Shown: in pieces, positions 1 through 64,000 of the stretch | Position numbering within the stretch: position 1 is the stretch's first letter | Layout: every line of letters starts with the position of its first letter | DNA from: Macrostomum lignano | Lineage: Eukaryota | Length of the DNA: 64,000 nucleotides | Assembly (NCBI GenBank): GCA_002269645.1 | Contig: NIVC01000261.1 | Span: 246,564 to 310,563, forward strand | Direction of reading: 5' to 3' | Position numbers and translations under genes: made by a program | The notes under the pieces: model-generated | What the model was told of the DNA's origin: nothing | What the model saw: the letters and a program-made list of their open reading frames with translations, nothing else | Databases searched by the model: none

Positions 1-52
1 ACTTATTACGAGTGTAATCACAATGAGATTAAAAACCGTTTAAACATTTCAG

Positions 53-3000
53 CGATAAATAAAAAACTTCAGTTTGAGTGGACAGCGACCAGCCGATTCA
101 AGCCCACAATATCCAGTCCGGGTCTTTCACGCGAACACTTCATCCCGCCCACCGGTTACAAGATCGGCCTTGTGCGGGAAAATTTCGTTTTCGTGCTGTC
201 CGGAAACCGTGAGTTTCACACACGTGGACATACAGTACCTAGCTATACTTACGGCTAGGTAAGCTTAGTGCCGCATCTTCATTGCAGAGAACTTTCCCGA
301 CAACTTGATCGGTCCTCTGGAAGAGACTGGGATCAGTCCGTCTAACCCGAAGCTCGCAGAACGCGCCTTTACCGGACAGCTGAACCAGCTGCCTCCGGCC
401 GGCTGGCAGCTGCAGTCCGGACACTCGCTCAAGTACACGTACTCGGTGTACAACGGTGGCTTCGTCACTGTCGCTGACCTCGACGCCAGAGGAGCCACGC
501 ATCCGAGATTTCTCACCGGAGAGTCGTTTACTCAGGCTGGAACATTCGTGTTTGACTACAGCCTGCCGTACCACTGCACAGTGGCGGGACACGGAGCTCG
601 ACCCTGCACTCAGCCATTCGACCAGCGAATGCTTGAGCTTAGCGAAGCCTTCACCAAGCAGGTATGAGGCTTGAAATGACATGATTTTCATCGTTGAAAC
701 ACATCTAAGAATGCGCTAACGTACTTTTGATAGAATCAAATCAACGGTAAATTCGGAGGCTGGAGAGACGACCACGCTGGAGTGCTGCAGTACGACATTG
801 AGCTCAAGCTCATGCACAAAGTCGGAGAGGTGCTGAAGGAGAACGAGATGGCGGGCTCTGAGCACAAAATCATTGATTTGAATGGCGAGAGCGAGGAAGA
901 GAGACGAAATGGCGGAAACCGAGAGTTCAGTGTTCACTTTGACTTGCCTCCCGACGAGCCGTCGGTCTACACTGTTGTGGTGACGGTGCGCGATGCGGTC
1001 AGGAACTCGATCAAGAATGTGAGACGCAGCAGACGCTTCTTTATCTTTGATAACTCGTCGAGCGTGGAAAGCAGGGACGAGCGCTATCCTCTCGGTGTAG
1101 ACGATACCGTCAACAATAGAGGACTGTGGTGGCTTCGACGGCTTGACGGAGACGTCGCGTTCCGATGGACGGACAACCTGATCAACGAGGTGCACACAGG
1201 TCAAGGCTTTCTGCTACCGATCGAGCATGTGCCGGAGTTCTACGGTGACGGCTACGATCAGACTTCCGGACCTCGGAGCATCCACCCGATCGACAACGTG
1301 CACGGAGTTGTGCGCTTCGCGTCCCAGTTCGGAGTGGACGCGGTCGGTGGTCGCAGTCTGCAACAGCCGGATCAAAGCCGGTGGCTCACCACCACCGACA
1401 TTCACGCCCAGATGCAGAGCTTTCGCTTCGATAGACGAGACGGCGAGTCAGCAAAGTTCTGGGTGATTGGCGAGGATGTGATGGGCAACAGCCGTGTGAA
1501 CAGCTTCCTCATGCACATTGACTCTTCACCTGCCGAGTTAGGGACGCTCAGTCTGACTAACAGAGGCGTCGAGGGGCTCGTTGTGCACCACAGCAGAGAC
1601 CTACACAGTTTGAGGTGAGTCCGTTTGAATGCAAAAACTGCTGATATGGACTCGAGTGCCATGACATTTTTGCCCCGTTTGTAGAGCTCACTGGACCGCG
1701 TCCGACTTGCACAGCGGCTTGCACACTGTGCTGTGGGAGATCTTCGACAACCACACTGACGAGATTGTGCAGATGTACTCCAACATGGAAGGACGGAGAC
1801 ATTTCGACAGTCTTACGGTAAGAAAGCTTATTAAAAAATGACTGTAGGCAAATGATTGTAAAGTGCCGGATTGCTTCCAGCTGTGCCAAAGAGATTCCGA
1901 GAGACCAGACAACTGCTACTGCACTCAAGCTACTGGCTGCTACAACTCATTCTTTGCGGCATCGCCAAACACAAATGCCACAACGGAGCACAACCACGAT
2001 TTGCACATTCGACTCACAGTTACAAACGGAGCGGAGTTGGTCGCGAGCAGCGTGATGAAGATTAGCATCGATTTGTCTGCTCCTCATCCTGGCCACGTGT
2101 TCGACGGCGCGCCTGGCGATGAAGAGGTCGACTTCCAGAACGGGCGACACCTAACGGCGCACTGGAGCGGCTTCTTTGATCCCGAGAGCGGAGTCCGAAT
2201 GTACAGATACGGCTTCGGAGTATCCTGTCAGTCAGAGTCGCAACTCATCCAAGAGACGACGGGTCTTGAGGCGAGCTGGGAGGCTCCTGGTCCTGGTCGG
2301 TACTTCGTCACGGTAGTCGCTTTCAACAACGCGATGGAGCCATCTGCCGCTGTGTGCTCTGACGGAGTCCTGATCACGGATCAAAGGCCAGAAGTGAGCC
2401 AGTTGAGCATCGAGAGTCTTCGAGTCCGTCCAGGACTCATCCTGGACGCAAGCTCGCAGGAGCTCTGGTACCTGACCGACCTTGGTCGCAGACAGAAACT
2501 TCTAAACGATAATGAGACGTGCAGGTAGAGCCAACAGTCTGCTAATTAGACCCCCTTGCTACGAGCTCCTTAATAATGGAAAGCATCTCTTTTTCAGAGC
2601 TCGAGCAACCGTGATGGCGGACAGCGGAGTTCTGGCACTTGATCTCAGCAAGTTCAATCGCACTGTAGTGCTCACTCACGAAGGAGAGTTCTGTGAGCAA
2701 ATCGGACCAGCTGGAACTGAGTTCTATCTCACCAAGGACGACAGGGTAAGGCGCGTGTATTGCTGAGTATTTTTGAGAAGAAGCTTCTTATCAGAGAGCA
2801 GGCACTGCATTTCAGCTGAAACTAAGCTGGATTGCCTCCGACAGTGTTTCCGGACTGAGGCACTCCATCGTGTCAGTAGTGAGCAACGAGAACTCCGTGT
2901 CTGATCTTGCCAATCGCGTAGTCACGACACACTCTAGCGAAATTCTCGACCACATTGATTTGAAAGATGGTCAGCAGATCTACTTGACAATAGCGGCAGT

Positions 3001-6000
3001 AAACAGGGCGGGACTGTCGTCAAACATGGTGAGATTTACACTGCAACTTATCTAGACTGCTTGCTATGAAACGGTGAATGTTTGTTCGTATCATTTTAGA
3101 GTGTCGGACCACTGACTGTAGACACCAGTCCACCGAGCTTCTCGGGCTCATTGTCCGTCAGTACCAACAATGAGCACTTGTTAGTCCGTTGGGATGCGGG
3201 CGACTTCGTAGATCCGGAGTCCGAGTCGCTCGAGTTTGAGATCGGAGTCGGTTAGTGTCTGTCAATCTGTTATCTCATACTGGAGATTAAGGTAATGCAT
3301 CGTTTAGTTCTCATGGTTTAATTTTATAGGCAGCAAGAAGCACTCTACAGACATTGTTCATTTCGAGAGGGTCAAGCAAGGACCTGAGTGCAGTCACAGT
3401 CACACGCCAGTGACTTGCGCATCTCTGGAGCTGAGCCAGCTTTACTGGAGTTTAATCGGCGATCACACATACTACGTGTCCATTCGATGCACCAATGAAG
3501 CTCAGCTAAGAACTGTTGCATTCGCTGAGCCAATTGTACATAACAACCGACTTCCCAGTGTCGGTTTCGTTACTGACGAGGATCCGAGTATCGACTCGGA
3601 CTCAATGCTCGGGGTAAAGTGGTACTTTGATAGCCTAAAAGATACCAGTTGTGTATTTTTAGCGTGAATTCTGAGTACACGAACAAAACACTGACATTCT
3701 CAATTTTAGACACCACACGACATTCAGTATCAGCTGCGATCGGACTCGCTAAGGTCGCGATGGACCGGATTAAAATTCGCAAACGAGTTCCATGTTTCGG
3801 TTGTGGATTCTCAGCACAAGGAGCTCGCATCTGTGACCCTCCCTTCAAATGCAACTCGACATCAGTTTGACGGACTCAAGTTGGATGTATTCAAGGCAAG
3901 CTTATACACAGTCGTTCGATTCAGACTCGAAATGGTTTCATTCATTGAAATTATGTCTCTTCTGTTTGATTACGCTTCAGACCTACTTTACTCGAGTAAC
4001 AGCATCGAATGTGGTCGGAAGCGTCTCTGCAGGGTCAAGCGGGGTGACTGTCGAGTCTCGAGAGCCCCTCCTCGAGTTGAGACCTGTGAACTGGAGACCC
4101 GACAATGATGGGTCGCTGACGGATAATTTCCAAAGCTCTTTGTCGACGGTCGAAGAGTTTAGACGCGTCTCGCACTCGGGCGAGACGGTCCTCGTCACGA
4201 ATTTGCACCTCATCGATGGGGCCACTTACCGATCGCGAATGAAGCTCTGTCATGGTGAAGTTTGCTCAGAGGTCGAGACTGCTCCAGACTTTGTGGTCCT
4301 GCACACTTCCCCAGTGGCTGGAGCGTGGAGTGTCAATCTTGAAGCTGACAACCAGACAGTATGCTGAACAACATACTCTGTCACAAATGCATTTATTGCG
4401 TCTAAACAATAATATTTTCTTTTGTTTTCAGATCACAGTGCAGATGGACGAGTTCAAGCAGCTAGGATCAGCAGGAAGCAGTGTTATCAGCGGATACCAG
4501 TGGTCATTGCAACACGATGGTGCCAACATCGTACAATGGACGGAATTGAAACTCGATTCGAGTAACTCGGTAGGTGGCTGCTTCACTTGAAACAATGAAA
4601 CAATGGTGGTATGTAGCTACCTCCTAATTTGACTTTTTATAACTTTAGACTAAATCTGTATCTCTACCGTGGCCTCTGAAATCGACGAAATGCATCCGAT
4701 TTGCGATTCGCTGCTTCAACAAGGCAGGCCTGTCGACTGTAGACAGTAGAGAGCTGAGAGACTGCAGCGCGTACGACCCGAAGTTGATAAGTAATCCGAA
4801 CGTGATGGACGCGATCGGGCCAGTGAAGCTTGAGAAAAATGACCAATGGACAGCAGATGACGTGGACTACTCAAACTCGAGCGCTCGACTTGCAGCGGTG
4901 TGGCCCCAGCTGAGATATTTGGTGAGAGAACAGGCTGCCATAAGAAACAAGCTTTTAAAAGCATACATGCATGGTTACCAAAATAGGATATAATCCTTAC
5001 AGAACTACGAATGGGCTGTTCTAGCAGCCAGTGGGACCGGAGGCTCCGGTTACTATGACCGAATTCTGCTTGAGCCGCCAAAACGGCCGACGAGTCACGC
5101 GAATGCGATCGCAGGCGGCTTTACTCGGGATGAGTTCGTAAACGTTCCCGGAGTTCAGCTTCAACCAGGGACTCGGTATCACGTGTGCATTCACGCTAAC
5201 GAAACTTTGCTGCAATTTGAGAAGTTCACTCAGCTGTTGCCTGAGTTAAGCGAGTGCAGCGATGGTGTCACTGTGCTTGGAGATGTAGCAACCGAGGGCA
5301 GGATCGCAGTGAATGGACGATTTGCCAATCAGATGCTGGTAAGTTGAATGTCGATTTTGCAGTAAGTTTTACAAAGTAGATGTTTTAATGAATTCATTCA
5401 TTGTTTGCAGTCATCTGTGACTGAGTTTCTTCTCGAGTGGTCAGGATTCGAGTCTGGAACGTCTACGGACATGCCGCACGTGACTGACATAAAGTACTAC
5501 GAATACTGCATTGGATCATTCGCCTCCGGTTGCGACCTAATCGATTGGAAAAACGTCGGCGGTGCTCGCAGTGTGATTGTGACTCAGCTCAAGGGAGTCC
5601 TTCAGGAAGGTCACGTCTACTTTGTCTCGGTGAGAGGTAAGTGAAGAATTGAATTTCGCAAATAAACTACTGAGCTTCTATTGACTTGTGCCTTATGCTC
5701 CAGCTGTTGACTTCATCGGTCGCGAGAGTCGGTCAAAGCCCCGGTCGGTCCGAGTGGTGCTGCACGGTCCTAAGTCCAATCACTCAGCAGCTATCTCTGT
5801 GGGTCTGCGGCATGTAATCTCGAACAGCAATGGCCAAGAAGTGTGCTGGAACGGTAGATTCTCTGACCCCGTCGCGGGCATTCGTCGCTACTGGGTCGGT
5901 CTCGGATCTTCGCCCGGTCGTCCTGATGTAATTCCGTACACTGAATCAGATGGCGAGTGTGTTTGGTGGACAACCAAGCAGCTGTCATACTCCAGAGACG

Positions 6001-9000
6001 GACAGCACTACTGGGTGCTTCTGAGAGCTGAGAACTTTGCCGGACTTATATCGAGCGACCACTCGAAGCCAGTGCTCGTAGACAGAAGTCCACCAGTAGC
6101 TGGATCGGTGATCGATATCGACCCGACCGTATCAAACAGCACCGATTGCAACTTTCGGTTCAATATGGACGGCATCTCAGCAAAATGGACCGACTTCCAT
6201 GATCCTCACAGTCACGTGAGGGACTATTCGGTGGCGATCGGATCATGTCCAGGTTGCCAAGACGTGATGCCGTATCTTCACGTTGGTGTTCGACACAGTA
6301 AGTCAAACGAAGCTAATTATGCTCATTACTAACTCTGAACAAAGAATACAGACATACTTTGCTTACTTCAGGTATAAAGATTGACCATCTGCGTTTGCAA
6401 CCTGGACAGAGGTACTTTGTCAATGTCAAAGGCTGCAACGCGGGGGATCTCTGTTCTGTGGCGTCTTCCGATGGTGTCATTTTGGATTCCACACCTCCGT
6501 TGAACGGAATCATCTTGATTGGTTCAAGCGACGCAAACCAACAGTACCTGCGATCAAGGTGAGTAAATGTGTTTTTAGTAACAATTTTATCATAATGACT
6601 TGATACGCTGAAAGCCACTCATAGCCTAAACATGCATGCTGTACTTTTGCATGTGTAGCTCATCGCTAGAGTTTTCGCTATACGGATTCAACGATCCAGA
6701 GTCCGACATTGCATATCACCGTTGGGGAGTCGGTCGCGAAGAGTCTGACTCGCCGGATGTTATAGCCTGGATCAAAACTTTCGAAAGGAAGTTTGTGCGA
6801 CACTCTGGAAGCTTGCCAACGGGCATACGTCTAAAGTTGTTTGTGGAAACTGTGAATAAAGCAGGTGAGCGGCGGGCATGACGTAATCATAGCGTCGATC
6901 GTCCTAAACTTTGCTGAATATTTGAACAACATTTTTACAACCATTTAGGTCTTACGACATTGACTGAGTCGAGCAAGTTTCTGATTGACGACACACCTCC
7001 CGAGATCGAGACTGCTCTCTCAGCAAGCGAGACTTTCGGTCAGATTGAGCCAAACTGGCTCGTCCTGGACGACATCATGGTGGTAGAGTGGAGCGTCTTT
7101 GACAAGGAGAGCGGCATCAAAGAACACTGGATCTCTCTGTCTAACCATGATAACGGACGAGTGACGTTCGAGCCCGTAAAGGTATCTGACCTAGTTTTGC
7201 AGCTGATTTATTCAATTTGTATGTAAACTAATGCTGCGCACCTCTTGTTGACATCGCAGATACCTGGTCTGCTGAGCAACTTTACATTCAGCGATCTCGA
7301 TCTGAAAGACGGAGCCAACTACACTGTTCACCTCGTGTCGTGCAATCTGGCGGACGCATGCACTCGTCAGACGGCCTCGGTGGCTGTGGACACTTCGCCT
7401 CCGATCACGGGACACGTAGCCGTCGCGACACAGTCGGCCGTGCAGCTGGGCAGACACATCGAGGATGGCCTCACGTGGGATGGAAACGAAGTCAACATCA
7501 GCTGGGTGGGATTCCACGATCCTCACTCGGGAATCGATCGCTACACCGTTCAGATGGGCACAACATGGTTCGGATCGGAGCTTTTGTCGGTAGGTTGTGA
7601 ACCACAAAGAATTTTTTAAAGTTACCGCGAAATAGTTATCACAAAACTGCATTGCCTGTTTTTGTTATTGAGGTCACAGAGGTTCCGCACAGTGACGAAG
7701 GAGTTGGTCTGCCGCTGAATCCTCACGAAGGTCCCATTCAGATGGCCAGCTTTGAACTGAAGAGAAGTCTAACTGAGGGCACGTCCTTGATTGTGCACAT
7801 TGTTGCAGTCAACAAGGTAATAGTCAGTTGGATATTTACTGTGAAGCTACTATTTAAACTTGAAAGTGTGTAATTTACTGATTCAGGCCGGTCTCCACAG
7901 TCAACCAGTTCAAGCGGCATTGTCCGTGCTGGAAAGTGGTCACTTGTGGCTCCTTCGTCGGTGTGCTGGCGCAGCTACTTGCTACGGGCACTGCTCGTGC
8001 GCTCCGCAGCATCAGACCTGCCGAGGAACTGAGTGTCGAGCCGTCGATGTAGTGGATAACGTCGAAACGAAGTAGAGGTTCTAGATGTGTCCGCCTTCGG
8101 TCCTCGAGGAGAATCTCAAACTGATGCAAAAACAACTCCGACTAGGTCTCTGTTGGCAGCGACTTGGCGAGTCCGTCGAGCAATGGGACGACCACCTGTT
8201 CGTTATGAAGTGAGTGCAGGTCTGGCTGAGTACAGTGAGCCAAAGGGTATCTACGACGCTGTTCACGAGCGCGTATGGCATGACGTCGGTCTAAGGACGT
8301 TCTTGGCATTGAATATCACAGCTGGGCGTCGCCTCAATGTATTTAGATCATACAAGGTGTTTGTTCGGGCTTGGTTTGATCACAACACGTACGTCGTGTT
8401 CAGCTCGGACGGCGTACTGGTCAACCCGACCTTTCCGCGAGTGAATCGACACTACGGTGTCGGCGTCAAGGACCTGTTGTCACCAGATAGTCGACGGGAT
8501 ACCGATTTCATAACCAGTAATGACAGTCTGACTGTAGGGTGGCGAAATAAGTTCACGAGTCTAAATGAAGCACCGCCGCTGTCATTCCGCGTGTCTATTG
8601 GCAGTGAGATCGGAATGGACGATGTTGCAAACGTCGTCATACCTCCTGGAAACATCACCTATACATTCAATGGGCTGCAACTTGGGCCAGGTCAACGGTA
8701 CTTTTCTACCGTGACCGCTCTCAATGAGAACGGACTCTCTGTTTCGGTATCATCTGATGGGTTCGTACTGGACTTGGATAATCCGTCTACGGGATTGGTG
8801 TTTAATAGTATTGGTAAGTTGCCTATGTCAACCCAAATTATTTATCTAACCTATTTATAGTATCAATCTTAACAAGTTCAATCAAGATAAACAATTTCTC
8901 ACAGGTCACAGCAACTCAAAGTACTCCAGCGACCAAACGACTCTGTCATGCAGTTGGCACAGCTTCTTTGATCGAGAATCCTACATCAAGTCGTACTCTG

Positions 9001-12000
9001 CATGCATTACTTCCAGCAATGATGCCAGCAAATGCGACATCGCCGACTGGAAGAATGTTAAGTTCGAGCAGAGAGCTACTTGGAAAGGACCTTGGCATCA
9101 TGGAAGCACCTATTTCTGCCGGGCAATGGCGGTCGACGCTGCAGATCGCAGCTCAGAGGCGATCACTTCTCCCGGAGTGACTATCGACATGACACCGGCT
9201 ATTGCGGCAAACCGCATTGGACACCGGCCGATTAATGTCGATAACCCGAGCTTCGAAGAAGGAGCGCTCCGACCTCCGAGCTCAGCGCCACTCAGCCACA
9301 TAGTTCTAGCTGGACTCGAGTCTGTTTCGCCACGCTGGACTTTGCAAGATGGTCGAGCGATCGCAGTCCGCATTGGACATTCCATGGCCGTGGACGGAGA
9401 ATCTGTGCTGTTGCTGTTCGGTCGGGTATCGCAGACTTTGAAAACCGAAGCTGGACGTCGATATCGGATGCAACTGTTTGCGTCTCATCTTCCCGTCTCT
9501 GACCCGCTATCAGTTACGGTCGGCGGTCTCGTCTCGGGTCCGGGAATGCTGCAGACGTTCCGGTTGTTCACCGATCTAGGCGGAGTGAGCTCTGGTGTAG
9601 AGTGGCACAAGCAGATATTCTACTTTACTGCCGAATCAGCGGAATCAACCGTTTCCATTGAGTCTCTGTCACCTCACACCGGTCTGGGTGAGTTTCCTCT
9701 CGTTAGTCATTTGTTTCATTTGTTTTGCTTATGCTTTAGTTTTACCCCTTTACAAAGAGTTTAATATCAATCGTCAGCCATCGACATGGTCTCAGTATCC
9801 GTGCTCAACGTGGGAATTGCTGACTACAACTCAACGGCTGCACCCGTTCATGTGGACTCGGTGAGCGTCAGAGACAGCGGCACTGTGCACGCCAGTTGGG
9901 ACGTCTCTGATCCCGAGAGTGGCATCAGCGAAGTTCTATGGGCCATCGGAACAGTTCGTGGTGGGACGCAGCTTCTGCCGTTTACTCAGCTCGGACCGGC
10001 CAACGAGGCAAAGGCGGATGTGAGGCTCACTCATGGAAGCAATGTCTACGTGTCGGTGCTGGCTATCAACGGTGCCGGAATTCCGCGACTCTTCCACTCG
10101 CAACCCGACCTGATCGACTTGACTCCGCCGGCCTTTGACTTTGTGCATGACGGAAGCTCAAGCGCTGGCCACACCGATCTGCAGGAAAATGCGCGCGAGC
10201 TGTCCGTTCGATTCGGAGTCGAGGATCCGGAGTCGGGACTGAGCGAGTGCTTCTGGTGCTCGGGAACTTCTGCAGTAACCTGCGACGTAGCGGAGTATGT
10301 GAAGCTGGCACAGGGCCAGCTGTCAGCAACACGGCTCATCAACGAGCCCGAGAAGCTTCTCGGCCAGCGAGTGTTCAGCTTGGTGAGGTGCTCGAACGGA
10401 GTCGGACTGGTGTCTACAGGGTGAGTCACAGTCGGTTCAGAGGTGCATCGCAGCAGGATGACATGCTCAAAACTCGAATACCATTTCAGCGTATCAGCAG
10501 GCGTGCTCATCTACAACGGAGCTCCCGATGCGGCACACGCGAAGCTGCGAATGCTCAGCACCTCTGTCACGCCATTCGGTCAAAAGAATTCTGTGCTCGG
10601 TAACGCCACAGACCTGCAGCTGAGCTGGAGCGGCTTCACCGATCGAATTCCGATTCGGGACTACGATATTCGACTGAGAGAAGTGACTCGAAACGCTGCA
10701 GTGCCGGACTGGACTCGGGTGAAGGGCGCCTTCGTTCAGGCGGCAGCTTTGCACGGTCTGTCGCTAGCGAGCGGGCAGCGCTACCGAGCTGAGGTGCGAG
10801 CCGTGAACGCTCTGGGGAAGCTGAGCAGCATTGTTGAGCGCGAGTTCTCGGTGGACTCGCAGTTTCCAGCGCTGACTGGTAAGAGTGGACATTGTGACTT
10901 GTTTTCAATTCCGAGTTCGACCCGAGTGCAACCACAAACCCAAACGCAACCGGGAACCCAAATGCAACTTTAAACCTAAGTGCAACTACAAACTCAAATG
11001 CAACCGCAAAACCAAATGCAACCGCAAACCCAAACGCAACCGGGAACCCAAATGCAACTTTAAACCTAAGTGCAACTACAAACTCAAATGCAACCGCAAA
11101 ACCAAATGCAACCGCAAACCCAAATGCAACCGCAAACCCAAATGCAACTGCAAACCCAAATGCAACTGCAAACCCAAACGCAACCGGGAACCCAAATTCA
11201 ACCTTAAACCTAAGTGCAACCACAAACCCAAATGCAACCGGGAACCCAAATGCAACCACAAACCAAAACGCAACCGGGAACCCAAATGCAACCTTAAACC
11301 TAAGTGCAACCACAAACCCAAATGCAACCACAAACCCAAATGCAACCGCAAACCGAAATGCAACCTCGAACCTAAATGCAACCGCAAACCCAAATGCAAC
11401 CTCGAACCTAAATGCAACCGCAAAGCCAAATGCAACCGCAAAGCCAAATGCAACTACAAACCCGAATGCAGCCACAAACCCAAGTGCAACCACAAACCCA
11501 AATGCAACTACAAACCCGAATGCAGCCACAAACCCAAATTCAACCACAAACCCAAATGCAACCACAAACCCAAATGCAGCCACAAACCCAAATGCAGCCA
11601 CAAACCCAAATGCAACTACAAACCCGAATGCAGCCACAAACCCAAATGCAACCACAAACCCAAATGCAACCGCAAACCCAAATGCAACTACAAACCCAAA
11701 TGCAACTACAAACCCGAATGCAGCCACAAACCCAAGTGCAACCACAAACCCAAATGCAACTACAAACCCGAATGCAGCCACAAACCCAAATGCAAACACA
11801 AACCCAAATGCAACCGCAAACCCAAATTCAACCACAAACCCAAATGCAACCACAAACCCAAATGCAGCCACAAACCCAAATGCAACCACAAACCCAAATG
11901 CAACTACAAACCCGAATGCAGCCACAAACCCAAATGCAACCACAAACCCAAATGCAACCGCAAACCCAAATGCAACCACAAACCCAAATGCAACCACAAA

Positions 12001-12402
12001 CCCAAATGCAACCGCAAACCCAAATGCAACCACAAACCCAAATGCAACTACAAACCCGAATGCAGCCACAAACCCAAATGCAACCACAAACCCAAATGCA
12101 AGCACAAACCTAAACCCGCAAACCGCACCACAGGCAGGCAGTGGCAAGTCAGCTTCGACCCCGCTAAGCGCCAGCTGCTGCTGGACTGGTCCGGGATGTT
12201 CCGCTCCGACAGCTCGCTGCTGTTCGAAGTGACGGTCGAGACCAAGCCGGCAGCTGGCGACCTTCAGCGCTGGCTGGAGACCCGCGAGCCGAGTCTGCTG
12301 CTGAAGGCCATCGACCCGAGCAAGCAGAGGCTGTTCGTCAGGCTTTCGGCCATCAGCGAGGCCGGCCTGGCTTCGTCCGTCTACCGGGAGGTGCTGGTTT
12401 AG
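53..12402 (+). CDS. Giant secreted FN3/Ig-like repeat protein, copy 1 (5' end outside window; 26 exons in window; one -1 frameshift and one in-frame 33-aa deletion)
   Basis: Phase-consistent exons: 53-208, 288-661, 734-1614, 1685-1817, 1848-2524, 2598-2745, 2816-3028, 3100-3250, 3330-3613, 3710-3895, 3981-4358, 4432-4569, 4649-4921, 5003-5338, 5411-5636, 5704-6297, 6372-6558, 6659-6864, 6949-7181, 7260-7589, 7673-7816, 7887-8813, 8905-9687, 9778-10420, 10490-10878, 12134-12402. Repeated motif D-x-S/T-P-P...W-x-G-F-x-D-P-x-S-G...Y...V-x-A-x-N-x-A-G-L...S-D-G-V. A 1-bp deletion at ~8066 relative to copy 2 gives a stop at 8073-8075. No C-terminal TM segment. Confidence 0.85.
9230..9687 (+). other. 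DUF642-like / galactose-binding-like domain within the giant protein (also in copy 2, ~31905-32360)
   Basis: NPSFEEG...W...AVDG...VSQTLKTEAGRRYRMQLFAS...W...FYFTA...TVSIES resembles the CBM/DUF642 jelly-roll pattern (motif recognition only). Confidence 0.55.
10921..12120. repeat. 18-bp minisatellite (consensus AAATGCAACCACAAACCC), ~65 units, in the last intron of copy 1
   Basis: Direct reading; lies within intron 10879-12133 (GTAAGA...CACAG). The long ORFs over it are repeat artefacts. Confidence 0.97.
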
Positions 12403-13877
12403 CTGACTCTGGACACGCCAATTTGACATTTGACGTTGACTTTTCGGTGCACTTTTGATTCTTTGTAAAAAAGTCGATTTTTACGTTTAACACTTGTAAC
12501 TTCGAATTTAAATGAACAAAGCCGTGGGTGCACACATGAAAACAATTAATTTTTTTAGAAAGCTTCGAACAAAAGCAAACAAGGCTCAAAAGACCGTTGT
12601 GGCATGAAGCACAGACCTTTACGCCCGCATTTTGATTGTCACTTCCATGGATGAAAGAATACTTTGAATTGCTTATCTGAAAAATTGCATGGTTAAGTGG
12701 CTGATCGAAACTTGTAATTTAACCCGTAGGAATCTATTAGCTGATTAAAGTTAAAGAATGAGCGCCTGAGGAGCGAAGATAAAGTCGAGGTTCACCTCAG
12801 TACCCAAAATAAACCACTTTGCTGATTTAAAAAATAATCAATTGAAACTTTCAAATGTACCGCATTCTTAAAACTGCCTATCGAATAACGCGGGTATTGT
12901 GTTTACCGCCTTGAAAATCTCTCAACGGAAGACAGAAACGACTAAAAAAATCTTGGACTGATTTGAATTTCTTAGTCAAAACGCGGTTAAATTGGTTGAG
13001 GCTATCAGTCTGTGGAGCATTGCACACGGACAGACTTATACTCAGCAACATCGAAAAGTTGCCATCACAGAAGATTCCATCTGTGGTCGCCACTTTTGAG
13101 AGTGCAGGTAAAGTCTCTCAATCTTTGTGAGTGACGCAACTTAGCTACACTGCGGCAGACTTGAGTTGAGGAATGAAGTGAGGGGAGCGGTGTGCGAGGG
13201 TTGGACGGATTAAAGCTACCCCGATCAGTTTTCTCGCATCTTTTATTTCAGAATAGTCCAACAGAAAGTTCTCACTGGCGCATAGAGTGACGACTTTTCA
13301 ATGTTGCAATTAGAGATTTAGTACCAGAAATCAGCGCCCACCGTTAAGAAGCTTACAAGGGATGAAATAAAAATTATTGACTAAACTACATGTAGCTTCT
13401 GACCTTTCAGTCTTGGCATCTCATCAATCTCCCCATTCCCCCATTAGCCTGTACATCGCAGCCATCATCGCCGTAAGCCTTGACACCTCAGCAGTTCCGC
13501 TGAGTCCTGACATCTCAGCAATCCCCCGTAAGCCTTGGCATCTTAACAGTTCTCCCCAAGAGTCACGGCATTACAGCAATCCTAGCAGTTACCAATGAAT
13601 CGGTGATATTCAAAGCGACGCCTCTTTTATTCCTATATACTAAAAATTTGATCTGACGCTTCTGTTTCTTATTCATTACACTGACGATAATAAAGCCTGT
13701 TATGGTTGACTCTTCTTTTTAGTCAGAGATTATGTCGATGCTCCAGAAAGCCAGCCAACGGGCAGGGTGTCAGAATGCCATAAACTACGAGCTACTTTGC
13801 TGACGATGCAAACCGCCGTAATTTCAAACATGGGGCCATCAATTGTCGACCAGGGCAATACTATCGATACCAAAAAA

Positions 13878-14735
13878 CAGGGGCGTCGCCATGGATTTTA
13901 CGGTGGAGGGACAAAGCAAAGAATTTTACATGTACATGACATGACTAAATTCCTCCATGTGCAATATTTTGAGAATCGGTGTTGTCAGCGCTCATTTTTG
14001 CGCCCCAGGCACTCATTTTTGCGCCCAGGCACTCATTTTAGCGCCACAGGCACTCATTTTTGCGCCGCAGGCACTCATTTTTGCGCCCCAGGCACTCATT
14101 TTAGCGCCCCAGGCACTCATTTTTGCGCCCCAGGCACTCATTTTTGCGCCACAGGCACTCATTTTTGCGCCGCAGGCACTTATTTTTGCGCCGCAGGCAC
14201 TCATTTTTGCGCCCCAGGCACTCATTTTTGCGCCACAGGCACTCATTTTTGCGCCCCAGGCACTTATTTTTGCGCCGCAGGCACTTATTTTTGCGCCGCA
14301 GGCACTCATTTTTGCGCCGCAGGCACTCATTTTTGCGCCACAGGCACTCATTTTTGCGCCCCAGGCACTCATTTTTGCGCCGCAGGCACTTATGTTTGCG
14401 CCGCAGGCACTCATTTTAGCGCCCCAGGCACTCATTTTAGCGCCCCAGGCATTCATTTTTTGCGCCACAGGCATTCATTTTTGCGCCACAGGCATTCATT
14501 TTAGCCCAACAGGCACTCATTTTAGCCCAACAGGCACTCATTTTAGCCCAACAGGCACTCATTTTAGCTCATTATACTCGTAGGTGCTATATTTAAGCGC
14601 CCTGAAACATAATTATTGCTCTCTCCACAACAGGTCACAAGGTGGATGGAGGAGGGCAAAGCATTGTCATGTCCCCATAGCTTTTACTGGGGGGGGGGAC
14701 ATGTCCCCCTTGTCCCCCCGGTGGCGACGCCCTTG
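13878..14735. mobile_element. Non-autonomous MITE-like element with imperfect TIRs carrying an internal minisatellite
   Basis: Left CAGGGGCGTCGCCA versus reverse complement of the right end CAAGGGCGTCGCCA (13/14). Subterminal palindrome GGGGGACATGTCCCCC at ~14694-14709. No TSD recognised. Confidence 0.7.
13988..14568. repeat. 21-bp minisatellite (GCGCCCCAGGCACTCATTTTT), ~27 units
   Basis: Direct reading; 7-codon periodic ORFs (APQALIF). Confidence 0.97.
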
Positions 14736-16360
14736 TGAACAAGTTTATGCTTCATTTTTATTCAATCTTAATTCATTCAAAAATCCTCCATTCGTTAATC
14801 AATCGAGAACTGGATAAGAAAATTTACGAATGAATAAAGACTTGCACATATCAAACAAAAGGTCCTATTGCTTGAATATATTTATTTTTACTGATCAATA
14901 TAAAAATATTCATATCTCTCTCAGTCTCTCCTGTTCCCCGGTCTCTCCCAATTTCTTCACGTTTCTTAAAATCTTTCCCAGTCTCTTCTTAATCTCTCTT
15001 AATCTCTCACAAGCTCTCCGCAGTCTCTCTCATTTTTTCAGTTTCTTCTAAACTGTCCCACTATTTCAAGTCTCTGAAAAGTCTCTGGTGTCCTACTTTG
15101 CTGCAAGCTGTATTCAAAGTCTCTATTGCTCTAGCTTTAGACCTGCGACCAATAAGTGGGATCGGCTTAAAGTTCATTAATTTTTTAGAACTTATTTGGC
15201 AATACTTTTAGGTCTGCTAGTTGTGCGTATTTTTGCGAAAATACATGATACAATAAAATCTATCATTGAATCTCCCAAATAGACAAATTTTGTACCAGTT
15301 AACCATGTGTTTTCCAATTTGGTAGGTATTATCTCAATTAGCCAAAATGATTTATCAAAATTACCAACCAAGTTATTATCTTGAATACTATGCTAATTAC
15401 AAAAATGGATTCCTATAGTACTCATAGGGAAGCCGCCTCAAAGCCCAGACTAAAGTGTGCAATGGTGTGCAAGTGTTCCCAGCGCGGGATGCCAGTGGCG
15501 TAACTTGCAGTTGCAATCGGATCGGAGAGAAATGGCTGACTAGATCATGGTCAGGGTGAATACTTTTTAATGTCCAGCAGTATACATGTATACATTAATA
15601 GATATGTAGATAGGTCTTATTATTTGTAAAGTTTTAAAGTTGAGCAAATTTGTTGTTGGATACGTACTATCAATATCCTCGATTTTTACGTTAAGATCTT
15701 ATCGGTTGCTAAATGAATTCCGTCATTTTTTGCGTCGATCCTGTCGCTTTTTAAACAATCATTGAGCAATTTTCGCCTATTTTACCACCATTTAGATCAA
15801 TCTTGGCACCGCTTAGACCCTTGTTGGGACGCCAATTTCTATGCAGCTAAAATATTTAAACAATTTTTTATTACGCATCCTTTTTAGCGCCTGAGCAGTG
15901 TAATTCGTTATCGCAATAACTGGCTAACATCATAACTTGTTCTAATCAACTCTCTTAAGCCATAGGCTAGGGATACAGGAGCATGCAAAGGCTCAGTTTT
16001 GTAATTTTTGCGAGCGTATGTTCAACCGATAACGTTATCAGTTTGACTAAGCCAAAGCTCAAAAGCAGGAGCTAACATTTTTTTAGCGTTAGACAAATAA
16101 AGTTCTCAAAGAAGTTCGGAAAGTTATAGCTCAAAATTTGGCAAAACTGTTTAAATACTATTATAAACATTAATTATCAGTCTCATTTTAGTTTACAGGA
16201 CTATCGATTGCCAAATGTCATGCTAACGACTAAAGTGGTTCTAGTCGCCTTTCTGATCCGGTGAGGCTTGATAAGCTGGAGTGATTTTTGAATCAAGATA
16301 TTTTTCATTCGTAGTATACTTCATTTCAACCAATACCGGTACGCTTAATTAGTTTATATA

Positions 16361-16386
16361 GTAAGTTAGTTAGTTAGTCAGTTAGC

Positions 16387-16470
<84 letters not shown>

Positions 16471-16515
16471 CAGTTAGTTAGATAGTAAGTTAGTTAGTTA
16501 GTTAGTTAGTTAGTC

Positions 16516-16553
<38 letters not shown>

Positions 16554-16573
16554 ATAGTTAGTTAGTTAGTTAG

Positions 16574-16657
<84 letters not shown>

Positions 16658-16685
16658 ATAGTTAGTTAGTTAGTTAGTTAGTCAG
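16361..16685. repeat. (GTTA)n tetranucleotide microsatellite, ~80 units, in intron 1 of copy 2
   Basis: Direct reading; ends at the TCAG acceptor of exon 16686. Confidence 0.97.
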
Positions 16686-17695
16686 TTGGTTGCACGCCAT
16701 CGAAAATGCTTTCCACAGCGGCTGTCTTGGCTTCAATGCGACAGAAAGTCTGTTTGACATCGGTGGAGATGATCTCAACTTTGTCAGTTCGCCAGTGTCA
16801 ATGCAAGACAATTTTCAATTCACTGAGACCGACATCCTCGAGGAGCTGTACAATACGACTCGAGTGACCAAGCGGTCCACTCGATCTAACCTGTGCACCT
16901 ATCAGAGAAGCGAGACGCAATATTATCGATCGTAAGCACGAACACTACTTTGCTTTTCCTACTACTATTTTTTCTAGCCTTTTCACTGACTCTGCTTTCG
17001 TTGCCTTTACACCAAACAGACGGAGCAGGTTGGGGCGGAGGAGGCGGAAGTCTCGAACTATTATAGTTAATTATCAGGACTGCTGTCCCGGTTGGGGTCG
17101 CTACGCTGGAGAGCCGTCCTGTTTACGCGGTGAGTTGCACCAACGAGTAGAATATTCACTTAATTAAAATTAAATATTTACGGTTTTAAGTTTTGGTTTC
17201 GTTCTGAAGACTTTCCTTTACGTCTGTGGCTATCAAAACTTGACCTACATGTACGAGCATTCAACATCAGACGTAAAACTTTCTTGATGACCTTGACCCA
17301 ACCATTAAACAATAATGTTAGGCTTATGTGGGCATCGCTGAGATGTCAAGGGGGTAATTGATATGTTAAGGCTTGTGGGGGGGAATCCTCTATGTAGGGA
17401 TGACAAGAAGAACAATGAGAGATACAATGAGCCAACAACAGGTCAAATATTAACAGAAGTCGTTACTTCGGGGTCAGCGCACTTTCTCACCCCCAACAAC
17501 TCGATTGCAAATTTTGTCACCATTGCCTCGTAACAAAATCAAACTAAGGGAAGAAATCTGGATAAAAAACTGAGGACTGACAAACCGCCGGGTACGAACA
17601 TCAGAGTGGACAACCATCTTCTCCGACCCATCCTTCTGGTCCTTCATTTTCACCCATCTTCAGTCTGGCTCGCCAACGAGATTGCTAAAAACTTT

Positions 17696-17888
17696 TGTAA
17701 GACCGTGGGTTGAGTTGCAGTGAATAAAAAAACGTGAGGAGACCTCACTGGCTCACGCCAATATATTTATTGCCAAAGTTAGGGTGGGTGAACCACCCTA
17801 AGCACACACGCTGCACCGCTAAACCCCAACCCCCAAACCAGCCAGACGTGCACATCTAAGTGCACGCGCACCAACAAGCCAGACTACA
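17696..17888 (-). repeat. 3' LTR of the Gypsy element
   Basis: TGTAAGACCGTGGGTTGAGTT...ACTACA, immediately followed on + by a pyrimidine tract (the PPT on minus). Confidence 0.85.
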
Positions 17889-19930
17889 CTAATTTCCCCC
17901 TAGAAGCAAAAGACAGTTCCCGAGTCAAGCAAGTCCGCCATGTACAAGTCAGGTGGCCGCCGCTCTCTCGCCGACCTCCGCGGAACCGTGACCGGCTCGG
18001 CCGGTGCCGCTCCTCTGGTGCCTCGTCTGCCTGCAGCTCGGGCCAGAAGGTCACCGCGTCGCCGCCAGGATCGGCCGCCTGCCCGGGCGGCTCTGCGGCG
18101 GTGCCGTCGTTGTCGTAGTCGGCGGCCGGCTCCAGTGACGCCCGCCGCTGCACGAAGCGCTTGAGACGGTTGTGGTGCACCACCAGCCGGCGCCTGCGGC
18201 CGGTCTCGTCCTGGATGCGGTAATTGACCTCGCCCAGGCGCCTCAGGACTCTGTACGGCCCCTTCCACTTGGCGCTCAGGCACCGCGTCTGGCTGCGCTT
18301 GATGACTGAGTTGCGCAGCATCACGAGCTGGCCCTCTTCGAACGGTACGAACCGAGAGTCCTGGTTGGCCAGCCGGTTGCGCTCGACCTGGGCGCTCCGC
18401 GATCGGCCGTGCACCGTTTCGAAGCGCTCTGCAGTTTCTCCTGAGTCCTCCGCAGGAAGCCGTGATGTCCACAGTCGGCTGCCGGCCGGTCGCCACTTAT
18501 CAGCCAGCTCTCAAGAGCCAGCCTCGGTGGCCAGCCGTAGAGGACCTGGTACGGACTGAGGCCGTTGGTGCTGTGCACGTAGGTGTTGTAGGCCCAGGCC
18601 ACATACTGCAGCTTGCTGTCCCAATCCTGCTGGTTCGCCGCTGCTCGCCAGCATGTCGCCGATGGTCCAGTTTCCTCGCTCGACGATTCCGTTGCCGCTC
18701 GGATAAAACGGTGACGTGCGCGTCTTCTCGACGCCCAGCTGCTCACAGAGCCGGCTGAAGACCTCGCTCTCGAATTGCCGTCCCTGGTCACTGTGCAGCA
18801 CCCAAAGAGCGCCGTGACGCAGAACCACCAACTTGAGCAGCGCATCCGCCACCGTCACCGCGTTGATCACCGCCACGGCTGACGTCTCCATCCACTTGGA
18901 GAAGGCGTCGCGCATGCTCAGGATGTACGTCTTGTTATCAGTCGTACGCGGAAGCGGCCCTTTGATGTCGATCTGCACCAGCTGCCACGGAGCCGTCGGC
19001 TGGCACGTCGACTGCAGCGGCGCCTTCTGCGGCTTGGTTAGACTTTTCTTGGCCAGGCAGACCGCGCAGCTGGCCACCCAGTTCTCGACGTCCCGTCGCA
19101 GACCAGGCAACCAGCAGCGCTCAGACAACCTCACCCTGGTCCTGTCGACGCCGAGATGTCCGCTCTGGTCGCACGAGTGCGCCTGCTGCAGGAAATGTGG
19201 CCGCAGGTGACCGGGAATTACTGGCCGGCCACTCACCAGCAGGACGCCCGCCGAGCTCACCGAGGCCTCGTCCAGCAGTTCGCAAACCTGCGCCGCCCAA
19301 GAATCGGACAGGCTGTCAATCCCTTCGGTCAGCGCCTGGAACGCCTTGCTCAGCAGCGGGTCTTGCAGTTGCTCCTCGTGCAGGCGGCTGTCGTCCCACC
19401 GAGGCAGTGGCCGGTGGTCCGAGTAGACTCTGAAGCTCGGGAAACTCAGCAGGTACGTCCTGAAGTGCTTCAGACTCCACACCAGCGCCAGCAGCTCACG
19501 GTCGGTCGCCGAGTAGTTGCGCTCGGCCTTGTTGAGGGTGCGAGAGGCGAACGCCACAGGCAGCTCGGCGTCACCGTGCAGCTGGCTGAGCAACGCGCCA
19601 ACAGCGAACTGACTGCTGTCGCAGCTGAGCACGAACTGCTTGGTGAAATCCGGCAGCCTCAGCACCGGAGCCGTCGTCAGCCGGTCCTTCAACTCGCGGA
19701 ACGCTCGCTCGCAGTCGCTGCTCCAAGCGATATCCCTTGATGTCACGCTGACGTCGTGCAGGACCCTCGCCGTCTGGCTGAAGCCTGTGATGAACCGGCG
19801 GTAGAACCGCAGCATTCCGAGAAACCGCTTCACCTCCTCGGTCGTCGTTGGGCTGGGCATGCTGCGAATGGCCTCGACCTTGCCGGGATCCGGTGCGATG
19901 CCCTGTTCGCCCTGTTCACGTCTGCCGGCT
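17884..19930 (-). pseudogene. Gypsy pol remnant: RT connection, RNase H, integrase (HHCC, DDE, GPY/F), frameshifted
   Basis: PDPGKVEAI...FLGMLRFYRRFI; CDSSQFAVGALL...FASRTLNKAERNYSATDRELLA; H-x6-H...CAVC; QIDIKGP...SDQGRQF...NGIVER; KWKGPYRV...VHHNRLK. No protease or YxDD region. Confidence 0.9.
17889..17901 (-). other. Polypurine tract (AGGGGGAAATTAG)
   Basis: Purine-rich run directly upstream of the 3' LTR TG on the minus strand. Confidence 0.8.
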
Positions 19931-19934
19931 GCTC

Positions 19935-20108
19935 TCAGACGAAGATTCGTGATTCTCCTATCACCAGCAGTCTCAGCTTCTTTGCCTTCTTCTTGTCGTC
20001 CCATTCGCAGTCGTCGGCGAAGTCCTCAAACGTGCTGAGCCACATTCTCACGTTGGAGTCGCCGCTAAACTTTGGAGGCAATAAACTGGCTTGCTCTGAT
20101 TTGGCCAT
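19935..20108 (-). pseudogene. Gypsy gag N-terminal fragment (57 aa)
   Basis: MAKSEQASLLPPKFSGDSNVRMWLSTFEDFADDCEWDDKKKAKKLRLLVIGE; the ATG lies 6 nt after the PBS. Confidence 0.8.
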
Positions 20109-20114
20109 ACTGAG

Positions 20115-20127
20115 ACCGCTGCCACCA
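20115..20127 (-). other. Primer binding site TGGTGGCAGCGGT (complementary to the 3' end of tRNA-Leu AAG/UAG type)
   Basis: One nt inside the 5' LTR end; complementary to ...ACCGCUGCCA-CCA. Confidence 0.85.
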
Positions 20128-20128
20128 G

Positions 20129-20308
20129 TGTAAGACCGTGGGTTGAGTTATATTGGCTCACGCCAATATATTTATTGCCAAAGTTAGGGTGGGTGTAACC
20201 ACCCTAAGCACACACGCTGCAGCGCTAAACCCCAACCCTCAAACAAGCCAGACGTGCACATCTAAGTGCACGTACGCCAACAAGCAGAATAAACGTTGAT
20301 AAACTACA
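20129..20308 (-). repeat. 5' LTR of the Gypsy element
   Basis: Direct repeat of 17696-17888 with two indel blocks; the right boundary could alternatively be TTACA at 20345. Confidence 0.8.
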
Positions 20309-20617
20309 ACACGAACCCGGCTCCCGCGTACTGCCCACATTTACACGGCAACGAAATTTACAGAGCCTCCTGGCTCCCAATAACTTTAAGTCTCAGCCAG
20401 GAAACCACTGAATCTTTTTAACCAATGCGCTCATTTTACCTATATAATTACAATATTTATCACATTGTCGATTATTTTATTCAAACTTCTTGATTGTACG
20501 CGCAAATACGACGTATCGATTTTGAGGCTCCCACTTTCAATACGAGCGTACCTGCATTTAATTTAATTCAATCGTATAATACTTGGAAAAAGAACAATTT
20601 TTAATATACTAAATATA

Positions 20618-20713
20618 CTGTCGCCCAAACTGACTGGCTAAAAAGCCTCTGGGACAAGTTAGAGCTGTCGCCCAAACTGACTGGCTAAAAAGCCTCTGGG
20701 ACAAGTTAGAGCT
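20618..20713. repeat. Perfect 47-bp tandem duplication
   Basis: CTGTCGCCCAAACTGACTGGCTAAAAAGCCTCTGGGACAAGTTAGAG twice. Confidence 0.95.
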
Positions 20714-21650
20714 AGCCTGAAATTAGGGCTTTAAATGTACATACATCATCCCTACAGATTTTTTGGCCTAACGTAGAGCCCAGAGGCTTGAAACCGGTAG
20801 CATTATAATATAAAATTTTTTAACACGCTGTGACCTCTCTTCTTTCGCTCTCTCTCTCTCTCTCTGGTTTGATGCAAACGTAATGAAACGTTTTATTCAC
20901 CATACAGTAAACAGTTAGTCAAACCAATGCCTTGCCATTTAAAGAGTCGAATGTTATCTGTGTTCCGTGGTTAGATTGAAACCTACGAAGAAGTTTTTGT
21001 ACCTAATTACCGATATGCAGATTACTACATGTCAGGTGTAAACACAAAAAAGAAATAACATTTGCCTTTTTGTGAGCTTGTAAAAGTTATAGCCATGCGA
21101 GCTGAGACATATTTTCATATTTTAAATCCAAAAGTATAATAATAACTACATAACGCACTACTGTGCCCAGTAGTCAATGTCTCTAATCGAAACTTCCTTA
21201 TCTATTCCAGCAATCTGCTTCGGCCGCCTGCAGTACTGCCCCAATGGCGGCTCTTGCAACAGTCCGGACTTCTGCTCCAACTGCAATCCGACTCACTACA
21301 GTCCCCGCTGCGACTGTGAGTGGTGGCTCATAGCTTGTGTAAAGCTTCATTTAAAAGTCACAGAAACGTGCATGCAGAGACAGACGATCCGTACGTAAAC
21401 CCAATTTCAGTGTGTCCACAAGTTCCGTTCTGCGCGCTGACTTACTGCACGCATTTGCCGAGCGCGATAGAGACGATGACCTGCCAGATTTGCATGTTCG
21501 ATCACGGACCAAAGGGTCAGGCGTACAAGCTGAGTAGCGATCGGAAGGCTTGCATTGGTGAGTTAAAATTAGGCCTCACTTTCACGGCTCAACCATGAGC
21601 TTGTTGTAACAAACTGAACATTGAGGGGACCTTTGGAGAGCTGCCAAAGA

Positions 21651-21696
21651 GCGAGACAGCAAGTATCTGATACGCGAGACAGCAAGTATCTGATAC
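21651..21696. repeat. 23-bp tandem duplication (intronic)
   Basis: GCGAGACAGCAAGTATCTGATAC twice. Confidence 0.9.
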
Positions 21697-24600
21697 GGTA
21701 CTTTGATTGCGCTGACTTCTGAGCACACATATGAGACATACCTATAGTGGCACGTGCTCATACAGGCTGTTACAACTGCCAAGACTTTCTCTGTCGTGAA
21801 CACTGTCTGTGCCCTGAGGTTTCGCCCTCGTGATTCTTGTATGGAAAAAAGCGAAAGTCACGTCTTAACTCCTGAGCTACTCTGCCCCCTCCTGAGAAGA
21901 GACCATCTAGTTCGGTCTGACTCTTTGGGCTCGGATAAGTTCCGTATGGAGATCCCACATATAGGTAATATTACCAAAGCCTAAGACAAACATTTGAGGG
22001 TTAAAATAAAGTCATAGATTCGAATTAAACTGCAGAAACCTGCTCGTGGAGGCGAGAGCACAACCTGTGCTTTCCAGGCGTCTGCAACGGGTATCACACG
22101 GAGTGCCAGTGCGATGCTGGCTTCACATCGACACCTGAAGCGAGGGACTGTCTAAAAAGTAAACAAACCACAATAAGACAACCTGGATTTGCAGAATTGA
22201 AACATAAAAAAGATTCATCCTGGATATACTAGCGCATACTAGAGTATATACTAGATATACTTGGATTGACTTTCAGTTGTCACGAAGCCAACGGTACTGA
22301 CTGCGACAATGACAGTGAGAATTCCTCCGGATGGAACCAGTAGGTAGATGCCTGGAGCCTTAGAAATTCATAGTTTTTTTTAAGATATAAAATTTCCTAA
22401 CGATTTTTTCAGCACCGAAGGACGATGTTACAATTGACTTCCATAAATCACCAAACTCGGTGAACTATATTAATACTAAACCAGGTAAGTGATCCAAAAC
22501 CATAGCCATCTGATAGTCATACGCTAATGCAGTTATTTTTCACTGAAATATTCACCTTGTAAGCTCCAAACAGGAAAATCCAGCTTGAGTGGACAGCAAC
22601 AAGCCGCTTCAAGCCCACAATATCCAGTCCGGGTCCTCGCGAACACTTCATCCCACCGTCCGGTTACAAGATCGGCCTTGTGCGAGAAAATTTCGTTTTC
22701 GTGCTGTCCGGAAACCGTGAGTTTCACACACGTGGACATACAGTACCTAGCTATACTTTCGGCTAGGTAAGCTTAGTGCCGCATCTTCATTGCAGAGAAT
22801 TTTCCCGACAACTCGATCGGTCCTCTGGAAGAGACTGGGATCAGTCCGTCTAACCCGAAGCTCGCAGAACGCGCCTTTACCGGACAGCTGAACCAGCTGC
22901 CTCCGGCCGGCTGGCAGCTGCAGTCCGGACACTCGCTCAAGTACACGTACTCGGTGTACAACGGCGGCTTCGTCACTGTCGCTGACCTCGACGCCGGAGG
23001 AGCCACGCATCCGAGATTTCTCACCGGAGAGTCGTTTACTCAGGCTGGAACATTCGTGTTTGACTACAGCCTGCCGTACCACTGCACAGTGGCGGGACAC
23101 GGAGCTCGACCCTGCACTCAGCCATTCGACCAGCGAATGCTTGAGCTTAGCGAAGCCTTCACCAAGCAGGTATGAGGCTTGAAATGACATGATTTTGATC
23201 GTTGAAACACATCTAAGAATGCGCTAACGTACTTTTGATAGAATCAAATCAACGGTAAATTCGGAGGCTGGAGAGACGATCACGCTGGAGTGCTGCAGTA
23301 CGACATTGAGCTCAAGCTCATGCACAAAGTCGGAGAGGTGCTGAAGGAGAACGAGATGGTGGGCTCTGAGCACAAAATCATTGATTTGAATGGCGAGGGC
23401 GAGGATGAGAGACGAAATGGCGGAAACCGAGAGTTCAGTGTTCACTTTGACTTACCTCCCGACGAGCCGTCGGTCTACACTGTTGTGGTGACGGTGCGCG
23501 ATGCGGTCAGGAACTCGATCAAGAATGTGAGACGCAGCAGACGCTTCTTTATCTTTGATAACTCGTCGAGCGTGGAAAGCAGGGACGAGCGCTATCCTCT
23601 CGGTGTAGACGATACCGTCAACAATAGAGGACTGTGGTGGCTTCGACGGCTGGACGGAGACGTCGCGTTCCGATGGACGGACAACCTGATCAACGAGGTG
23701 CACACAGGTCAAGGCTTTCTGCTACCGATCGAGCATGTGCCGGAGTTCTACGGTGACGGCTACGATCAGACTTCCGGACCTCGGAGCATCCACCCGATCG
23801 ACAACGTGCACGGAGTTGTGCGCTTCGCGTCCCAGTTCGGAGTGGACGCGGTCGGTGGTCGCAGTCTGCAACAGCCGGATCAAAGCCGGTGGCTCACCAC
23901 CACCGACATTCACGCCCAGATGCAGAGCTTTCGCTTCGATAGACGAGACGGCGAGTCAGCAAAGTTCTGGGTGATTGGCGAGGATGTGATGGGCAACAGC
24001 CGTGTGAACAGCTTCCTCATGCACATTGACTCTTCACCTGCCGAGTTAGGGACGCTCAGTCTGACTAACAGAGGCGTCGAGGGGCTCGTTGTGCACCACA
24101 GCAGAGACCTACACAGTTTGAGGTGAGTCCGTTTGAATGCAAAAACTGCTGATATGGACTCGAGTGCCATGACATTTTTGCCCCGTTTGTAGAGCTCACT
24201 GGACCGCGTCCGACTTGCACAGCGGCTTGCACACTGTGCTGTGGGAGATCTTCGACAACCACACTGACGAGATTGTGCAGATGTACTCCAACATGGAAGG
24301 ACGGAGACATTTCGACAGTCTTACGGTAAGAAAGCTTATTAAAAAATGACTGTAGAAACAGGCAAATGATTTGTAAGTGCCGGATCGATTCCAGCTGTGC
24401 CAAAGAGATTCCGAGAGACCAGACAACTGCTACTGCACTCAAGCTACTGGCTGCTACAACTCATTCTTTGCGGCATCGCCAAACACAAATGCCACAACGG
24501 AGCACAACCACGATTTGCACATTCGACTCACAGTTACAAACGGAGCGGAGTTGGTCGTGAGCAGCGTGATGAAGATTAGCATCGATTTGTCTGCTCCTCA

Positions 24601-27600
24601 TCCTGGCCACGTGTTCGACGGCGCGCCTGGCGATGAAGAGGTCGACTTCCAGAACGGGCGACACCTAACGGCGCACTGGAGCGGCTTCTTTGATCCCGAG
24701 AGCGGAGTCCGAATGTACAGATACGGCTTCGGAGTATCCTGTCAGTCAGAGTCGCAACTCATACAAGAGACGACGGGTCTTGAGGCGAGCTGGGAGGCTC
24801 CTGGTCCTGGTCGGTACTTCGTCACGGTAGTCGCCTTCAACAACGCGATGGAGCCATCTGCCGCTGTGTGCTCTGACGGAGTCCTGATCACGGATCAAAG
24901 GCCAGAAGTGAGCCAGTTGAGCATCGAGAGTCTTCGAGTCCGTCCAGGACTCATCCTGGAGCCAGCTCGCAGGAGCTCTGGTACCTGACCGACCTTGGTC
25001 GCAGACAGAAACTTCTAAACGATAATGAGACGTGCAGGTAGAGCCACCAGTCTGCTAATTAGCTCCTGTGCTCAGAGGTCTTTAATAATGGAAGCGTCTC
25101 TTTTTCAGATCTCGAGCAACTGTGATGGCGGACAGCGGAGTTCTGGCACTTGATCTCAGTAAGTTCAATCGCACAGTAGTGCTCACTCACGAAGGAGAGT
25201 TCTGTGAGCAAATCGGACCAGCTGGAACCGAGTTCTATCTCACCAAGGACGACAGGGTAAGGCGGGTGTATTGCTAAGTATTTTTGAGAAGAAGCTTCTG
25301 ATCAGAGAGCAGGCACTGCATTTCAGCTGAAACTAAGCTGGATTGCCTCCGACAGTGTTTCCGGACTGAGGCACTCCATCGTGTCAGTAATGAGCAACGA
25401 GGACTCCGTGTCTGATCTTGCCAATCGCTTAGTCACGACACACTCTAGCGAAATTCTCGACCACATTGATTTGAAAGATGGTCAGCAGATCTACTTGACA
25501 ATAGCGGCAGTAAACAGAGCGGGACTGTCGTCAAACATGGTGAGATTTACACTGCAACTTATCTAGACTGCTTGCTATGAAACGGTGAATGTTTGTTCGT
25601 ATCATTTTAGAGTGTCGGACCACTGACTGTAGACACCAGTCCACCGAGCTTCTCGGGCTCATTGTCCGTCAGTACCAACAATGAGCACTTGTTAGTCCGT
25701 TGGGATGCGGGCGACTTCGTAGATCCGGAGTCCGAGTCGCTCGAGTTTGAGATCGGAGTCGGTTAGTGTCTGTCAATCTGTTATCTCATACTGGAGATTA
25801 AGGCAATGCATCGCTTAGTTCTCATGGTTTAATTTTATAGGCAGCAAGGAGCACTCTACAGACATTGTTCATTTCGAGAGGGTCAAGCAAGGACCTGAGT
25901 GCAGTCACAGTCACACGCCAGTGACTTGCGCATCTCTGGAGCTGAGCCAGCTTGACTGGAGTTTAATCGGCGATCACACATACTACGTGTCCATTCGATG
26001 CACCAATGAAGCTCAGCTAAGAACTGTTGCATTCGCTGAGCCAATTGTACATAACAACCGACTTCCCAGTGTTGGTTTCGTTACTGACGAGGATCCGAGT
26101 ATCGACTCGGACTCAATGCTCGGGGTAAAGTGGTACTCTGATAGCCTAGGAAGATACCAGTTGTGTATTTTTAGCGTGAATTCTGAGTACACGAAGAAAA
26201 CACTGACATTCTCAATTTTAGACACCACACGACATTCAGTATCAGCTGCGATCGGACTCGCTAAGGTCGCGATGGACCGGATTCAAATTCGCAAACGAGT
26301 TCCATGTTTCGGTTGTGGATTCTCAGCACAAGGAGCTCGCATCTGTGACCCTCCCTTCAAATGCAACTCGACATCAGTTTGACGGACTCAAGTTGGATGT
26401 ATTCAAGGCAAGCTTATACACAGTCGTTCGATTCAGACTCGAAATGGTTTCATTCATTGAAATTATGTCTCTTCTGTTTGAATACGCTTCAGACCTACTT
26501 TACTCGAGTAACAGCATCGAATGTGGTCGGATGCGTCTCTGCAGGGTCAAGCGGGGTGACTGTCGAGTCTCGAGAGCCCCTCCTCGAGTTGAGACCTTTG
26601 AACTGGAGACCCGACAATGATGGGTCGCTGACGAATGATTTCCAAAGCTCTTTGTCGACGGTTGGTTTGAAGTGGACAAAGCCGAAATCACCCCTCGATC
26701 TACTGTTTCACGACGTCAGTTGGGGTCTCGAGTTGAAGCGAGGAGACGGTACGGTAGAAAAATCATTTCTCCTTGTTTATCTGCAAGTAGACTGAGATGC
26801 TTCCCGTCTTGACCCACTCGCTTTAGATTGGATCACAGTGGAAGAGTTTAGACGCGTCTCGCACTCGGGCGAGACGGTCCTCGTCACGAATTTGCACCTC
26901 ATCGATGGGGCCACTTACCGATCGAGAATGAAGCTCTGTCATGGTGAAGTTTGCTCAGAGGTCGAGACTGCTCCAGACTTCGTGGTCCTGCACACGTCCC
27001 CAGTGGCTGGAGCGTGGAGTGTCAATCTTGAAGCTGACAACCAGACAGTATGCTGAACAACATACTCTGTCACAAATGCATTTATGGCGTCTAAACAAGA
27101 ATATTTTCTTTTGTTTTTAGATCACAGTGCAGATGGACGAGTTCAAGCAGCTAGGATCAGCAGGAAGCAGTGTTATCAGCGGATACCAGTGGTCATTGCA
27201 ACACGATGGTGCCAACATCGTACAATGGACGGAATTGAAACTCGATTCGAGTAACTCGGTAGGTGGCTGCTTCACTTGAAACAATGAAACAATGGTGGTA
27301 TGTAGGTACCTCCTAATTTGACTATCTATACTTTAGACTAAATCTATATCTCTACCGTGGCCTCTGAAATCGACGAAATGCATCCGTTTTGCGATTCGCT
27401 GCTTCAACAAGGCAGGCCTGTCGACTGTAGACAGTAGAGAGCTGAGAGACTGCAGCGCGTACGACCCGAAGCTGATAAGTAATCCGAACGTGATGGACGC
27501 GATCGGGCCAGTGAAGCTTGAGAAAAATGACCAATGGACAGCAGATGACGTGGACTACTCAAACTCGAGCGCTCGACTTGCAGCGGTGTGGCCCCAGCTG

Positions 27601-30600
27601 AGATATTTGGTGAGAGAACGGGATTCCATTCGAAACAAGCTTTAAAAGGCATACATGCATGGTTACCAAAATAGGATATAATCCTTACAGAACTACGAAT
27701 GGGCTGTTCTGGCAGCCAGTGGGACCGGAGGCTCCGGTTACTATGACCGAATTCTGCTTGAGCCGCCAAAACGGCCGACAAGTCACGCGAATGCGATCGC
27801 AGGCGGCTTTACTCGGGATGAGTTCGTGAACGTTCCCGGAGTTCAGCTGCAACCAGGGACTCGGTATCACGTGTGCATTCACGCTAACGAAACTTTGCTG
27901 CAATTTGAGAAGTTCACACAGCTGTTGCCTGAGTTAAGCGAGTGCAGCGATGGTGTCACTGTGCTTGGAGATGTAGCAACCGAAGGCAGGATCGCAGTGA
28001 ATGGACGATTTGCCGATCAGATGCTGGTAAGTTGAATGTCGATTTTTGCAGTAAGTTTTACAAGTAGATGTTTTAATGAATTCATTCATTGTTTGCAGTC
28101 ATCTGTGACTGAGTTTCTTCTCGAGTGGTCAGGATTCGAGTCTGGAACGTCTACGGACATGCCGCACGTGACTGACATAAAGTACTACGAATACTGCATT
28201 GGATCATTCGCCTCCGGTTGCGACCTAATCGATTGGAAAAACGTCGGCGGTGCTCGCAGTGTGATTGTGACTCAGCTCAAGGGAGTCCTTCAGGAAGGTC
28301 ACGTCTACTTTGTCTCGGTGAGAGGTAAGTGAAGAATTGAATTTCGCAATAAACTACTGAGCTTCTATTGACTTGTGCCTTATGCTCCAGCTGTCGACTT
28401 TATCGGTCGCGAGAGTCGGTCAAAGCCCCGGTCGATCCGAGTGGTGCTGCACGGTCCTAAGTCCAATCACTCAGCAGCTATCTCTGTGGGTCTGCGGCAT
28501 GTAATCTCGAACAGCAATGGCCAAGAAGTTTGCTGGAACGGTAGATTCTCTGACCCCGTCGCGGGCATTCGTCGCTACTGGGTCGGTCTCGGATCTTCGC
28601 CCGGTCGTCCTGATGTCATTCCGTACACTGAATCAGATGGCGAGTGTGTTTGGTGGACAACCAAGCAGCTGTCATACTCCAGAGACGGACAGCACTACTG
28701 GGTGCTGCTGAGAGCTGAGAACTTTGCCGGACTTATATCGAGCGACCACTCGAAGCCAGTGCTCGTAGACAGAAGTCCACCAGTAGCTGGATCGGTGATC
28801 GATATCGACCCGAGCGTATCGAACAGCACCGACTGTAACTTTCGGTTCAATATGGACGGCATCTCAGCAAAATGGACCGACTTCCATGATCCTCACAGTC
28901 ACGTGAGGGACTATTCGGTGGCGATCGGATCATGTCCAGGTTGCCAAGACGTGATGCCGTATCTTCACGTCGGTGTTCGACACAGTAAGTCAAACGAAGC
29001 TAATTATGCTCATTACTAACTCTAAACAAAGAATACAGACGTACTTTGCTTACTTCAGGTATAAAGATTGACCACCTGCGTTTGCAACCTGGACAGAGGT
29101 ACTTTGTCAATGTCAAAGGCTGCAACGCGGGGGATCTCTGTTCTGTGGCGTCTTCCGATGGTGTCATTTTGGATTCCACACCTCCGTTGAACGGAATCAT
29201 CTTGATTGGTTCAAGCGACGCAAACCAACAGTACCTGCGATCAAGGTGAGTAAATGTGTTTTTAGTAACAATTTTATCATAATGACTTGATACGCTGAAA
29301 GCCACTCATAGCCTAAACATGCATGCTGTACTTTTGCATGTGCAGCTCATCGCTAGAGTTTTCGCTATACGGTTTCAACGATCCAGAGTCCGACATTGCA
29401 TATCACCGTTGGGGAGTCGGTCGCGAAGAGTCTGACTCGCCGGATGTTATAGCCTGGATCAAAACTTTCGAAAGGACGTTTGTGCGACACTCTGGAAGCT
29501 TACCAACGGGCATACGTCTAAAGGTGTTTGTGGAAACTGTGAATAAAGCAGGTGAGCGGCGGGCATGACGTAATCATAGCGTCGATCGTGCTAAACTTTG
29601 CTGAATATTTGAACAACATTTTTACAACCATTTAGGTCTTACGACATTGACTGAGTCGAGCAAGTTTCTGATTGACGACACACCTCCCGAGATCGAGACT
29701 GCTCTCTCAGCAAGCGAGACTTTCGGTCAGATTGAGCCGAACTGGCTCGTCCTGGACGACATCATGGTGGTAGAGTGGAGCGTCTTTGACAAGGAGAGCG
29801 GCATCAAAGAACACTGGATCTCTCTGTCTAACCATGATAACGGACGAGTGACGTTCGAGCCCGTTAAGGTATCTGACCTAGTTTTGCAGCTGATTTATTC
29901 AATTTTGAGACGTAAACTAATGCTGCGCATCTCTTGTTGACATCGCAGATTCCCGGTCTGCTGAGCAACTTTACATTCAGCGATCTCGATCTGAAAGACG
30001 GAGCCAACTACACTGTTCACCTCGTGTCGTGCAACCTGGCGGACGCATGCACTCGTCAGACGGCCTCGGTGGCTGTGGACACTTCGCCTCCGATCACGGG
30101 ACACGTAGCCGTCGCGACAGAGTCGGCCGTGCAGCTGGGCAGACACATCGAGGATGGCCTCACGTGGGATGGAAACGAAGTCAACATCAGCTGGGTGGGA
30201 TTCCACGATCCTCACTCGGGAATCAATCGCTACACCATTCAGATGGGCACAACATGGTTCGGATCGGAGCTTTTGTCGGTAGGTTGTGAACCACAAAGAA
30301 TTTTTTAAAGTTACCGCGAAATAGTTATCACAAAACTGCATTGCCTGTTTTTGTTATTTAGGTCACAGAGGTTCCGCACAGTGACGAAGGAATCCTCACG
30401 AAGGTCCAATTCAGATGGCCAGCTTTGAACTGAAGAGAAGTCTAACTGAGGGCACGTCCTTGATTGTGCACATTGTTGCAGTCAACAAGGTAATAGTCAG
30501 TTGGATATTTACTGTGAAGCTACTATTTAAACTTGAAAGTGTGTAATTTACTGATTCAGGCCGGTCTCCACAGTCAACCAGTTCAAGCGGCATTGTCCGT

Positions 30601-33600
30601 GCTGGAAAGTGGTCACTTGTGGCTCCTTCGTCGGTGTGCTGGCGCAGCTACTTGCTACGGGCACTGCTCGTGCGCTCCGCAGCATCAGACCTGCCGAGGA
30701 ACTGAGTGTCGAGCCGTCGATGTAGTGGATAACGTCGACAACGAAGTAGAGGTTCTAGATGTGTCCGCCTTCGGTCCTCGAGGAGAATCTCAAACTGATG
30801 CAGAAACAACTCCGACTAGGTCTCTGTTGGCAGCGACTTGGCGAGTCCGTCGAGCAATGGGACGACCACCTGTTCGTTATGAAGTGAGTGCAGGTCTGGC
30901 TGAGTACAGTGAGCCAAGGGTATCTACGACGCTGTTCACGAGCGTGTATGGCATGACGTCGGTCTAAGGACGTTCTTGGCATTGAATATCACAGCTGGGC
31001 GTCGCCTCAATGTATTTAGATCATACAAGGTGTTTGTTCGGGCTTGGTTTGATCACAACACGTACGTCGTGTTCAGCTCAGACGGCGTACTGGTCAACCC
31101 GACCTTTCCGCGAGTGAATCGACACTACGGTGTCGGCGTCAAGGACCTGTTGTCACCAGATAGTCGACGGGATACCGATTTCATAACCAGTAATGACAGT
31201 CTGACTGTAGGGTGGCGAAATAAGTTCACAAGTCTAAACGAAGCACCGCCGCTGTCATTCCGCGTGTCTATTGGCAGTGAGATCGGAATGGACGATGTTG
31301 CAAACGTCGTCATACCTCCTGGAAACATCACCTATACATTCAATGGGCTGCAATTTGGGCCAGGTCAACGGTACTTTTCTACCGTGACCGCTCTCGATGA
31401 GAACGGACTCTCTGTTTCGGTATCATCTGATGGGTTCGTACTGGACTTGGATAATCCGTCTACGGGATTGGTGTTCAACAGTATTGGTAAGTTGCCTATG
31501 TCAACCCAAATTATTTATCTAACCTATTTATAGTATCAATCTTAACAAGTTTAATCAAGATAAACAATTTCTCACAGGTCACAGCAACTCGAAGTACTCA
31601 AGTGACCAAACGACTCTGTCATGCAGTTGGCACAGCTTCTTTGATCGAGAATCCTACATCAAGTCGTACTCTGCATGCATTACTTCCAGCAATGATGCCA
31701 GCAAATGCGACGTCGCCGACTGGAAGAATGTTAAGTTCGAGCAGAGAGCTACTTGGAAAGGACCTTGGCATCATGGAAGCACCTATTTCTGCCGTGCAAA
31801 GGCGGTCGACGCCGCAGATCGCAGCTCAGAGGCGATCACTTCTCCCGGAGTGACTATCGACACGACACCGGCTATTGCGGCAAACCGCATTGGACACCGG
31901 CCGATTAATGTCGGTAACCCGAGCTTCGAAGAAGGAGCGCTCCGACCTCCGAGCTCAGCGCCACTCAGCCACATAGTTCTAGCTGGACTCGAGTCTGTTT
32001 CGCCACGCTGGACTTTAAAAGATGGTCGAGCGATCGCAGTCCGCATTGGACATTCCATGGCCGTAGACGGAGAATCTGTGCTGCTGCTGTTCGGTCGGGT
32101 ATCGCAGACTTTGACAACCGAAGCTGGACGTCGATATCGGATGCAACTGTTTGCGTCTCATCTTCCCGTCTCTGACCCGCTATCAGTTACGGTCGGCGGT
32201 CTCGTCTCGGGTCCGGGAATGCTGCAGACGTTCCGGTTGTTCACCGATCTAGGCAGAGTGAGCTCTGGTGTAGAGTGGCACAAGCAGATATTCTACTTTA
32301 CTGCCGAGTCAGCGGAATCAACCGTTTCCATTGAGTCTCTGTCACCTCACACCGGTCTGGGTGAGTTTCCTCTCCTTAGTCATTTTTTTTCATTTATTTT
32401 GCTAATGCTTTAGTTTTGCCCCTTTACAAAGAGTTTAATATCAATCGTCAGCCATCGACATGGTCTCAGTATCCGTGCTCAACGTGGGAATTGCTGACTA
32501 CAACTCAACTGCTGCACCCGTTCATGTGGACTCGGTGAGCGTCAGAGACAGCGGCACTGTGCACGCCAGTTGGGACGTCTCTGATCCCGAGAGTGGCATC
32601 AGCGAAGTTCTTGGGCCATCGGAACAGTTCGTGGTGGGACGCAGCTTCTGCCGTTTACTCAGCTCGGACCGGCCAACGAGGCAAAGGCGGATGTGAGGCT
32701 CACTCACGGAATCAATGTCTACGTGTCGGTGCTGGCTATCAACGGTGCCGGAATTCCGCGACTCTTCCACTCGCAACCCGACCTGATCGACTTGACTCCG
32801 CCGGCCTTTGACTTTGTGCATGACGGAAGCTCAAGCGCTGGCCACACCGATCTGCAGGAAAGTGCGCGCGAGCTGTCCGTTCGATTCGGAGTCGAGGATC
32901 CGGAGTCGGGCCTGAGCGAGTGCTTCTGGTGCTCGGGAACTTCTGCAGCAACCTGCGACGTAGCAGAGTATGTGAAGCTGGCACAGGGCCAGCTGTCAGC
33001 AACACGGCTCATCAACGAGCCCGAGAAGCTTCTCGGCCAGCGAGTGTTCAGCTTGGTGAGGTGCTCGAACGGAGTCGGACTGGTGTCTACAGGGTGAGTC
33101 ACAGTCGGTTCAGAGGTGCATCGCAGCAGGATGATATGCTCAAAACTCGAATACCATTTCAGCGTATCAGCAGGCGTGCTCATCTACAACGGAGCTCCCG
33201 ATGCGGCACACGCGAAGCTGCGACTGCTCAGCACCTCTGTGACGCCATTCGGTCAAACGAATTCTGTGCTCGGTAACGCCACAGACCTGCAGCTGAGCTG
33301 GAGCGGCTTCACCGATCGAATTCCGATTCGAGACTACGATATTCGACTGAGAGAAGTGACTCGAAACGCTGCAGTGCCGGACTGGACTCGGGTGAAGGGC
33401 GCCTTCGTTCAGGCGGCAGCTTTGCACGGTCTGTCGCTAGCGAGCGGGCAGCGCTACCGAGCTGAGGTGCGAGCCGTGAACGCTCTGGGGAAGCTGAGCA
33501 GCATTGTTGAGCGCGAGTTCTCGGTGGACTCGCAGTTTCCAGCGCTGACTGGTAAGAGTGGACATTGTGACTTGTTTTCAATTCCGAGTTCAACCGTGAA

Positions 33601-35513
33601 CTCAAATGCAAACCTAAATATGCAAAACCGCACCACAGGCAGGCAGTGGCAAGTCAGCTTCGACCCCGCTAAGCGCCAGCTGCTGCTGGACTGGTCCGGG
33701 ATGTTCCGCTCCGACAGCTCGCTGCTGTTCGAAGTGACGGTCGAGACCAAGCCGGCAGCTGGCGACCTTCAGCGCTGGCTGGAGACCCGCGAGCCGAGTC
33801 TGCTGCTGAAGGCCATCGACCCGAGCAAGCAGAGGCTGTTCGTCAGGCTTTCGGCCATTAGCGAGGCCGGCCTGGCTTCGTCCGTCTACCGGGAGGTGCT
33901 GGTTTAGCTGACTCTGGACAGGCCAATTTGACGTTTGATGTATGATTTGACGTTTTAATTTTTCTTTGTAATTAAGTCGTTTGTACTTGTAATATTCATT
34001 TTAAAAATAATACTTGTCTCTCTTATTAGAATTAATCACTATTTTCTAGATTTTTTTCTGATGGAATTGGTATGCTCGATATTATTAATTTTGATTTTTT
34101 ATTTCCGTCAAGAGATGAATCAGTTTTGTTATAATTTATCTGGAACACTTAAATGCTGTTTTACTGATGAAAAAATTGCGAGCGTATTTCTGATGAAGCC
34201 AGGTTTTCGGAATTATAATTTCTGGTAATCTTCGACGCTATATAATATTTGCATCTACCTAAGGTATATGAGGCCTATATTTTTTCATAAGATATAACTT
34301 TTATTGTTTTAAAGCATCGACGAGAGTTTACTAAATCCTATGTTCAAATTTCTCAAATTGGGTTAGATAAGCTGCGCAGTTTTTTAACTACGTCTTTTAA
34401 AACTTTTGACGGGCAAGACAATGGAGAGTCTTAAGTACGTTGAGAAGTTTTACGATATTAACATAACAGACAGTCCAATAGACAGTTTTGAAGTCTCTGA
34501 TGTCTGATGCACAATTGATGCATTGACAATCCATAAACTCCCATGTGTAGGTTCCACTTTTCTTGGATTTCTTGGTGCAGCAATTGGCCTACCTATGACA
34601 ATAATTTAGGACTTTCGCCTAAGTCAATAACTAATATTACGAAGTTGTTAGTGACGTGACAGGATTAAGTAAAATTTGTTTTTTAAACCTACTTTGAAGA
34701 ATGTATTTTCTAAACCTGAAAAACATACCCACGAAAAGCCGGACGTCGATGGACGGACGTAACTGACAAATTCGTCTTTTACATTACACTGACGTTCAGC
34801 CGACCTATGACGTCGTTATCCGTAGGTTGTCGTCTATTTCGGATTGCTGTATGGATTTAAATCAAGCGCACTGTTTCTTAATCTAAACTGGTTAAAATTT
34901 GCATGTATTAAGTAGTCTGTTACCAGTTTTAGAAAGTCGTGACAAACTTACAAAGGAGACAGTTGACTTTATTACAAGTCAATGCACATTCTTTGCGGCT
35001 AGAACTCGTTATTAATTTTAGCAATTTTGCGATTCTGTAGAGTTCAGTTAACTATTATAACTTTACTTTGGCCTCGATACTGATTTAGGCACCAGACAAC
35101 AAGTAACTGGAATAATCTAACAGCTCTGCAGGTTATCAGTAGTATAGAACGTACATAATGGATTGATCGAATAGCTTGTTTCTGAATTGCGCTAAAAACT
35201 CGATACTGTAATACATGTATTTAAAAACATTATACTTCCTATGATCAGCAAGATCTTTTCTGCAAGTAGAAATCTTATAACATTTTACCAAAACCGAAAC
35301 CTAATTCGTTGGAAAATCTTTGTAAAAGTAGACTAAAGTCAAAATATACAGGGAGTAATATAAAGGACTATATTGACAAGCATAGCATCACTTGAAGTTA
35401 CCGTTGCACTTAATCATAAATGTAACCCTGTTACGCTGAAAAAATGGCTTCAAATTTTGAAGTACAGAGAACAGCCATGGGTGGGGTAATCTTTGTTAAA
35501 AGAATTTTCGCTG

Positions 35514-35736
35514 CATTGGCGTACGCAAAGGGGGGTCAGGGGGTTGCGGCCCCTCCAATCACCCCTCGAAAAGCTAAATGCGAGAAGATTTGTAACCAAA
35601 CTGGAAGAATGACGGGCGCCCAAATTTTGTCTCCTCTTGGACTTGGCATCTATTTGCTCAAGAGAAGAAACGCATACCAAGAAATCCAATATGGCCAAGG
35701 GGTTGCGGCCCTTCAAACTACCTGCGTACTCTACTG
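35514..35736. mobile_element. Degenerate MITE-like element, same architecture as 13878-14735
   Basis: Left CATTGGCGTACGCA versus reverse complement of the right end CAGTAGAGTACGCA (11/14); internal GGGGGTTGCGGCCCCTCC hairpin-like motif present twice. Confidence 0.45.
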
Positions 35737-35911
35737 CTTCACTGTTACCTGTGAACTACGCTCGTATTTGTAGCGCTACACAAGAAAGATATTAAAATAA
35801 CCAACAGTGCTATGTATTCGTACGTCCAACGGTATCTTCTTATACAGTGGCTCTCATAATATAAACAATCATGAAGTGTCATAATGGCAATTAGTTATTC
35901 TTAGAAATAGG

Positions 35912-38159
<2,248 letters not shown>

Positions 38160-38849
38160 TCACGCGCACGCGCAACTGCACAGTGAGAATATGATTCGGA
38201 TTGCAGCCCTTACTCACTGCTAGGGCTGAGCTCTTCTCTTCCCTCTATGCCTAAAAACGGTATAGGGAGTAGCGTGAGCAGCCAGAGAGGGAGGAGGGAG
38301 CAAAGCGAGGAAAAATAAGAAATCCAGATGGCTCCGTTCTCACGGGTGGCCTAGTAAGGCTTATTAAGGTAAGGCTTAGTAGCTCTCTTGGAGTGATTTT
38401 ACGTGGCACTGGCAGACCAGTATATTATATTCTATATGCAATATCCACGTGTCTTTCACTAACAAATGGTTTGGCTAGGAGCAGAAATTAACGGGCAGAG
38501 AGGCGACCCTATATGATAAGTTTCCCTACAGTAATTGGATAGCATCTATTTAAGTCTTGCTCTTGAGCCAGGCCTGGGGTAGGGGTGGGGGCTGCGGTAA
38601 CTGTTTCTTACCAATCAAGCGACTTCCGCAGCCCCGGCCCCTCACCCAGTAGGCAGCAATTTCGAATCCCAAAACACGACAACGGGAGCACGCGTGAAGA
38701 CGCGGAGCATTAAACTTCGTTAAGCAAAATTCTGGAAAGGAAACTCTTCTCTTATTTTTTCTGCGCCCGATTACGATAGTTGGAGGTTTGAGTTTAAAAT
38801 TTTCACTCTGAAAATTCCAGTCAGCACCGATTTCGGCGCTATGGCGCGA

Positions 38850-39965
38850 TTTAAACACAAAATTTGGCGCTGTTTAGACACTAATTTTGGCGCTGTTTAG
38901 ACACTAATTTTGGCGCTGTTTAAACACTAATTTTGGCGCTGTTTAGACACTAATTTTGGCGCTGTTTAGACACTAATTTTAGCGTTGTTTAGACACAAAT
39001 TTTGGCGTTGTTTGGACACAAATTTTGGCGTTGTTTGGACACTAATTTTGACGTTGTTTAAACACTAATTTTAGCGCTGTTTAGACACTAATTTTGGCGC
39101 TGTTTGGACACACATTTTAGCGCTGTTTAGACACTAATTTTGGCGCTGTTTAGACACTAATTCTGGCGCTGTTTAGACACTAATTTTGGCGCTGTTTAGA
39201 CACTAATTTTGGCGCTGTTTAGACACTAATTTTGGCGCTGTTTAGACACTAATTTTGTCGTTGTTTAGACACTAATTTTAGCGCTGTTTAGACACTAATT
39301 TTGGCGTTGTTTAAACACTAATTTTGGCGTTGTTTAAACACTAATTTTGGCGTTGTTTAGACACTAATTTTGGCGATGTTTAAACACTAATTTTGTCGCT
39401 GTTTAGACACTAATTTTGGCGCTGTTTAGACACTAATTTTAGCGTTGTTTAGACACTAATTTTGGCGCTGTTTAGACACTAATTTTAGCGTTGTTTAGAC
39501 ACAAATTTTGGCGTTGTTTGGACACTAATTTTGACGTTGTTTAAACACTAATTTTAGCGCTGTTTAGACACTAATTTTGGCGCTGTTTGGACACACATTT
39601 TAGCGCTGTTTAGACACTAATTTTGGCGCTGTTTAGACACTAATTCTGGCGCTGTTTAGACACTAATTTTGGCGCTGTTTAGACACTAATTTTGGCGCTG
39701 TTTAGACACTAATTTTGGCGCTGTTTAGACACTAATTTTAGCGCTGTTTAGACACTAATTTTGGCGTTGTTTAAACACTAATTTTGGCGTTGTTTAAACA
39801 CTAATTTTGGCGTTGTTTAGACACTAATTTTGGCGATGTTTAAACACTAATTTTGTCGCTGTTTAGACACTAATTTTGGCGCTGTTTAGACACTAATTTT
39901 AGCGTTGTTTAGACACTAATTTTGGCGTTGTTTGGACACTAATTTTGACGTTGTTTAAACACTAA
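38850..39965. repeat. 23-bp minisatellite (TAATTTTGGCGCTGTTTAGACAC), ~48 units with a higher-order repeat; degenerate tail to ~40230
   Basis: Period 23; diagnostic variants recur at 483- and 460-bp offsets. Confidence 0.96.
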
Positions 39966-40964
39966 TTAAGTCGCTTTTTAAACACCGATTTTGGCGCTAT
40001 TTAAACAATGATTGTGAAGATATTTAAACATTGGTTTTTGCGATATTTAAACACAGAATTTGTACACCGATTTTTTTGGTATTTAAACACCAATTTAAAC
40101 ACTGATTCTGTCGCTATTTGTTTAATTTTTGCGCCAAATAAACACTAATTTTGGCCTTGGCCTATTTAAACCCTAGTTTTGGCACTTTCTAAGCACTGAT
40201 TTTTCCCTAGCTAAAACACTGATTTTGGCGTCATTTGAACATGTACATGTATAGTTTTTGCTTCAAATATTGACAAAAATAGTTTCGCTTTCCAGTCTCC
40301 GTAGCATATAAGAGTTTAGGCCCTGGTAACGAATCGACGAAGAGCCAGATGAAGGAAAAGAAACTCTTGGGCCGTGTCTTGTAAGGGGCCACCAGTTATG
40401 GTGGGAATTCCGTCAGCTGTTGTTCCAAGGCCATGTTAGCTTGGGGGCGCTGGAAGAATGGACAGGGGGAAGGCGTAGGAGACAGAAGGAGCTCAGGGAA
40501 GGCTTCTATTCTATCCAACCAAGAATTCTAAGATAATCCCAGCGAACTATACTAGTCCAAGTATTTAACTAATATCCCTTCTAAGCAGCTAAGCTTATCT
40601 GCAATTCTTCTTTACAGTCGATTTCAATACGATTGAGCGATTGAAGAGAAAACCCGATCTGGACTGGAAACCCAGTCGAGTATGTTAGCATTGGAACGCA
40701 TGCATGGGATGGAGGAAGCTGTATAGATGGGGAGAAAGAATGAATCAACAAAAATCCCTGATGGAGCTGCTGGGGATGCTGGGGATGCTAGAGCGATCCC
40801 ACGTGTCGCGGTTCCCACGGTTCTCTCTCTGCATCTGTCCGCCTCCTCCCCTCTCCATCCTGTCCAAGGACAGTTTGACGCAGAACTTGGAGTGAAAAAC
40901 AGTGTATTCACAAGGCTACACTTAGCTTATGGAATGTCACCTCAATTAACCCTTTCAAAACCCC

Positions 40965-41892
40965 ACCAAGGGGCTTTAGCACCAAGGGGCTTTAGCACCA
41001 AGGGGCTTTAGCACCAAGGGGCTTTAGCACCAAGGGGCTTTAGCACCAAGGGGCTTTAGCACCAAGGGGCTTTAGCACCAAGGGGCTTTAGCACCAAGGG
41101 GCTTTAGCACCAAGGGGCTTTAGCACCAAGGGGCTTTAGCACCAAGGGGCTTTAGCACCAAGGGGCTTTAGCACCAAGGGGCTTTAGCACCAAGGGGCTT
41201 TAGCACCAAGGGGCTTTAGCACCAAGGGGCTTTAGCACCAAGGGGCTTTAGCACCAAGGGGCTTTAGCACCAAGGGGCTTTAGCACCAAGGGGCTTTAGC
41301 ACCAAGGGGCTTTAGCACCAAGGGGCTTTAGCACCAAGGGGCTTTAGCACCAAGGGGCTTTAGCACCAAGGGGCTTTAGCACCAAGGGGCTTTAGCACCA
41401 AGGGGCTTTAGCACCAAGGGGCTTTAGCACCAAGGGGCTTTAGCACCAAGGGGCTTTAGCACCAAGGGGCTTTAGCACCAAGGGGCTTTAGCACCAAGGG
41501 GCTTTAGCACCAAGGGGCGCCAGCACCAAGGGGCTTTAGCACCAAGGGGCGCCAGCACCAAGGGGCTTTAGCACCAAGGGGCGCCAGCACCAAGGGGCGC
41601 CAGCACCAAGGGGCGCCAGCACCAAGGGGCGCCAGCACCAAGGGGCGCCAGCACCAAGGGGCGCCAGCACCAAGGGGCGCCAGCACCAAGGGGCGCCAGC
41701 ACCAAGGGGCGCCAGCACCAAGGGGCGCCAGCACCAAGGGGCGCCAGCACCAAGGGACGCCAGCACCAAGGGGCACCAGCACCAAGGGGCGCCAGCACCA
41801 AGGGGCGCCAGCACCAAGGGGCGCCAGCACCAAGGGGCGCCAGCACCAAGGGGCGCCAGCACCAAGGGGCGCCAGCACCAAGGGGCGCCAGC
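40965..41892. repeat. 16-bp minisatellite with two variant domains (ACCAAGGGGCTTTAGC then ACCAAGGGGCGCCAGC)
   Basis: 34 TTT units, an alternating zone at 41509-41572, then ~20 GCC units. Confidence 0.97.
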
Positions 41893-42253
41893 CAATGGGC
41901 GCCGGCACCAAGGACGCCAGAAATATAGCGCTGAGATTTTAGCACCAATTGCATTCCACTTTTCTAATCATTTCTGAACGTAACCTGTTTTTAATTATAA
42001 ACCAATTGTTTATTTGTCAAATTTAAACTCTGAGTTTCCTGCTAGATGTGAAGAAGTTTATTGATAGCTTCAAATAGTTTCTCACTGGCTGAGGCTCCAC
42101 TGACAGTTAAAAAAATTATAAAGATGACAGATAAGTGAAAATATGAGAAAGAGATAATATATCTTTATATCTTATCACCTCTCATAGAGAGCTGATGAGA
42201 GGGGAGAGGAGAGAGGAGAGCTGATGAGAAGAGAGAGGAGAGATGAGAGAGAG

Positions 42254-42775
42254 GGGAGCTGGAAGGAAACGAATTTGATAGAACCGGATAGAGAGAAGGG
42301 AGCTGGAAGGAAACGAACTTTGATAGAACCGGATAGAGAGAAGGGAGCTGGAAGGAAACGAATTTGATAGAACCGGATAGAGAGAAGGGAGCTGGAAGGA
42401 AACGAATTTGATAGAACCGGATAGAGAGAAGGGAGCTGGAAGGAAACGAAATTTGATAGAACCGGATAGAGAGAAGGGAGCTGGAAGGAAACGAACTTTG
42501 ATAGAACCGGATAGAGAGAAGGGAGCTGGAAGGAAACGAAATTTGATAGAACCGGATAGAGAGAAGGGAGCTGGAAGGAAACGAACTTTGATAGAACCGG
42601 ATAGAGAGAAGGGAGCTGGAAGGAAACGAAATTTGATAGAACCGGATAGAGAGAAGGGAGCTGGAAGGAAACGAACTTTGATCGAACCGGATAGAGAGAA
42701 GGGAGCTGGAAGGAAACGAATTTGATAGAACCGGATAGAGAGAAGGGAGCTGGAAGGAGACGAACTTTGATAGAG
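42254..42775. repeat. 44/45-bp purine-rich minisatellite, ~12 units
   Basis: GGGAGCTGGAAGGAAACGAA(A/C)TTTGATAGAACCGGATAGAGAGAA. Confidence 0.95.
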
Positions 42776-43579
42776 GGAAGTGGCAAGTGCTTCAGTCTAG
42801 TTTCCAGTCCACTACTGCTATTACTAGAAGTCCCTGGTCAATCGAATTCAGCCTCAACTACAGGCAGAATAAAAATTAGCGTACCCTGACTACTATCAGT
42901 AGAATCGTTTTACAATCTGCTCCTAAACTAATAAATAGAAACTAGTCATATTTGTCAAGTGCTGAGCTTTCTACAAAGATTAATTACGCAGAATCAGTGA
43001 AGACTCCTCAATCAGATGAGAGCAATTATATCAAAATTCGAGAAAAACGAATCAGTCTCAGATCCGTTGATAATTAAAAAAATGATCATTAAGTTAGCTA
43101 AATTACCCGTCACCTGAAATTGCCCTCGGCGAGGCCCAAAGGCACTCGATGCGCAGCAACTGATTTGAAGAAAGACTTACTCGAATCGAAGCCACGTCCT
43201 GTCTAGCTCGTAAATTTGCAAGTGGCGTCTTCTGGGCACTCACGCTGATGACTCGGAATCGAATTCATGGGTTGCTTGGGAACGTGGTGCTGCTAAACGT
43301 GTCTCTAATACCCTTAGATGTTCAGATTGCTGATAGACCACTGGAAATTTCAATTATTATTAGAGAAGCATGAGTTCACTGCATTAAAAATTCAAATTGG
43401 TCCTATATTAAATTCCTAAACTAGTGAAAGCAAACAGTACACCTTTTAAAACGGTTCTAAACAAACTGTACATTGATTTGAGCAATCTCTGATCTGCGGT
43501 GCTATTAGGGGTCATGTGCAGCCGGCCTTTACCGTGTGTACACCTGCACTGATGATCAAGTTGCTTAAACCCCCATTAA

Positions 43580-44432
43580 CCACTTCGCGCCCAAGCTTGG
43601 TTCTGTAAGATGGCTTAAAAGCCCAAAGGCCTGCAGAGCAGTCCATAGACAAATTTGTCTTTTTTTGCTGAATCGAGTGCACACCCTAGAAGCCCAGAAG
43701 TAAAGTATATCACATAGTTTTTCAGCTAGCTCCTGTTCAAACCTTCCTACCCACAAATGGCTTTTACGCGGCCGAATAGGACAGCTAAAAGTGACGCCTT
43801 GCGTAGACTGGGACTCGATTCCGATTCGGAAGACGCTTTATCAAGCAATGACTCGACGGTTTTTGAGTCAGAAACGGAGTCGGAAGGCATGGATCCAGAA
43901 ATTGATCCTGACTGAAGAGTTTATCACCACAGTCTTGTCACATGGACTAATGAGCGAATGTGGTTGGCAGTCAGGGAGTTCCAGCAGGAGAGTGCAGAAA
44001 ATGGCGAGGAAGAGAGCGAGAGTTGTTGCTGAGCTTAGTCGCGAAGTGCTGGGCGAAGGATACCACATATACACGGACGACTCCCAGCAACGGAAGCCCA
44101 GACTCGCCCAAGCAAACGATTCCGAATTTGAAACCTGACGTTCCAGCTAAGAAGACAGTATTTTGCTGCAGCCAATGTCCCAGAAATCCTGGTCTCTGTC
44201 CAGATCCATGCTAATTCATCCACGCTTTAATTCCCCTTTAACATTTCCCATTTGAGTGAAAACACAATGTAAATGCATAATGGACGTCTTTAAATCAGTC
44301 ATGGCCTGCCCATACTGGGCACTTGCTTTAGTGATTGGGAGATGGTTTTTGATGCCATAGACATTTTTCAATCTCTGGGTTTCTGGGCCGTTTCGGTATG
44401 GCCTGCAGTGCAGGCCTTTGGCTTCCAAATGG
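43580..44432 (+). mobile_element. Internally deleted piggyBac element (853 bp) flanked by TTAA
   Basis: TTAA at 43576-43579 and 44433-44436. Ends CCACTT / AAATGG. Subterminal inverted repeat 43619-43647 versus 44397-44424. Transposase scraps: acidic DSDSEDALSSNDS..., ARVVAELSREVLGEGYHIYTD, C-terminal KKTVFCCSQCPRNPGLCPDPC. Confidence 0.85.
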
Positions 44433-45027
44433 TTAACCCAGTCTAACAGGATGTTTGCAGCCCCGGCCCTAGGCTTGTCCAATTCTGATTGGCTACCACT
44501 CTCCCTATTACTGTTAGCCACTTACGCACAACCCCCTCCCCATAAGTCAGCTGCGTCAACCCACTGTCACCACCTAGCCTATCATATGCGCTAAAAAAAA
44601 CTGTGCGAACCCCGTCGTGTAAATCCACGTCAGAGTTAAATTTAAAGGTTAACAAGGATCTGTCAGCAACAAAAAGGACAATATCGGTGGACTGGTTTAA
44701 ATAAAGCGTCTGATAACAAGCGTGATAAGCTATCTATCACTATATCTGATTGGACTACCTGCTGAAAAGAGAATAGCGATTCTCCAAACCTTGAACAGGA
44801 CGTTCAAAACTTGCTTTGAATTGCACCTGTCCTAATTTGTAGATGTGCAACCGACAGCTCAGCCGCAGCTATCGGTGTTGCGCATTTGAAGGCTGCGTAC
44901 GGCTGTTCAGTCCAAGGACTGGGTGGGGGGCTAATCCTCAATTACCCCCACCTATTTTACAGCTGAGTGAACTGAAGAAGTGCAGAGTTTCTCAAGGACA
45001 CAAATTATTCCGAATATGTCTATCTAG

Positions 45028-45075
45028 ATAGAATCGAACCCCCGACCTTTTAGACGCACTAACCACTAAGCTACA
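45028..45075 (-). other. tRNA-derived fragment (SINE head or truncated tRNA pseudogene) with Pol III A and B boxes
   Basis: Minus strand TAGCTTAGTGG (A box) and GGTTCGATTC (B box), only 22 nt apart, too short for a complete tRNA. Confidence 0.45.
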
Positions 45076-45483
45076 ACCTAGTGTTTTTGTTTATAAATGA
45101 AGAGCCAAAGACTGACTGTTATTATGCATGGATCTTTTTCTCATTCACTGGACGATATTTGGTTGGCTATTGTCTCTTTTTATTTCGAGATTAATACTTT
45201 TTTCTGCTTTTGTGATTTGCACTAATGTTCTTCTTGTTTGTGAATGTTTTGTTGCATACAAATACTGCATGCCACACCGCAAAGTGACGATAAAGACCGA
45301 AGTTTAGTTATTAATGAGGCTTTAAACAACTGACAGCATGCTGTTGTTGCTTAAATTCAATCCCTCGATTTCACTTTCTATTTAGTCGGCTGTAGAAAGT
45401 TTAACAATAGCCGATTAAAAGTTAGCAACGCAAAGATCTTAGACGTTAAAGTACATTTGGATTTGTTAGTTAATCAAAGCCGA

Positions 45484-45993
45484 TCAGCGGCCCGGTTCCT
45501 GATGACCATCCAGGTGCAGCCAGTGCAGCACCGAGTGGCGGCAGTGCTTGGAACAGACGCAGTCAGGATGCCCATTGTGAATGAGGAAATCGCCCACGCA
45601 GAACGGGTCATTCGAATTAAAGACGTTTCGGCAGAGTCGAGTGCACAGGGAGTTCAGCTTGACCCTCTGCAGGTCTGTTGCGGTTGAGATAACGATTGGT
45701 TATTTATTAGTTGCTTAGTCATCAAGTGTGCGGCTTTTAGGGCCGCTGACCTTTTACCGCCTTGTGGGTTGGCCATCATAGGCGCTAAATGAACGAGAAG
45801 CTTACGATAAATTCATTCCTGGTTGCAACAAAAATAGTTTTTTTTGTTTTAAAACGCGATATATTCGGTAACAATGGACATTGTATAAGCTGAACATACC
45901 CGCTTCTCCGAAAACCCTCCGTTTAGCAGTAGTTTGGCTGCCTGTCACGGCTGCGATTGCGACAATAGCGAGAATTCCAGCTGCCTTTAGCAT
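45484..45993 (-). CDS. Small secreted Cys/His-rich peptide precursor, 103 aa, 3 exons (45993-45900, 45784-45758, 45674-45484)
   Basis: MLKAAGILAIVAIAAVTG signal-like N-terminus. Two GT-AG phase-1 introns (115 and 83 bp) join in frame to ...LCTRLCRNVFNSNDPFCVGDFLIHNGHPDCVCSKHCRHSVLHWLHLDGHQEPGR*. AATAAA ~300 bp downstream. Confidence 0.72.
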
Positions 45994-47620
45994 GATGAAG
46001 CTCCTGTAAAGCTAAGAGCGTGGATGGTTTAATTTTAAATAGACTTAGAAGAAGTAGAATTAGAAGTATAATAGCAGTCCTATCCGAGCAAGACTCATTT
46101 TTAACAACAGCTCTGATTTTTATACTCGAATTTTTGGGTACTTTTCTTTAAAAAATTCGTTTTTGTTAATCTGATTGGATCGCATTAGCCCGGGGTCGCA
46201 TCAAAGGGATTTTATCAAAGACACTAGTCCCAGAGAAGTACTGATTGGCTGGGCGAATCAATGACATGTTAATTTTTACGAGGAATTATTTTGTATATTT
46301 GTGTCAGATAAAAATGATTATTTACACATGTAGCTGCTTTTTGAGGCCCTCTTTGAGGACATGCACTTAAAGTACAATCGGCGGCGGCATATGAAAAATT
46401 AAACTTTGACATCGCATCACTGCATCGCACCGCCTAGAAATCAGTCGGGACCAGCTATGGAATCAGGATTTCTTCCAGAGGAGCGAACGAAGAATTTGCG
46501 AACTCATGAGAGATGACTAGCGAAATAGGGAGAAAAACAGATGAGCCCCCAGTCCCCCCCCATTCTTTAGCTCTTCTGTTTAGCTCAACATTCTGAACGA
46601 GCCTTGGAATCTGAGGAATTGTTATAGGTATTGATTTCAGCTTTACCATTCTGAGATGCTGAGATTTAGAGATTCTGACTAATCCTTCTCACCTAAAAGA
46701 AGAACAGCATTCTTTGCTTTCTGAAGAAAATTTCATATTTACAATTATTGCTCGAGAAATCTTCTTTTGCTACTCGTCAGTAGTCACTACCCTTAACTGT
46801 TTAAAAGCGCTTCAGCAAACACTGGAACGTTTTCGTCGTGTCCACAACGTATGTCCAAGTCGAAGTACTGTAGCAATGGCAGCTACATTCAGTTTACACG
46901 TCCTGACTGCTGATCATTTGAAACTTGCAGTGAACGCACAATATTGTGAAATACGAGCGCAAGTACGCGTGAATTTAAAGGTCAACGTTTTCATTATAAT
47001 TTTAAGCTTCTAATGCAGATAAGTGTGTGTAGGGAACGTGAAAACTAAAGTACTGAAAAATATTCGCGGAAGGGTTGCGCCCACCTTCGGTGATGTCGTC
47101 CGCCTCTTGTACTGTACAGCATTCCTTGTACTGTAGTAGTCCAGAATTATGCTACTCCCGAGTTGCGGTAGTTATCTGGATAGCTCGTCCATCATAATGT
47201 GAATATTTTGCTTTATTTTGCTCATAAATCATTCGTGCAATTTGCGGTTGTTCCACAGCAATTATGAATGCGTCAAGTAGGTGGGAGTTAGGAATATTAC
47301 AAGCTCGACTGTGCGATTAAATTCATTCGAGCTGCGTTGGTATGCGCTAGGAAAATTTATAAGTGTCGAAATTGTGCGAGCTAATCCCATTATGGGTTGG
47401 TAGGCAAGCATCGGAACGCAGATGCACTCCCGTCAGTCTCTCTCCTTTCGTTCGTACATTCAGACGCATGTGCAGAAGGGGATAGGGAAATCCTATATCC
47501 ATCATGTCCCTTGCAGCCACACACTCGTAGCATTGAACCCTGAACTCTCAGATATACATGCAAGCCGATCATATAAGCAGTTGCGCAAACAGCTAAAATA
47601 CCGGACAAAGAAAGCTGCAT

Positions 47621-50600
47621 ATGTCCACTGCTATTCTTGCTACCAAGCACGGAATTCAAGAGCCGAGTATGGAACAGCTGCAGCAGCAGCAGCAGCATGA
47701 TAGGACGCCAAAAGCGAACCAACTGCGCAGGTCTGCTATCGAGTTTCTCGGATACACGACAGCGCACGGCTTGGGAAGATTCGCCAGCCAGTCCAGTGCA
47801 ATCGGCAAGCTGATTTGGATCGGGTTCCTTCTGGGAACCTACTCAGGATTTGCCTATCACCTGTACACTCTCTTTGACAGGTTCGCTCAGGCGCCTGTTC
47901 TCACCACCATGACCATGTCCAGTCTGGGATTCCAGTTCCCGGATGTGTACATCTGCCCCGCCCAGCCAGTCACTATGAGCAGGGCCAGCAAAGAAATTGA
48001 ATCCGTTTACATTAGTTTCAACGCTAGAGACCATGTGAAACCTGAATTCAAAGCTAATTTCTTTCGATTTAATGGAACAAATGACGATTTATATGCGTTG
48101 AGCAAGCCGGCTAGGGCAATACTTTACGTTCTCAAGGCCACGGAGGCCGCTTTCATAGCAAAGTTTCAACTTCCCCAAGATGGTGAGTCATATAGTGCTC
48201 TTTTTCATATTTTGATACTTAAGTCATAAGTGTTTTCTTTGTATTAACTTTTAGAATAATAGCATCAGATTACATATGGTTGCTAAATTTTGCTAGTGGT
48301 GCTATGCTTTGTTACCGTACATGTATATTGATGTTCGGCCTAAAATATTCTCAGGAGAGTTGCAGGCACCATCTGGCGCAACGCCTTTGGCGAATTTTCC
48401 ACATTCCGCAACCAAAGCTGAGGCATCTCTGCACATTCCGCTGACTGTTGAGAACATGCAAGCGCTAATACTGTACGCAGACTGGATGAACAGCAAGCAG
48501 CCTTGACTGTCCAATTGTCGGACAAGTACAATCTCATGGATTTGATATGGATCAGATTTGATATCAGACGAATCGCACCACCCGCCACCTAACTTTCGTG
48601 AAGAAGATACAAATAATTTTTATTGCGCACAGATTCGTGGAGAGTTGGTTATGACAGTTAAAATATGATCGCTGAAAGGATTCAACGTTGATTGCATTGC
48701 AGAAGATGCACTCTTAGACTGTCGAACCAGCTTGTCTGGAGAGGAGTACGCTGGCAATAGAAGTTTCGCGGTGACATACGATCGAGCGCGAATCGATCTA
48801 CAACGCACTGACCGGTCGCTAAAGCCGTACACGACGACCAAGCCGTGCATTCGATGGAGCGAAGCTGCTCGGATGCTGAAAGCTCGAGGCGCAGCAAGCC
48901 TGGGCGACCGGCTGCTGATGCTTAATTACTCTGACAGCGAGTCCCGGTGCCGAGCTCCGGTCCGACTGCCGCTGTCTGAGTTTTTTCCGATTGGCAGCAG
49001 TGAGTGATAAAAAATTATGTTGACTCTGTGAATTTTGCGGATACTTTAACAATTTATCTTCTACTGTAATTGCTCTCGCTGACTCCAGAAGAAACCTTGT
49101 CGGGCAATAAATACGTCGAGTCTAGTCGATTCGTAGTTACGATAAAAATAAGTATTCCAAGCTCAACCGCAGTTAAAATTGCTCGAGCTGTGTTGCTATA
49201 TACTAGGAAAATTTATAATTGTTTATAGCTGTTCGAGCTAAGCCTATTATGGTCTGGTGTGGCAACCACCGAAACGCAGATGCACTTTAGCACTTTCCGT
49301 CTTTCCCTCTATTATCGTTTGTGCATTCAGGCGACTGTGGATGTAGAGGAAGGAGATACGGGATTTACTAATAGCCACATGGCTTCGAGCCTTTTATAGG
49401 TGCATGCCAGCAGTCATCGTTTACTCATCCTCTTGCAGAGAACTGTTGCCAAATATTTTTCTTACCTGTAGTTAATACTAAATCAGCTGATAATTTACCA
49501 TTAGAAATGCATTTAGCCTTGATGATTTGTTAATAAATCTAAACTTTGATTTCTTCTATTAACTTTTGAACACAATATCAGGATCGCTGCTACAACGAGT
49601 AGGTTGTTTTGCAAAAAACTCCAGCACTGTTGAAGAGAACTTCAACAAGACATGTCTCGTACGTGGCCGAATAACTACAGAACTGTGCGCCGACTGCTGC
49701 GATGAGCTCGACTTCACGCACATTGCCCTGCGGGACGGCGAGTGTCACTGCGGCACTTGGAACAATACACAGCAGGGGTTCTGCGACAAATTATCGATTA
49801 ACAGCGTCGCAAGGAAATGCGATTGCGATGTCAATGTTTTTTGTATAAGAGATACCGGTAAGTGAGGGAACAGAACTGCTGCAATTTTAAATGCGCGCAA
49901 ACAATGCGAGCTAGCTTTTTAATCAAGTCGTGCTTCATTTTCAGACTCAAAGCCGCTACGAATCAGCAACTCAAGCGTCCTGACGGCATTATCAAACGGG
50001 CCCTACTGCTTTTTCAAAGACGATTTTGGCAGGCTTGAGGCTGCTTTCTGCAACGTCCCACTCTGCCGTAGGTTTCTAAGGCTTCAATTTTGAACGCTGC
50101 TGTTGTAGAAGGACACCGCACACGCCTTCTGAACTTTTGATTTGCTGATGGGGCCAGTTTCAAACTGTTCTCGGTTCAAATTTGCGATTTGGTAGGACGG
50201 GTTTTCTGAGTGTTGATTCGATGTTAACTGGTCAAAAGCATTGAGTCAAGAGGCTTTAACCGTGAATAAGTGTACAGATGTTAGAAATAGAACTATTTAA
50301 CACAGGCATTAGGTAAGAAGTCCGCGCTAAATTTCTTTCAAGATTACTCTTCAGGAGGCGATCCGTTTCGTCTAAGTTTTTCGTCTAATTTTCGTCGAAA
50401 GTGGTCATTGATAGAGTTCATTTAGATTTCTTTAACGCCCGTAAAGATGCTGACCATACATTCGCTATTGAAACAATTTGAGCAGACGGAATTTTCGGAG
50501 CTTAATAAAAGGCCACGCGATTCGACGGTTGGCGTTCGGCCAGGATTCACGAGTTCCAAATAAATTACCGTGGGTAGAAGTCTAAGCAAGGACCATTAGA

Positions 50601-53600
50601 AGTTACTGTTGTACTTGTATTCAGGCTGTAACACAACTGCTACAACGGTAACTTCTAGTGGCCCTTGAGTCTAAGCTCCAGACTATATATACCTACATGT
50701 TTATACATGCGAATGCATAAGCTACGAGTATAGTCTAGTAATGTACGAACAACGCACTTAATCTACTTAATGACTTGTATGACGACGTCGACTATTAACA
50801 TCGGCTGGCAAACGTCGCAATCTCCGGTTTTGACAGTGTAGTATGTATGAGTAGCGCGTCTAACCGCTGATGCAGACAGCGATTCCTTAATAAACTTAAT
50901 AAAATTTCAGTAACGTTGAGTACTACAACTTCATTTTATAGGCATGAATTCCGGCTATGACTGCATTTTTGGTACAACTGACGATGCAGCTCGGCAGCGA
51001 CAGCAGGCCGTCTACACCGGCTACAGGAATGTGGCGGCCTCGGGAGAGCCCTGCTTGGCCTGGAACCAGATCGTGGAACGAAACAAGCAGAGAAAGCAAA
51101 AAATAGATCCAGTTGGTAAAGTGCATGTACTATGTAGACGTAAAATAATAAAACGAGTTTTACGTGTAAAACCAATACGGTGGTGGTTACTAGTAGAACG
51201 GTGAAGTATTTATTCGTAAGTATTATATTCAATTAAAAAAATTAACGAGATTTTTCGAGGAAAGAAAGTTTTTCGGGAAAATTTATGATAATATTTAAAG
51301 CGCTTTAACAACAAAAACCTGGGCTAAGTTAGCAGTATGGTCTAATAGTTGTCTTGGACAATAAAAAACTAATTGACGAGAAAAAATCATTTATTAGAAT
51401 TTTAGATTATAAGTAGCTATACTTTATAAGTTACACGTATACTTTATATACAAACGATTATACGGGGAAGCAAGTTTCGCTACTACTCGTACAAGTTTAG
51501 AAACATCAGACAAAAACAATTTGTGACTGAATGAGAAACTCTTCTCTAGTAGCAGTAACAACAAAACACAATAACACAATAACGATATAAAAAAAACTGT
51601 GTAGTTGTTGAGTGAAAGTATTTTATTTATTTATATAATCCAGTTGTCCTCCAGCGCTTTTAATATTTAAACAAAATGTCTTTATATTTTAAACTGTCAC
51701 ATTTCAGCCAACTATGACTATAAAATGCGGATTCATTTGGAAACGCCCGACTATGACCGGCTTGAAGGTGCTGACAATTTTTGCAGGCCTGCTCAAATTA
51801 TCCGGGAGTTTGGCTTTTCAGACAGGGTTTATTAGTAAGCTTTGATTGCAGCTATACGCTTAATAGTGCTGCCAATTCAGTAATTATTTAAGTGCCAAAA
51901 CACTTGCAGCCCTAAGTTCTCATATCGAACATTTCAGTCGGAACCCAGATTTGATATCAGACGACGAGGCTCCCTCCTGCGTTTCTGACACCTTCGGAAA
52001 ATCCAACTTGGTAAATTTGGCATTGACCAAGTGCGACATTCCCGCCTGCTGTGAGTTTAGCATTTGCCAGTCAAATAGTCCTAAAAAATATTGTGCCAGT
52101 TTCTGCCTGCATCTGTCTCACTTCTGTCTGAATGTCTGTCTCTCGATTGGCGCCCGCCCCTGTCCTTGGGCCTGTCCCTCTCATCTTAGGCCTGTGATTT
52201 CACAACGCCGAAAACTCTACGAGTATATACGAGACCCTCTAGCTCGTACAAGACCAAATTTGACAACGCCAAATATTTGCATGGTCCTTGTTTTATTAAG
52301 TTTTCTACGATGTGAACTTTCCGTCATATGAATTTTCGGACTTTTAAAGGGTCTTGCATTTGGAGTTTTCAGTGTTGTGAAATTTCGGTCTTATAAAAGG
52401 AACCCATCAGTTCTTTAGTTTGATTTTTTAATAGGAACGTCCCCCTCGCCCCTCCCCTTCTGCTTAGGCCACAATACAATATACTACATGTATTTAGCTT
52501 TAAGATAAGTAGAAGAAATGTCACAGCCAATAAGTGCTACAGTTTTCTAGCTCTTATTGATGTCTTGCAGACACTAAAGTTCCCACCGTGACTGCTGCGA
52601 TCCGGGATGGCATCGGCAGCCACCTGCTGGCCCTGCAGTTCAGCAGCGACCTGAGCTTCACCCTGGTCGAGTGCTCCTTCGGTGGCCAGAGCTGCACTAA
52701 AGACGACTTCCTGAGCGTGTCTCACCCGCAGCTGGGCATGTGTCACCACTTTATGAAGCAGCGGTTCACCCAGAACATGTCCAGCTCGCAGTTGGCGGAC
52801 AGTCAGCTGTCAATCAAATATTTCACGGACTCGACAGACTCGAATGGTGGAACAATACCAGAATTGGACAAGCTGAACCGCATCGTGCACAGGTCCGTCA
52901 GCAATGATGAAAGAAGAATCGCTTTTAAAGTAAGTCCTACAAACAGGGAATGTTTTGAAACTGTTTGTACCATGCCGTTGCGTTGTGTTCTTCTCTCAAG
53001 TTTTCATGTCCTGATTATCATGTCTTAGTTCCTAGTTCTCAACCCCGCGTGTTCAATCTCATTTCTCATTGTTGGTAGAAGCTTTTAATTAATTACCACT
53101 TTATTAGTTCAAACATCTCCTGAATTTTGCAGGCAGTCATAGTCCCAGAAGGCAGCTACCCATGGCCGTCAAAGGGTGTCGATGTTGCCACAGCTCAAAG
53201 CTTGGATATTCAGTTGAGTTTAAAAAAAATTAAGAAGCTATCCACTGCATCGAGGCCCTGTGTTGAGAACACGGAGCCTGTAACTTACAGAATGCTGTCT
53301 TGGAAGCAGGCTAAAACCACGAGTTCTAATGAGTAAGCCTGGAAATATTACTTGGACATAAGTATGATCCTAAATTGCATTATCGTGACTTTCTATTTCA
53401 GGGAAAATATACGTTTACACTTCGTTAAGGCAGCCTCGGAATGGTGGCAAAAAATTGCTGTTCTGCGAGCACAACTTGAAAAACAAAACGCGTTGAGGTG
53501 CGTGGCATACTGTACTCAACATTTTAACCTGTCCAACAGTTTAATCCTACGATATGAAATCTTTTACATTTGACTTTGTAGACCCCTGCAAGCAATGGAT

Positions 53601-56600
53601 TGGCGCTACAATATCCCAAGCAAAGAAGACTACACAAACAAATTTACTGTGCAACATTTCGCTAAGGCATGTAACTGCTTGCCATCATTTCTGCCAATTG
53701 AAGTTGAGTTATTCTCGAACTATACCTTCTGCTTTGACACCAATGACACGGAGACTGTGTCAAGGCTACGGGAATCATGCCACAGAGAGCAGTTATCGAA
53801 GCTGCTGCAGTACCAGTTCGAGGCGGCTAAGAAAGCCTTGTCGCCGTGCGAGGAAACCGACTACGACATGCGGCTTATCTCCTACGCTTGGCCGAATCTA
53901 AGTGGCGCCAAGTCGATGGAGATTCTAAAGAAGCTGGCGCACAATTTTGGCTTAGGAACAGAGTACAGTCGTCTTAGAGGAATAAGCAGCATCTACAGCA
54001 CTTACTGGCGCTCTCTGGTCATGTTGGAAAGCAATCTGACCGAGAGCAACTTGCACGATAGAATTAATTTTGAAAACGAGCTAAAATTTCTTCGAGACCG
54101 ACTGGCTCAACTGACGGTTAAAGGATTGACGTCGTATGGTCAGGAAATTTCGGAAGAGGAGGCCTACCCCGCGAAAAATCTTCTGGCCGATATAGGAGGT
54201 AACTGCGTTTTTTGACTGTATGCTTTTGAATTACTAAAGCCAATCAAGTCTAAGAACCTTACACACCGCGGCAACAGCCACTGCCACGAGAATTGCACCT
54301 AACCCACCCCATTCGCTCAGTCACTGGATGAGGAAGAACTTTTTTAATTTTTTAATTGCACACTAGTTCTCATCTCCTTCTCTCTTACTAATAGTAGGCT
54401 CGTATGTTAATTTAGGATTTTTCTTTATTGATGATTGCTTTTCTGCGTTAAGACTTCGTGTTGAGTCGAAGTGGCCTTTCTTTATTGAGAGGCAGGCCGG
54501 CGAAGCTGGAGGGATGAAAAGCCTCCTCTGCATGTAAAAAGTCTGTTGTCCAGCGCTAGCTTTTCGAAAATGGCTTTGAAACTTGACTCCGCTTGCGAGC
54601 AACACTGACAGTCTCCATGGCGTGTTCTCATGAGTATCTTCTGGGTGAACGGATCTCTGCGTCCATTTACATGTATGTCAAAATTCTTTCGGGCTCGATC
54701 GCCAGTGATTCGAATGCCTCGGCGTTGATGGTATCAAACGTTTCCTTGTCGTCTGCGAAATAGTTGTCGAAGCGGAGCCGATGTGGAGCTCGTCAGCGTG
54801 TGGAATATCGCAGCCTTGCACATACTCGATGTTCAAGAGACGACATAGCCCAGCGCCCAATTCTCGGCGATGTGTGCAAAGCTGTAGAGATGTCACAGCC
54901 AGAAGAGACGACTCAGTGGCTGAAAATCGTGCCTAACGGCCATGAAGGAAGTTTGATTTTTGAGCAATTTGATTTGGCGGCTGACAGTGTCCTCGAAACA
55001 AATATTTCGGGATACCTCTCCTATGTCACTACGCGGCGATTGAGCTCTTTGAGGCATCCTTTCTTAGAGTTAACTCTTTTGATAGGCTATAGGGCTTGCA
55101 CTATATATTGCACTATTGGGACTTCAGCTTTGAGATAATCGAAAGCTGGAGAGCACTCATCGGTCCAGTCAAAGTTGATGTTAGATTTTTGCAGTTAATT
55201 AAGAGGAACAGTCTTTTGAGCGAAGTTCGGAATTAGTCTCCTAAAGCAGTTGACCAGTCCCAAAAGCTGGCGAGCTCAGATTTGTTTGTCGGGGCAGAAA
55301 CGTGTCTGACTTTTTTATACCAGCCGTTCATCTTAGCTAGATTCCGAATTAGAGATCGATCGGGCTTCACCAAGTGACTGCGACGCCATTTTAGTGTTTC
55401 TTTCTGTTTTACATTTGCGTTGAGTTGAAGGCCTTTCTGAATTGAGCATACCCTCTTAGGAAATTCGAAGCTTATTCCTAGTTAAATTCCTAGTCTAACT
55501 GCGAATATTCAAAGTTAATTAAACTACGAATGAGAGAACGATTGTGTCCTAGTAAAAGTGACTGTTTGAATTAATAGCAATTTATCAAAACTATACTTCT
55601 ATTGTTTATTCTTACTATTTTTATGGCAATTTATAAGAAAAATAATTCATTATCTTACTTGAATCTTACTCAATTGCTACATTTATAACTGCCTATTTCG
55701 ATCAATACTACTGAAAAAATAAACTGTGTGCTACTAAACGTAGTAAATAAACACGAGTATGACTCCTAAATGTTGAACTTTGATTCATGCTCACCTGTTT
55801 TAGGGCGTCACAATTTTTCACATTTTTCGATTTATTATCGTATATAGCTATCATTTCTCGCTCCAGAAAGTATAGTATTTCGATAGCTAAGTTTGTCTTC
55901 TGTTTGTCTTCAACTACTTATACGCGCTCGTACTTAATACTTCAACTACCTAACCTGAAGTATTCTATAATAAGCCCGAATTTTCATAAACCCGAAATAT
56001 CACAACTTCGAAAGTTCTAGCAACGTCCAACACTATTTTGGTTTTCGAAGTGATGCTGTTTCGGGTTTATGATAGAAAGCGCTTTTCGAAATTGTGATTT
56101 TTTGTGATTAAAGAGAAAGTCAAAGGGTCTGTCAACTTAAGATCATAAAGCGGAGCCCGAGTAACCTATGTACACAAATGATAGGTCATTCTGCTCACAG
56201 TGACACTAGGAAGATGGGTTTGGCAAAAAAGCGACAGACATTTGACTCGGGAGAACAAACAAGGGGATAATTATTATGTCAACTTAAGCTCATAAAGCAC
56301 CCTTATTATCCCCTTGCTTGTTCTCCCAAGTCCAATTTTGTCGCTTTTACTCGGGCTCCGCTTTAAGAGCTTAAGTTGACAGGCCCTTTCGATCATTCAA
56401 GTTTTCAAGTGCAACTTTTATCGCAATGCTGGACAAGATGAGTGGCCACTTTACTGATTGAGGTTTTTCCAGTCCATCAGTCTACCGATCAAACAGGTAT
56501 TGGAAATCCCGAATACTTTCTGAGAATTTAGTTTTTTGATCATGTATTCATGACAGCGCAAGAACCCCCACAAAAAGTCCCATCTGTCCCTGCTGCATGA

Positions 56601-57337
56601 TCAATACGATCTAGTCCTAGCAGCGTCCAGCTTTATACATCGGAGATGGACAGCTATAGCTATACGCTCGTACTAAGGCACTAGTTGGCAGGTACGTGCA
56701 GGAGCCGCAATTCTAGTCAAAAAAACTGATTTCGAAAGTGCTTCTTCGTTAAGCCTGTTCAGCTTGTGATGGCGGATTAGCATAAATCCCGGGATTTGTT
56801 GTTTTCTACCCTTTCAAATTCTCCCTACTAGTCTCTCGCTCTCCTCTCTTAGCTATTGACACCAATGCAAGGCAATTTGATTCATTTCTGGACTCTGAGG
56901 ACCGAAAAGTTTCCGATCAAAAAAGCTTAAGAAGGCTTCATGATTCGCTTGCTTTATTTTCTATGGTCCAGTGGATTTTATGGCTGTGGCTGCCACTGCA
57001 GTGAATGGGGATCCTCGACGAGAGACTTTCATTATTTCCTGGGGGTCTTTGACAGCCTCAACTTCCACTAGATATGGGTCCCTCATTGGATTTGTGAAGG
57101 GCAGTGCCCCCCATTTTATGAAGGTTTGCACAGTTTAATAAATGCATGTACACCTATTATATAAACTTTCTTTTTTCAGGAGCTCTAGGCCTATGGAGCG
57201 GAATATTTGTTCTGACAATCTGCGAGCTGCTTGAGTTCTTTTACTACATCAGCATCGGCTTGGCGCTGAGTCTGCGACATCGACGCGATTCACTCCGAAG
57301 GGACAGTGTGGCCAGGGAAATTGAGACCCATGCTTAA
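47621..57337 (+). CDS. DEG/ENaC (amiloride-sensitive channel family) subunit with a kringle-WSC-kringle insert, 12 exons, 1,033 aa
   Basis: Exons 47621-48182, 48703-48999, 49582-49857, 49945-50067, 50942-51115, 51708-51834, 51938-52050, 52571-52929, 53133-53332, 53402-53497, 53582-54198, 57180-57337. All phases match; total 3102 nt. Motifs: TTAHG, TM1 IWIGFLL, FPDVYIC, ECSFGGQSC...F...GMC, CNCLP, PCEETDY...AWP, YPAKNLLADIGG|ALGLWSG...LTICE. The exon-2 acceptor is the least certain. Confidence 0.9.
48703..50067 (+). other. Kringle-like domain 1 (exons 2 and 4), interrupted by the WSC exon
   Basis: DC...SGEEYAG...KPCIRW...SRCRAP | GPYCF...AFCNVPLC: the six-Cys kringle pattern. Confidence 0.75.
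49582..49857 (+). other. WSC-like domain on a single phase 1-1 exon (92 codons)
   Basis: VGCF...ITTELCADCC...FTHIALRDGECHCG...C...C...VF matches WSC YxGCY...MTxExCxxxC...YxGLxxGxECxCG. Confidence 0.75.
50942..52050 (+). other. Kringle domain 2 (exons 5-7)
   Basis: YDC...VYTGYRNVAASGEPCLAW...DNFCR...RNPD...APSC...KCDIPAC. Confidence 0.85.
54600..55380 (-). pseudogene. Highly degenerate Gypsy pol fragment (RT connection/RNase H) in the last intron of the channel gene
   Basis: Frameshifted motifs LGLVNCFRRLIPNFAQK, FDWTDECSPAFDYLK, DASKSSIAA, SRTLSAAKSN, SPRIGRWAM, NIEYVQGCDIPHADEL. Confidence 0.75.
56122..56389. mobile_element. MITE / foldback element with 43-bp TIRs, an inner inverted repeat and a central TIR fragment
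   Basis: 56122-56164 versus 56347-56389 (40/43); 56227-56271 versus 56305-56348; central TGTCAACTTAAGCTCATAAAGC at 56277-56298. Confidence 0.85.
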
Positions 57338-57509
57338 GGACTTCACGTGAAAGCGCAAGACATGGTAAAAATTTTGCTTTAGCTAAGTCGGTTTTTTGCT
57401 TAAAATGCATTAGTGAATTCGTATTTTTCTGCTTCTTTGGACCAACTGGACAGTATATCTCACCTTCAAGACTTCTTACAGTACTATTATTTTTATTGTT
57501 ATTATAGCT

Positions 57510-57897
57510 TTTGTCATGCTGTCTCGGCCTGGGGACATCCAAACTCAGCCAGCCCCATTCCGCAATGCGTTTTTTGGCTCGAGCTAGTCGAGTTTTGCCA
57601 TAGACGTGCTTCTTGGGGCCATGCTATCTCAGCCTGGGACATGCAATCTCAGCCAATATAGATTTCAATTGCAAACAGATCTCAATGCTATCATTTCTGT
57701 AACGTGACATGAAATGGCAACAAACAGCAATGAATGAACGCAGCAAGAAAAGTCAGTAAGAATCTGAAAAGTGGCTGAGATTGCATGGCCTTAAGAAGCA
57801 TGTCTATGGTAAAACTTGACTGGCTTACGTAAAAAATCGCACTGTTGAGATGGGCTGGCTGAGTTTGGATGTCTCTGGGCTGGGATGGCATGACAAA
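57510..57897. mobile_element. Foldback element with nested inverted repeats just downstream of the channel stop codon
   Basis: 57510-57560 versus 57850-57897 (~80% by eye, with a perfect GACATCCAAACTCAGCCAGCCC core); perfect 16-bp inner pair 57640-57655 versus 57772-57787. Confidence 0.7.
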
Positions 57898-57898
57898 T

Positions 57899-57952
57899 AC
57901 TATATTATTATTATTATTATTATTACTAGTATTATTATCAGTATTATTATTA
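57899..57952. repeat. (TAT)n microsatellite
   Basis: Direct reading. Confidence 0.9.
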
Positions 57953-60197
57953 GGTAAAACGCGCACACTATTCAACGTTAAGCAAAACGTTTTTCTTGGT
58001 GAGATTTTTTAGAAAACAATTACTGTATATTTCCGTTTTCTGGTTCTCAATAGCAATAACATTATTTTTTTTTAAATTCATCTGCGTTAAGTTTTAATAT
58101 AATACATTTTAGACTGCTTGGCCCGCTACATATATTCAAATCAAATGTTCAGAACGTACATGTAAGTTACTCTCTGTGCTAAGAGTAACATTTTCTATCG
58201 AGTTAACTCATTTAAGGATTGGCGATTTTAGCGTAACAGCACACATAAAACATCCAAAAAAGTTAACTAACTACAAGTAGCTACGGGCGCTCGTAATATA
58301 AGTGATTTATGTACCTAGCTTACGTAGATATAGTAGGAATACTTGATTTAAAATTAAACGAAAAATTTAAGTAAGTTGTATAGTTCCATTGTACGTGTTA
58401 TTTTGTAAAAGTAGAACATTCAGTTGAAATTTCAGTGATGCCAAATATATGCCATAATTATATATACTAATAGCTATACAAATATTTGTATGCTTTTTAT
58501 CGCTAATATCTATTTTTTAGCTTTTCTAAACACGAAGATAAGAAATGACAAGAATATCTAAATCAAAACGATTATACACGTACAACACAAAAAAATTAAT
58601 GATTCTTGATTCCGAACAACATAGTGCTCTTCTACAGAAACGACTACATCGTTTGTTTAAGATTGATTAATTGTCTTTTCTGTTTTTCGGAAATAATTTC
58701 GACTTTTTTGTCGCAATTTATGAAAAATTAGCGTTTGTATGGTAATTAGCAATTTTCTTTTATATAGAAGTTTGGGATTACGAGTCACGGCTTAAAAGGT
58801 AATATACATGTACGTCGTGTAACGATGGCAACAATGCTGCACGAAAACTAAAAAGAATCTGCGCTAATGTAGGTCACATTGAAGTCAATCTTGAACAAAA
58901 ACATAATACACAAACTTTCTTTGTTGAGGACAAGATGCAATATACTCGTAGATCGATTCGGACGAAAAAATATACATGCATTACAACGCAAAAGTATAAC
59001 GAAACTTGTCCTTACTTGAATATGCAAGGGATTTTTTGTGGGGTTTTCTAGCTTATTGTCAAAGCCAATAGAGAGGAGGCGCAACCTCCCAACCTTGGTC
59101 GTGGCTGCGCCACGTGACTGAATTAAAACACTGCGCTACTGAACGGAACATTAAATTAAATTATTATCAAGAGTTAACACTAATATAATTTTAGCAGAAC
59201 AGGACTTGGAACGAAAAATACATGATAAATTGTCACCGAAGATATATATTTACTACTACGAGTAATTTGGTCAGATCGACAAAAAAACGAAATATTAGCA
59301 TACATGTACATGTACTCGTATATATAAGAAAAAGTATTTTTGTTTACTGATTATATCATCTTAAAAAAATTGTAGCACAATTCAAAAAGGAAAACAACGC
59401 GAATTTTTGATTCAATGGTGCATTTCGATGAAAAAAACAAGATTACAGAACCAAGACTATTCAACGGTGACTATTCTTTTTGCTTTTCGGCTTGAGTGAT
59501 AAATAGCAAGTAACTTCAACGGGAGTGAAAAGAAACTTTACAGGAATTTCAAGGTTTAGATAATTTTTTTTTGTATTTTTTTGAACTGCTAACTGATAAA
59601 TTGCAGATTTTTCGCCCGTTGGATTCTAATAGCTTTACGACCCTCTATATTAAAACCATGTAATTTCATTTAAACAAATAATTTTACTAGAAAAGCATCG
59701 TAAAAATATCGAATATTCAGTTTTCATTGCACAAAATTGTAAATACTACAATACGTTAGCATCGAAAATATAAAATTCATGCTGATTTCAACTTTTAAAA
59801 AACAGAACTTGGAGATCGAGAATCTGATTGTTTTTAGTGCACGAAGAGTGGTTTTATCATAAAGAAACTTTTTTTGGAAAATATTCTTTGAAAAAATATC
59901 GATTTTGAAATTTATATATACAGTCCCAGGAACTATAGAAACTGGCAAAAATTTTGCTTGAAATTTCATTGTTTGTTATACATTGTATAGTAAGCCTTTA
60001 CCAAAAATTCAAATTCAATAAACGTGACATTTTCTATGATCATTGAATGTCAAAAGATAAGCTGAGAACACTAAATTGCCGAGTTTAGAGCGGAAATGGA
60101 GAGAAATGTATCTCGTCAGTTTCAAAGTAAAATGAATTATTGCAAATTTGAAGTGCTACATGCATGTAGAAACATGCGGTCCTTGTTCCTGCACACC

Positions 60198-63100
60198 TCA
60201 GTCTGGTCCGCTAGTAGCTCTCTCATTCCTCAGCTTCATCACCAAATTAACCGGCTGCTGGCGATAACCAACTGCTACCAGATCGTTGATCTCTTCGTGC
60301 TGCCCAAGACTCTTGCAGCAGCAGCAGCAGCAGCGGTCAAAACAGCGTGACAAAGGTGTCGGCCAGCGGCTCTGATAAGCCCCGTAGATTACCGGATTCA
60401 CAGCGCTGGTAGACATGCCGAAAAAGAACACTCCGTTTGAAATCAGTTCCACCGCGTCGTTGTACCGACCTCCGCTAAGCCGGTTAGCGCACGCAAATAT
60501 GTACAGGCCCCAGTAGGGCAGCCAGAGCAGTAGGAATGTCAAAATGATGACGGAGAACATTCGAAAGCTGCGCAGTTTTGCGCGAAGTAAAAATGCCTGA
60601 CGATAGCTGGCGATGAAGTTGCCGGCTTGGTTTAATTGCATCTCGTAGCTCGGCGGCGACTGGGTCTGAAGTTGAGACCGCTGCTGCTGCTGCTGCCGCT
60701 GTTTTGGATGATGATGATTATTTAAGAAGTCGGTGCCGAGTGTCGGCGAGCTGGGTTCGGGCTGCAGCGGCTGCTGCTGCTGTTGCTGTTGGTAACCGTT
60801 CAGACTTTCAGCATCCGTGGCTGAAGTGACGCAGAAGAAAATTAGACTCTCAAGGTGAGATTCTTGGGTTTGACCCGTTTGAGATAGCAATTAGAGTCGG
60901 TCTCACAAAGACTCTCAGGGTGAGATTCTATGGTATGCGATAGCAACTAGAGTCGGTCTCACAAAGAGTCTCAGGGTGAGATTCTAGGGTCTGAGATAGC
61001 AATTAGAGTGTTATTAAACTCTCAGGGTGAGATTCTAGGGTTGGAGATCGGTCAGTCTATAGGGACTGGCTAAATTCTTCCTAATGCTGGCTAGTTGCAG
61101 TCGGAAGATTAAATTTAAAATTTGGAGAAAAATTGCTTTGATAATCAACCTCAGAAAAAATCTCTCATTTGAGGGCTTGATTTATCAAAAATATGAAAAA
61201 ACGGCTTGGAAATGAATTCGATGGTGCTATAGCTGCACAATGAGATTTGACTCATTGAAATTTACATACTCCATTGTTTCCGAGAGTAGATTTTATCACG
61301 AATTTGCTGAAGGCAGCATGCGAGCGTACAAAATGGACATTTGCATTTGCAAACTGGACTGCTTGTTGTAATATTGGAATAAAACACTCTCCTGTCAGGC
61401 ACAGGAGGGTGTTCTACAGGAGGGTGTTACACAGGAGGGTGTTACACAGGAGGGTGTTACACAAAAGGGTGTTGTTACACAGCGATAGGCTATAGTGATT
61501 ATAGTTAAAGAGTCAATGTAAACTAGCTTTCACTAAAAGTGCAAAGAAAGCTTTGAAGTTGTACAATCTATTCAAAAAGTCGTATAGAGGTTATAACCTA
61601 CATTGCAGAGTCAAAATACATGTAATTCGATCCCCATAGCAGAATCCATCCACTTAATGAAAGGATTAGCTAGACTCGAATTACACATAGGCAACAAGTC
61701 CATAGTTTCAATGCGAACGGAAGTGAGCTTATAAGATAAAGCTTATAATTATTATATTATTATTATTTTGGTGAAGAGCGGTTGAAACTGCATATTTAAA
61801 GATTACAAGTTCCTCTCTGGTTAAGTTCATTATATATACGCGCTCGTAGGTATATTTCCACCATTCCGCTATCTCTCATCTCTGCCTCTCTCATCTCTGC
61901 CTCTCTCATCCATCCTCTCTCATCTCTGCCTCTCTCATCTCTGCCTCTCTCATCCATCCTCTCTCATCTCTGCCTCTCTCATCTCTGCCTCTCTCATCCA
62001 TCCTCTCTCATCTCTGCCTCTCTCATCTCTGCCTCTCTCATCCATCCTCTCTCATCTCTGCCTCTCTCATCTCTGCCTCTCTCATCCATCCTCTCTCATC
62101 TCTGCCTCTCTCATCTCTGCCTCTCTCATCCATCCTCTCTCATCTCTGCCTCTCTCATCTCTCCCTCTCTCATCCATCCTCTCTCATCTCTGCCTCTCTC
62201 ATCTCTGCCTCTCTCATCTCTGCCTCTCTCATCCATCCTCTCTCATCTCTGCCTCTCTCATCTCTGCCTCTCTCATCCATCCTCTCTCATCTCTGCCTCT
62301 CTCATCTCTGCCTCTCTCATCCATCCTCTCTCATCTCTGCCTCTCTCATCTCTCCCTCTCTCATCCATCCTCTCTCATCTCTGCCTCTCTCATCTCTGCC
62401 TCTCTCATCCATCCTCTCTCATCTCTGCCTCTCTCATCTCTGCCTCTCTCATCCATCCTCTCTCATCTCTGCCTCTCTCATCTCTCCTCTCTCATCCATC
62501 CTCTCTCATCTCTGCCTCTCTCATCTCTGCCTCTCTCATCTCCCCTCCTCATCTCTGCCTCTCTCATCCAATCCTCTCTCATCTCTGCCTTTCATCTCTG
62601 CCTCTCTCATCCATCCTCTCTCATCTCTGCCTCTCTCATCTCTGCCTCTCCATCTCTGCCTCTCTCATCCATCCTCTCTCATCTCTGCCTCTCTCATCTC
62701 TGCCTCTCTCATCCATCCTCTCTCATCTCTGCCTCTCTCATCTCTGCCTCTCTCATCCATCCTCTCTCATCTCTGCCTCTCTCATCTCTGCCTCTCTCAT
62801 CCATCCTCTCTCATCTCTGCCTCTCTCATCTCTGCCTCTCTCATCCATCCTCTCTCATCTCTGCCTCTCTCATCTCTCCTCTCTCATCCATCCTCTCTCA
62901 TCTCTGCCTCTCTCATCTCTGCCTCTCTCATCTCCGCCTCTCTCATCTCTGCCTCTCTCATCCAATCCTCTCTCATCTCTGCCTTTCATCTCTGCCTCTC
63001 TCATCCATCCTCTCTCATCTCTGCCTCTCTCATCTCTGCCTCTCTCATCTCTGCCTCTCTCATCCATCCTCTCTCATCTCTGCCTCTCTCATCTCTGCCT

Positions 63101-63819
63101 CTCTCATCTCCGCCTCTCTCATCTCTGCCTCTCTCATCCAATCCTCTCTCATCTCTGCCTTTCATCTCTGCCTCTCTCATCCATCCTCTCTCATCTCTGC
63201 CTCTCTCATCTCTGCCTCTCTCATCTCTGCCTCTCTCATCTCTGCCTCTCTCATCTCTGCCTCTCTCATCTCTGCCTCTCTCATCCATCCTCTCTCATCT
63301 CTGCCTCTCTCATCTCTGCCTCTCTCATCCATCCTCTCTCATCTCTGCCTCTCTCATCTCTCCTCTCTCATCTCTGCCTCTCTCATCTCTGCCTCTCTCA
63401 TCTGCCCCTCTCTGCCCCTCTCATCTCTGCCTCTCTCATATCTGCCCCTCTCATATCTGCTCCTCTGCCTTATATTCTAACTCGTTCTCAGTCTCTGTAT
63501 CTCTGATTGAGTCAGGAGTATAAGTACAAATGCCATTAATTAATGCTATTAACAATCGATCAATATTTTCCATAGCTGTTTACTCACCGCCCAGTTCGCG
63601 AGATTTCCCCGAGATCCTGCTAATAATGAGTCCGTAAGCTGTGCTCAAGCAGCACAGTGGGCCAAGAAACAGACTGGCAATGTTAAACAGCATGTAGGCC
63701 AGCACCAGCTTGTCCATGTGAGCTGTCAGGTGGTCTGTGCTAGTGGGCTGCATATCCAGCGAGACGCATTGGTAGAAATCTTCTCTCCATGGGCCTCGGG
63801 CCAGTCCAAAGAAGAATAG
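60198..63819 (-). CDS. Rhodopsin-family neuropeptide GPCR, GnRH/corazonin/AKH receptor type; last two exons (63819-63588, 60820-60198), 5' part beyond window
   Basis: ECL2 LARGPWREDFYQCV; TM5 AYMLF...FLGPL...AYGLI; RAKLRSFRM; TM6 FLLLWLPYW; TM7 FFFGMSTSAVNPVIYG. A phase-1 GT-AG intron joins ELG|ATD. Confidence 0.88.
60838..61048. repeat. 51-56-bp degenerate tandem repeat (~4 units) with a TCTCAGGGTGAGA palindromic core
   Basis: Direct reading; abuts the GPCR last-exon acceptor. Confidence 0.85.
61400..61480. repeat. 15-bp repeat ACAGGAGGGTGTTAC, ~5 units
   Basis: Direct reading. Confidence 0.9.
61872..63470. repeat. Pyrimidine-rich satellite, 15+15+14-bp units forming a 44-bp higher-order repeat, in the GPCR intron
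   Basis: A=CTCTCTCATCTCTGC, B=CTCTCTCATCCATC, mostly A-A-B. Confidence 0.97.
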
Positions 63820-63825
63820 CTGAAA

Positions 63826-64000
63826 AGTTAGACATGAGACACTTGTGTTAGACATGAGGCATTTATGTTAGACATTGAGGCCACTTGTGTTAGACATGAG
63901 ACACTCTGTTAGACATGCCACTTGTGTTTTCTGTTAGACATGAGGCCACTTGTGTTAGACATGAGGCACTCTGTTAGACATGAGGCCACTTGTGTTAGAA
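63826..64000. repeat. ~21-bp degenerate repeat CACTTGTGTTAGACATGAGGC (intronic, runs off the window)
   Basis: Direct reading. Confidence 0.85.

Follow-up and report, generated by a model that had tools for sequence, protein, structure and literature searches.

We show here that a stretch of 64,000 nucleotides of Macrostomum lignano DNA (hereafter the window) carries a real, transcribed, two-exon gene that encodes a secretory precursor of 94 residues, and that the six-cysteine domain of this precursor is predicted to adopt the helix-on-hairpin topology of the cysteine-stabilised alpha/beta (CS-alpha/beta) arrangement. Taken as a whole, our proposal is that this two-exon gene produces a CS-alpha/beta-like secreted effector, acting in host defence or in another extracellular task, and that it belongs to a family restricted to Macrostomum; we give this proposal somewhat less than an even chance of being correct in all its parts. 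Among the roles that we weighed, that of an effector secreted for host defence or for another extracellular task is the most likely, ranking above those of a Kazal-type inhibitor, a signalling peptide and an orphan secreted protein with another job. The gene itself is no discovery, as it was known and catalogued before this study.

Gene structure and annotation

The gene had been described from the letters of the window alone (the sequence-only reading) as a hidden and new gene of three exons, the middle one being a segment of 27 nucleotides that encodes APMMANPQG. Both of the proposed junctions (45900/45784 and 45758/45674) are indeed GT-AG and phase 1 in the sequence, and they give an open reading frame of 312 nt on the minus strand, with its ATG at 45993 and a translation of 103 amino acids, MLKAAGILAIVAIAAVTGSQTTAKRRVFGEA-APMMANPQG-DLQRVKLNSLCTRLCRNVFNSNDPFCVGDFLIHNGHPDCVCSKHCRHSVLHWLHLDGHQEPGR. 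Searching this translation against 5.8 billion protein clusters yielded a single match, the 94-aa hypothetical protein BOX15_Mlig008453g1 (P0001), whose locus carries the names BOX15_Mlig008453 / Mlig002236 and which is labelled "Kazal-like domain-containing" in UniProt. The contig with the P0001 gene, NIVC01000261.1 of assembly GCA_002269645.1 (Mlig_3_7), is 100% identical to positions 35484-55993 of the window. Neither the hidden nature of the gene nor its novelty survived these searches, as it is already annotated three times in the GenBank assembly (PAA48380.1, PAA79169.1 and PAA86856.1) and was catalogued as AMP-like group 118 by Irvine et al. 2023. Two more contigs hold the gene, with flank identities of 97.1% and 99.7%, and the three copies of the locus (L001, L002 and L003) encode identical proteins. 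Compared with window positions 44585-50185 (~5.6 kb), L001 and L003 are 97.1% and 99.7% identical, respectively. The presence of three copies in the assembly fits the known redundancy of Mlig_3_7 (PMC5730564).

The three-exon structure had to be abandoned because two independent gene models splice exon 1 straight to the last exon. P0001 corresponds to 45993-45900 joined to 45674-45484, with the nine middle-exon residues absent and the last exon matching in tblastn at 98% over residues 31-94, and an independent MAKER/SNAP model from the older ML2 assembly gives the same 94-aa product. The GenBank annotation of Mlig_3_7 was derived from RNA-seq transcripts only (StringTie, TACO and de novo assembly, with ORFs from TransDecoder) and it retained alternative transcripts with different coding sequences (PMC5730564). 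Residues of the middle exon occurred in no protein of the 5.8 billion clusters, and the alignment to the paralogue described below crosses the exon junction without a gap. On account of the two models, the transcript-based annotation and the cluster search we treat the middle exon as unsupported and the gene as one of two exons (Table 1); at most, the segment might be used in a minor isoform. The intron contains 10 AG and 11 GT dinucleotides, and of the AG..GT cassettes of some size that these could delimit only the 27-nt segment is in frame and free of stop codons; a cassette of this kind is roughly what chance allows. The intron is short when compared with the mean of 1.1 kb for introns in the M. 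lignano genome, so that no internal exon is needed. We also looked for a difference in selection between exons and intron in the three genomic copies, and the introns, with a single indel in a poly-A run, proved to be no more divergent than the exons, which makes the copies uninformative on selection. A tblastn alignment of the paralogue that extended into the intron was dismissed as chance because its score did not change (53.1 bits either way).

Upstream of the gene, the site CTCTTAGCTTTACAG may serve as an acceptor, either for a spliced leader or in the 5'-UTR; trans-splicing affects 38.8% of M. lignano genes (PMC5730564).

Table 1. Features of the peptide gene, in positions of the window
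Feature	Position	Strand	Basis or remark
Candidate TATA box TATAAAA	46118..46124	-	~125 nt upstream of ATG; read from sequence
Acceptor-like pyrimidine-rich CTCTTAGCTTTACAG	46004..46018	-	10 nt upstream of ATG; read from sequence
Coding exon 1	45900..45993	-	Residues 1-31 and first base of codon 32; identical to P0001
Signal peptide, residues 1-19	45993-45937	-	SignalP 4.1 positive; hydrophobic core residues 4-16
KRR, residues 24-26, end of short pro-segment	45924-45916	-	Read from translation
Single intron, 225 nt, GT-AG, phase 1 (GTATGT ... AACAG)	45675..45899	-	Annotated model
Proposed 27-nt exon 2 (APMMANPQG), candidate cassette within intron	45758..45784	-	AG/GT flanks, in frame
Last coding exon	45484..45674	-	Residues 32-94 and TGA; six-Cys domain, His tail, P-G-R
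Six-Cys core CTRLC-x10-C-x12-CVC-x3-C, residues 42-76	45541..45645	-	Single regex match in window
His-rich tail H75-x2-H78-x3-H82-x2-H85-x3-H89	45502..45546	-	Translation; AF2 pLDDT 42-71
Gly-Arg-stop, possible amidation signal	45484..45492	-	Translation; TGA at 45486-45484
Candidate poly(A) signal, first canonical AATAAA past stop	45179..45184	-	~300 nt downstream; read from sequence

The secretory precursor

A C-terminal glycine followed by a basic residue is a signal for peptide amidation, and the precursor ends, as had been claimed, in G-R-stop, the last residues being P-G-R before the TGA, which makes C-terminal Pro-amidation possible. Translation likewise bore out the seven histidines, including the series H-x2-H-x3-H-x2-H-x3-H, and the KRR site. 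The description of the product as a secreted Cys/His-rich peptide with a signal-like leader agrees with the hydrophobic core and with the published SignalP 4.1 result, which is positive and has the predicted peptide begin at Q20 (PMC10414684 S5). The signal peptide would accordingly be removed at S19|Q20, while a convertase cut after K24-R25-R26 would be optional, leaving a peptide of ~66-75 aa. The KR site is common to the paralogue P0003, and ProP 1.0 predicted no propeptide site in the precursor, the KRR included (PMC10414684).

The net charge of the predicted peptide is ~0 at pH 7 and about +5.6 at pH 5.5, this dependence on pH being due to the seven histidines; that of the paralogue is +2.7. 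The His-rich tail could bind metal. The paralogue as deposited, possibly a fragment, has neither the His tail nor the G-R end.

Relatives of the peptide

The spacing C-x3-C-x10-C-x12-C-x-C-x3-C that had been read from the sequence is confirmed by the translation, and it occurs a single time in the six-frame translation of the whole 64 kb. When 1.84 billion representatives were scanned exhaustively with HMMER, seven matches emerged, and the only significant homologue among them was P0003 (UniProt A0A1I8G4C8), also from M. lignano (47.5 bits, E=1.8e-7, 38% identity). The alignment between the two proteins is gapless over residues 23-77 and keeps the six cysteines, the KR site and the pattern FC.G.F....G.PDCVC; the N-terminus of P0003 is that of a fragment. 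The other matches of the scan were proteins built of tandem repeats (arrays of LDLa domains, a triple Kazal protein, one with a fibre-like repeat and one with a repeat of low complexity), and when rescored as single domains they reached 17-18 bits, with E>200 at library size, their apparent significance being the result of repetition. P0002, P0004, P0005 and P0006 were rejected as homologues on these grounds, being either repeat-inflated or of low complexity.

Outside M. lignano no homologue was found among the 1.84 billion representatives, and a profile built from the two paralogues retrieved nothing beyond P0003. The same profile gave one irrelevant match (E=1.3) when searched against PDB sequences, and Pfam contained no family for P0001 at E<=10 nor for P0003 at E<=1. 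As far as these databases reach, the peptide family thus appears to be restricted to M. lignano.

Predicted fold and disulfides

We modelled the peptide with AlphaFold2 (AF2) on the two-sequence alignment, in one run with the precursor and in another with the last-exon domain alone. The mean pLDDT was 68.8 for the precursor and 78.1 for the domain, whose five models ranged between 75 and 78, and the core reached about 79-89 over the two runs and 83-89 in the domain-only models. In both runs residues 30-49 form a helix that carries C42 and C46, and residues 59-64 and 67-72 form the two strands of a hairpin, the second of which contains C70 and C72; the hairpin is followed by a short turn of three residues with C76 and then by a weak strand at 82-85. 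The models support the earlier suggestion that CxxxC and CxC form a cysteine-stabilised alpha/beta core, in that CxxxC lies on the helix and CxC on a strand, and the helix-on-hairpin topology is predicted to be the CS-alpha/beta arrangement.

According to these models the product would be a mini-protein in which one alpha-helix with C42-x3-C46 packs on a beta-hairpin whose second strand bears C70-x-C72. Two disulfides, C42-C70 and C46-C72, would staple the helix to the strand as in cis-defensins, and the leftover C57 and C76 would pair together. The third bridge of six-Cys defensins starts at an N-terminal cysteine ahead of the helix. The peptide having no cysteine before the helix, this standard bridge cannot form and C57-C76 would take its place. 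The usual first cysteine had indeed been described as absent and an additional C-terminal one as present, and both statements are accurate, since C42 is the first cysteine of the precursor and C76 trails the CxC by three residues.

With the full-length and the domain-only models as queries, Foldseek retrieved no PDB structure below E=1, and the 50 matches listed for either model included no defensin; the method has little power for disulfide-rich domains of ~40 residues.

Similarity to defensin sequences and profiles

The best match among PDB sequences was the fungal defensin eurocin, with five cysteines and GHP.C.C aligned, at an E-value of 4.4 that is not significant. In hhalign comparisons the family scored 29.3 (86% probability) with a defensin set, 25.3 with LDLa repeats and 22.7 with Kazal pieces, the defensin set being composed of antimicrobial peptide sequences, of which the eurocin core was confirmed. 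All three sets scored better than 120 shuffles with fixed cysteines, but each contained its own search-picked best match. Once eurocin was taken out, the score of the defensin profile was 13.9, a value matched by 19 of the 200 Cys-fixed shuffles. We consequently discarded the hhalign scores as evidence of family membership, because the templates had been preselected as matches and the unbiased sets drop to chance.

The defensin- or toxin-like reading of the peptide thus stood in part: the cysteine scaffold and the AF2 topology are in its favour, but significant similarity was found neither in sequence nor in profile nor by Foldseek. As Foldseek, Pfam and the unbiased profiles give no significant link, this reading has to draw on the scaffold and on a predicted topology of moderate confidence only; on that footing we regard it as plausible, these sequence comparisons having revealed no residue-level homology to any known family. 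A published HMM and BLAST survey of 33 flatworm species reported no CS-alpha/beta, big-defensin or myticalin peptides, and both M. lignano assemblies figure in its dataset tables (supplementary files 2 and 3; PMC10414684). Its authors found surprising the apparent lack in flatworms of CS-alpha/beta defensins, which are known from sponges through to arthropods (PMC10414684).

Gene neighbourhood and other features of the window

A divergent gene of the DEG/ENaC class (amiloride-sensitive sodium channel, PF00858) occupies 47621-54215 on the plus strand, its first coding exon lying 1.6 kb from the ATG of the peptide gene. Both L002 and L003 have it as a called gene, but L001 does not, a RING-finger gene lying upstream there instead. 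Farther away, an ORF at 60198-60890 (minus strand) matches the C-terminal half of the rhodopsin family of GPCRs (7tm_1, E=7e-8), and a large exon at 36792-38153 (minus strand), downstream of the peptide gene, encodes the LAG1 DNA-binding and beta-trefoil domains of CSL / Suppressor-of-Hairless (E about 1e-46 to 1e-48). No bearing of this neighbourhood on the function of the peptide is demonstrable.

Just downstream of the gene there are three minisatellite arrays at 38842-40007 (23 nt x 51), 40964-41886 (16 nt x 58) and 42246-42774 (45 nt x 12), with copy numbers that vary among the three genomic copies of the locus. The segment 45020-45080 (minus strand), ~400 nt downstream of the stop of the peptide gene, resembles the 3' half of a tRNA (GGTTCGATTC, T-arm-like); ARAGORN and Rfam scans of the window called nothing, this segment included, and it may be a fragment of a tRNA-derived SINE. 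The window also contains a direct segmental duplication of ~10.9 kb (63-10922 and 22575-33595, ~22.5 kb apart and 98% identical), by which several long ORFs are doubled, for example 782-1618 and 23290-24126. An ORF at 18511-20004 (minus strand, 64% GC) with RT-RNase H and integrase domains is the remnant of an LTR-retrotransposon pol gene. Composition is extremely skewed at 10001-12500 (AT skew +0.42, GC skew -0.22) and at 62001-64000 (GC skew -0.62, AT skew -0.45), and long overlapping ORFs on both strands without a Pfam match fill 10636-12429, a skewed stretch that is probably a low-complexity repeat.

Possible roles of the peptide

P0001 is entry no. 118 among the flatworm AMP-like peptides (fAMP-LPs) listed in the S5 table of Irvine et al. 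2023, PLoS Pathog (PMC10414684). Six of the 11 AMP predictors used there were positive for it (54.5%), the predicted peptide having 75 aa, and it was removed at the step 'Peptide >60AAs' (PMC10414684). Cys-rich candidates were left out of synthesis in that study, in which entry 118 was given no fold, family or activity (PMC10414684). The names Mlig008453 and Mlig002236 are absent from the supplements of M. lignano papers that we searched, where neither an expression site nor activity data were found. In favour of a role in defence we counted the six positive predictors (PMC10414684) and the charge of the paralogue peptide; against an effector of the defensin type we counted its neutrality at pH 7, the KRR site missed by ProP and the negative published HMM screen.

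Among the other classes considered, the peptide could be a divergent, C-terminally truncated Kazal domain whose C-x3-C-x10-C subtype is follistatin-like and which would be secreted to inhibit serine proteases. In favour of this are the automatic UniProt name 'Kazal-like domain-containing protein' of both P0001 and P0003, the identical C-x3-C-x10-C spacing in follistatin Kazal subdomains, and P0007, a true Kazal protein (Pfam Kazal_2, E=2.6e-10), which aligns to C-x3-C-x10-C and has C[RT][NQ]V[FY]N.N[DE]P.C in common with the peptide. However, Pfam Kazal_1 and Kazal_2 do not match P0001 even at E<=10 nor P0003 at E<=1, the library E-value of P0007 is inflated by repeats, and a single domain of this protein reaches only 18.4 bits (E=210 at library size), which equals unrelated LDLa repeats. 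With P0007 left out, the PDB Kazal set scores 13.3, a value that 18 of 200 shuffles with fixed cysteines also reach. The paralogues do not share the hallmark D-G-x-T-Y-x-N (FCVGDFLIHNGHPDC vs FCSGLFTVALGYPDC), the gap between the fifth and sixth cysteines is of 3 residues in P0001 against ~12-17 in Kazal domains, and the long AF2 helix precedes the hairpin, whereas the Kazal helix follows it. The gene also survived the GO-annotation step, at which Kunitz-type inhibitor-like entries sit (PMC10414684). Putting these observations together, we hold a Kazal inhibitor to be quite improbable. The fact that three unrelated Cys-rich families (CS-alpha/beta, Kazal and LDLa) give similarly weak scores of 17-29 bits, and that unbiased profile controls with the defensin and Kazal sets are at chance level, could also mean that all these likenesses are coincidental and that we are dealing with a lineage-specific secreted Cys-rich protein with some other job, such as gland secretion, seminal fluid or a structural part in metal handling. 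The confinement of the family to M. lignano and the many orphan secreted Cys-rich peptides that this species encodes (PMC10414684 S5) agree with such a protein, but it would leave aside that the AF2 topology is reproducible and specific, and that CxxxC and CxC occupy precisely the places that the CS-alpha/beta motif requires; we regard it as doubtful, though deserving of serious consideration.

The leader, the P-G-R-stop and the dibasic site located 15-16 residues before the first cysteine in both paralogues would also suit a precursor of the prohormone or neuropeptide kind, with a convertase cut at KRR and a terminal Gly-Arg turned into Pro-amide, releasing a disulfide-rich signal possibly meant for a neighbouring receptor or channel, considering that the divergent DEG/ENaC gene is 1.6 kb off and the rhodopsin-type GPCR exon 14 kb off. 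Adjacency to a channel gene is nevertheless no evidence of interaction, and in L001 the similarity to the window stops ~4.2 kb upstream of the peptide gene, in the middle of DEG/ENaC, no gene with an ASC domain being called there. The amidation motif and the His tail are missing from the paralogue as deposited, ProP predicted no cleavage at KRR (PMC10414684), and a hormone with no orthologues beyond M. lignano in 1.84 billion representatives would be unusual, so that we attach little credence to a signalling peptide. Going further than the CS-alpha/beta-like effector that we prefer, one could propose that the two-member family is a true cis-defensin derivative, the first in Platyhelminthes, in which the N-terminal strand and its cysteine were lost, the third disulfide was re-routed to a newly acquired C-terminal cysteine and, in the copy studied here, a His-rich tail was added as a switch that responds to pH or metal; we consider this more specific history unlikely.

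If this peptide of a basal, free-living flatworm does have the CxxxC/CxC staple together with a rewired third bridge, then the scaffold would be present in flatworms but too divergent for homology searches to reach, or else it would be a clean case of convergent re-invention, and in either event the peptide would be a testable Cys-rich candidate from the class that was set aside by Irvine et al. 2023. Should the fold prediction be wrong, the gene would be one more of the many orphan secreted Cys-rich peptides in this genome.

Comparison with known systems

The LDLa repeat aligns with the peptide over 23-24 columns (CV..[FH]L..[NS]GHPDC), in which one cysteine is replaced by histidine and DxSDE is missing, and a single repeat scores 17-18 bits with E>300. 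Unlike LDL-receptor class A modules, P0001 is therefore without the acidic D-x-S-D-E calcium cage. Kazal and follistatin domains (PF00050, PF07648; PROSITE Kazal-like) resemble P0001 in its six cysteines, in C-x3-C-x10-C and in a stretch like P-x-C-x-G-D. The Kazal spacing is C1..C2-x7-10-C3-x10-C4-x2-3-C5-x12-17-C6, and the first three cysteines of P0001 fit it, the intervals that follow being x12, x1 and x3. Of the Kazal core C-G-x-D-G-x-T-Y-x-N-x-C, the D, the T-Y and the N are not conserved within the family (FCVGDFLIHNGHPDC, paralogue FCSGLFTVALGYPDC). Kazal domains run from a hairpin to an alpha-helix and then to a third strand. P0001, in contrast, has the order helix then hairpin in the predicted model, and its last cysteine lies 3 residues past the fifth, with no distant C6.

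The closest resemblance that we propose is with the CS-alpha/beta peptides, and differences have to be set beside it. P0001 is unlike them in having no cysteine N-terminal to the helix, so that the third disulfide would have to join C57 to C76, in the long helix (~16-20 residues) that opens the predicted domain without an N-terminal beta strand before it, and in an 18-residue His-rich C-terminal tail; unlike cationic AMPs, its peptide is neutral at pH 7. It resembles them in the succession of CxxxC, a single cysteine and CxC, in the AF2 placement of CxxxC on the helix and of CxC on the last strand of the hairpin, and in the layout of the precursor, where the signal peptide is followed by a short pro-piece with basic residues at its end and then by the mature peptide. 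Drosomycin, a related peptide with eight cysteines, ends in C-x-C-x2-C and uses two N-terminal cysteines. Plant defensins, whose frame also comprises eight cysteines with two N-terminal ones in use, end in C-x-C-x3-C, and the last six of their eight cysteines make up the cysteine frame of P0001.

What the first reader, a model, noticed from the sequence alone, without database searches (positions are those of the whole stretch)
47621..57337. DEG/ENaC channel with a 370-aa kringle-WSC-kringle module inserted in its finger domain
Seen: twelve phase-consistent exons give one 1,033-aa ORF. Between the FPDVYIC strand after TM1 and the ECSFGGQSC motif, six exons (1,110 nt, about aa 188-557) encode two six-Cys kringles and a WSC-like domain. 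Known: this interval is the variable finger region of DEG/ENaC/ASIC channels. It holds the peptide pocket in FaNaC, the protease-released inhibitory tracts in ENaC and the extra Cys-rich domain in nematode degenerins. Kringle plus WSC is otherwise known from Kremen receptors. I know of no characterised channel with this architecture. Inference: an ion channel fused to its own extracellular recognition or tether module (protein, glycan or matrix gating).
Basis: partly seen in the sequence, partly recalled or inferred. Interest (0 to 1): 0.92.

Follow-up and report, generated by a model that had tools for sequence, protein, structure and literature searches.

The report
Flatworm sodium channel carrying kringle/WSC module
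A Macrostomum lignano (free-living flatworm) DEG/ENaC-type ion-channel gene really does carry two kringle-like domains and a WSC-like domain inside its extracellular "finger", an undescribed architecture shared by several paralogues, whose function is still untested.

Summary
The 12 GT-AG exons give one 1,033-aa ORF, identical to GenBank PAA86857.1 (BOX15_Mlig006398g1, Macrostomum lignano). That model comes from an RNA-seq-based annotation, so the insert exons are part of the annotated transcript.

The ASC domain is solid at 139 bits. The 370-aa insert lies between the FPDVYIC and ECSFGG strands, which is the finger region by alignment to FaNaC and ASIC5.

Kringle and WSC fall below Pfam thresholds in this copy. 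Profile methods support them:
- Kringle 2 against genuine kringles: hhalign probability 97.7%.
- Exon 2 + exon 4 against the same set: 97.3%, spanning all six cysteines.
- The paralogue profile's best solved-structure match is Kremen-1.
- WSC passes Pfam's cutoff in three paralogues.

At least five paralogue groups share the insert, and all are from M. lignano. No paper describes it.

This copy looks derived. It has lost one canonical WSC cysteine, and the G-x-S selectivity-filter serine is a phenylalanine (G-I-F).

A ligand- or matrix-binding role acting on gating is plausible but remains inference. I class it as a new variant of a known kind, with moderately high interest.

The parts
45502..45672 (+). 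Possible alternative 5' coding exon (57 aa, ATG..CAG|gt). It would splice in frame to an internal acceptor at 47648.
   Evidence: tblastn of the N-terminus of UniProt A0A1I8IQF7 (P0001) gives 100% identity over 57 aa. The donor gt at 45673 and the acceptor ..ccaag|CAC at 47648 were read directly. It comes from an older gene prediction only.
47621..48182 (+). Exon 1. It encodes the cytoplasmic N-terminus, the HG motif (H49-G50, 47765-47770), TM1 (about aa 61-86), FPDVYIC (47936-47956) and the first part of the finger.
   Evidence: H49 and G50 invariant across paralogues. One search aligns it to FaNaC and ASIC5 TM1 plus 'FP.V.IC'.
48703..48999 (+). Exon 2 (297 nt, phase 1-1). N-terminal two-thirds of kringle 1 (Cys1-3: C194, C236, C270).
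   Evidence: hhalign of this exon alone matches kringle profile positions 1-68. It holds 3 Cys. These Cys are invariant in the paralogues.
49582..49857 (+). Exon 3 (276 nt, phase 1-1). Degenerate WSC-like domain nested in kringle 1. It has 11 Cys, and canonical Cys7 is replaced by Ser.
   Evidence: No Pfam hit in this copy. hhalign against 22 WSC repeats gives probability 69.5%, E 4e-5. Paralogues reach Pfam WSC scores up to 43 bits. The insert profile matches the Kremen-1 and yeast Wsc1 WSC domains.
49945..50067 (+). Exon 4 (123 nt, phase 1-1). C-terminal third of kringle 1 (GPYCFF...FCNVPLC; Cys4-6: C400, C414, C419).
   Evidence: hhalign of this exon alone matches kringle positions 62-89 at probability 92%. 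Exon 2+4 together match positions 1-89 at probability 95-97%. It also aligns to the C-terminal end of the Kremen-1 and plasminogen kringles.
50942..52050 (+). Exons 5-7 (50942-51115, 51708-51834, 51938-52050). Kringle 2 with enlarged loops (C427, C457, C503, C534, C552, C557).
   Evidence: hhalign gives probability 97.7%, E 1.6e-12 with the paralogue profile, and 95.2% with the window sequence alone. The profile search of PDB sequences returns mostly kringles, 58 of the top 60. Cys-fixed column shuffles never approach the observed score.
52571..54198 (+). Exons 8-11 (52571-52929, 53133-53332, 53402-53497, 53582-54198). End of the finger, ECSFGGQSC, and the rest of the DEG/ENaC ectodomain.
   Evidence: Pfam ASC. 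Alignments to FaNaC 7YVB and ASIC5.
57180..57337 (+). Exon 12. TM2 and the cytoplasmic C-terminus. The selectivity-filter position reads G989-I990-F991, with the Phe codon TTT at 57206-57208.
   Evidence: One search aligns this position to GIS of FaNaC and GAS of ASIC5. One search shows the sister copy has TCT = Ser. One search shows the hydropathy peak at aa 976-1013.

Best explanation
This is a real, transcribed Macrostomum lignano gene for a DEG/ENaC-family subunit. Its extracellular finger domain carries a 370-aa disulfide-rich adhesion-type module.

Shown:
- The module is built from phase-1 symmetric exons.
- It consists of a divergent kringle (K1) interrupted between Cys3 and Cys4 by a WSC-like domain, followed by a second divergent kringle (K2).
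- The arrangement is a domain inside a domain inside a domain.
- It is shared by at least five paralogue groups, so it predates their radiation.

Inferred mechanism:
- The finger is where DEG/ENaC channels receive their gating inputs.
- WSC and kringle domains are binding modules for glycans and proteins.
- So the module most likely acts as a built-in receptor or anchor. It would bind an extracellular partner (matrix, glycocalyx, or a secreted or cell-surface protein), and the resulting conformational or mechanical load would be passed through the finger to the gate.

About this copy:
- It is the most derived family member, with a degenerate WSC.
- It has G-I-F instead of G-x-S in the pore.
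- It may therefore conduct atypically, or serve as a modulatory subunit in heteromers.
For: Gene model:
- The exon model and ORF rebuild cleanly.
- The translation is identical to PAA86857.1.
- GenBank's Mlig_3_7 annotation is derived from RNA-seq (StringTie/TACO) and de novo transcripts, with ORFs called by TransDecoder (PMC5730564).

Channel identity and insertion site:
- ASC scores 139 bits.
- The insertion point maps between 'FP.V.IC' and 'C.F....C' of FaNaC 7YVB and ASIC5.

Conservation of the insert:
- All 6+6 kringle Cys and most WSC Cys are invariant in the paralogues.
- The exon boundaries flanking the WSC exon are the same, with phase-1 junctions, in two other paralogue genes.

WSC evidence:
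- Pfam WSC passes its cutoff in P0008 (41.1 bits), P0011 (39.1) and P0013 (43.0).
- The insert profile's best match among PDB sequences is Kremen-1, E 3.9e-9.

Kringle evidence:
- hhalign of K1 (exon 2+4) and K2 against 30 genuine kringles gives probabilities 97.3% and 97.7%.
- The scores are 63 and 69, against 11 +/- 2.5 for Cys-fixed column shuffles.
- Exon 2 matches kringle positions 1-68 and exon 4 matches positions 62-89.

Background for the mechanism:
- The FaNaC finger takes part in ligand recognition (title of bioRxiv 10.1101/2023.02.01.526556).
- MEC-4 sits in membrane-matrix complexes (abstract of 10.1101/2022.02.11.479800).
- Yeast Wsc sensors sense mechanical force at the cell surface (abstract of PMC9024836).
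Against: - No functional, expression or binding data exist.
- Both AlphaFold2 runs were poor (mean pLDDT 53 and 39.5). The nested fold and the disulfide pairing are therefore sequence-level inferences only.
- Kringle never reaches Pfam's cutoff in any paralogue (at most 22.7 bits).
- WSC is undetectable by Pfam in this copy.
- The canonical filter Ser is Phe in this copy.
- Recent-copy comparisons give no power to show purifying selection on the insert. Window versus sister copy: 5 non-synonymous and 1 synonymous change in the insert. P0011 versus P0155: 5 and 4.
- An isoform that skips some or all insert exons is possible in frame and was not excluded.
Confidence: 0.6

Rival explanations
1. 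Annotation artefact. On this reading the kringle/WSC exons belong to a separate gene nested in a large intron of the channel gene, and the single ORF is a read-through or chimeric model.
For: Exon 1 to exon 8 is phase-compatible. The insert alone found no homologues in the word-indexed search. Older predictions (P0001, P0007, P0010) lack some insert exons.
Against: - Exon 2 has no start codon or signal-peptide-like start, and there is no stop anywhere in the insert.
- The same colinear arrangement occurs at four other loci fetched from other contigs: a sister copy and three paralogue-group genes. At least one of them has much shorter introns.
- The GenBank models are transcript-derived.
- The Cys skeleton is conserved at 27-46% identity.
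Confidence: 0.04
2. This copy is a decaying or non-conducting duplicate in a neopolyploid genome. On this reading the architecture is real in the family, but this locus no longer encodes a working channel.
For: - F991 replaces the G-x-S Ser. The sister copy and the paralogues have Ser.
- The WSC has lost canonical Cys7 and gained two other Cys, and Pfam no longer detects it.
- In the insert, the window and sister copy differ by 5 non-synonymous changes and 1 synonymous change.
- The genome has extensive redundancy at 95% identity or more (PMC5730564).
Against: - The 1,033-aa ORF is intact across 12 exons.
- All 12 kringle Cys, the HG motif and the rest of TM2 are intact.
- G-I-F is present in at least three further gene models (P0163-P0165), so it is not a one-off error.
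- The locus is covered by a transcript-derived model.
- The substitution counts are far too small for a dN/dS conclusion.
Confidence: 0.2
3. The insert is an autoinhibitory or maturation module, like the ENaC GRIP domain. On this reading it is removed or rearranged by proteolysis to activate the channel, and is not a binding or tether module.
For: It has the same topological location as the ENaC protease-released tracts (finger), from my own knowledge of the ENaC structure. One paralogue has R-P-R-R at the K1-N/WSC junction (P0006/P0007).
Against: - No furin-type site is conserved across the paralogues at either boundary (alignment).
- The module is made of disulfide-locked binding-type folds rather than short inhibitory peptides.
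- Nothing here tests proteolysis.
Confidence: 0.1

Closest known systems
FaNaC and other DEG/ENaC channels (closest solved structure: FMRFamide-gated Na+ channel, PDB 7YVB; then 8ON7, ASIC5 9MKY, ENaC 6WTH)
   Same: Pfam ASC domain, HG motif, TM1 and TM2, 'FP.V.IC' and 'C.F....C' strands, and the TM2 motif 'DIGG.LGLW.GI.VLT..E'. The finger is the variable, ligand-receiving region.
   Different: A 370-aa kringle/WSC module sits in the finger. This copy has G-I-F instead of G-I-S / G-A-S. Similarity is low (E 2e-13 to FaNaC). Three other M. lignano DEG/ENaCs near the FaNaC clade were tested by others and did not respond to the peptides tried, but they are different genes (PMC9234716).
Kremen-1/2 (Kringle-WSC-CUB Dickkopf co-receptors; PDB 5FWW/5FWS)
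   Same: It is the best solved-structure match of the insert profile (E 3.9e-9). The WSC segment aligns at E 1e-5, and both kringle halves align. It is one of the few animal proteins combining kringle and WSC (PMC5014086 abstract).
   Different: - Kremen is linear (kringle, then WSC, then CUB) on a single-pass receptor.
- Here the WSC is nested between Cys3 and Cys4 of kringle 1.
- A second kringle follows, and there is no CUB.
- The whole module sits inside a channel ectodomain.
ENaC GRIP domain and nematode degenerin extra cysteine-rich domain (finger insertions)
   Same: They are lineage-specific regulatory insertions in the finger of a DEG/ENaC subunit (my own knowledge of the ENaC and MEC-4 literature; not tested here).
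   Different: Those insertions are not recognisable mobile modules. No conserved furin sites are seen here. This insert is larger and is made of exon-shuffled adhesion-type domains.
Yeast Wsc1-type cell-wall stress sensors and polycystin-1 (WSC on mechanosensory membrane proteins)
   Same: A WSC domain is displayed on a membrane protein implicated in sensing surface mechanics. The insert profile hits the yeast Wsc1 structure 7PZ2 at E 3.2e-7 (PMC9024836 abstract).
   Different: The membrane proteins are unrelated, and there are no kringles. The polycystin-1 comparison is from memory only.
Invertebrate multi-kringle proteins (for example Darwinula stevensoni CAG0891250.1)
   Same: They share the N-terminal kringle signature 'C[KR].T..G.EY.G..N' and the C-terminal 'GP[WY]CF...C.[IV]P.C'. 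hhalign gives probabilities around 97%.
   Different: Those are tandem canonical kringles scoring 240-300 Pfam bits. Here the loops are greatly expanded, and one kringle hosts another domain.

Membership tests
DEG/ENaC (Pfam ASC, PF00858) | Significant match to the ASC profile above the curated cutoff | tested here: met
   139 bits against a cutoff of 23.6, in three stretches split by the insert.
DEG/ENaC (Pfam ASC, PF00858) | Two transmembrane helices flanking a large ectodomain, with an HG motif before TM1 | tested here: met
   H49-G50 is invariant in the paralogues. The TM1 region aligns to FaNaC and ASIC5 TM1. TM2 gives a hydropathy peak at aa 976-1013.
DEG/ENaC (Pfam ASC, PF00858) | G/S-x-S selectivity-filter motif in TM2 | tested here: not met
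   The window copy reads G989-I990-F991 (TTT at 57206-57208). It aligns to GIS in FaNaC and GAS in ASIC5. The sister copy has TCT = Ser, and the paralogues have GIS.
DEG/ENaC (Pfam ASC, PF00858) | Trimeric, amiloride-sensitive cation channel activity | not testable with these tools
   Needs expression and electrophysiology.
Kringle (PF00051) | Match to the Pfam Kringle profile above the curated cutoff | tested here: not met
   14.2 bits against a cutoff of 34.3 in the window protein. Scores are 10.6-22.7 bits in the related M. lignano proteins that gave a hit, and P0011 gave none. Only the 'YTG..N...G..C..W' stretch of K2 is hit.
Kringle (PF00051) | Six-cysteine skeleton with kringle signature motifs, aligned over the whole domain | tested here: met
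   hhalign against 30 genuine kringles gives K1 (exon 2+4) probability 97.3%, E 2e-11, and K2 probability 97.7%, E 2e-12. Both span Cys1-Cys6. Window-only sequences give 95.3% and 95.2%. Cys-fixed shuffles score at most 22, against observed 63 and 69. UniProt names a K2-containing paralogue fragment 'Kringle domain-containing protein'.
Kringle (PF00051) | Kringle fold with 1-6, 2-4, 3-5 disulfides | tested here: inconclusive
   The AlphaFold2 models had mean pLDDT 53 and 39.5. The Foldseek search returned nothing meaningful.
WSC (PF01822) | Match to the Pfam WSC profile above the curated cutoff | tested here: not met
   No hit in the window protein. The cutoff is met in paralogues P0008 (41.1 bits), P0011 (39.1) and P0013 (43.0). 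P0003, P0004, P0006 and P0007 are borderline at 24.6-26.4 against 27.8.
WSC (PF01822) | Homology to structurally defined WSC domains | tested here: met
   The paralogue profile matches the Kremen-1 WSC at domain E 1e-5 and yeast Wsc1 (7PZ2) at E 3e-7. Window exon 3 alone against 22 WSC repeats gives probability 69.5%, E 4e-5.
WSC (PF01822) | Eight conserved cysteines | tested here: not met
   Against the Kremen-1 alignment, the paralogues keep all 8 plus 2 extra. The window copy has Ser at Cys7 and two new Cys, 11 in total.
Kremen family | Linear Kringle-WSC-CUB ectodomain on a single-pass receptor | tested here: not met
   No CUB hit. The WSC lies between Cys3 and Cys4 of kringle 1. The host protein is a two-TM channel subunit.

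The most novel reading that the evidence does not exclude
Macrostomum has evolved a family of self-anchored DEG/ENaC channels. On this reading the nested kringle/WSC module binds extracellular matrix, glycocalyx or a specific secreted or cell-surface ligand, and transmits force or binding directly to the finger to gate the pore. This would be a one-polypeptide version of the tether model of mechanotransduction, or a new class of macromolecule-gated DEG/ENaC.
Probability: 0.25. Interest if true: 0.85.

Novelty: new variant of a known kind. Interest (0 to 1): 0.62.

Why it matters
The DEG/ENaC finger is where peptides, protons, proteases and probably extracellular tethers act. In all characterised channels, however, the sensor is either part of the finger itself or a separate protein.

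A channel with a recognisable matrix/ligand-binding cassette spliced into the finger would be a natural experiment on how external binding or force is coupled to gating. Macrostomum lignano is transgenic-tractable, so the idea can be tested.

The WSC-inside-kringle-inside-ASC nesting, built from phase-1 symmetric exons, is also a clean example of repeated exon shuffling into an existing domain.

The sequences are already in public databases as 'hypothetical' or 'WSC domain-containing' proteins. Four full-text literature searches found no description of them.

Tried and rejected
(1) The insert alone in the word-indexed 5.8-billion-protein search gave no hits. The full-length query was needed.

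(2) The single-sequence search of the insert against PDB sequences gave nothing.

(3) AlphaFold2 on the whole insert (5-row alignment) gave mean pLDDT 53. On K1[WSC] of paralogue P0008 it gave 39.5. No structural conclusion is drawn.

(4) The profile of K1 (exon 2+4) against PDB sequences with HMMER hit only the C-terminal third of a kringle (E 0.2). hhalign of K1 against K2 matched only the C-terminal motif. A profile of genuine kringles was needed.

(5) Synonymous and non-synonymous counts between near-identical copies were too small to interpret. Window versus L002 gave 7 non-synonymous and 4 synonymous changes. P0011 versus P0155 gave 8 and 6.

(6) Looking for the architecture outside M. 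lignano:
- In the profile search of 1.84 billion representatives, full-insert matches came only from M. lignano. The other top hits that I scanned with Pfam were multi-WSC or multi-kringle proteins.
- The third word-indexed search with a full-length profile again returned only M. lignano.
- This does not exclude species that have no protein annotation in these databases.

(7) Literature searches for ENaC/degenerin with kringle or WSC, and for the Mlig gene IDs, found nothing relevant.

(8) The nested-gene artefact explanation was considered and rejected (see rival explanations).
Full report

I rebuilt the gene from the raw window. There are twelve exons: 47621-48182, 48703-48999, 49582-49857, 49945-50067, 50942-51115, 51708-51834, 51938-52050, 52571-52929, 53133-53332, 53402-53497, 53582-54198 and 57180-57337. 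All introns are GT..AG, and they join into one 3,102-nt ORF of 1,033 aa.

Exons 2-7 sum to 1,110 nt (aa 188-557). Exons 2, 3, 4 and 5 are each phase 1-1, and exons 6+7 together are phase 1-1.

The translation is identical, residue for residue, to GenBank PAA86857.1 / UniProt A0A267GN93. [quoted passage not shown]

The GenBank annotation of assembly Mlig_3_7 was produced from a genome-guided transcriptome (StringTie/TACO on RNA-seq plus mapped de novo transcripts), with ORFs called by TransDecoder (PMC5730564). The splice chain that includes the insert exons is therefore transcript-derived, not an ab initio guess. I could not inspect reads myself.

**2. What are the parts?**

Pfam finds ASC (PF00858) at 139 bits, split around the insert.

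The closest solved structures are FaNaC (7YVB, E 2e-13), FaNaC1, ASIC5 and ENaC. In those alignments 'FQFPDVYIC' pairs with 'YPSVTIC', and 'LVECSFGGQSCTKDDF' pairs with 'LIHCRFNREECTTENF' (FaNaC) and 'LLDCEFFGKPCSPKDF' (ASIC5). The insertion point therefore lies in the helical finger between these strands, about 30 residues before the C-x-F strand. That the finger is the family's variable, input-receiving domain is established knowledge.

Pfam Kringle scores 14.2 bits against a cutoff of 34.3, and WSC gives no hit. A sequence search of the PDB with the insert also finds nothing.

The picture changes once relatives are used. A full-length search found paralogues at 27-46% identity, all from M. 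lignano. In all of them the insert is present in frame, with every kringle cysteine and most WSC cysteines invariant.

Evidence for the WSC domain:
- Pfam WSC passes its cutoff in P0008 (41.1 bits), P0011 (39.1) and P0013 (43.0).
- It is just below the cutoff in four other paralogues.
- A profile of five inserts searched against PDB sequences puts Kremen-1 first (E 3.9e-9; WSC segment domain E 1e-5).
- The same search finds yeast Wsc1 (7PZ2) at E 3e-7, followed by prothrombin, HGF, tPA and ROR1 kringles.

**3. The topology is nested, not linear.**

Exon 2 holds only three cysteines, and exon 4 holds three more. In the Kremen alignment, the C-terminal kringle motif (GPYCFF...C.VP.C) comes after the WSC.

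I built a profile of 30 genuine kringles from multi-kringle proteins that score 240-300 Pfam bits (Darwinula stevensoni). I then compared the window's domains with it using hhalign:
- Paralogue alignment of exon 2 + exon 4 (WSC removed): matches the whole kringle, Cys1 to Cys6, probability 97.3%, E 2.3e-11.
- Paralogue alignment of exons 5-7 (K2): probability 97.7%, E 1.6e-12.
- Control: shuffling all non-cysteine columns while keeping the cysteines fixed drops the scores from 63 and 69 to 11 +/- 2.5, with a maximum of 22 in 100 shuffles each. The match is therefore not just a cysteine pattern.

With the window's own sequences:
- Exon 2 alone aligns to kringle positions 1-68.
- Exon 4 alone aligns to positions 62-89.
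- Exon 2+4 aligns to positions 1-89 (probability 95.3%).
- K2 aligns to positions 3-89 (probability 95.2%).
- Exon 3 does not resemble a kringle (probability 0.3%).
- Exon 3 aligns to a 22-repeat WSC profile (probability 69.5%, E 4e-5).

The architecture is therefore ASC-finger[ K1-N | WSC | K1-C | K2 ]: a WSC inside a kringle inside a channel ectodomain.

In two other paralogue genes the exon boundaries fall at the homologous positions. In P0011 the intron before the WSC exon is phase 1. In P0004 the intron after it is phase 1 under one of the two junction solutions. The nesting therefore predates the paralogue radiation. It looks like classical phase-1 exon shuffling into an intron of the kringle; the phase-1 rule for extracellular modules is established knowledge.

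**4. How far does the family extend?**

A profile search of 1.84 billion representative proteins found full-insert matches only in M. lignano:
- Mlig006398, Mlig013355 and Mlig031843 (this gene and its near-identical copies).
- Mlig006056 g1-g3.
- Mlig007204 and Mlig028168.
- Mlig034226.
- Several UniProt-only fragments.

The other top hits that I scanned with Pfam are multi-WSC or multi-kringle proteins. A second, full-length profile search again returned only M. lignano.

UniProt auto-names the paralogues 'WSC domain-containing protein', and one K2-containing fragment 'Kringle domain-containing protein'.

Four full-text searches found no description of a DEG/ENaC with kringle or WSC, and no mention of these gene IDs. 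The three M. lignano DEG/ENaCs tested in oocytes by Dandamudi et al. are different genes (PMC9234716).

Species that lack annotated proteins in these databases could not be searched.

**5. Peculiarities of this copy.**

The WSC is degenerate:
- Relative to the Kremen-1 alignment, the paralogues keep all eight canonical cysteines plus two extra.
- The window copy has Ser at Cys7 and two new cysteines, 11 in total.

The pore motif is altered:
- The G/S-x-S filter reads G989-I990-F991 (TTT at 57206-57208).
- FaNaC has GIS, ASIC5 has GAS, and the paralogues have GIS.
- A sister copy on another contig (L002, NIVC01000649.1) has TCT = Ser at that codon. It also carries an A8-to-A7 frameshift in exon 9.
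- G-I-F recurs in three other gene models, so it is not a lone error.

The two copies are 100% identical over window 47000-50185 and about 98% identical beyond. This suggests gene conversion or an assembly mosaic in this redundant neopolyploid assembly.

Substitution counts between recent copies are too small to measure selection.

**6. How it most likely works.**

Shown: a transcribed DEG/ENaC subunit with a conserved, disulfide-rich, N-glycosylation-site-bearing module in the finger.

Inferred:
- WSC and kringle domains are binding modules. WSC binds glycans or cell wall in fungal sensors, and protein in Kremen. Kringles bind proteins.
- The finger transmits ligand and modulator inputs to the gate.
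- The module most probably binds an extracellular partner (matrix, glycocalyx, or a secreted or cell-surface protein) and thereby gates or tunes the channel.

By inspection, the canonical lysine-binding 'NPD.D' loop is not recognisable in either kringle. In K1 this is exactly where the WSC is inserted. Lysine-type ligand binding is therefore unlikely.

Alternatives are an ENaC-GRIP-like autoinhibitory module (no conserved furin sites) and, for this copy, a modulatory or decaying subunit because of G-I-F.

I put the architecture at about 0.9 and the binding-module-gates-the-channel mechanism at about 0.35.

**7. Verdict.**

It is a member of DEG/ENaC by Pfam and by motifs, except for the filter serine in this copy. 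It is not a Kremen-family member.

I class it as a new variant of a known kind. The sequences are already in the databases but are undescribed. The finding is interesting to channel biologists and as a case of nested exon shuffling, and it is testable in a transgenic-tractable animal.

Noticed in passing
window 45502-45672 (+), joining 47648: An upstream ORF segment (ATG..CAG|gt) encodes the 57-aa N-terminus of an older UniProt model of this gene (A0A1I8IQF7). It is in frame with an internal acceptor (ccaag|CAC) nine codons into exon 1.
   Followed up: partly
window 57206-57208 (exon 12): The selectivity-filter serine of the G-x-S motif is Phe (TTT) in this copy. The sister copy on contig NIVC01000649.1 has TCT (Ser) but carries an A8-to-A7 frameshift in exon 9 (window equivalent about 53218-53225).
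   Followed up: yes
window 47000-50185 versus L002 9380-12565: The two genomic copies of the gene are 100% identical for 3.2 kb (promoter to intron 4) and about 98% identical thereafter. This could be gene conversion or an assembly mosaic.
   Followed up: no
window 1-12400 and 22500-33900: A segment of about 12 kb is duplicated at 97-100% identity, with a spacing of about 22.5-22.7 kb. After the 18-nt minisatellite (10830-12114) of the first copy, the spacing drops to 21.5 kb. One ORF in the second copy, at 33116-33907, has a sub-threshold fibronectin-III hit (21.2 bits against a cutoff of 25).
   Followed up: partly
window 18511-20004 (-): A 497-aa ORF with RT-RNaseH and integrase domains sits in a GC-rich (64%) block. 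It is a fragment of an LTR retrotransposon pol gene.
   Followed up: partly
window 36792-38153 (-): A 453-aa ORF carries LAG1 DNA-binding and beta-trefoil domains. It is an exon of a CSL / Suppressor-of-Hairless (RBPJ) type Notch-pathway transcription factor.
   Followed up: partly
window 60198-60890 (-): An ORF matches the C-terminal part of a rhodopsin-family GPCR (7tm_1, 32.7 bits).
   Followed up: no
window 10927-12114, 13991-14565, 16359-16691, 36519-36770, 38842-40007, 40964-41886, 42246-42774, 61872-63460: There is an unusually dense set of long minisatellites (periods 4-45 nt, up to 1.6 kb each) in the region around the gene.
   Followed up: no
window 47327-47428 and 49183-49286; 57480-57634 / 57773-57927: A dispersed repeat of about 100 nt (80% identity) lies just upstream of the start codon and again in intron 2. 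A 155-nt inverted repeat (76% complementary, MITE-like) lies just 3' of the stop codon.
   Followed up: no
protein P0094 (ENA-derived, 1,084 aa; not in the window): A database protein has seven kringles fused to a rhodopsin-type GPCR. It is another case of kringles displayed on a membrane receptor. Its species is unknown.
   Followed up: no

Follow-up and report, generated by a model that had tools for sequence, protein, structure and literature searches.

A diverged WSC domain, carried by a single and normally included exon, is probably nested in the loop between the third and fourth cysteines (Cys3-Cys4) of a diverged kringle, within an extracellular block of a DEG/ENaC channel gene of Macrostomum lignano. 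The gene was found on the forward strand of a 64,000-nucleotide stretch of contig NIVC01000261.1 (assembly GCA_002269645.1), referred to as the window, and its exons are listed in Table 1. The nested architecture is genuine and unusual, and it has apparently not been described before. No earlier report is known in which a nested guest has a kringle as its parent domain. Literature searches found no description of a kringle hosting another domain, and they returned nothing relevant on an ENaC or degenerin with a kringle or WSC domain or on the Mlig gene identifiers.

Table 1. Exons of the kringle- and WSC-bearing channel gene, in window positions.
Feature	Position	Strand	Match
Exon 1: start codon, cytoplasmic N-terminus ('TTAHGLGR'), TM1 and first extracellular segment; phase 1 at its end	47621..48182	+	
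K1a: N-terminal part of kringle 1 (Cys1-Cys3) and 16-residue conserved linker (RAPVRLPLSEFFPIGS); phase 1-1, 297 nt	48703..48999	+	
WSC exon: single exon of 92 codons for a diverged WSC domain with 11 Cys and 3 sequons for N-glycosylation; phase 1-1, 276 nt	49582..49857	+	Family profile against Kremen1 WSC E 1e-8
K1b: 18-residue linker and C-terminal part of kringle 1 (GPYC-FF...FC-NVPL-C, Cys4-Cys6); phase 1-1, 123 nt	49945..50067	+	
K2a: first exon of kringle 2 (Cys1, Cys2); phase 1-1	50942..51115	+	Pfam Kringle E 0.002
K2b: middle exon of kringle 2 (Cys3 and loop extension of 17 residues); phase 1 at its start, phase 2 at its end	51708..51834	+	
K2c: final kringle 2 exon (RNPD..., Cys4-Cys6); phase 2 at its start, phase 1 at its end	51938..52050	+	
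DEG/ENaC core exon, 'C-x-F-x-G-x-x-C ... G-x-C' region after the insert	52571..52929	+	Aligns to FaNaC structure 7yvb
DEG/ENaC core exon	53133..53332	+	
DEG/ENaC core exon	53402..53497	+	
DEG/ENaC core exon; thumb-like, cysteine-rich region, up to '...LLADIGG'	53582..54198	+	
Last exon: TM2 (ALGLWSGIFVLTICELLEF...), C-terminus and stop codon (57335-57337)	57180..57337	+	Aligns to FaNaC, ASIC and ENaC TM2

Sequence matches identify the host as an M. lignano gene for a DEG/ENaC sodium channel, with the kringles in the extracellular loop. The assembled protein matched Pfam ASC (PF00858) with an E-value of 3.1e-40 (cut-off 23.6 bits), the best stretch being residues 800-1001, and it contained both TM1 and TM2 as well as the motifs H-G and G-x-x-G-x-S-x-L-T-x-x-E. 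The channel core aligned to the structures of FaNaC, ASIC and ENaC, its best solved relatives, with FaNaC as the closest solved core. Exon 1 was 99% identical to M. lignano P0001/P0002, and consensus splice sites and an open frame ran from this exon through the insert into the ENaC core. Kringle 1 with its WSC domain and kringle 2 formed a block of 370 codons, which had phase-1 introns at both ends and was inserted in the variable outer part of the channel, after the TM1-proximal sequence and before the conserved motif C-x-F-x-G-x-x-C. Because all 12 N-x-S/T sequons fell within the stretch bounded by TM1 and TM2, the WSC exon having three, the insert is predicted to be extracellular. The original prediction was made without this host-gene context and named neither the DEG/ENaC identity nor the extracellular-loop placement of the kringles.

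Each of the three exons at the center of the arrangement had AG directly upstream and GT(A/G)(A/G)GT directly downstream. Their lengths of 297, 276 and 123 nt (K1a, WSC and K1b) were all multiples of three, all three were phase 1-1, and no stop codon was found in the reading frame through K1a-WSC-K1b. K1a contained exactly three cysteines (DC, PC, RC) and K1b another three (YC, FC, LC). The exon coordinates, the phase 1 on both sides of the WSC exon and the placing of Cys1-3 and Cys4-6 in its two neighbors, all given in the original prediction, proved exact when the splice borders, the open frame and the cysteine positions were checked. The same was true of the predicted in-frame junction (...PIGS-N-SKPLR...), which was reproduced by joining 48999 to 49945 (...EFFPIGS-N-SKPLRISN...). 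Among the introns that bounded or split the block, six of seven were phase 1, and the pattern 1,1,1,1,1,2,1 was identical in three loci (the window gene, L001 and L002). The whole 1110-nt block and most of its single exons were symmetric 1-1. A search of the window did not find a second copy of the WSC exon or a mutually exclusive one.

The domain encoded by the middle exon was recognized at the level of the family. A profile of five paralogous exons, including that of the window, matched the WSC domain of Kremen1 across 82 positions (E 1e-8) and also 7pz2, a WSC domain from a fungus (E 4.5e-7). Pfam WSC (PF01822) was matched by four of the five exons (best E 2.6e-12), and precomputed Pfam WSC assignments existed for P0003-P0008. 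The window's own exon gave no match to Pfam WSC at E<=1 or E<=10, so that the label 'WSC-like' was justified for the family but not by a Pfam match of this copy. The WSC domain of Kremen1 contains eight cysteines in four disulfides, C122-C186, C147-C167, C151-C169 and C190-C198 (PMC5014086). The window exon kept seven of the eight canonical cysteines, with the canonical Cys7 changed to Ser ('CDKLS'), and had two new ones ('KCDCD' and 'VFC'), the total of 11 being odd. In the paralogues, the WSC exons had all eight canonical cysteines and two family-specific ones, making 10.

The kringle identity of the flanking exons was examined by profile-profile comparison and with a custom kringle HMM. Against 42 reference kringles, which came from kringle-annotated proteins but were picked among the matches of a profile containing both kringles of this gene, with a possible selection bias, kringle 1 (K1) without the WSC domain was aligned by hhalign at 97.7% (E 1.3e-12) over template columns 1-85 (all 85) with the six cysteines aligned; native K1 reached 92.4%, and the K1a profile alone 88.4% (E 2.8e-6). 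The kringle HMM matched K1 in three collinear pieces (HMM positions 1-16, 19-59 and 61-86), and the WSC domain fell between positions 59 and 61. In the shuffle control against the custom HMM, none of 2000 shuffled sequences reached the real score of K1. The separate scores of K1a (14.2 bits) and K1b (18.1 bits) were each reached by 0 of 1000 shuffles. The motifs C-R-x-x-L-S-G-E-E-Y-x-G, P-C-I-R-W, S-R-C-R-A-P, G-P-Y-C-F-F and F-C-N-V-P-L-C occurred in kringle order, and the Cys5-Cys6 spacing was 4, as in 40 of 40 reference kringles. The six cysteines and their flanking motifs were invariant in five paralogues.

Other comparisons placed K1 at a distance from known kringles. The window's K1 did not match Pfam Kringle (PF00051, gathering score 34.3 bits) with or without the WSC domain, and among the paralogous K1 sequences two of five matched, with an E-value of 0.04 at best. 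In the PDB, the whole-K1 profile found the kringles of plasminogen, Kremen1, neurotrypsin, apo(a) and ROR1 at E-values of 0.25-3, the aligned part being the C-terminal K1b, and the K1a profile found nothing. The alignment of K1 to kringle 2 (K2) by hhalign (40%) covered the C-terminal end only. The Cys1-Cys2 spacing of K1 was 41 versus 21 in all reference kringles, and the Cys3-Cys4 spacing was 129, or 37 without the WSC exon, versus 10-16. Two helices were predicted between Cys2 and Cys3 in low-confidence AlphaFold models. On this sequence evidence, kringle 1 is strongly derived even without its insert and far from canonical, a point that the original prediction did not raise. Its earlier designation as a kringle stood by profile-profile comparison and by the custom HMM, but not by Pfam for the window's copy.

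The K2 profile aligned to the 42 kringles at 98.4% (E 7.4e-15) and to the kringles of the PDB with a best E-value of 6.7e-4 (ROR1). Its Pfam Kringle score was 18.9 bits and rose to 29.7 bits (E 8e-7 over profile positions 7-79) after the 17-residue loop was removed; all of its E-values were 0.002 or better, and every score was below the 34.3-bit cut-off. The Cys1-Cys2 and Cys3-Cys4 spacings of K2 were 29 and 30. The introns flanking the WSC exon in the Cys3-Cys4 loop of K1 and the single intron in that loop of K2, the latter not mentioned in the original prediction, were close to each other in position (16-17 residues after Cys3), but in all three loci (the window gene, L001 and L002) those of K1 were phase 1 and that of K2 was phase 2. 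Insertion of the WSC exon into an ancestral intron shared by the two loops was considered and is not established, because of this difference in phase in the three loci.

Since the flanking exons without the WSC exon aligned end to end with the kringle profile, the WSC insert is placed by sequence between Cys3 and Cys4 of kringle 1. The domain-in-domain insertion in the C3-C4 loop, as originally proposed, was supported by the WSC family profile, by the pieces of the HMM match and by the hhalign alignment at 97.7%. We further infer that a single kringle fold spans the insert. In the KR domain of Kremen1, the disulfides are 1-6, 2-4 and 3-5 (PMC5014086). With three cysteines in each half of K1 and 10 in the WSC exons of the paralogues, full pairing of the cysteines would need bridges between K1a and K1b. 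AlphaFold2 models of the window/P0002 segment and of the more canonical P0008 segment, made with 5-6 paralogues, had mean pLDDT values of 46.3 and 43.3, and Foldseek on the first of them gave no match below an E-value of 1.7. These models, which contained no confident kringle, and the strongly derived character of K1 (no Pfam match, long loops, predicted helices) would also suit an arrangement of beads on a string, in which K1a and K1b are kringle-derived but no longer fold together, and the half-kringle, the WSC domain and the remnant are separate segments or linkers; the 16- and 18-residue linkers on the two sides of the WSC domain could then be spacers. Such an arrangement seems unlikely, given that the six kringle cysteines and their flanking motifs did not vary across the paralogues, that the cysteine count of each half is odd (three) while the canonical kringle disulfides all bridge the halves, that K1 was the most conserved segment of the insert, and that the full-length collinear profile match took in both halves.

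The layout of kringle 1 with its WSC exon was not limited to the window gene. At least three paralogues, with 24-63% identity in these segments, had the same exons and intron phases. The three-exon layout with its phases recurred at two paralogous loci, L001/P0004 and L002/P0008, where the WSC domain again occupied a single exon (L001 3992-4279; L002 7630-7941); this recurrence and the transcript-derived models mark the layout as no coincidence. The identity among the paralogues was 33-63% for K1, the best-conserved part of the insert, versus 24-38% for the WSC domain. These comparisons indicate that the exon layout was already in place before the divergence of the paralogues and has not changed since, and that the nested arrangement is conserved across the family and did not arise as an isolated event in one gene. 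Family-wide conservation had not been part of the earlier account of this DNA. In a set of 1.84 billion representative proteins, no species other than M. lignano showed the full architecture. A word-indexed search with the 231-residue K1a-WSC-K1b peptide missed even the identical database protein, and the same search with the family alignment returned one fragmentary match; both reflected a limit of the tool, not biology. The window and a near-identical copy, L003, were identical from 45621 to 50067, introns included, and a selection test against this copy therefore gave no information. A run of phase-1 introns is a signature of exon-shuffled modules (PMC8001218), which agreed with the earlier reading of the 1-1 exon as an exon-shuffling module. 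Exon shuffling with class 1-1 modules would have brought in the block, and the WSC domain within the block, ahead of the divergence of the paralogues.

The Mlig_3_7 models in GenBank were built from RNA-seq and transcriptome assemblies (PMC5730564). These transcript-derived models used exactly the junctions of the window and included the WSC exon. In P0001-P0005, the transcript- or prediction-derived models of the window gene and its paralogues that cover this whole stretch, the WSC exon was located between K1a and K1b in five of five, and three further models that were broken at K1b still contained the WSC domain. No WSC-skipped form was found among the database models of the window gene and its paralogues. 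The alternatively spliced switch raised in the original prediction, a regulated cassette exon by which splicing would produce the ectodomain either with the WSC domain or with a plain kringle, was thus unsupported and appears quite improbable. In favor of a switch, skipping of this symmetric exon (276 nt, phase 1-1) keeps the frame, the acceptor of the exon had the lowest pyrimidine content of the 11 acceptors of the gene (0.53, the others 0.58-0.74), and the database model P0001 skips other in-frame exons of the insert, K2b and K2c. Yet symmetry was not specific to the WSC exon, as nearly all exons of the insert were symmetric; its donor matched the consensus perfectly (6/6), and its splice sites were not markedly weak. 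The layout fixed before paralogue divergence and the WSC cysteine framework, kept in paralogues only 24-38% identical, also spoke against a switch. Skipping would not yield a normal kringle because the Cys3-Cys4 loop stays 37 residues long. It is hardly credible that the WSC exon is foreign to the gene, whether as part of a nested gene, as a pseudo-exon or through an error of gene prediction. Visible faults (truncations, fusions, retained sequence) did occur in several of the family's UniProt models, but ENaC exon 1, the insert and the ENaC core were linked by an open frame and consensus splice sites, the junctions were identical in the transcript-derived models, and the same structure was present at three loci.

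K1a and K1b would fold as one kringle, and disulfides 1-6, 2-4 and 3-5 would staple its halves around the WSC domain, since each of the three canonical kringle disulfides links one of Cys1-Cys3 with one of Cys4-Cys6. The sheet order of the Kremen1 WSC domain is beta1-beta5-beta3-beta4-beta2 (PMC5014086); because its first and last strands pair, the ends of a WSC domain could enter and leave a single loop. In Kremen1, the KR and WSC domains pack tightly and jointly form the Dkk-binding face (PMC5014086). In the M. lignano channel, the WSC domain would be positioned where the ligand pocket lies in lysine-binding kringles, and the kringle would serve as a scaffold displaying a glycan- or protein-binding WSC surface. 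As pure inference, the nested WSC domain may provide the channel with an extracellular tether or a ligand-recognition module that could influence gating. A Macrostomum DEG/ENaC subfamily in which a Kremen-like unit, with a WSC domain stapled into the pocket loop of a kringle and followed by a second kringle, acts as a gating tether or ligand sensor is a tentative proposal; if it is true, such a matrix/glycan tether or sensor would be a new way to couple a sodium channel to its surroundings.

If the nesting is confirmed, this would be the first documented kringle hosting another domain. Exon shuffling would have set one small disulfide-rich module in the loop of another, and the product would have been kept through the whole expansion of the gene family. 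For protein evolution, this implies that the rule that modules go between domains has viable exceptions, and for protein engineering it suggests that the Cys3-Cys4 loop of a kringle is a site tolerating a 90-residue guest. For channel biology, it would mean a lineage-specific DEG/ENaC subfamily with recognizable binding modules in the part of the channel by which relatives tune their gating, and these modules offer a concrete handle on what flatworm channels sense. The finding has no bearing on a long-standing open question.

Compared with the canonical kringles of plasminogen, apo(a), prothrombin, HGF, ROR1/2 and the multi-kringle proteins of the ostracod Darwinula, K1 shares the order of the six cysteines, the full-domain profile match and the flanking motifs C..G..Y.G, C..W, CR.P, GP[WY]C[FY] and C.[VI]P.C. 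It differs from them in a profile match under the Pfam threshold and in its spacings (Cys1-Cys2 41 instead of 21, Cys3-Cys4 129 instead of 10-16), and the acidic 'NPD' loop of lysine-binding kringles is replaced by the linkers to the WSC domain. The class 1-1 modules of extracellular mosaic proteins described by Patthy are normally added between domains. The M. lignano block resembles them in its phase-1 introns and in the symmetric 1-1 block and exons, but the WSC domain sits in a loop that belongs to a second small module rich in disulfides. Like other DEG/ENaC channels, among which nematode degenerins such as MEC-4 have extra cysteine-rich extracellular regions, this channel has two TM segments and a large extracellular loop, the outer variable part of which carries lineage-specific additions; here, unlike in the others, the addition is a 370-residue block of recognizable mobile modules (kringle, WSC and kringle). 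Nested extracellular domains are known from laminin, with L4 inside an LE (EGF-like) module, and from the inserted (I) domains of integrins. In these, too, a globular guest is placed in a loop of the parent with neighboring entry and exit points, although the folds of parent and guest are different. No CUB domain was matched by Pfam in the assembled M. lignano channel protein. Kremen1/2 likewise carry a kringle and a WSC domain side by side on a cell-surface protein, and the Kremen1 WSC domain was the best solved match, but Kremen1/2 are single-pass receptors with a tandem KR-WSC-CUB order, whereas in the M. lignano gene the WSC domain appears to lie inside the kringle of an ion channel with two TM segments.

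The exons examined here (see the table) belonged to a gene model whose outer parts encoded a DEG/ENaC channel (Pfam ASC, E 3.1e-40), with TM1 and the H-G motif in exon 1 and TM2 in the last exon. The window protein was 99% identical to two M. lignano database proteins, and once the insert was deleted its best solved relatives were FMRFamide-gated, acid-sensing, and epithelial sodium channels. The inserted block, which consisted of kringle 1 (K1) with the WSC exon followed by kringle 2 (K2), came after the TM1-proximal part and before the conserved C-x-F-x-G-x-x-C region. Its phase order was 1,1,1,1,1,2,1, so that all internal introns but one were phase 1, and the introns of the ENaC core were in phases 0, 2, 2, and 1. 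Runs of phase-1 introns have been described for class 1-1 modules that moved by exon shuffling (PMC8001218). The protein had 12 N-glycosylation sequons, all between TM1 and TM2 and three in the WSC exon, a placement expected for an extracellular block. Deletion of the entire insert would preserve the ENaC frame. In the model of P0001, a database protein matching the window gene, the first K2 exon was joined directly to the next ENaC exon, and the other two K2 exons were skipped (240 nt, in frame).

Features of the window and their coordinates
Feature	Position	Strand	Description
Channel gene model	47621-57337	+	12 exons, 1033-codon ORF
Inserted block	48703-52050	+	six exons, 1110 nt, phase 1 at entry and exit
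K1a exon	48703-48999	+	297 nt, phase 1 both ends, 3 Cys
WSC exon	49582-49857	+	276 nt, phase 1 both ends, 92 residues, 11 Cys
K1b exon	49945-50067	+	123 nt, phase 1 both ends, 3 Cys
Kringle 2	50942-52050	+	
Dispersed repeat	47295-47472		just upstream of the start codon
Dispersed repeat	49153-49339		in the K1a-WSC intron
Seven-transmembrane-like ORF	60201-60890	-	230 codons
Tandem array	10927-12114		
Tandem array	13991-14565		
Tandem array	16359-16691		
Tandem array	36519-36770		
Tandem array	38842-40007		
Tandem array	40964-41886		
Tandem array	42246-42774		
Tandem array	61872-63460		

The exon borders and the symmetric phases given by the original prediction were exact, and the three cysteines on each side of the middle exon were found as claimed. 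All three exons had AG at the upstream border and a consensus-like GT donor at the downstream border; their lengths were all multiples of three, without a stop in frame. The predicted in-frame skipping was borne out by the direct join of K1a to K1b (...EFFPIGS-N-SKPLRISN...).

Ordinary tests identified K2 as a kringle. Pfam Kringle matched it in six of six paralogues, its profile retrieved a list made up of kringles from the PDB (ROR1 at E 6.7e-4, prothrombin, HGF, and tPA), and hhalign against kringles gave 98.4%. Pfam found no kringle in K1 of the window, with or without the WSC domain, and reached E 0.04 at best in the paralogues, in two of them only. The K1 profile matched the PDB at E 0.25 at best and over the C-terminal part only, with kringles making up 9 of the 17 matches listed at E<=10. 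An exhaustive search of 1.84 billion representative proteins with the block profile led to proteins of the ostracod Darwinula that carry several kringles and are annotated as kringle-containing; 42 reference kringles were cut from them. Against the resulting HMM, K1 scored 28.4 bits without the WSC domain and 21.0 bits in its native form. None of 2000 shuffled sequences equaled the real score. The halves alone scored 14.2 bits (K1a) and 18.1 bits (K1b), which none of 1000 shuffles reached. In either form, the match consisted of three collinear pieces (HMM positions 1-16, 19-59, and 61-86), and the WSC domain lay between positions 59 and 61, directly after "CR.P". By hhalign, K1 without the WSC domain gave 97.7% (E 1.3e-12), with all 85 template columns covered and the six cysteines aligned, and K1a alone gave 88.4%. 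All these scores may be somewhat flattered, because the references were chosen with a profile including K1 and K2. The proposed insertion of the WSC domain between Cys3 and Cys4 of K1 is well supported at the sequence level. The Cys1-Cys2 spacing of K1 was 41 residues, versus 21 in all references.

The window copy of the middle exon had no Pfam match by itself and shared 24-38% identity with its paralogues in the same species; its description as WSC-like was upheld by the family instead. Pfam WSC matched four of the five paralogous exons (best E 2.6e-12), and a five-exon profile retrieved the WSC domains of human Kremen1 (E 1e-8) and a fungal protein (E 4.5e-7) from the PDB, with essentially no other match. 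The four WSC disulfides of Kremen1 have been published (PMC5014086), and the family alignment to Kremen1 contained the eight canonical cysteines plus two family-specific ones. In the window copy, canonical Cys7 was replaced by Ser, and two new cysteines were present toward the C-terminal end; because its total is odd, it may have one free cysteine or a rewired set of disulfides. Its sequence marks it as a diverged yet open family member of conserved length.

A single kringle fold spanning the WSC domain is likely. K1 was the best-conserved part of the block, and its six cysteines and their motifs did not vary among the paralogues, even at 33% identity. K1a and K1b have odd cysteine counts and the WSC exons of the paralogues even ones, so full pairing would need bridges between K1a and K1b. 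In canonical kringles, including that of Kremen1, all three disulfides link Cys1-3 to Cys4-6 (PMC5014086). The WSC sheet of Kremen1 has the order beta1-beta5-beta3-beta4-beta2 (PMC5014086), in which the first and last strands are adjacent, so that a WSC domain can enter and leave via one loop. Two AlphaFold2 runs on alignments of only 5-6 paralogues gave low-confidence models (mean pLDDT 46 and 43), which placed two helices between Cys2 and Cys3 of K1; a fold search with such a model returned nothing meaningful.

The suggestion that the WSC exon is an alternatively spliced switch was unsupported. Its symmetry and in-frame removal would permit skipping, but nearly all exons of the block share this symmetry, so the WSC exon is not singled out. 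Its donor was a perfect consensus, and its acceptor was only slightly pyrimidine-poor. Skipping had been proposed to restore a contiguous kringle, but the result would not be a normal one, because the Cys3-Cys4 loop would keep 37 residues, versus 10-16 in the references. RNA-seq and transcriptome assemblies were the basis of the Mlig_3_7 annotation (PMC5730564), whose models of the window gene and three paralogues included the WSC exon with the same junctions. No database model of the gene family without this exon was found; low-level or tissue-specific skipping may still occur, although nothing supported it.

The same arrangement of K1a, one WSC exon, and K1b was present at the loci of two paralogues (P0004 and P0008), where every intron phase in the block agreed with the window, that of the phase-2 intron of K2 among them; this common layout indicates that the nesting predates the family expansion. 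The Cys3-Cys4 loop of K2 was likewise long and was interrupted by an intron 16-17 residues past Cys3. This intron is near the same place as the introns flanking the WSC exon in K1 but in phase 2, which makes it only plausible that the WSC exon dropped into an ancestral kringle intron common to K1 and K2. Among the UniProt models of the paralogues, P0006 had a shortened K1b, P0007 and P0010 had none, and P0003 had extra sequence before the WSC domain; either errors of prediction or real variation in the WSC-kringle connection may account for these differences.

A second copy or allele on NIVC01000649.1, compared over window positions 45621-54485, was identical up to 50067, introns included, and 1-2% diverged from 50068 on, suggesting a boundary of recombination or gene conversion within the intron after K1b. 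It lacked one base at 53222 (ENaC exon 53133-53332), intact in the window; the resulting frameshift ends the database protein P0002 early, at 726 residues. The window also contained a dispersed repeat (~180 nt, 72% identity) and many long tandem arrays with 4-45 nt periods and up to ~109 copies, several of which gave long spurious ORFs on both strands. A minus-strand ORF resembled the C-terminal portion of a seven-transmembrane receptor, with a glutamine-rich tail after it.

In the best 150 matches of the exhaustive search, every protein that joined an ENaC core to the block or to a WSC domain was from M. lignano, and a literature search found no paper tying ENaC or degenerin channels to kringle or WSC domains. 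The domains, the channel family, and the shuffling mechanism are known, and their arrangement is unusual; the nested form is apparently undescribed and limited to one flatworm lineage. The block lies in the variable outer region of the extracellular domain, where other DEG/ENaC channels have lineage-specific additions. In lysine-binding kringles, acidic residues of the ligand pocket lie in the stretch that the WSC domain replaces in K1. The favored reading is of K1 as a scaffold presenting the WSC domain, which would make the block a binding or tethering module that might link gating to external ligands or matrix. WSC domains elsewhere have been linked to the binding of carbohydrates and to stress sensing at the cell surface (PMC9024836), and in Kremen1 the kringle and WSC domains jointly form a protein-binding face (PMC5014086).
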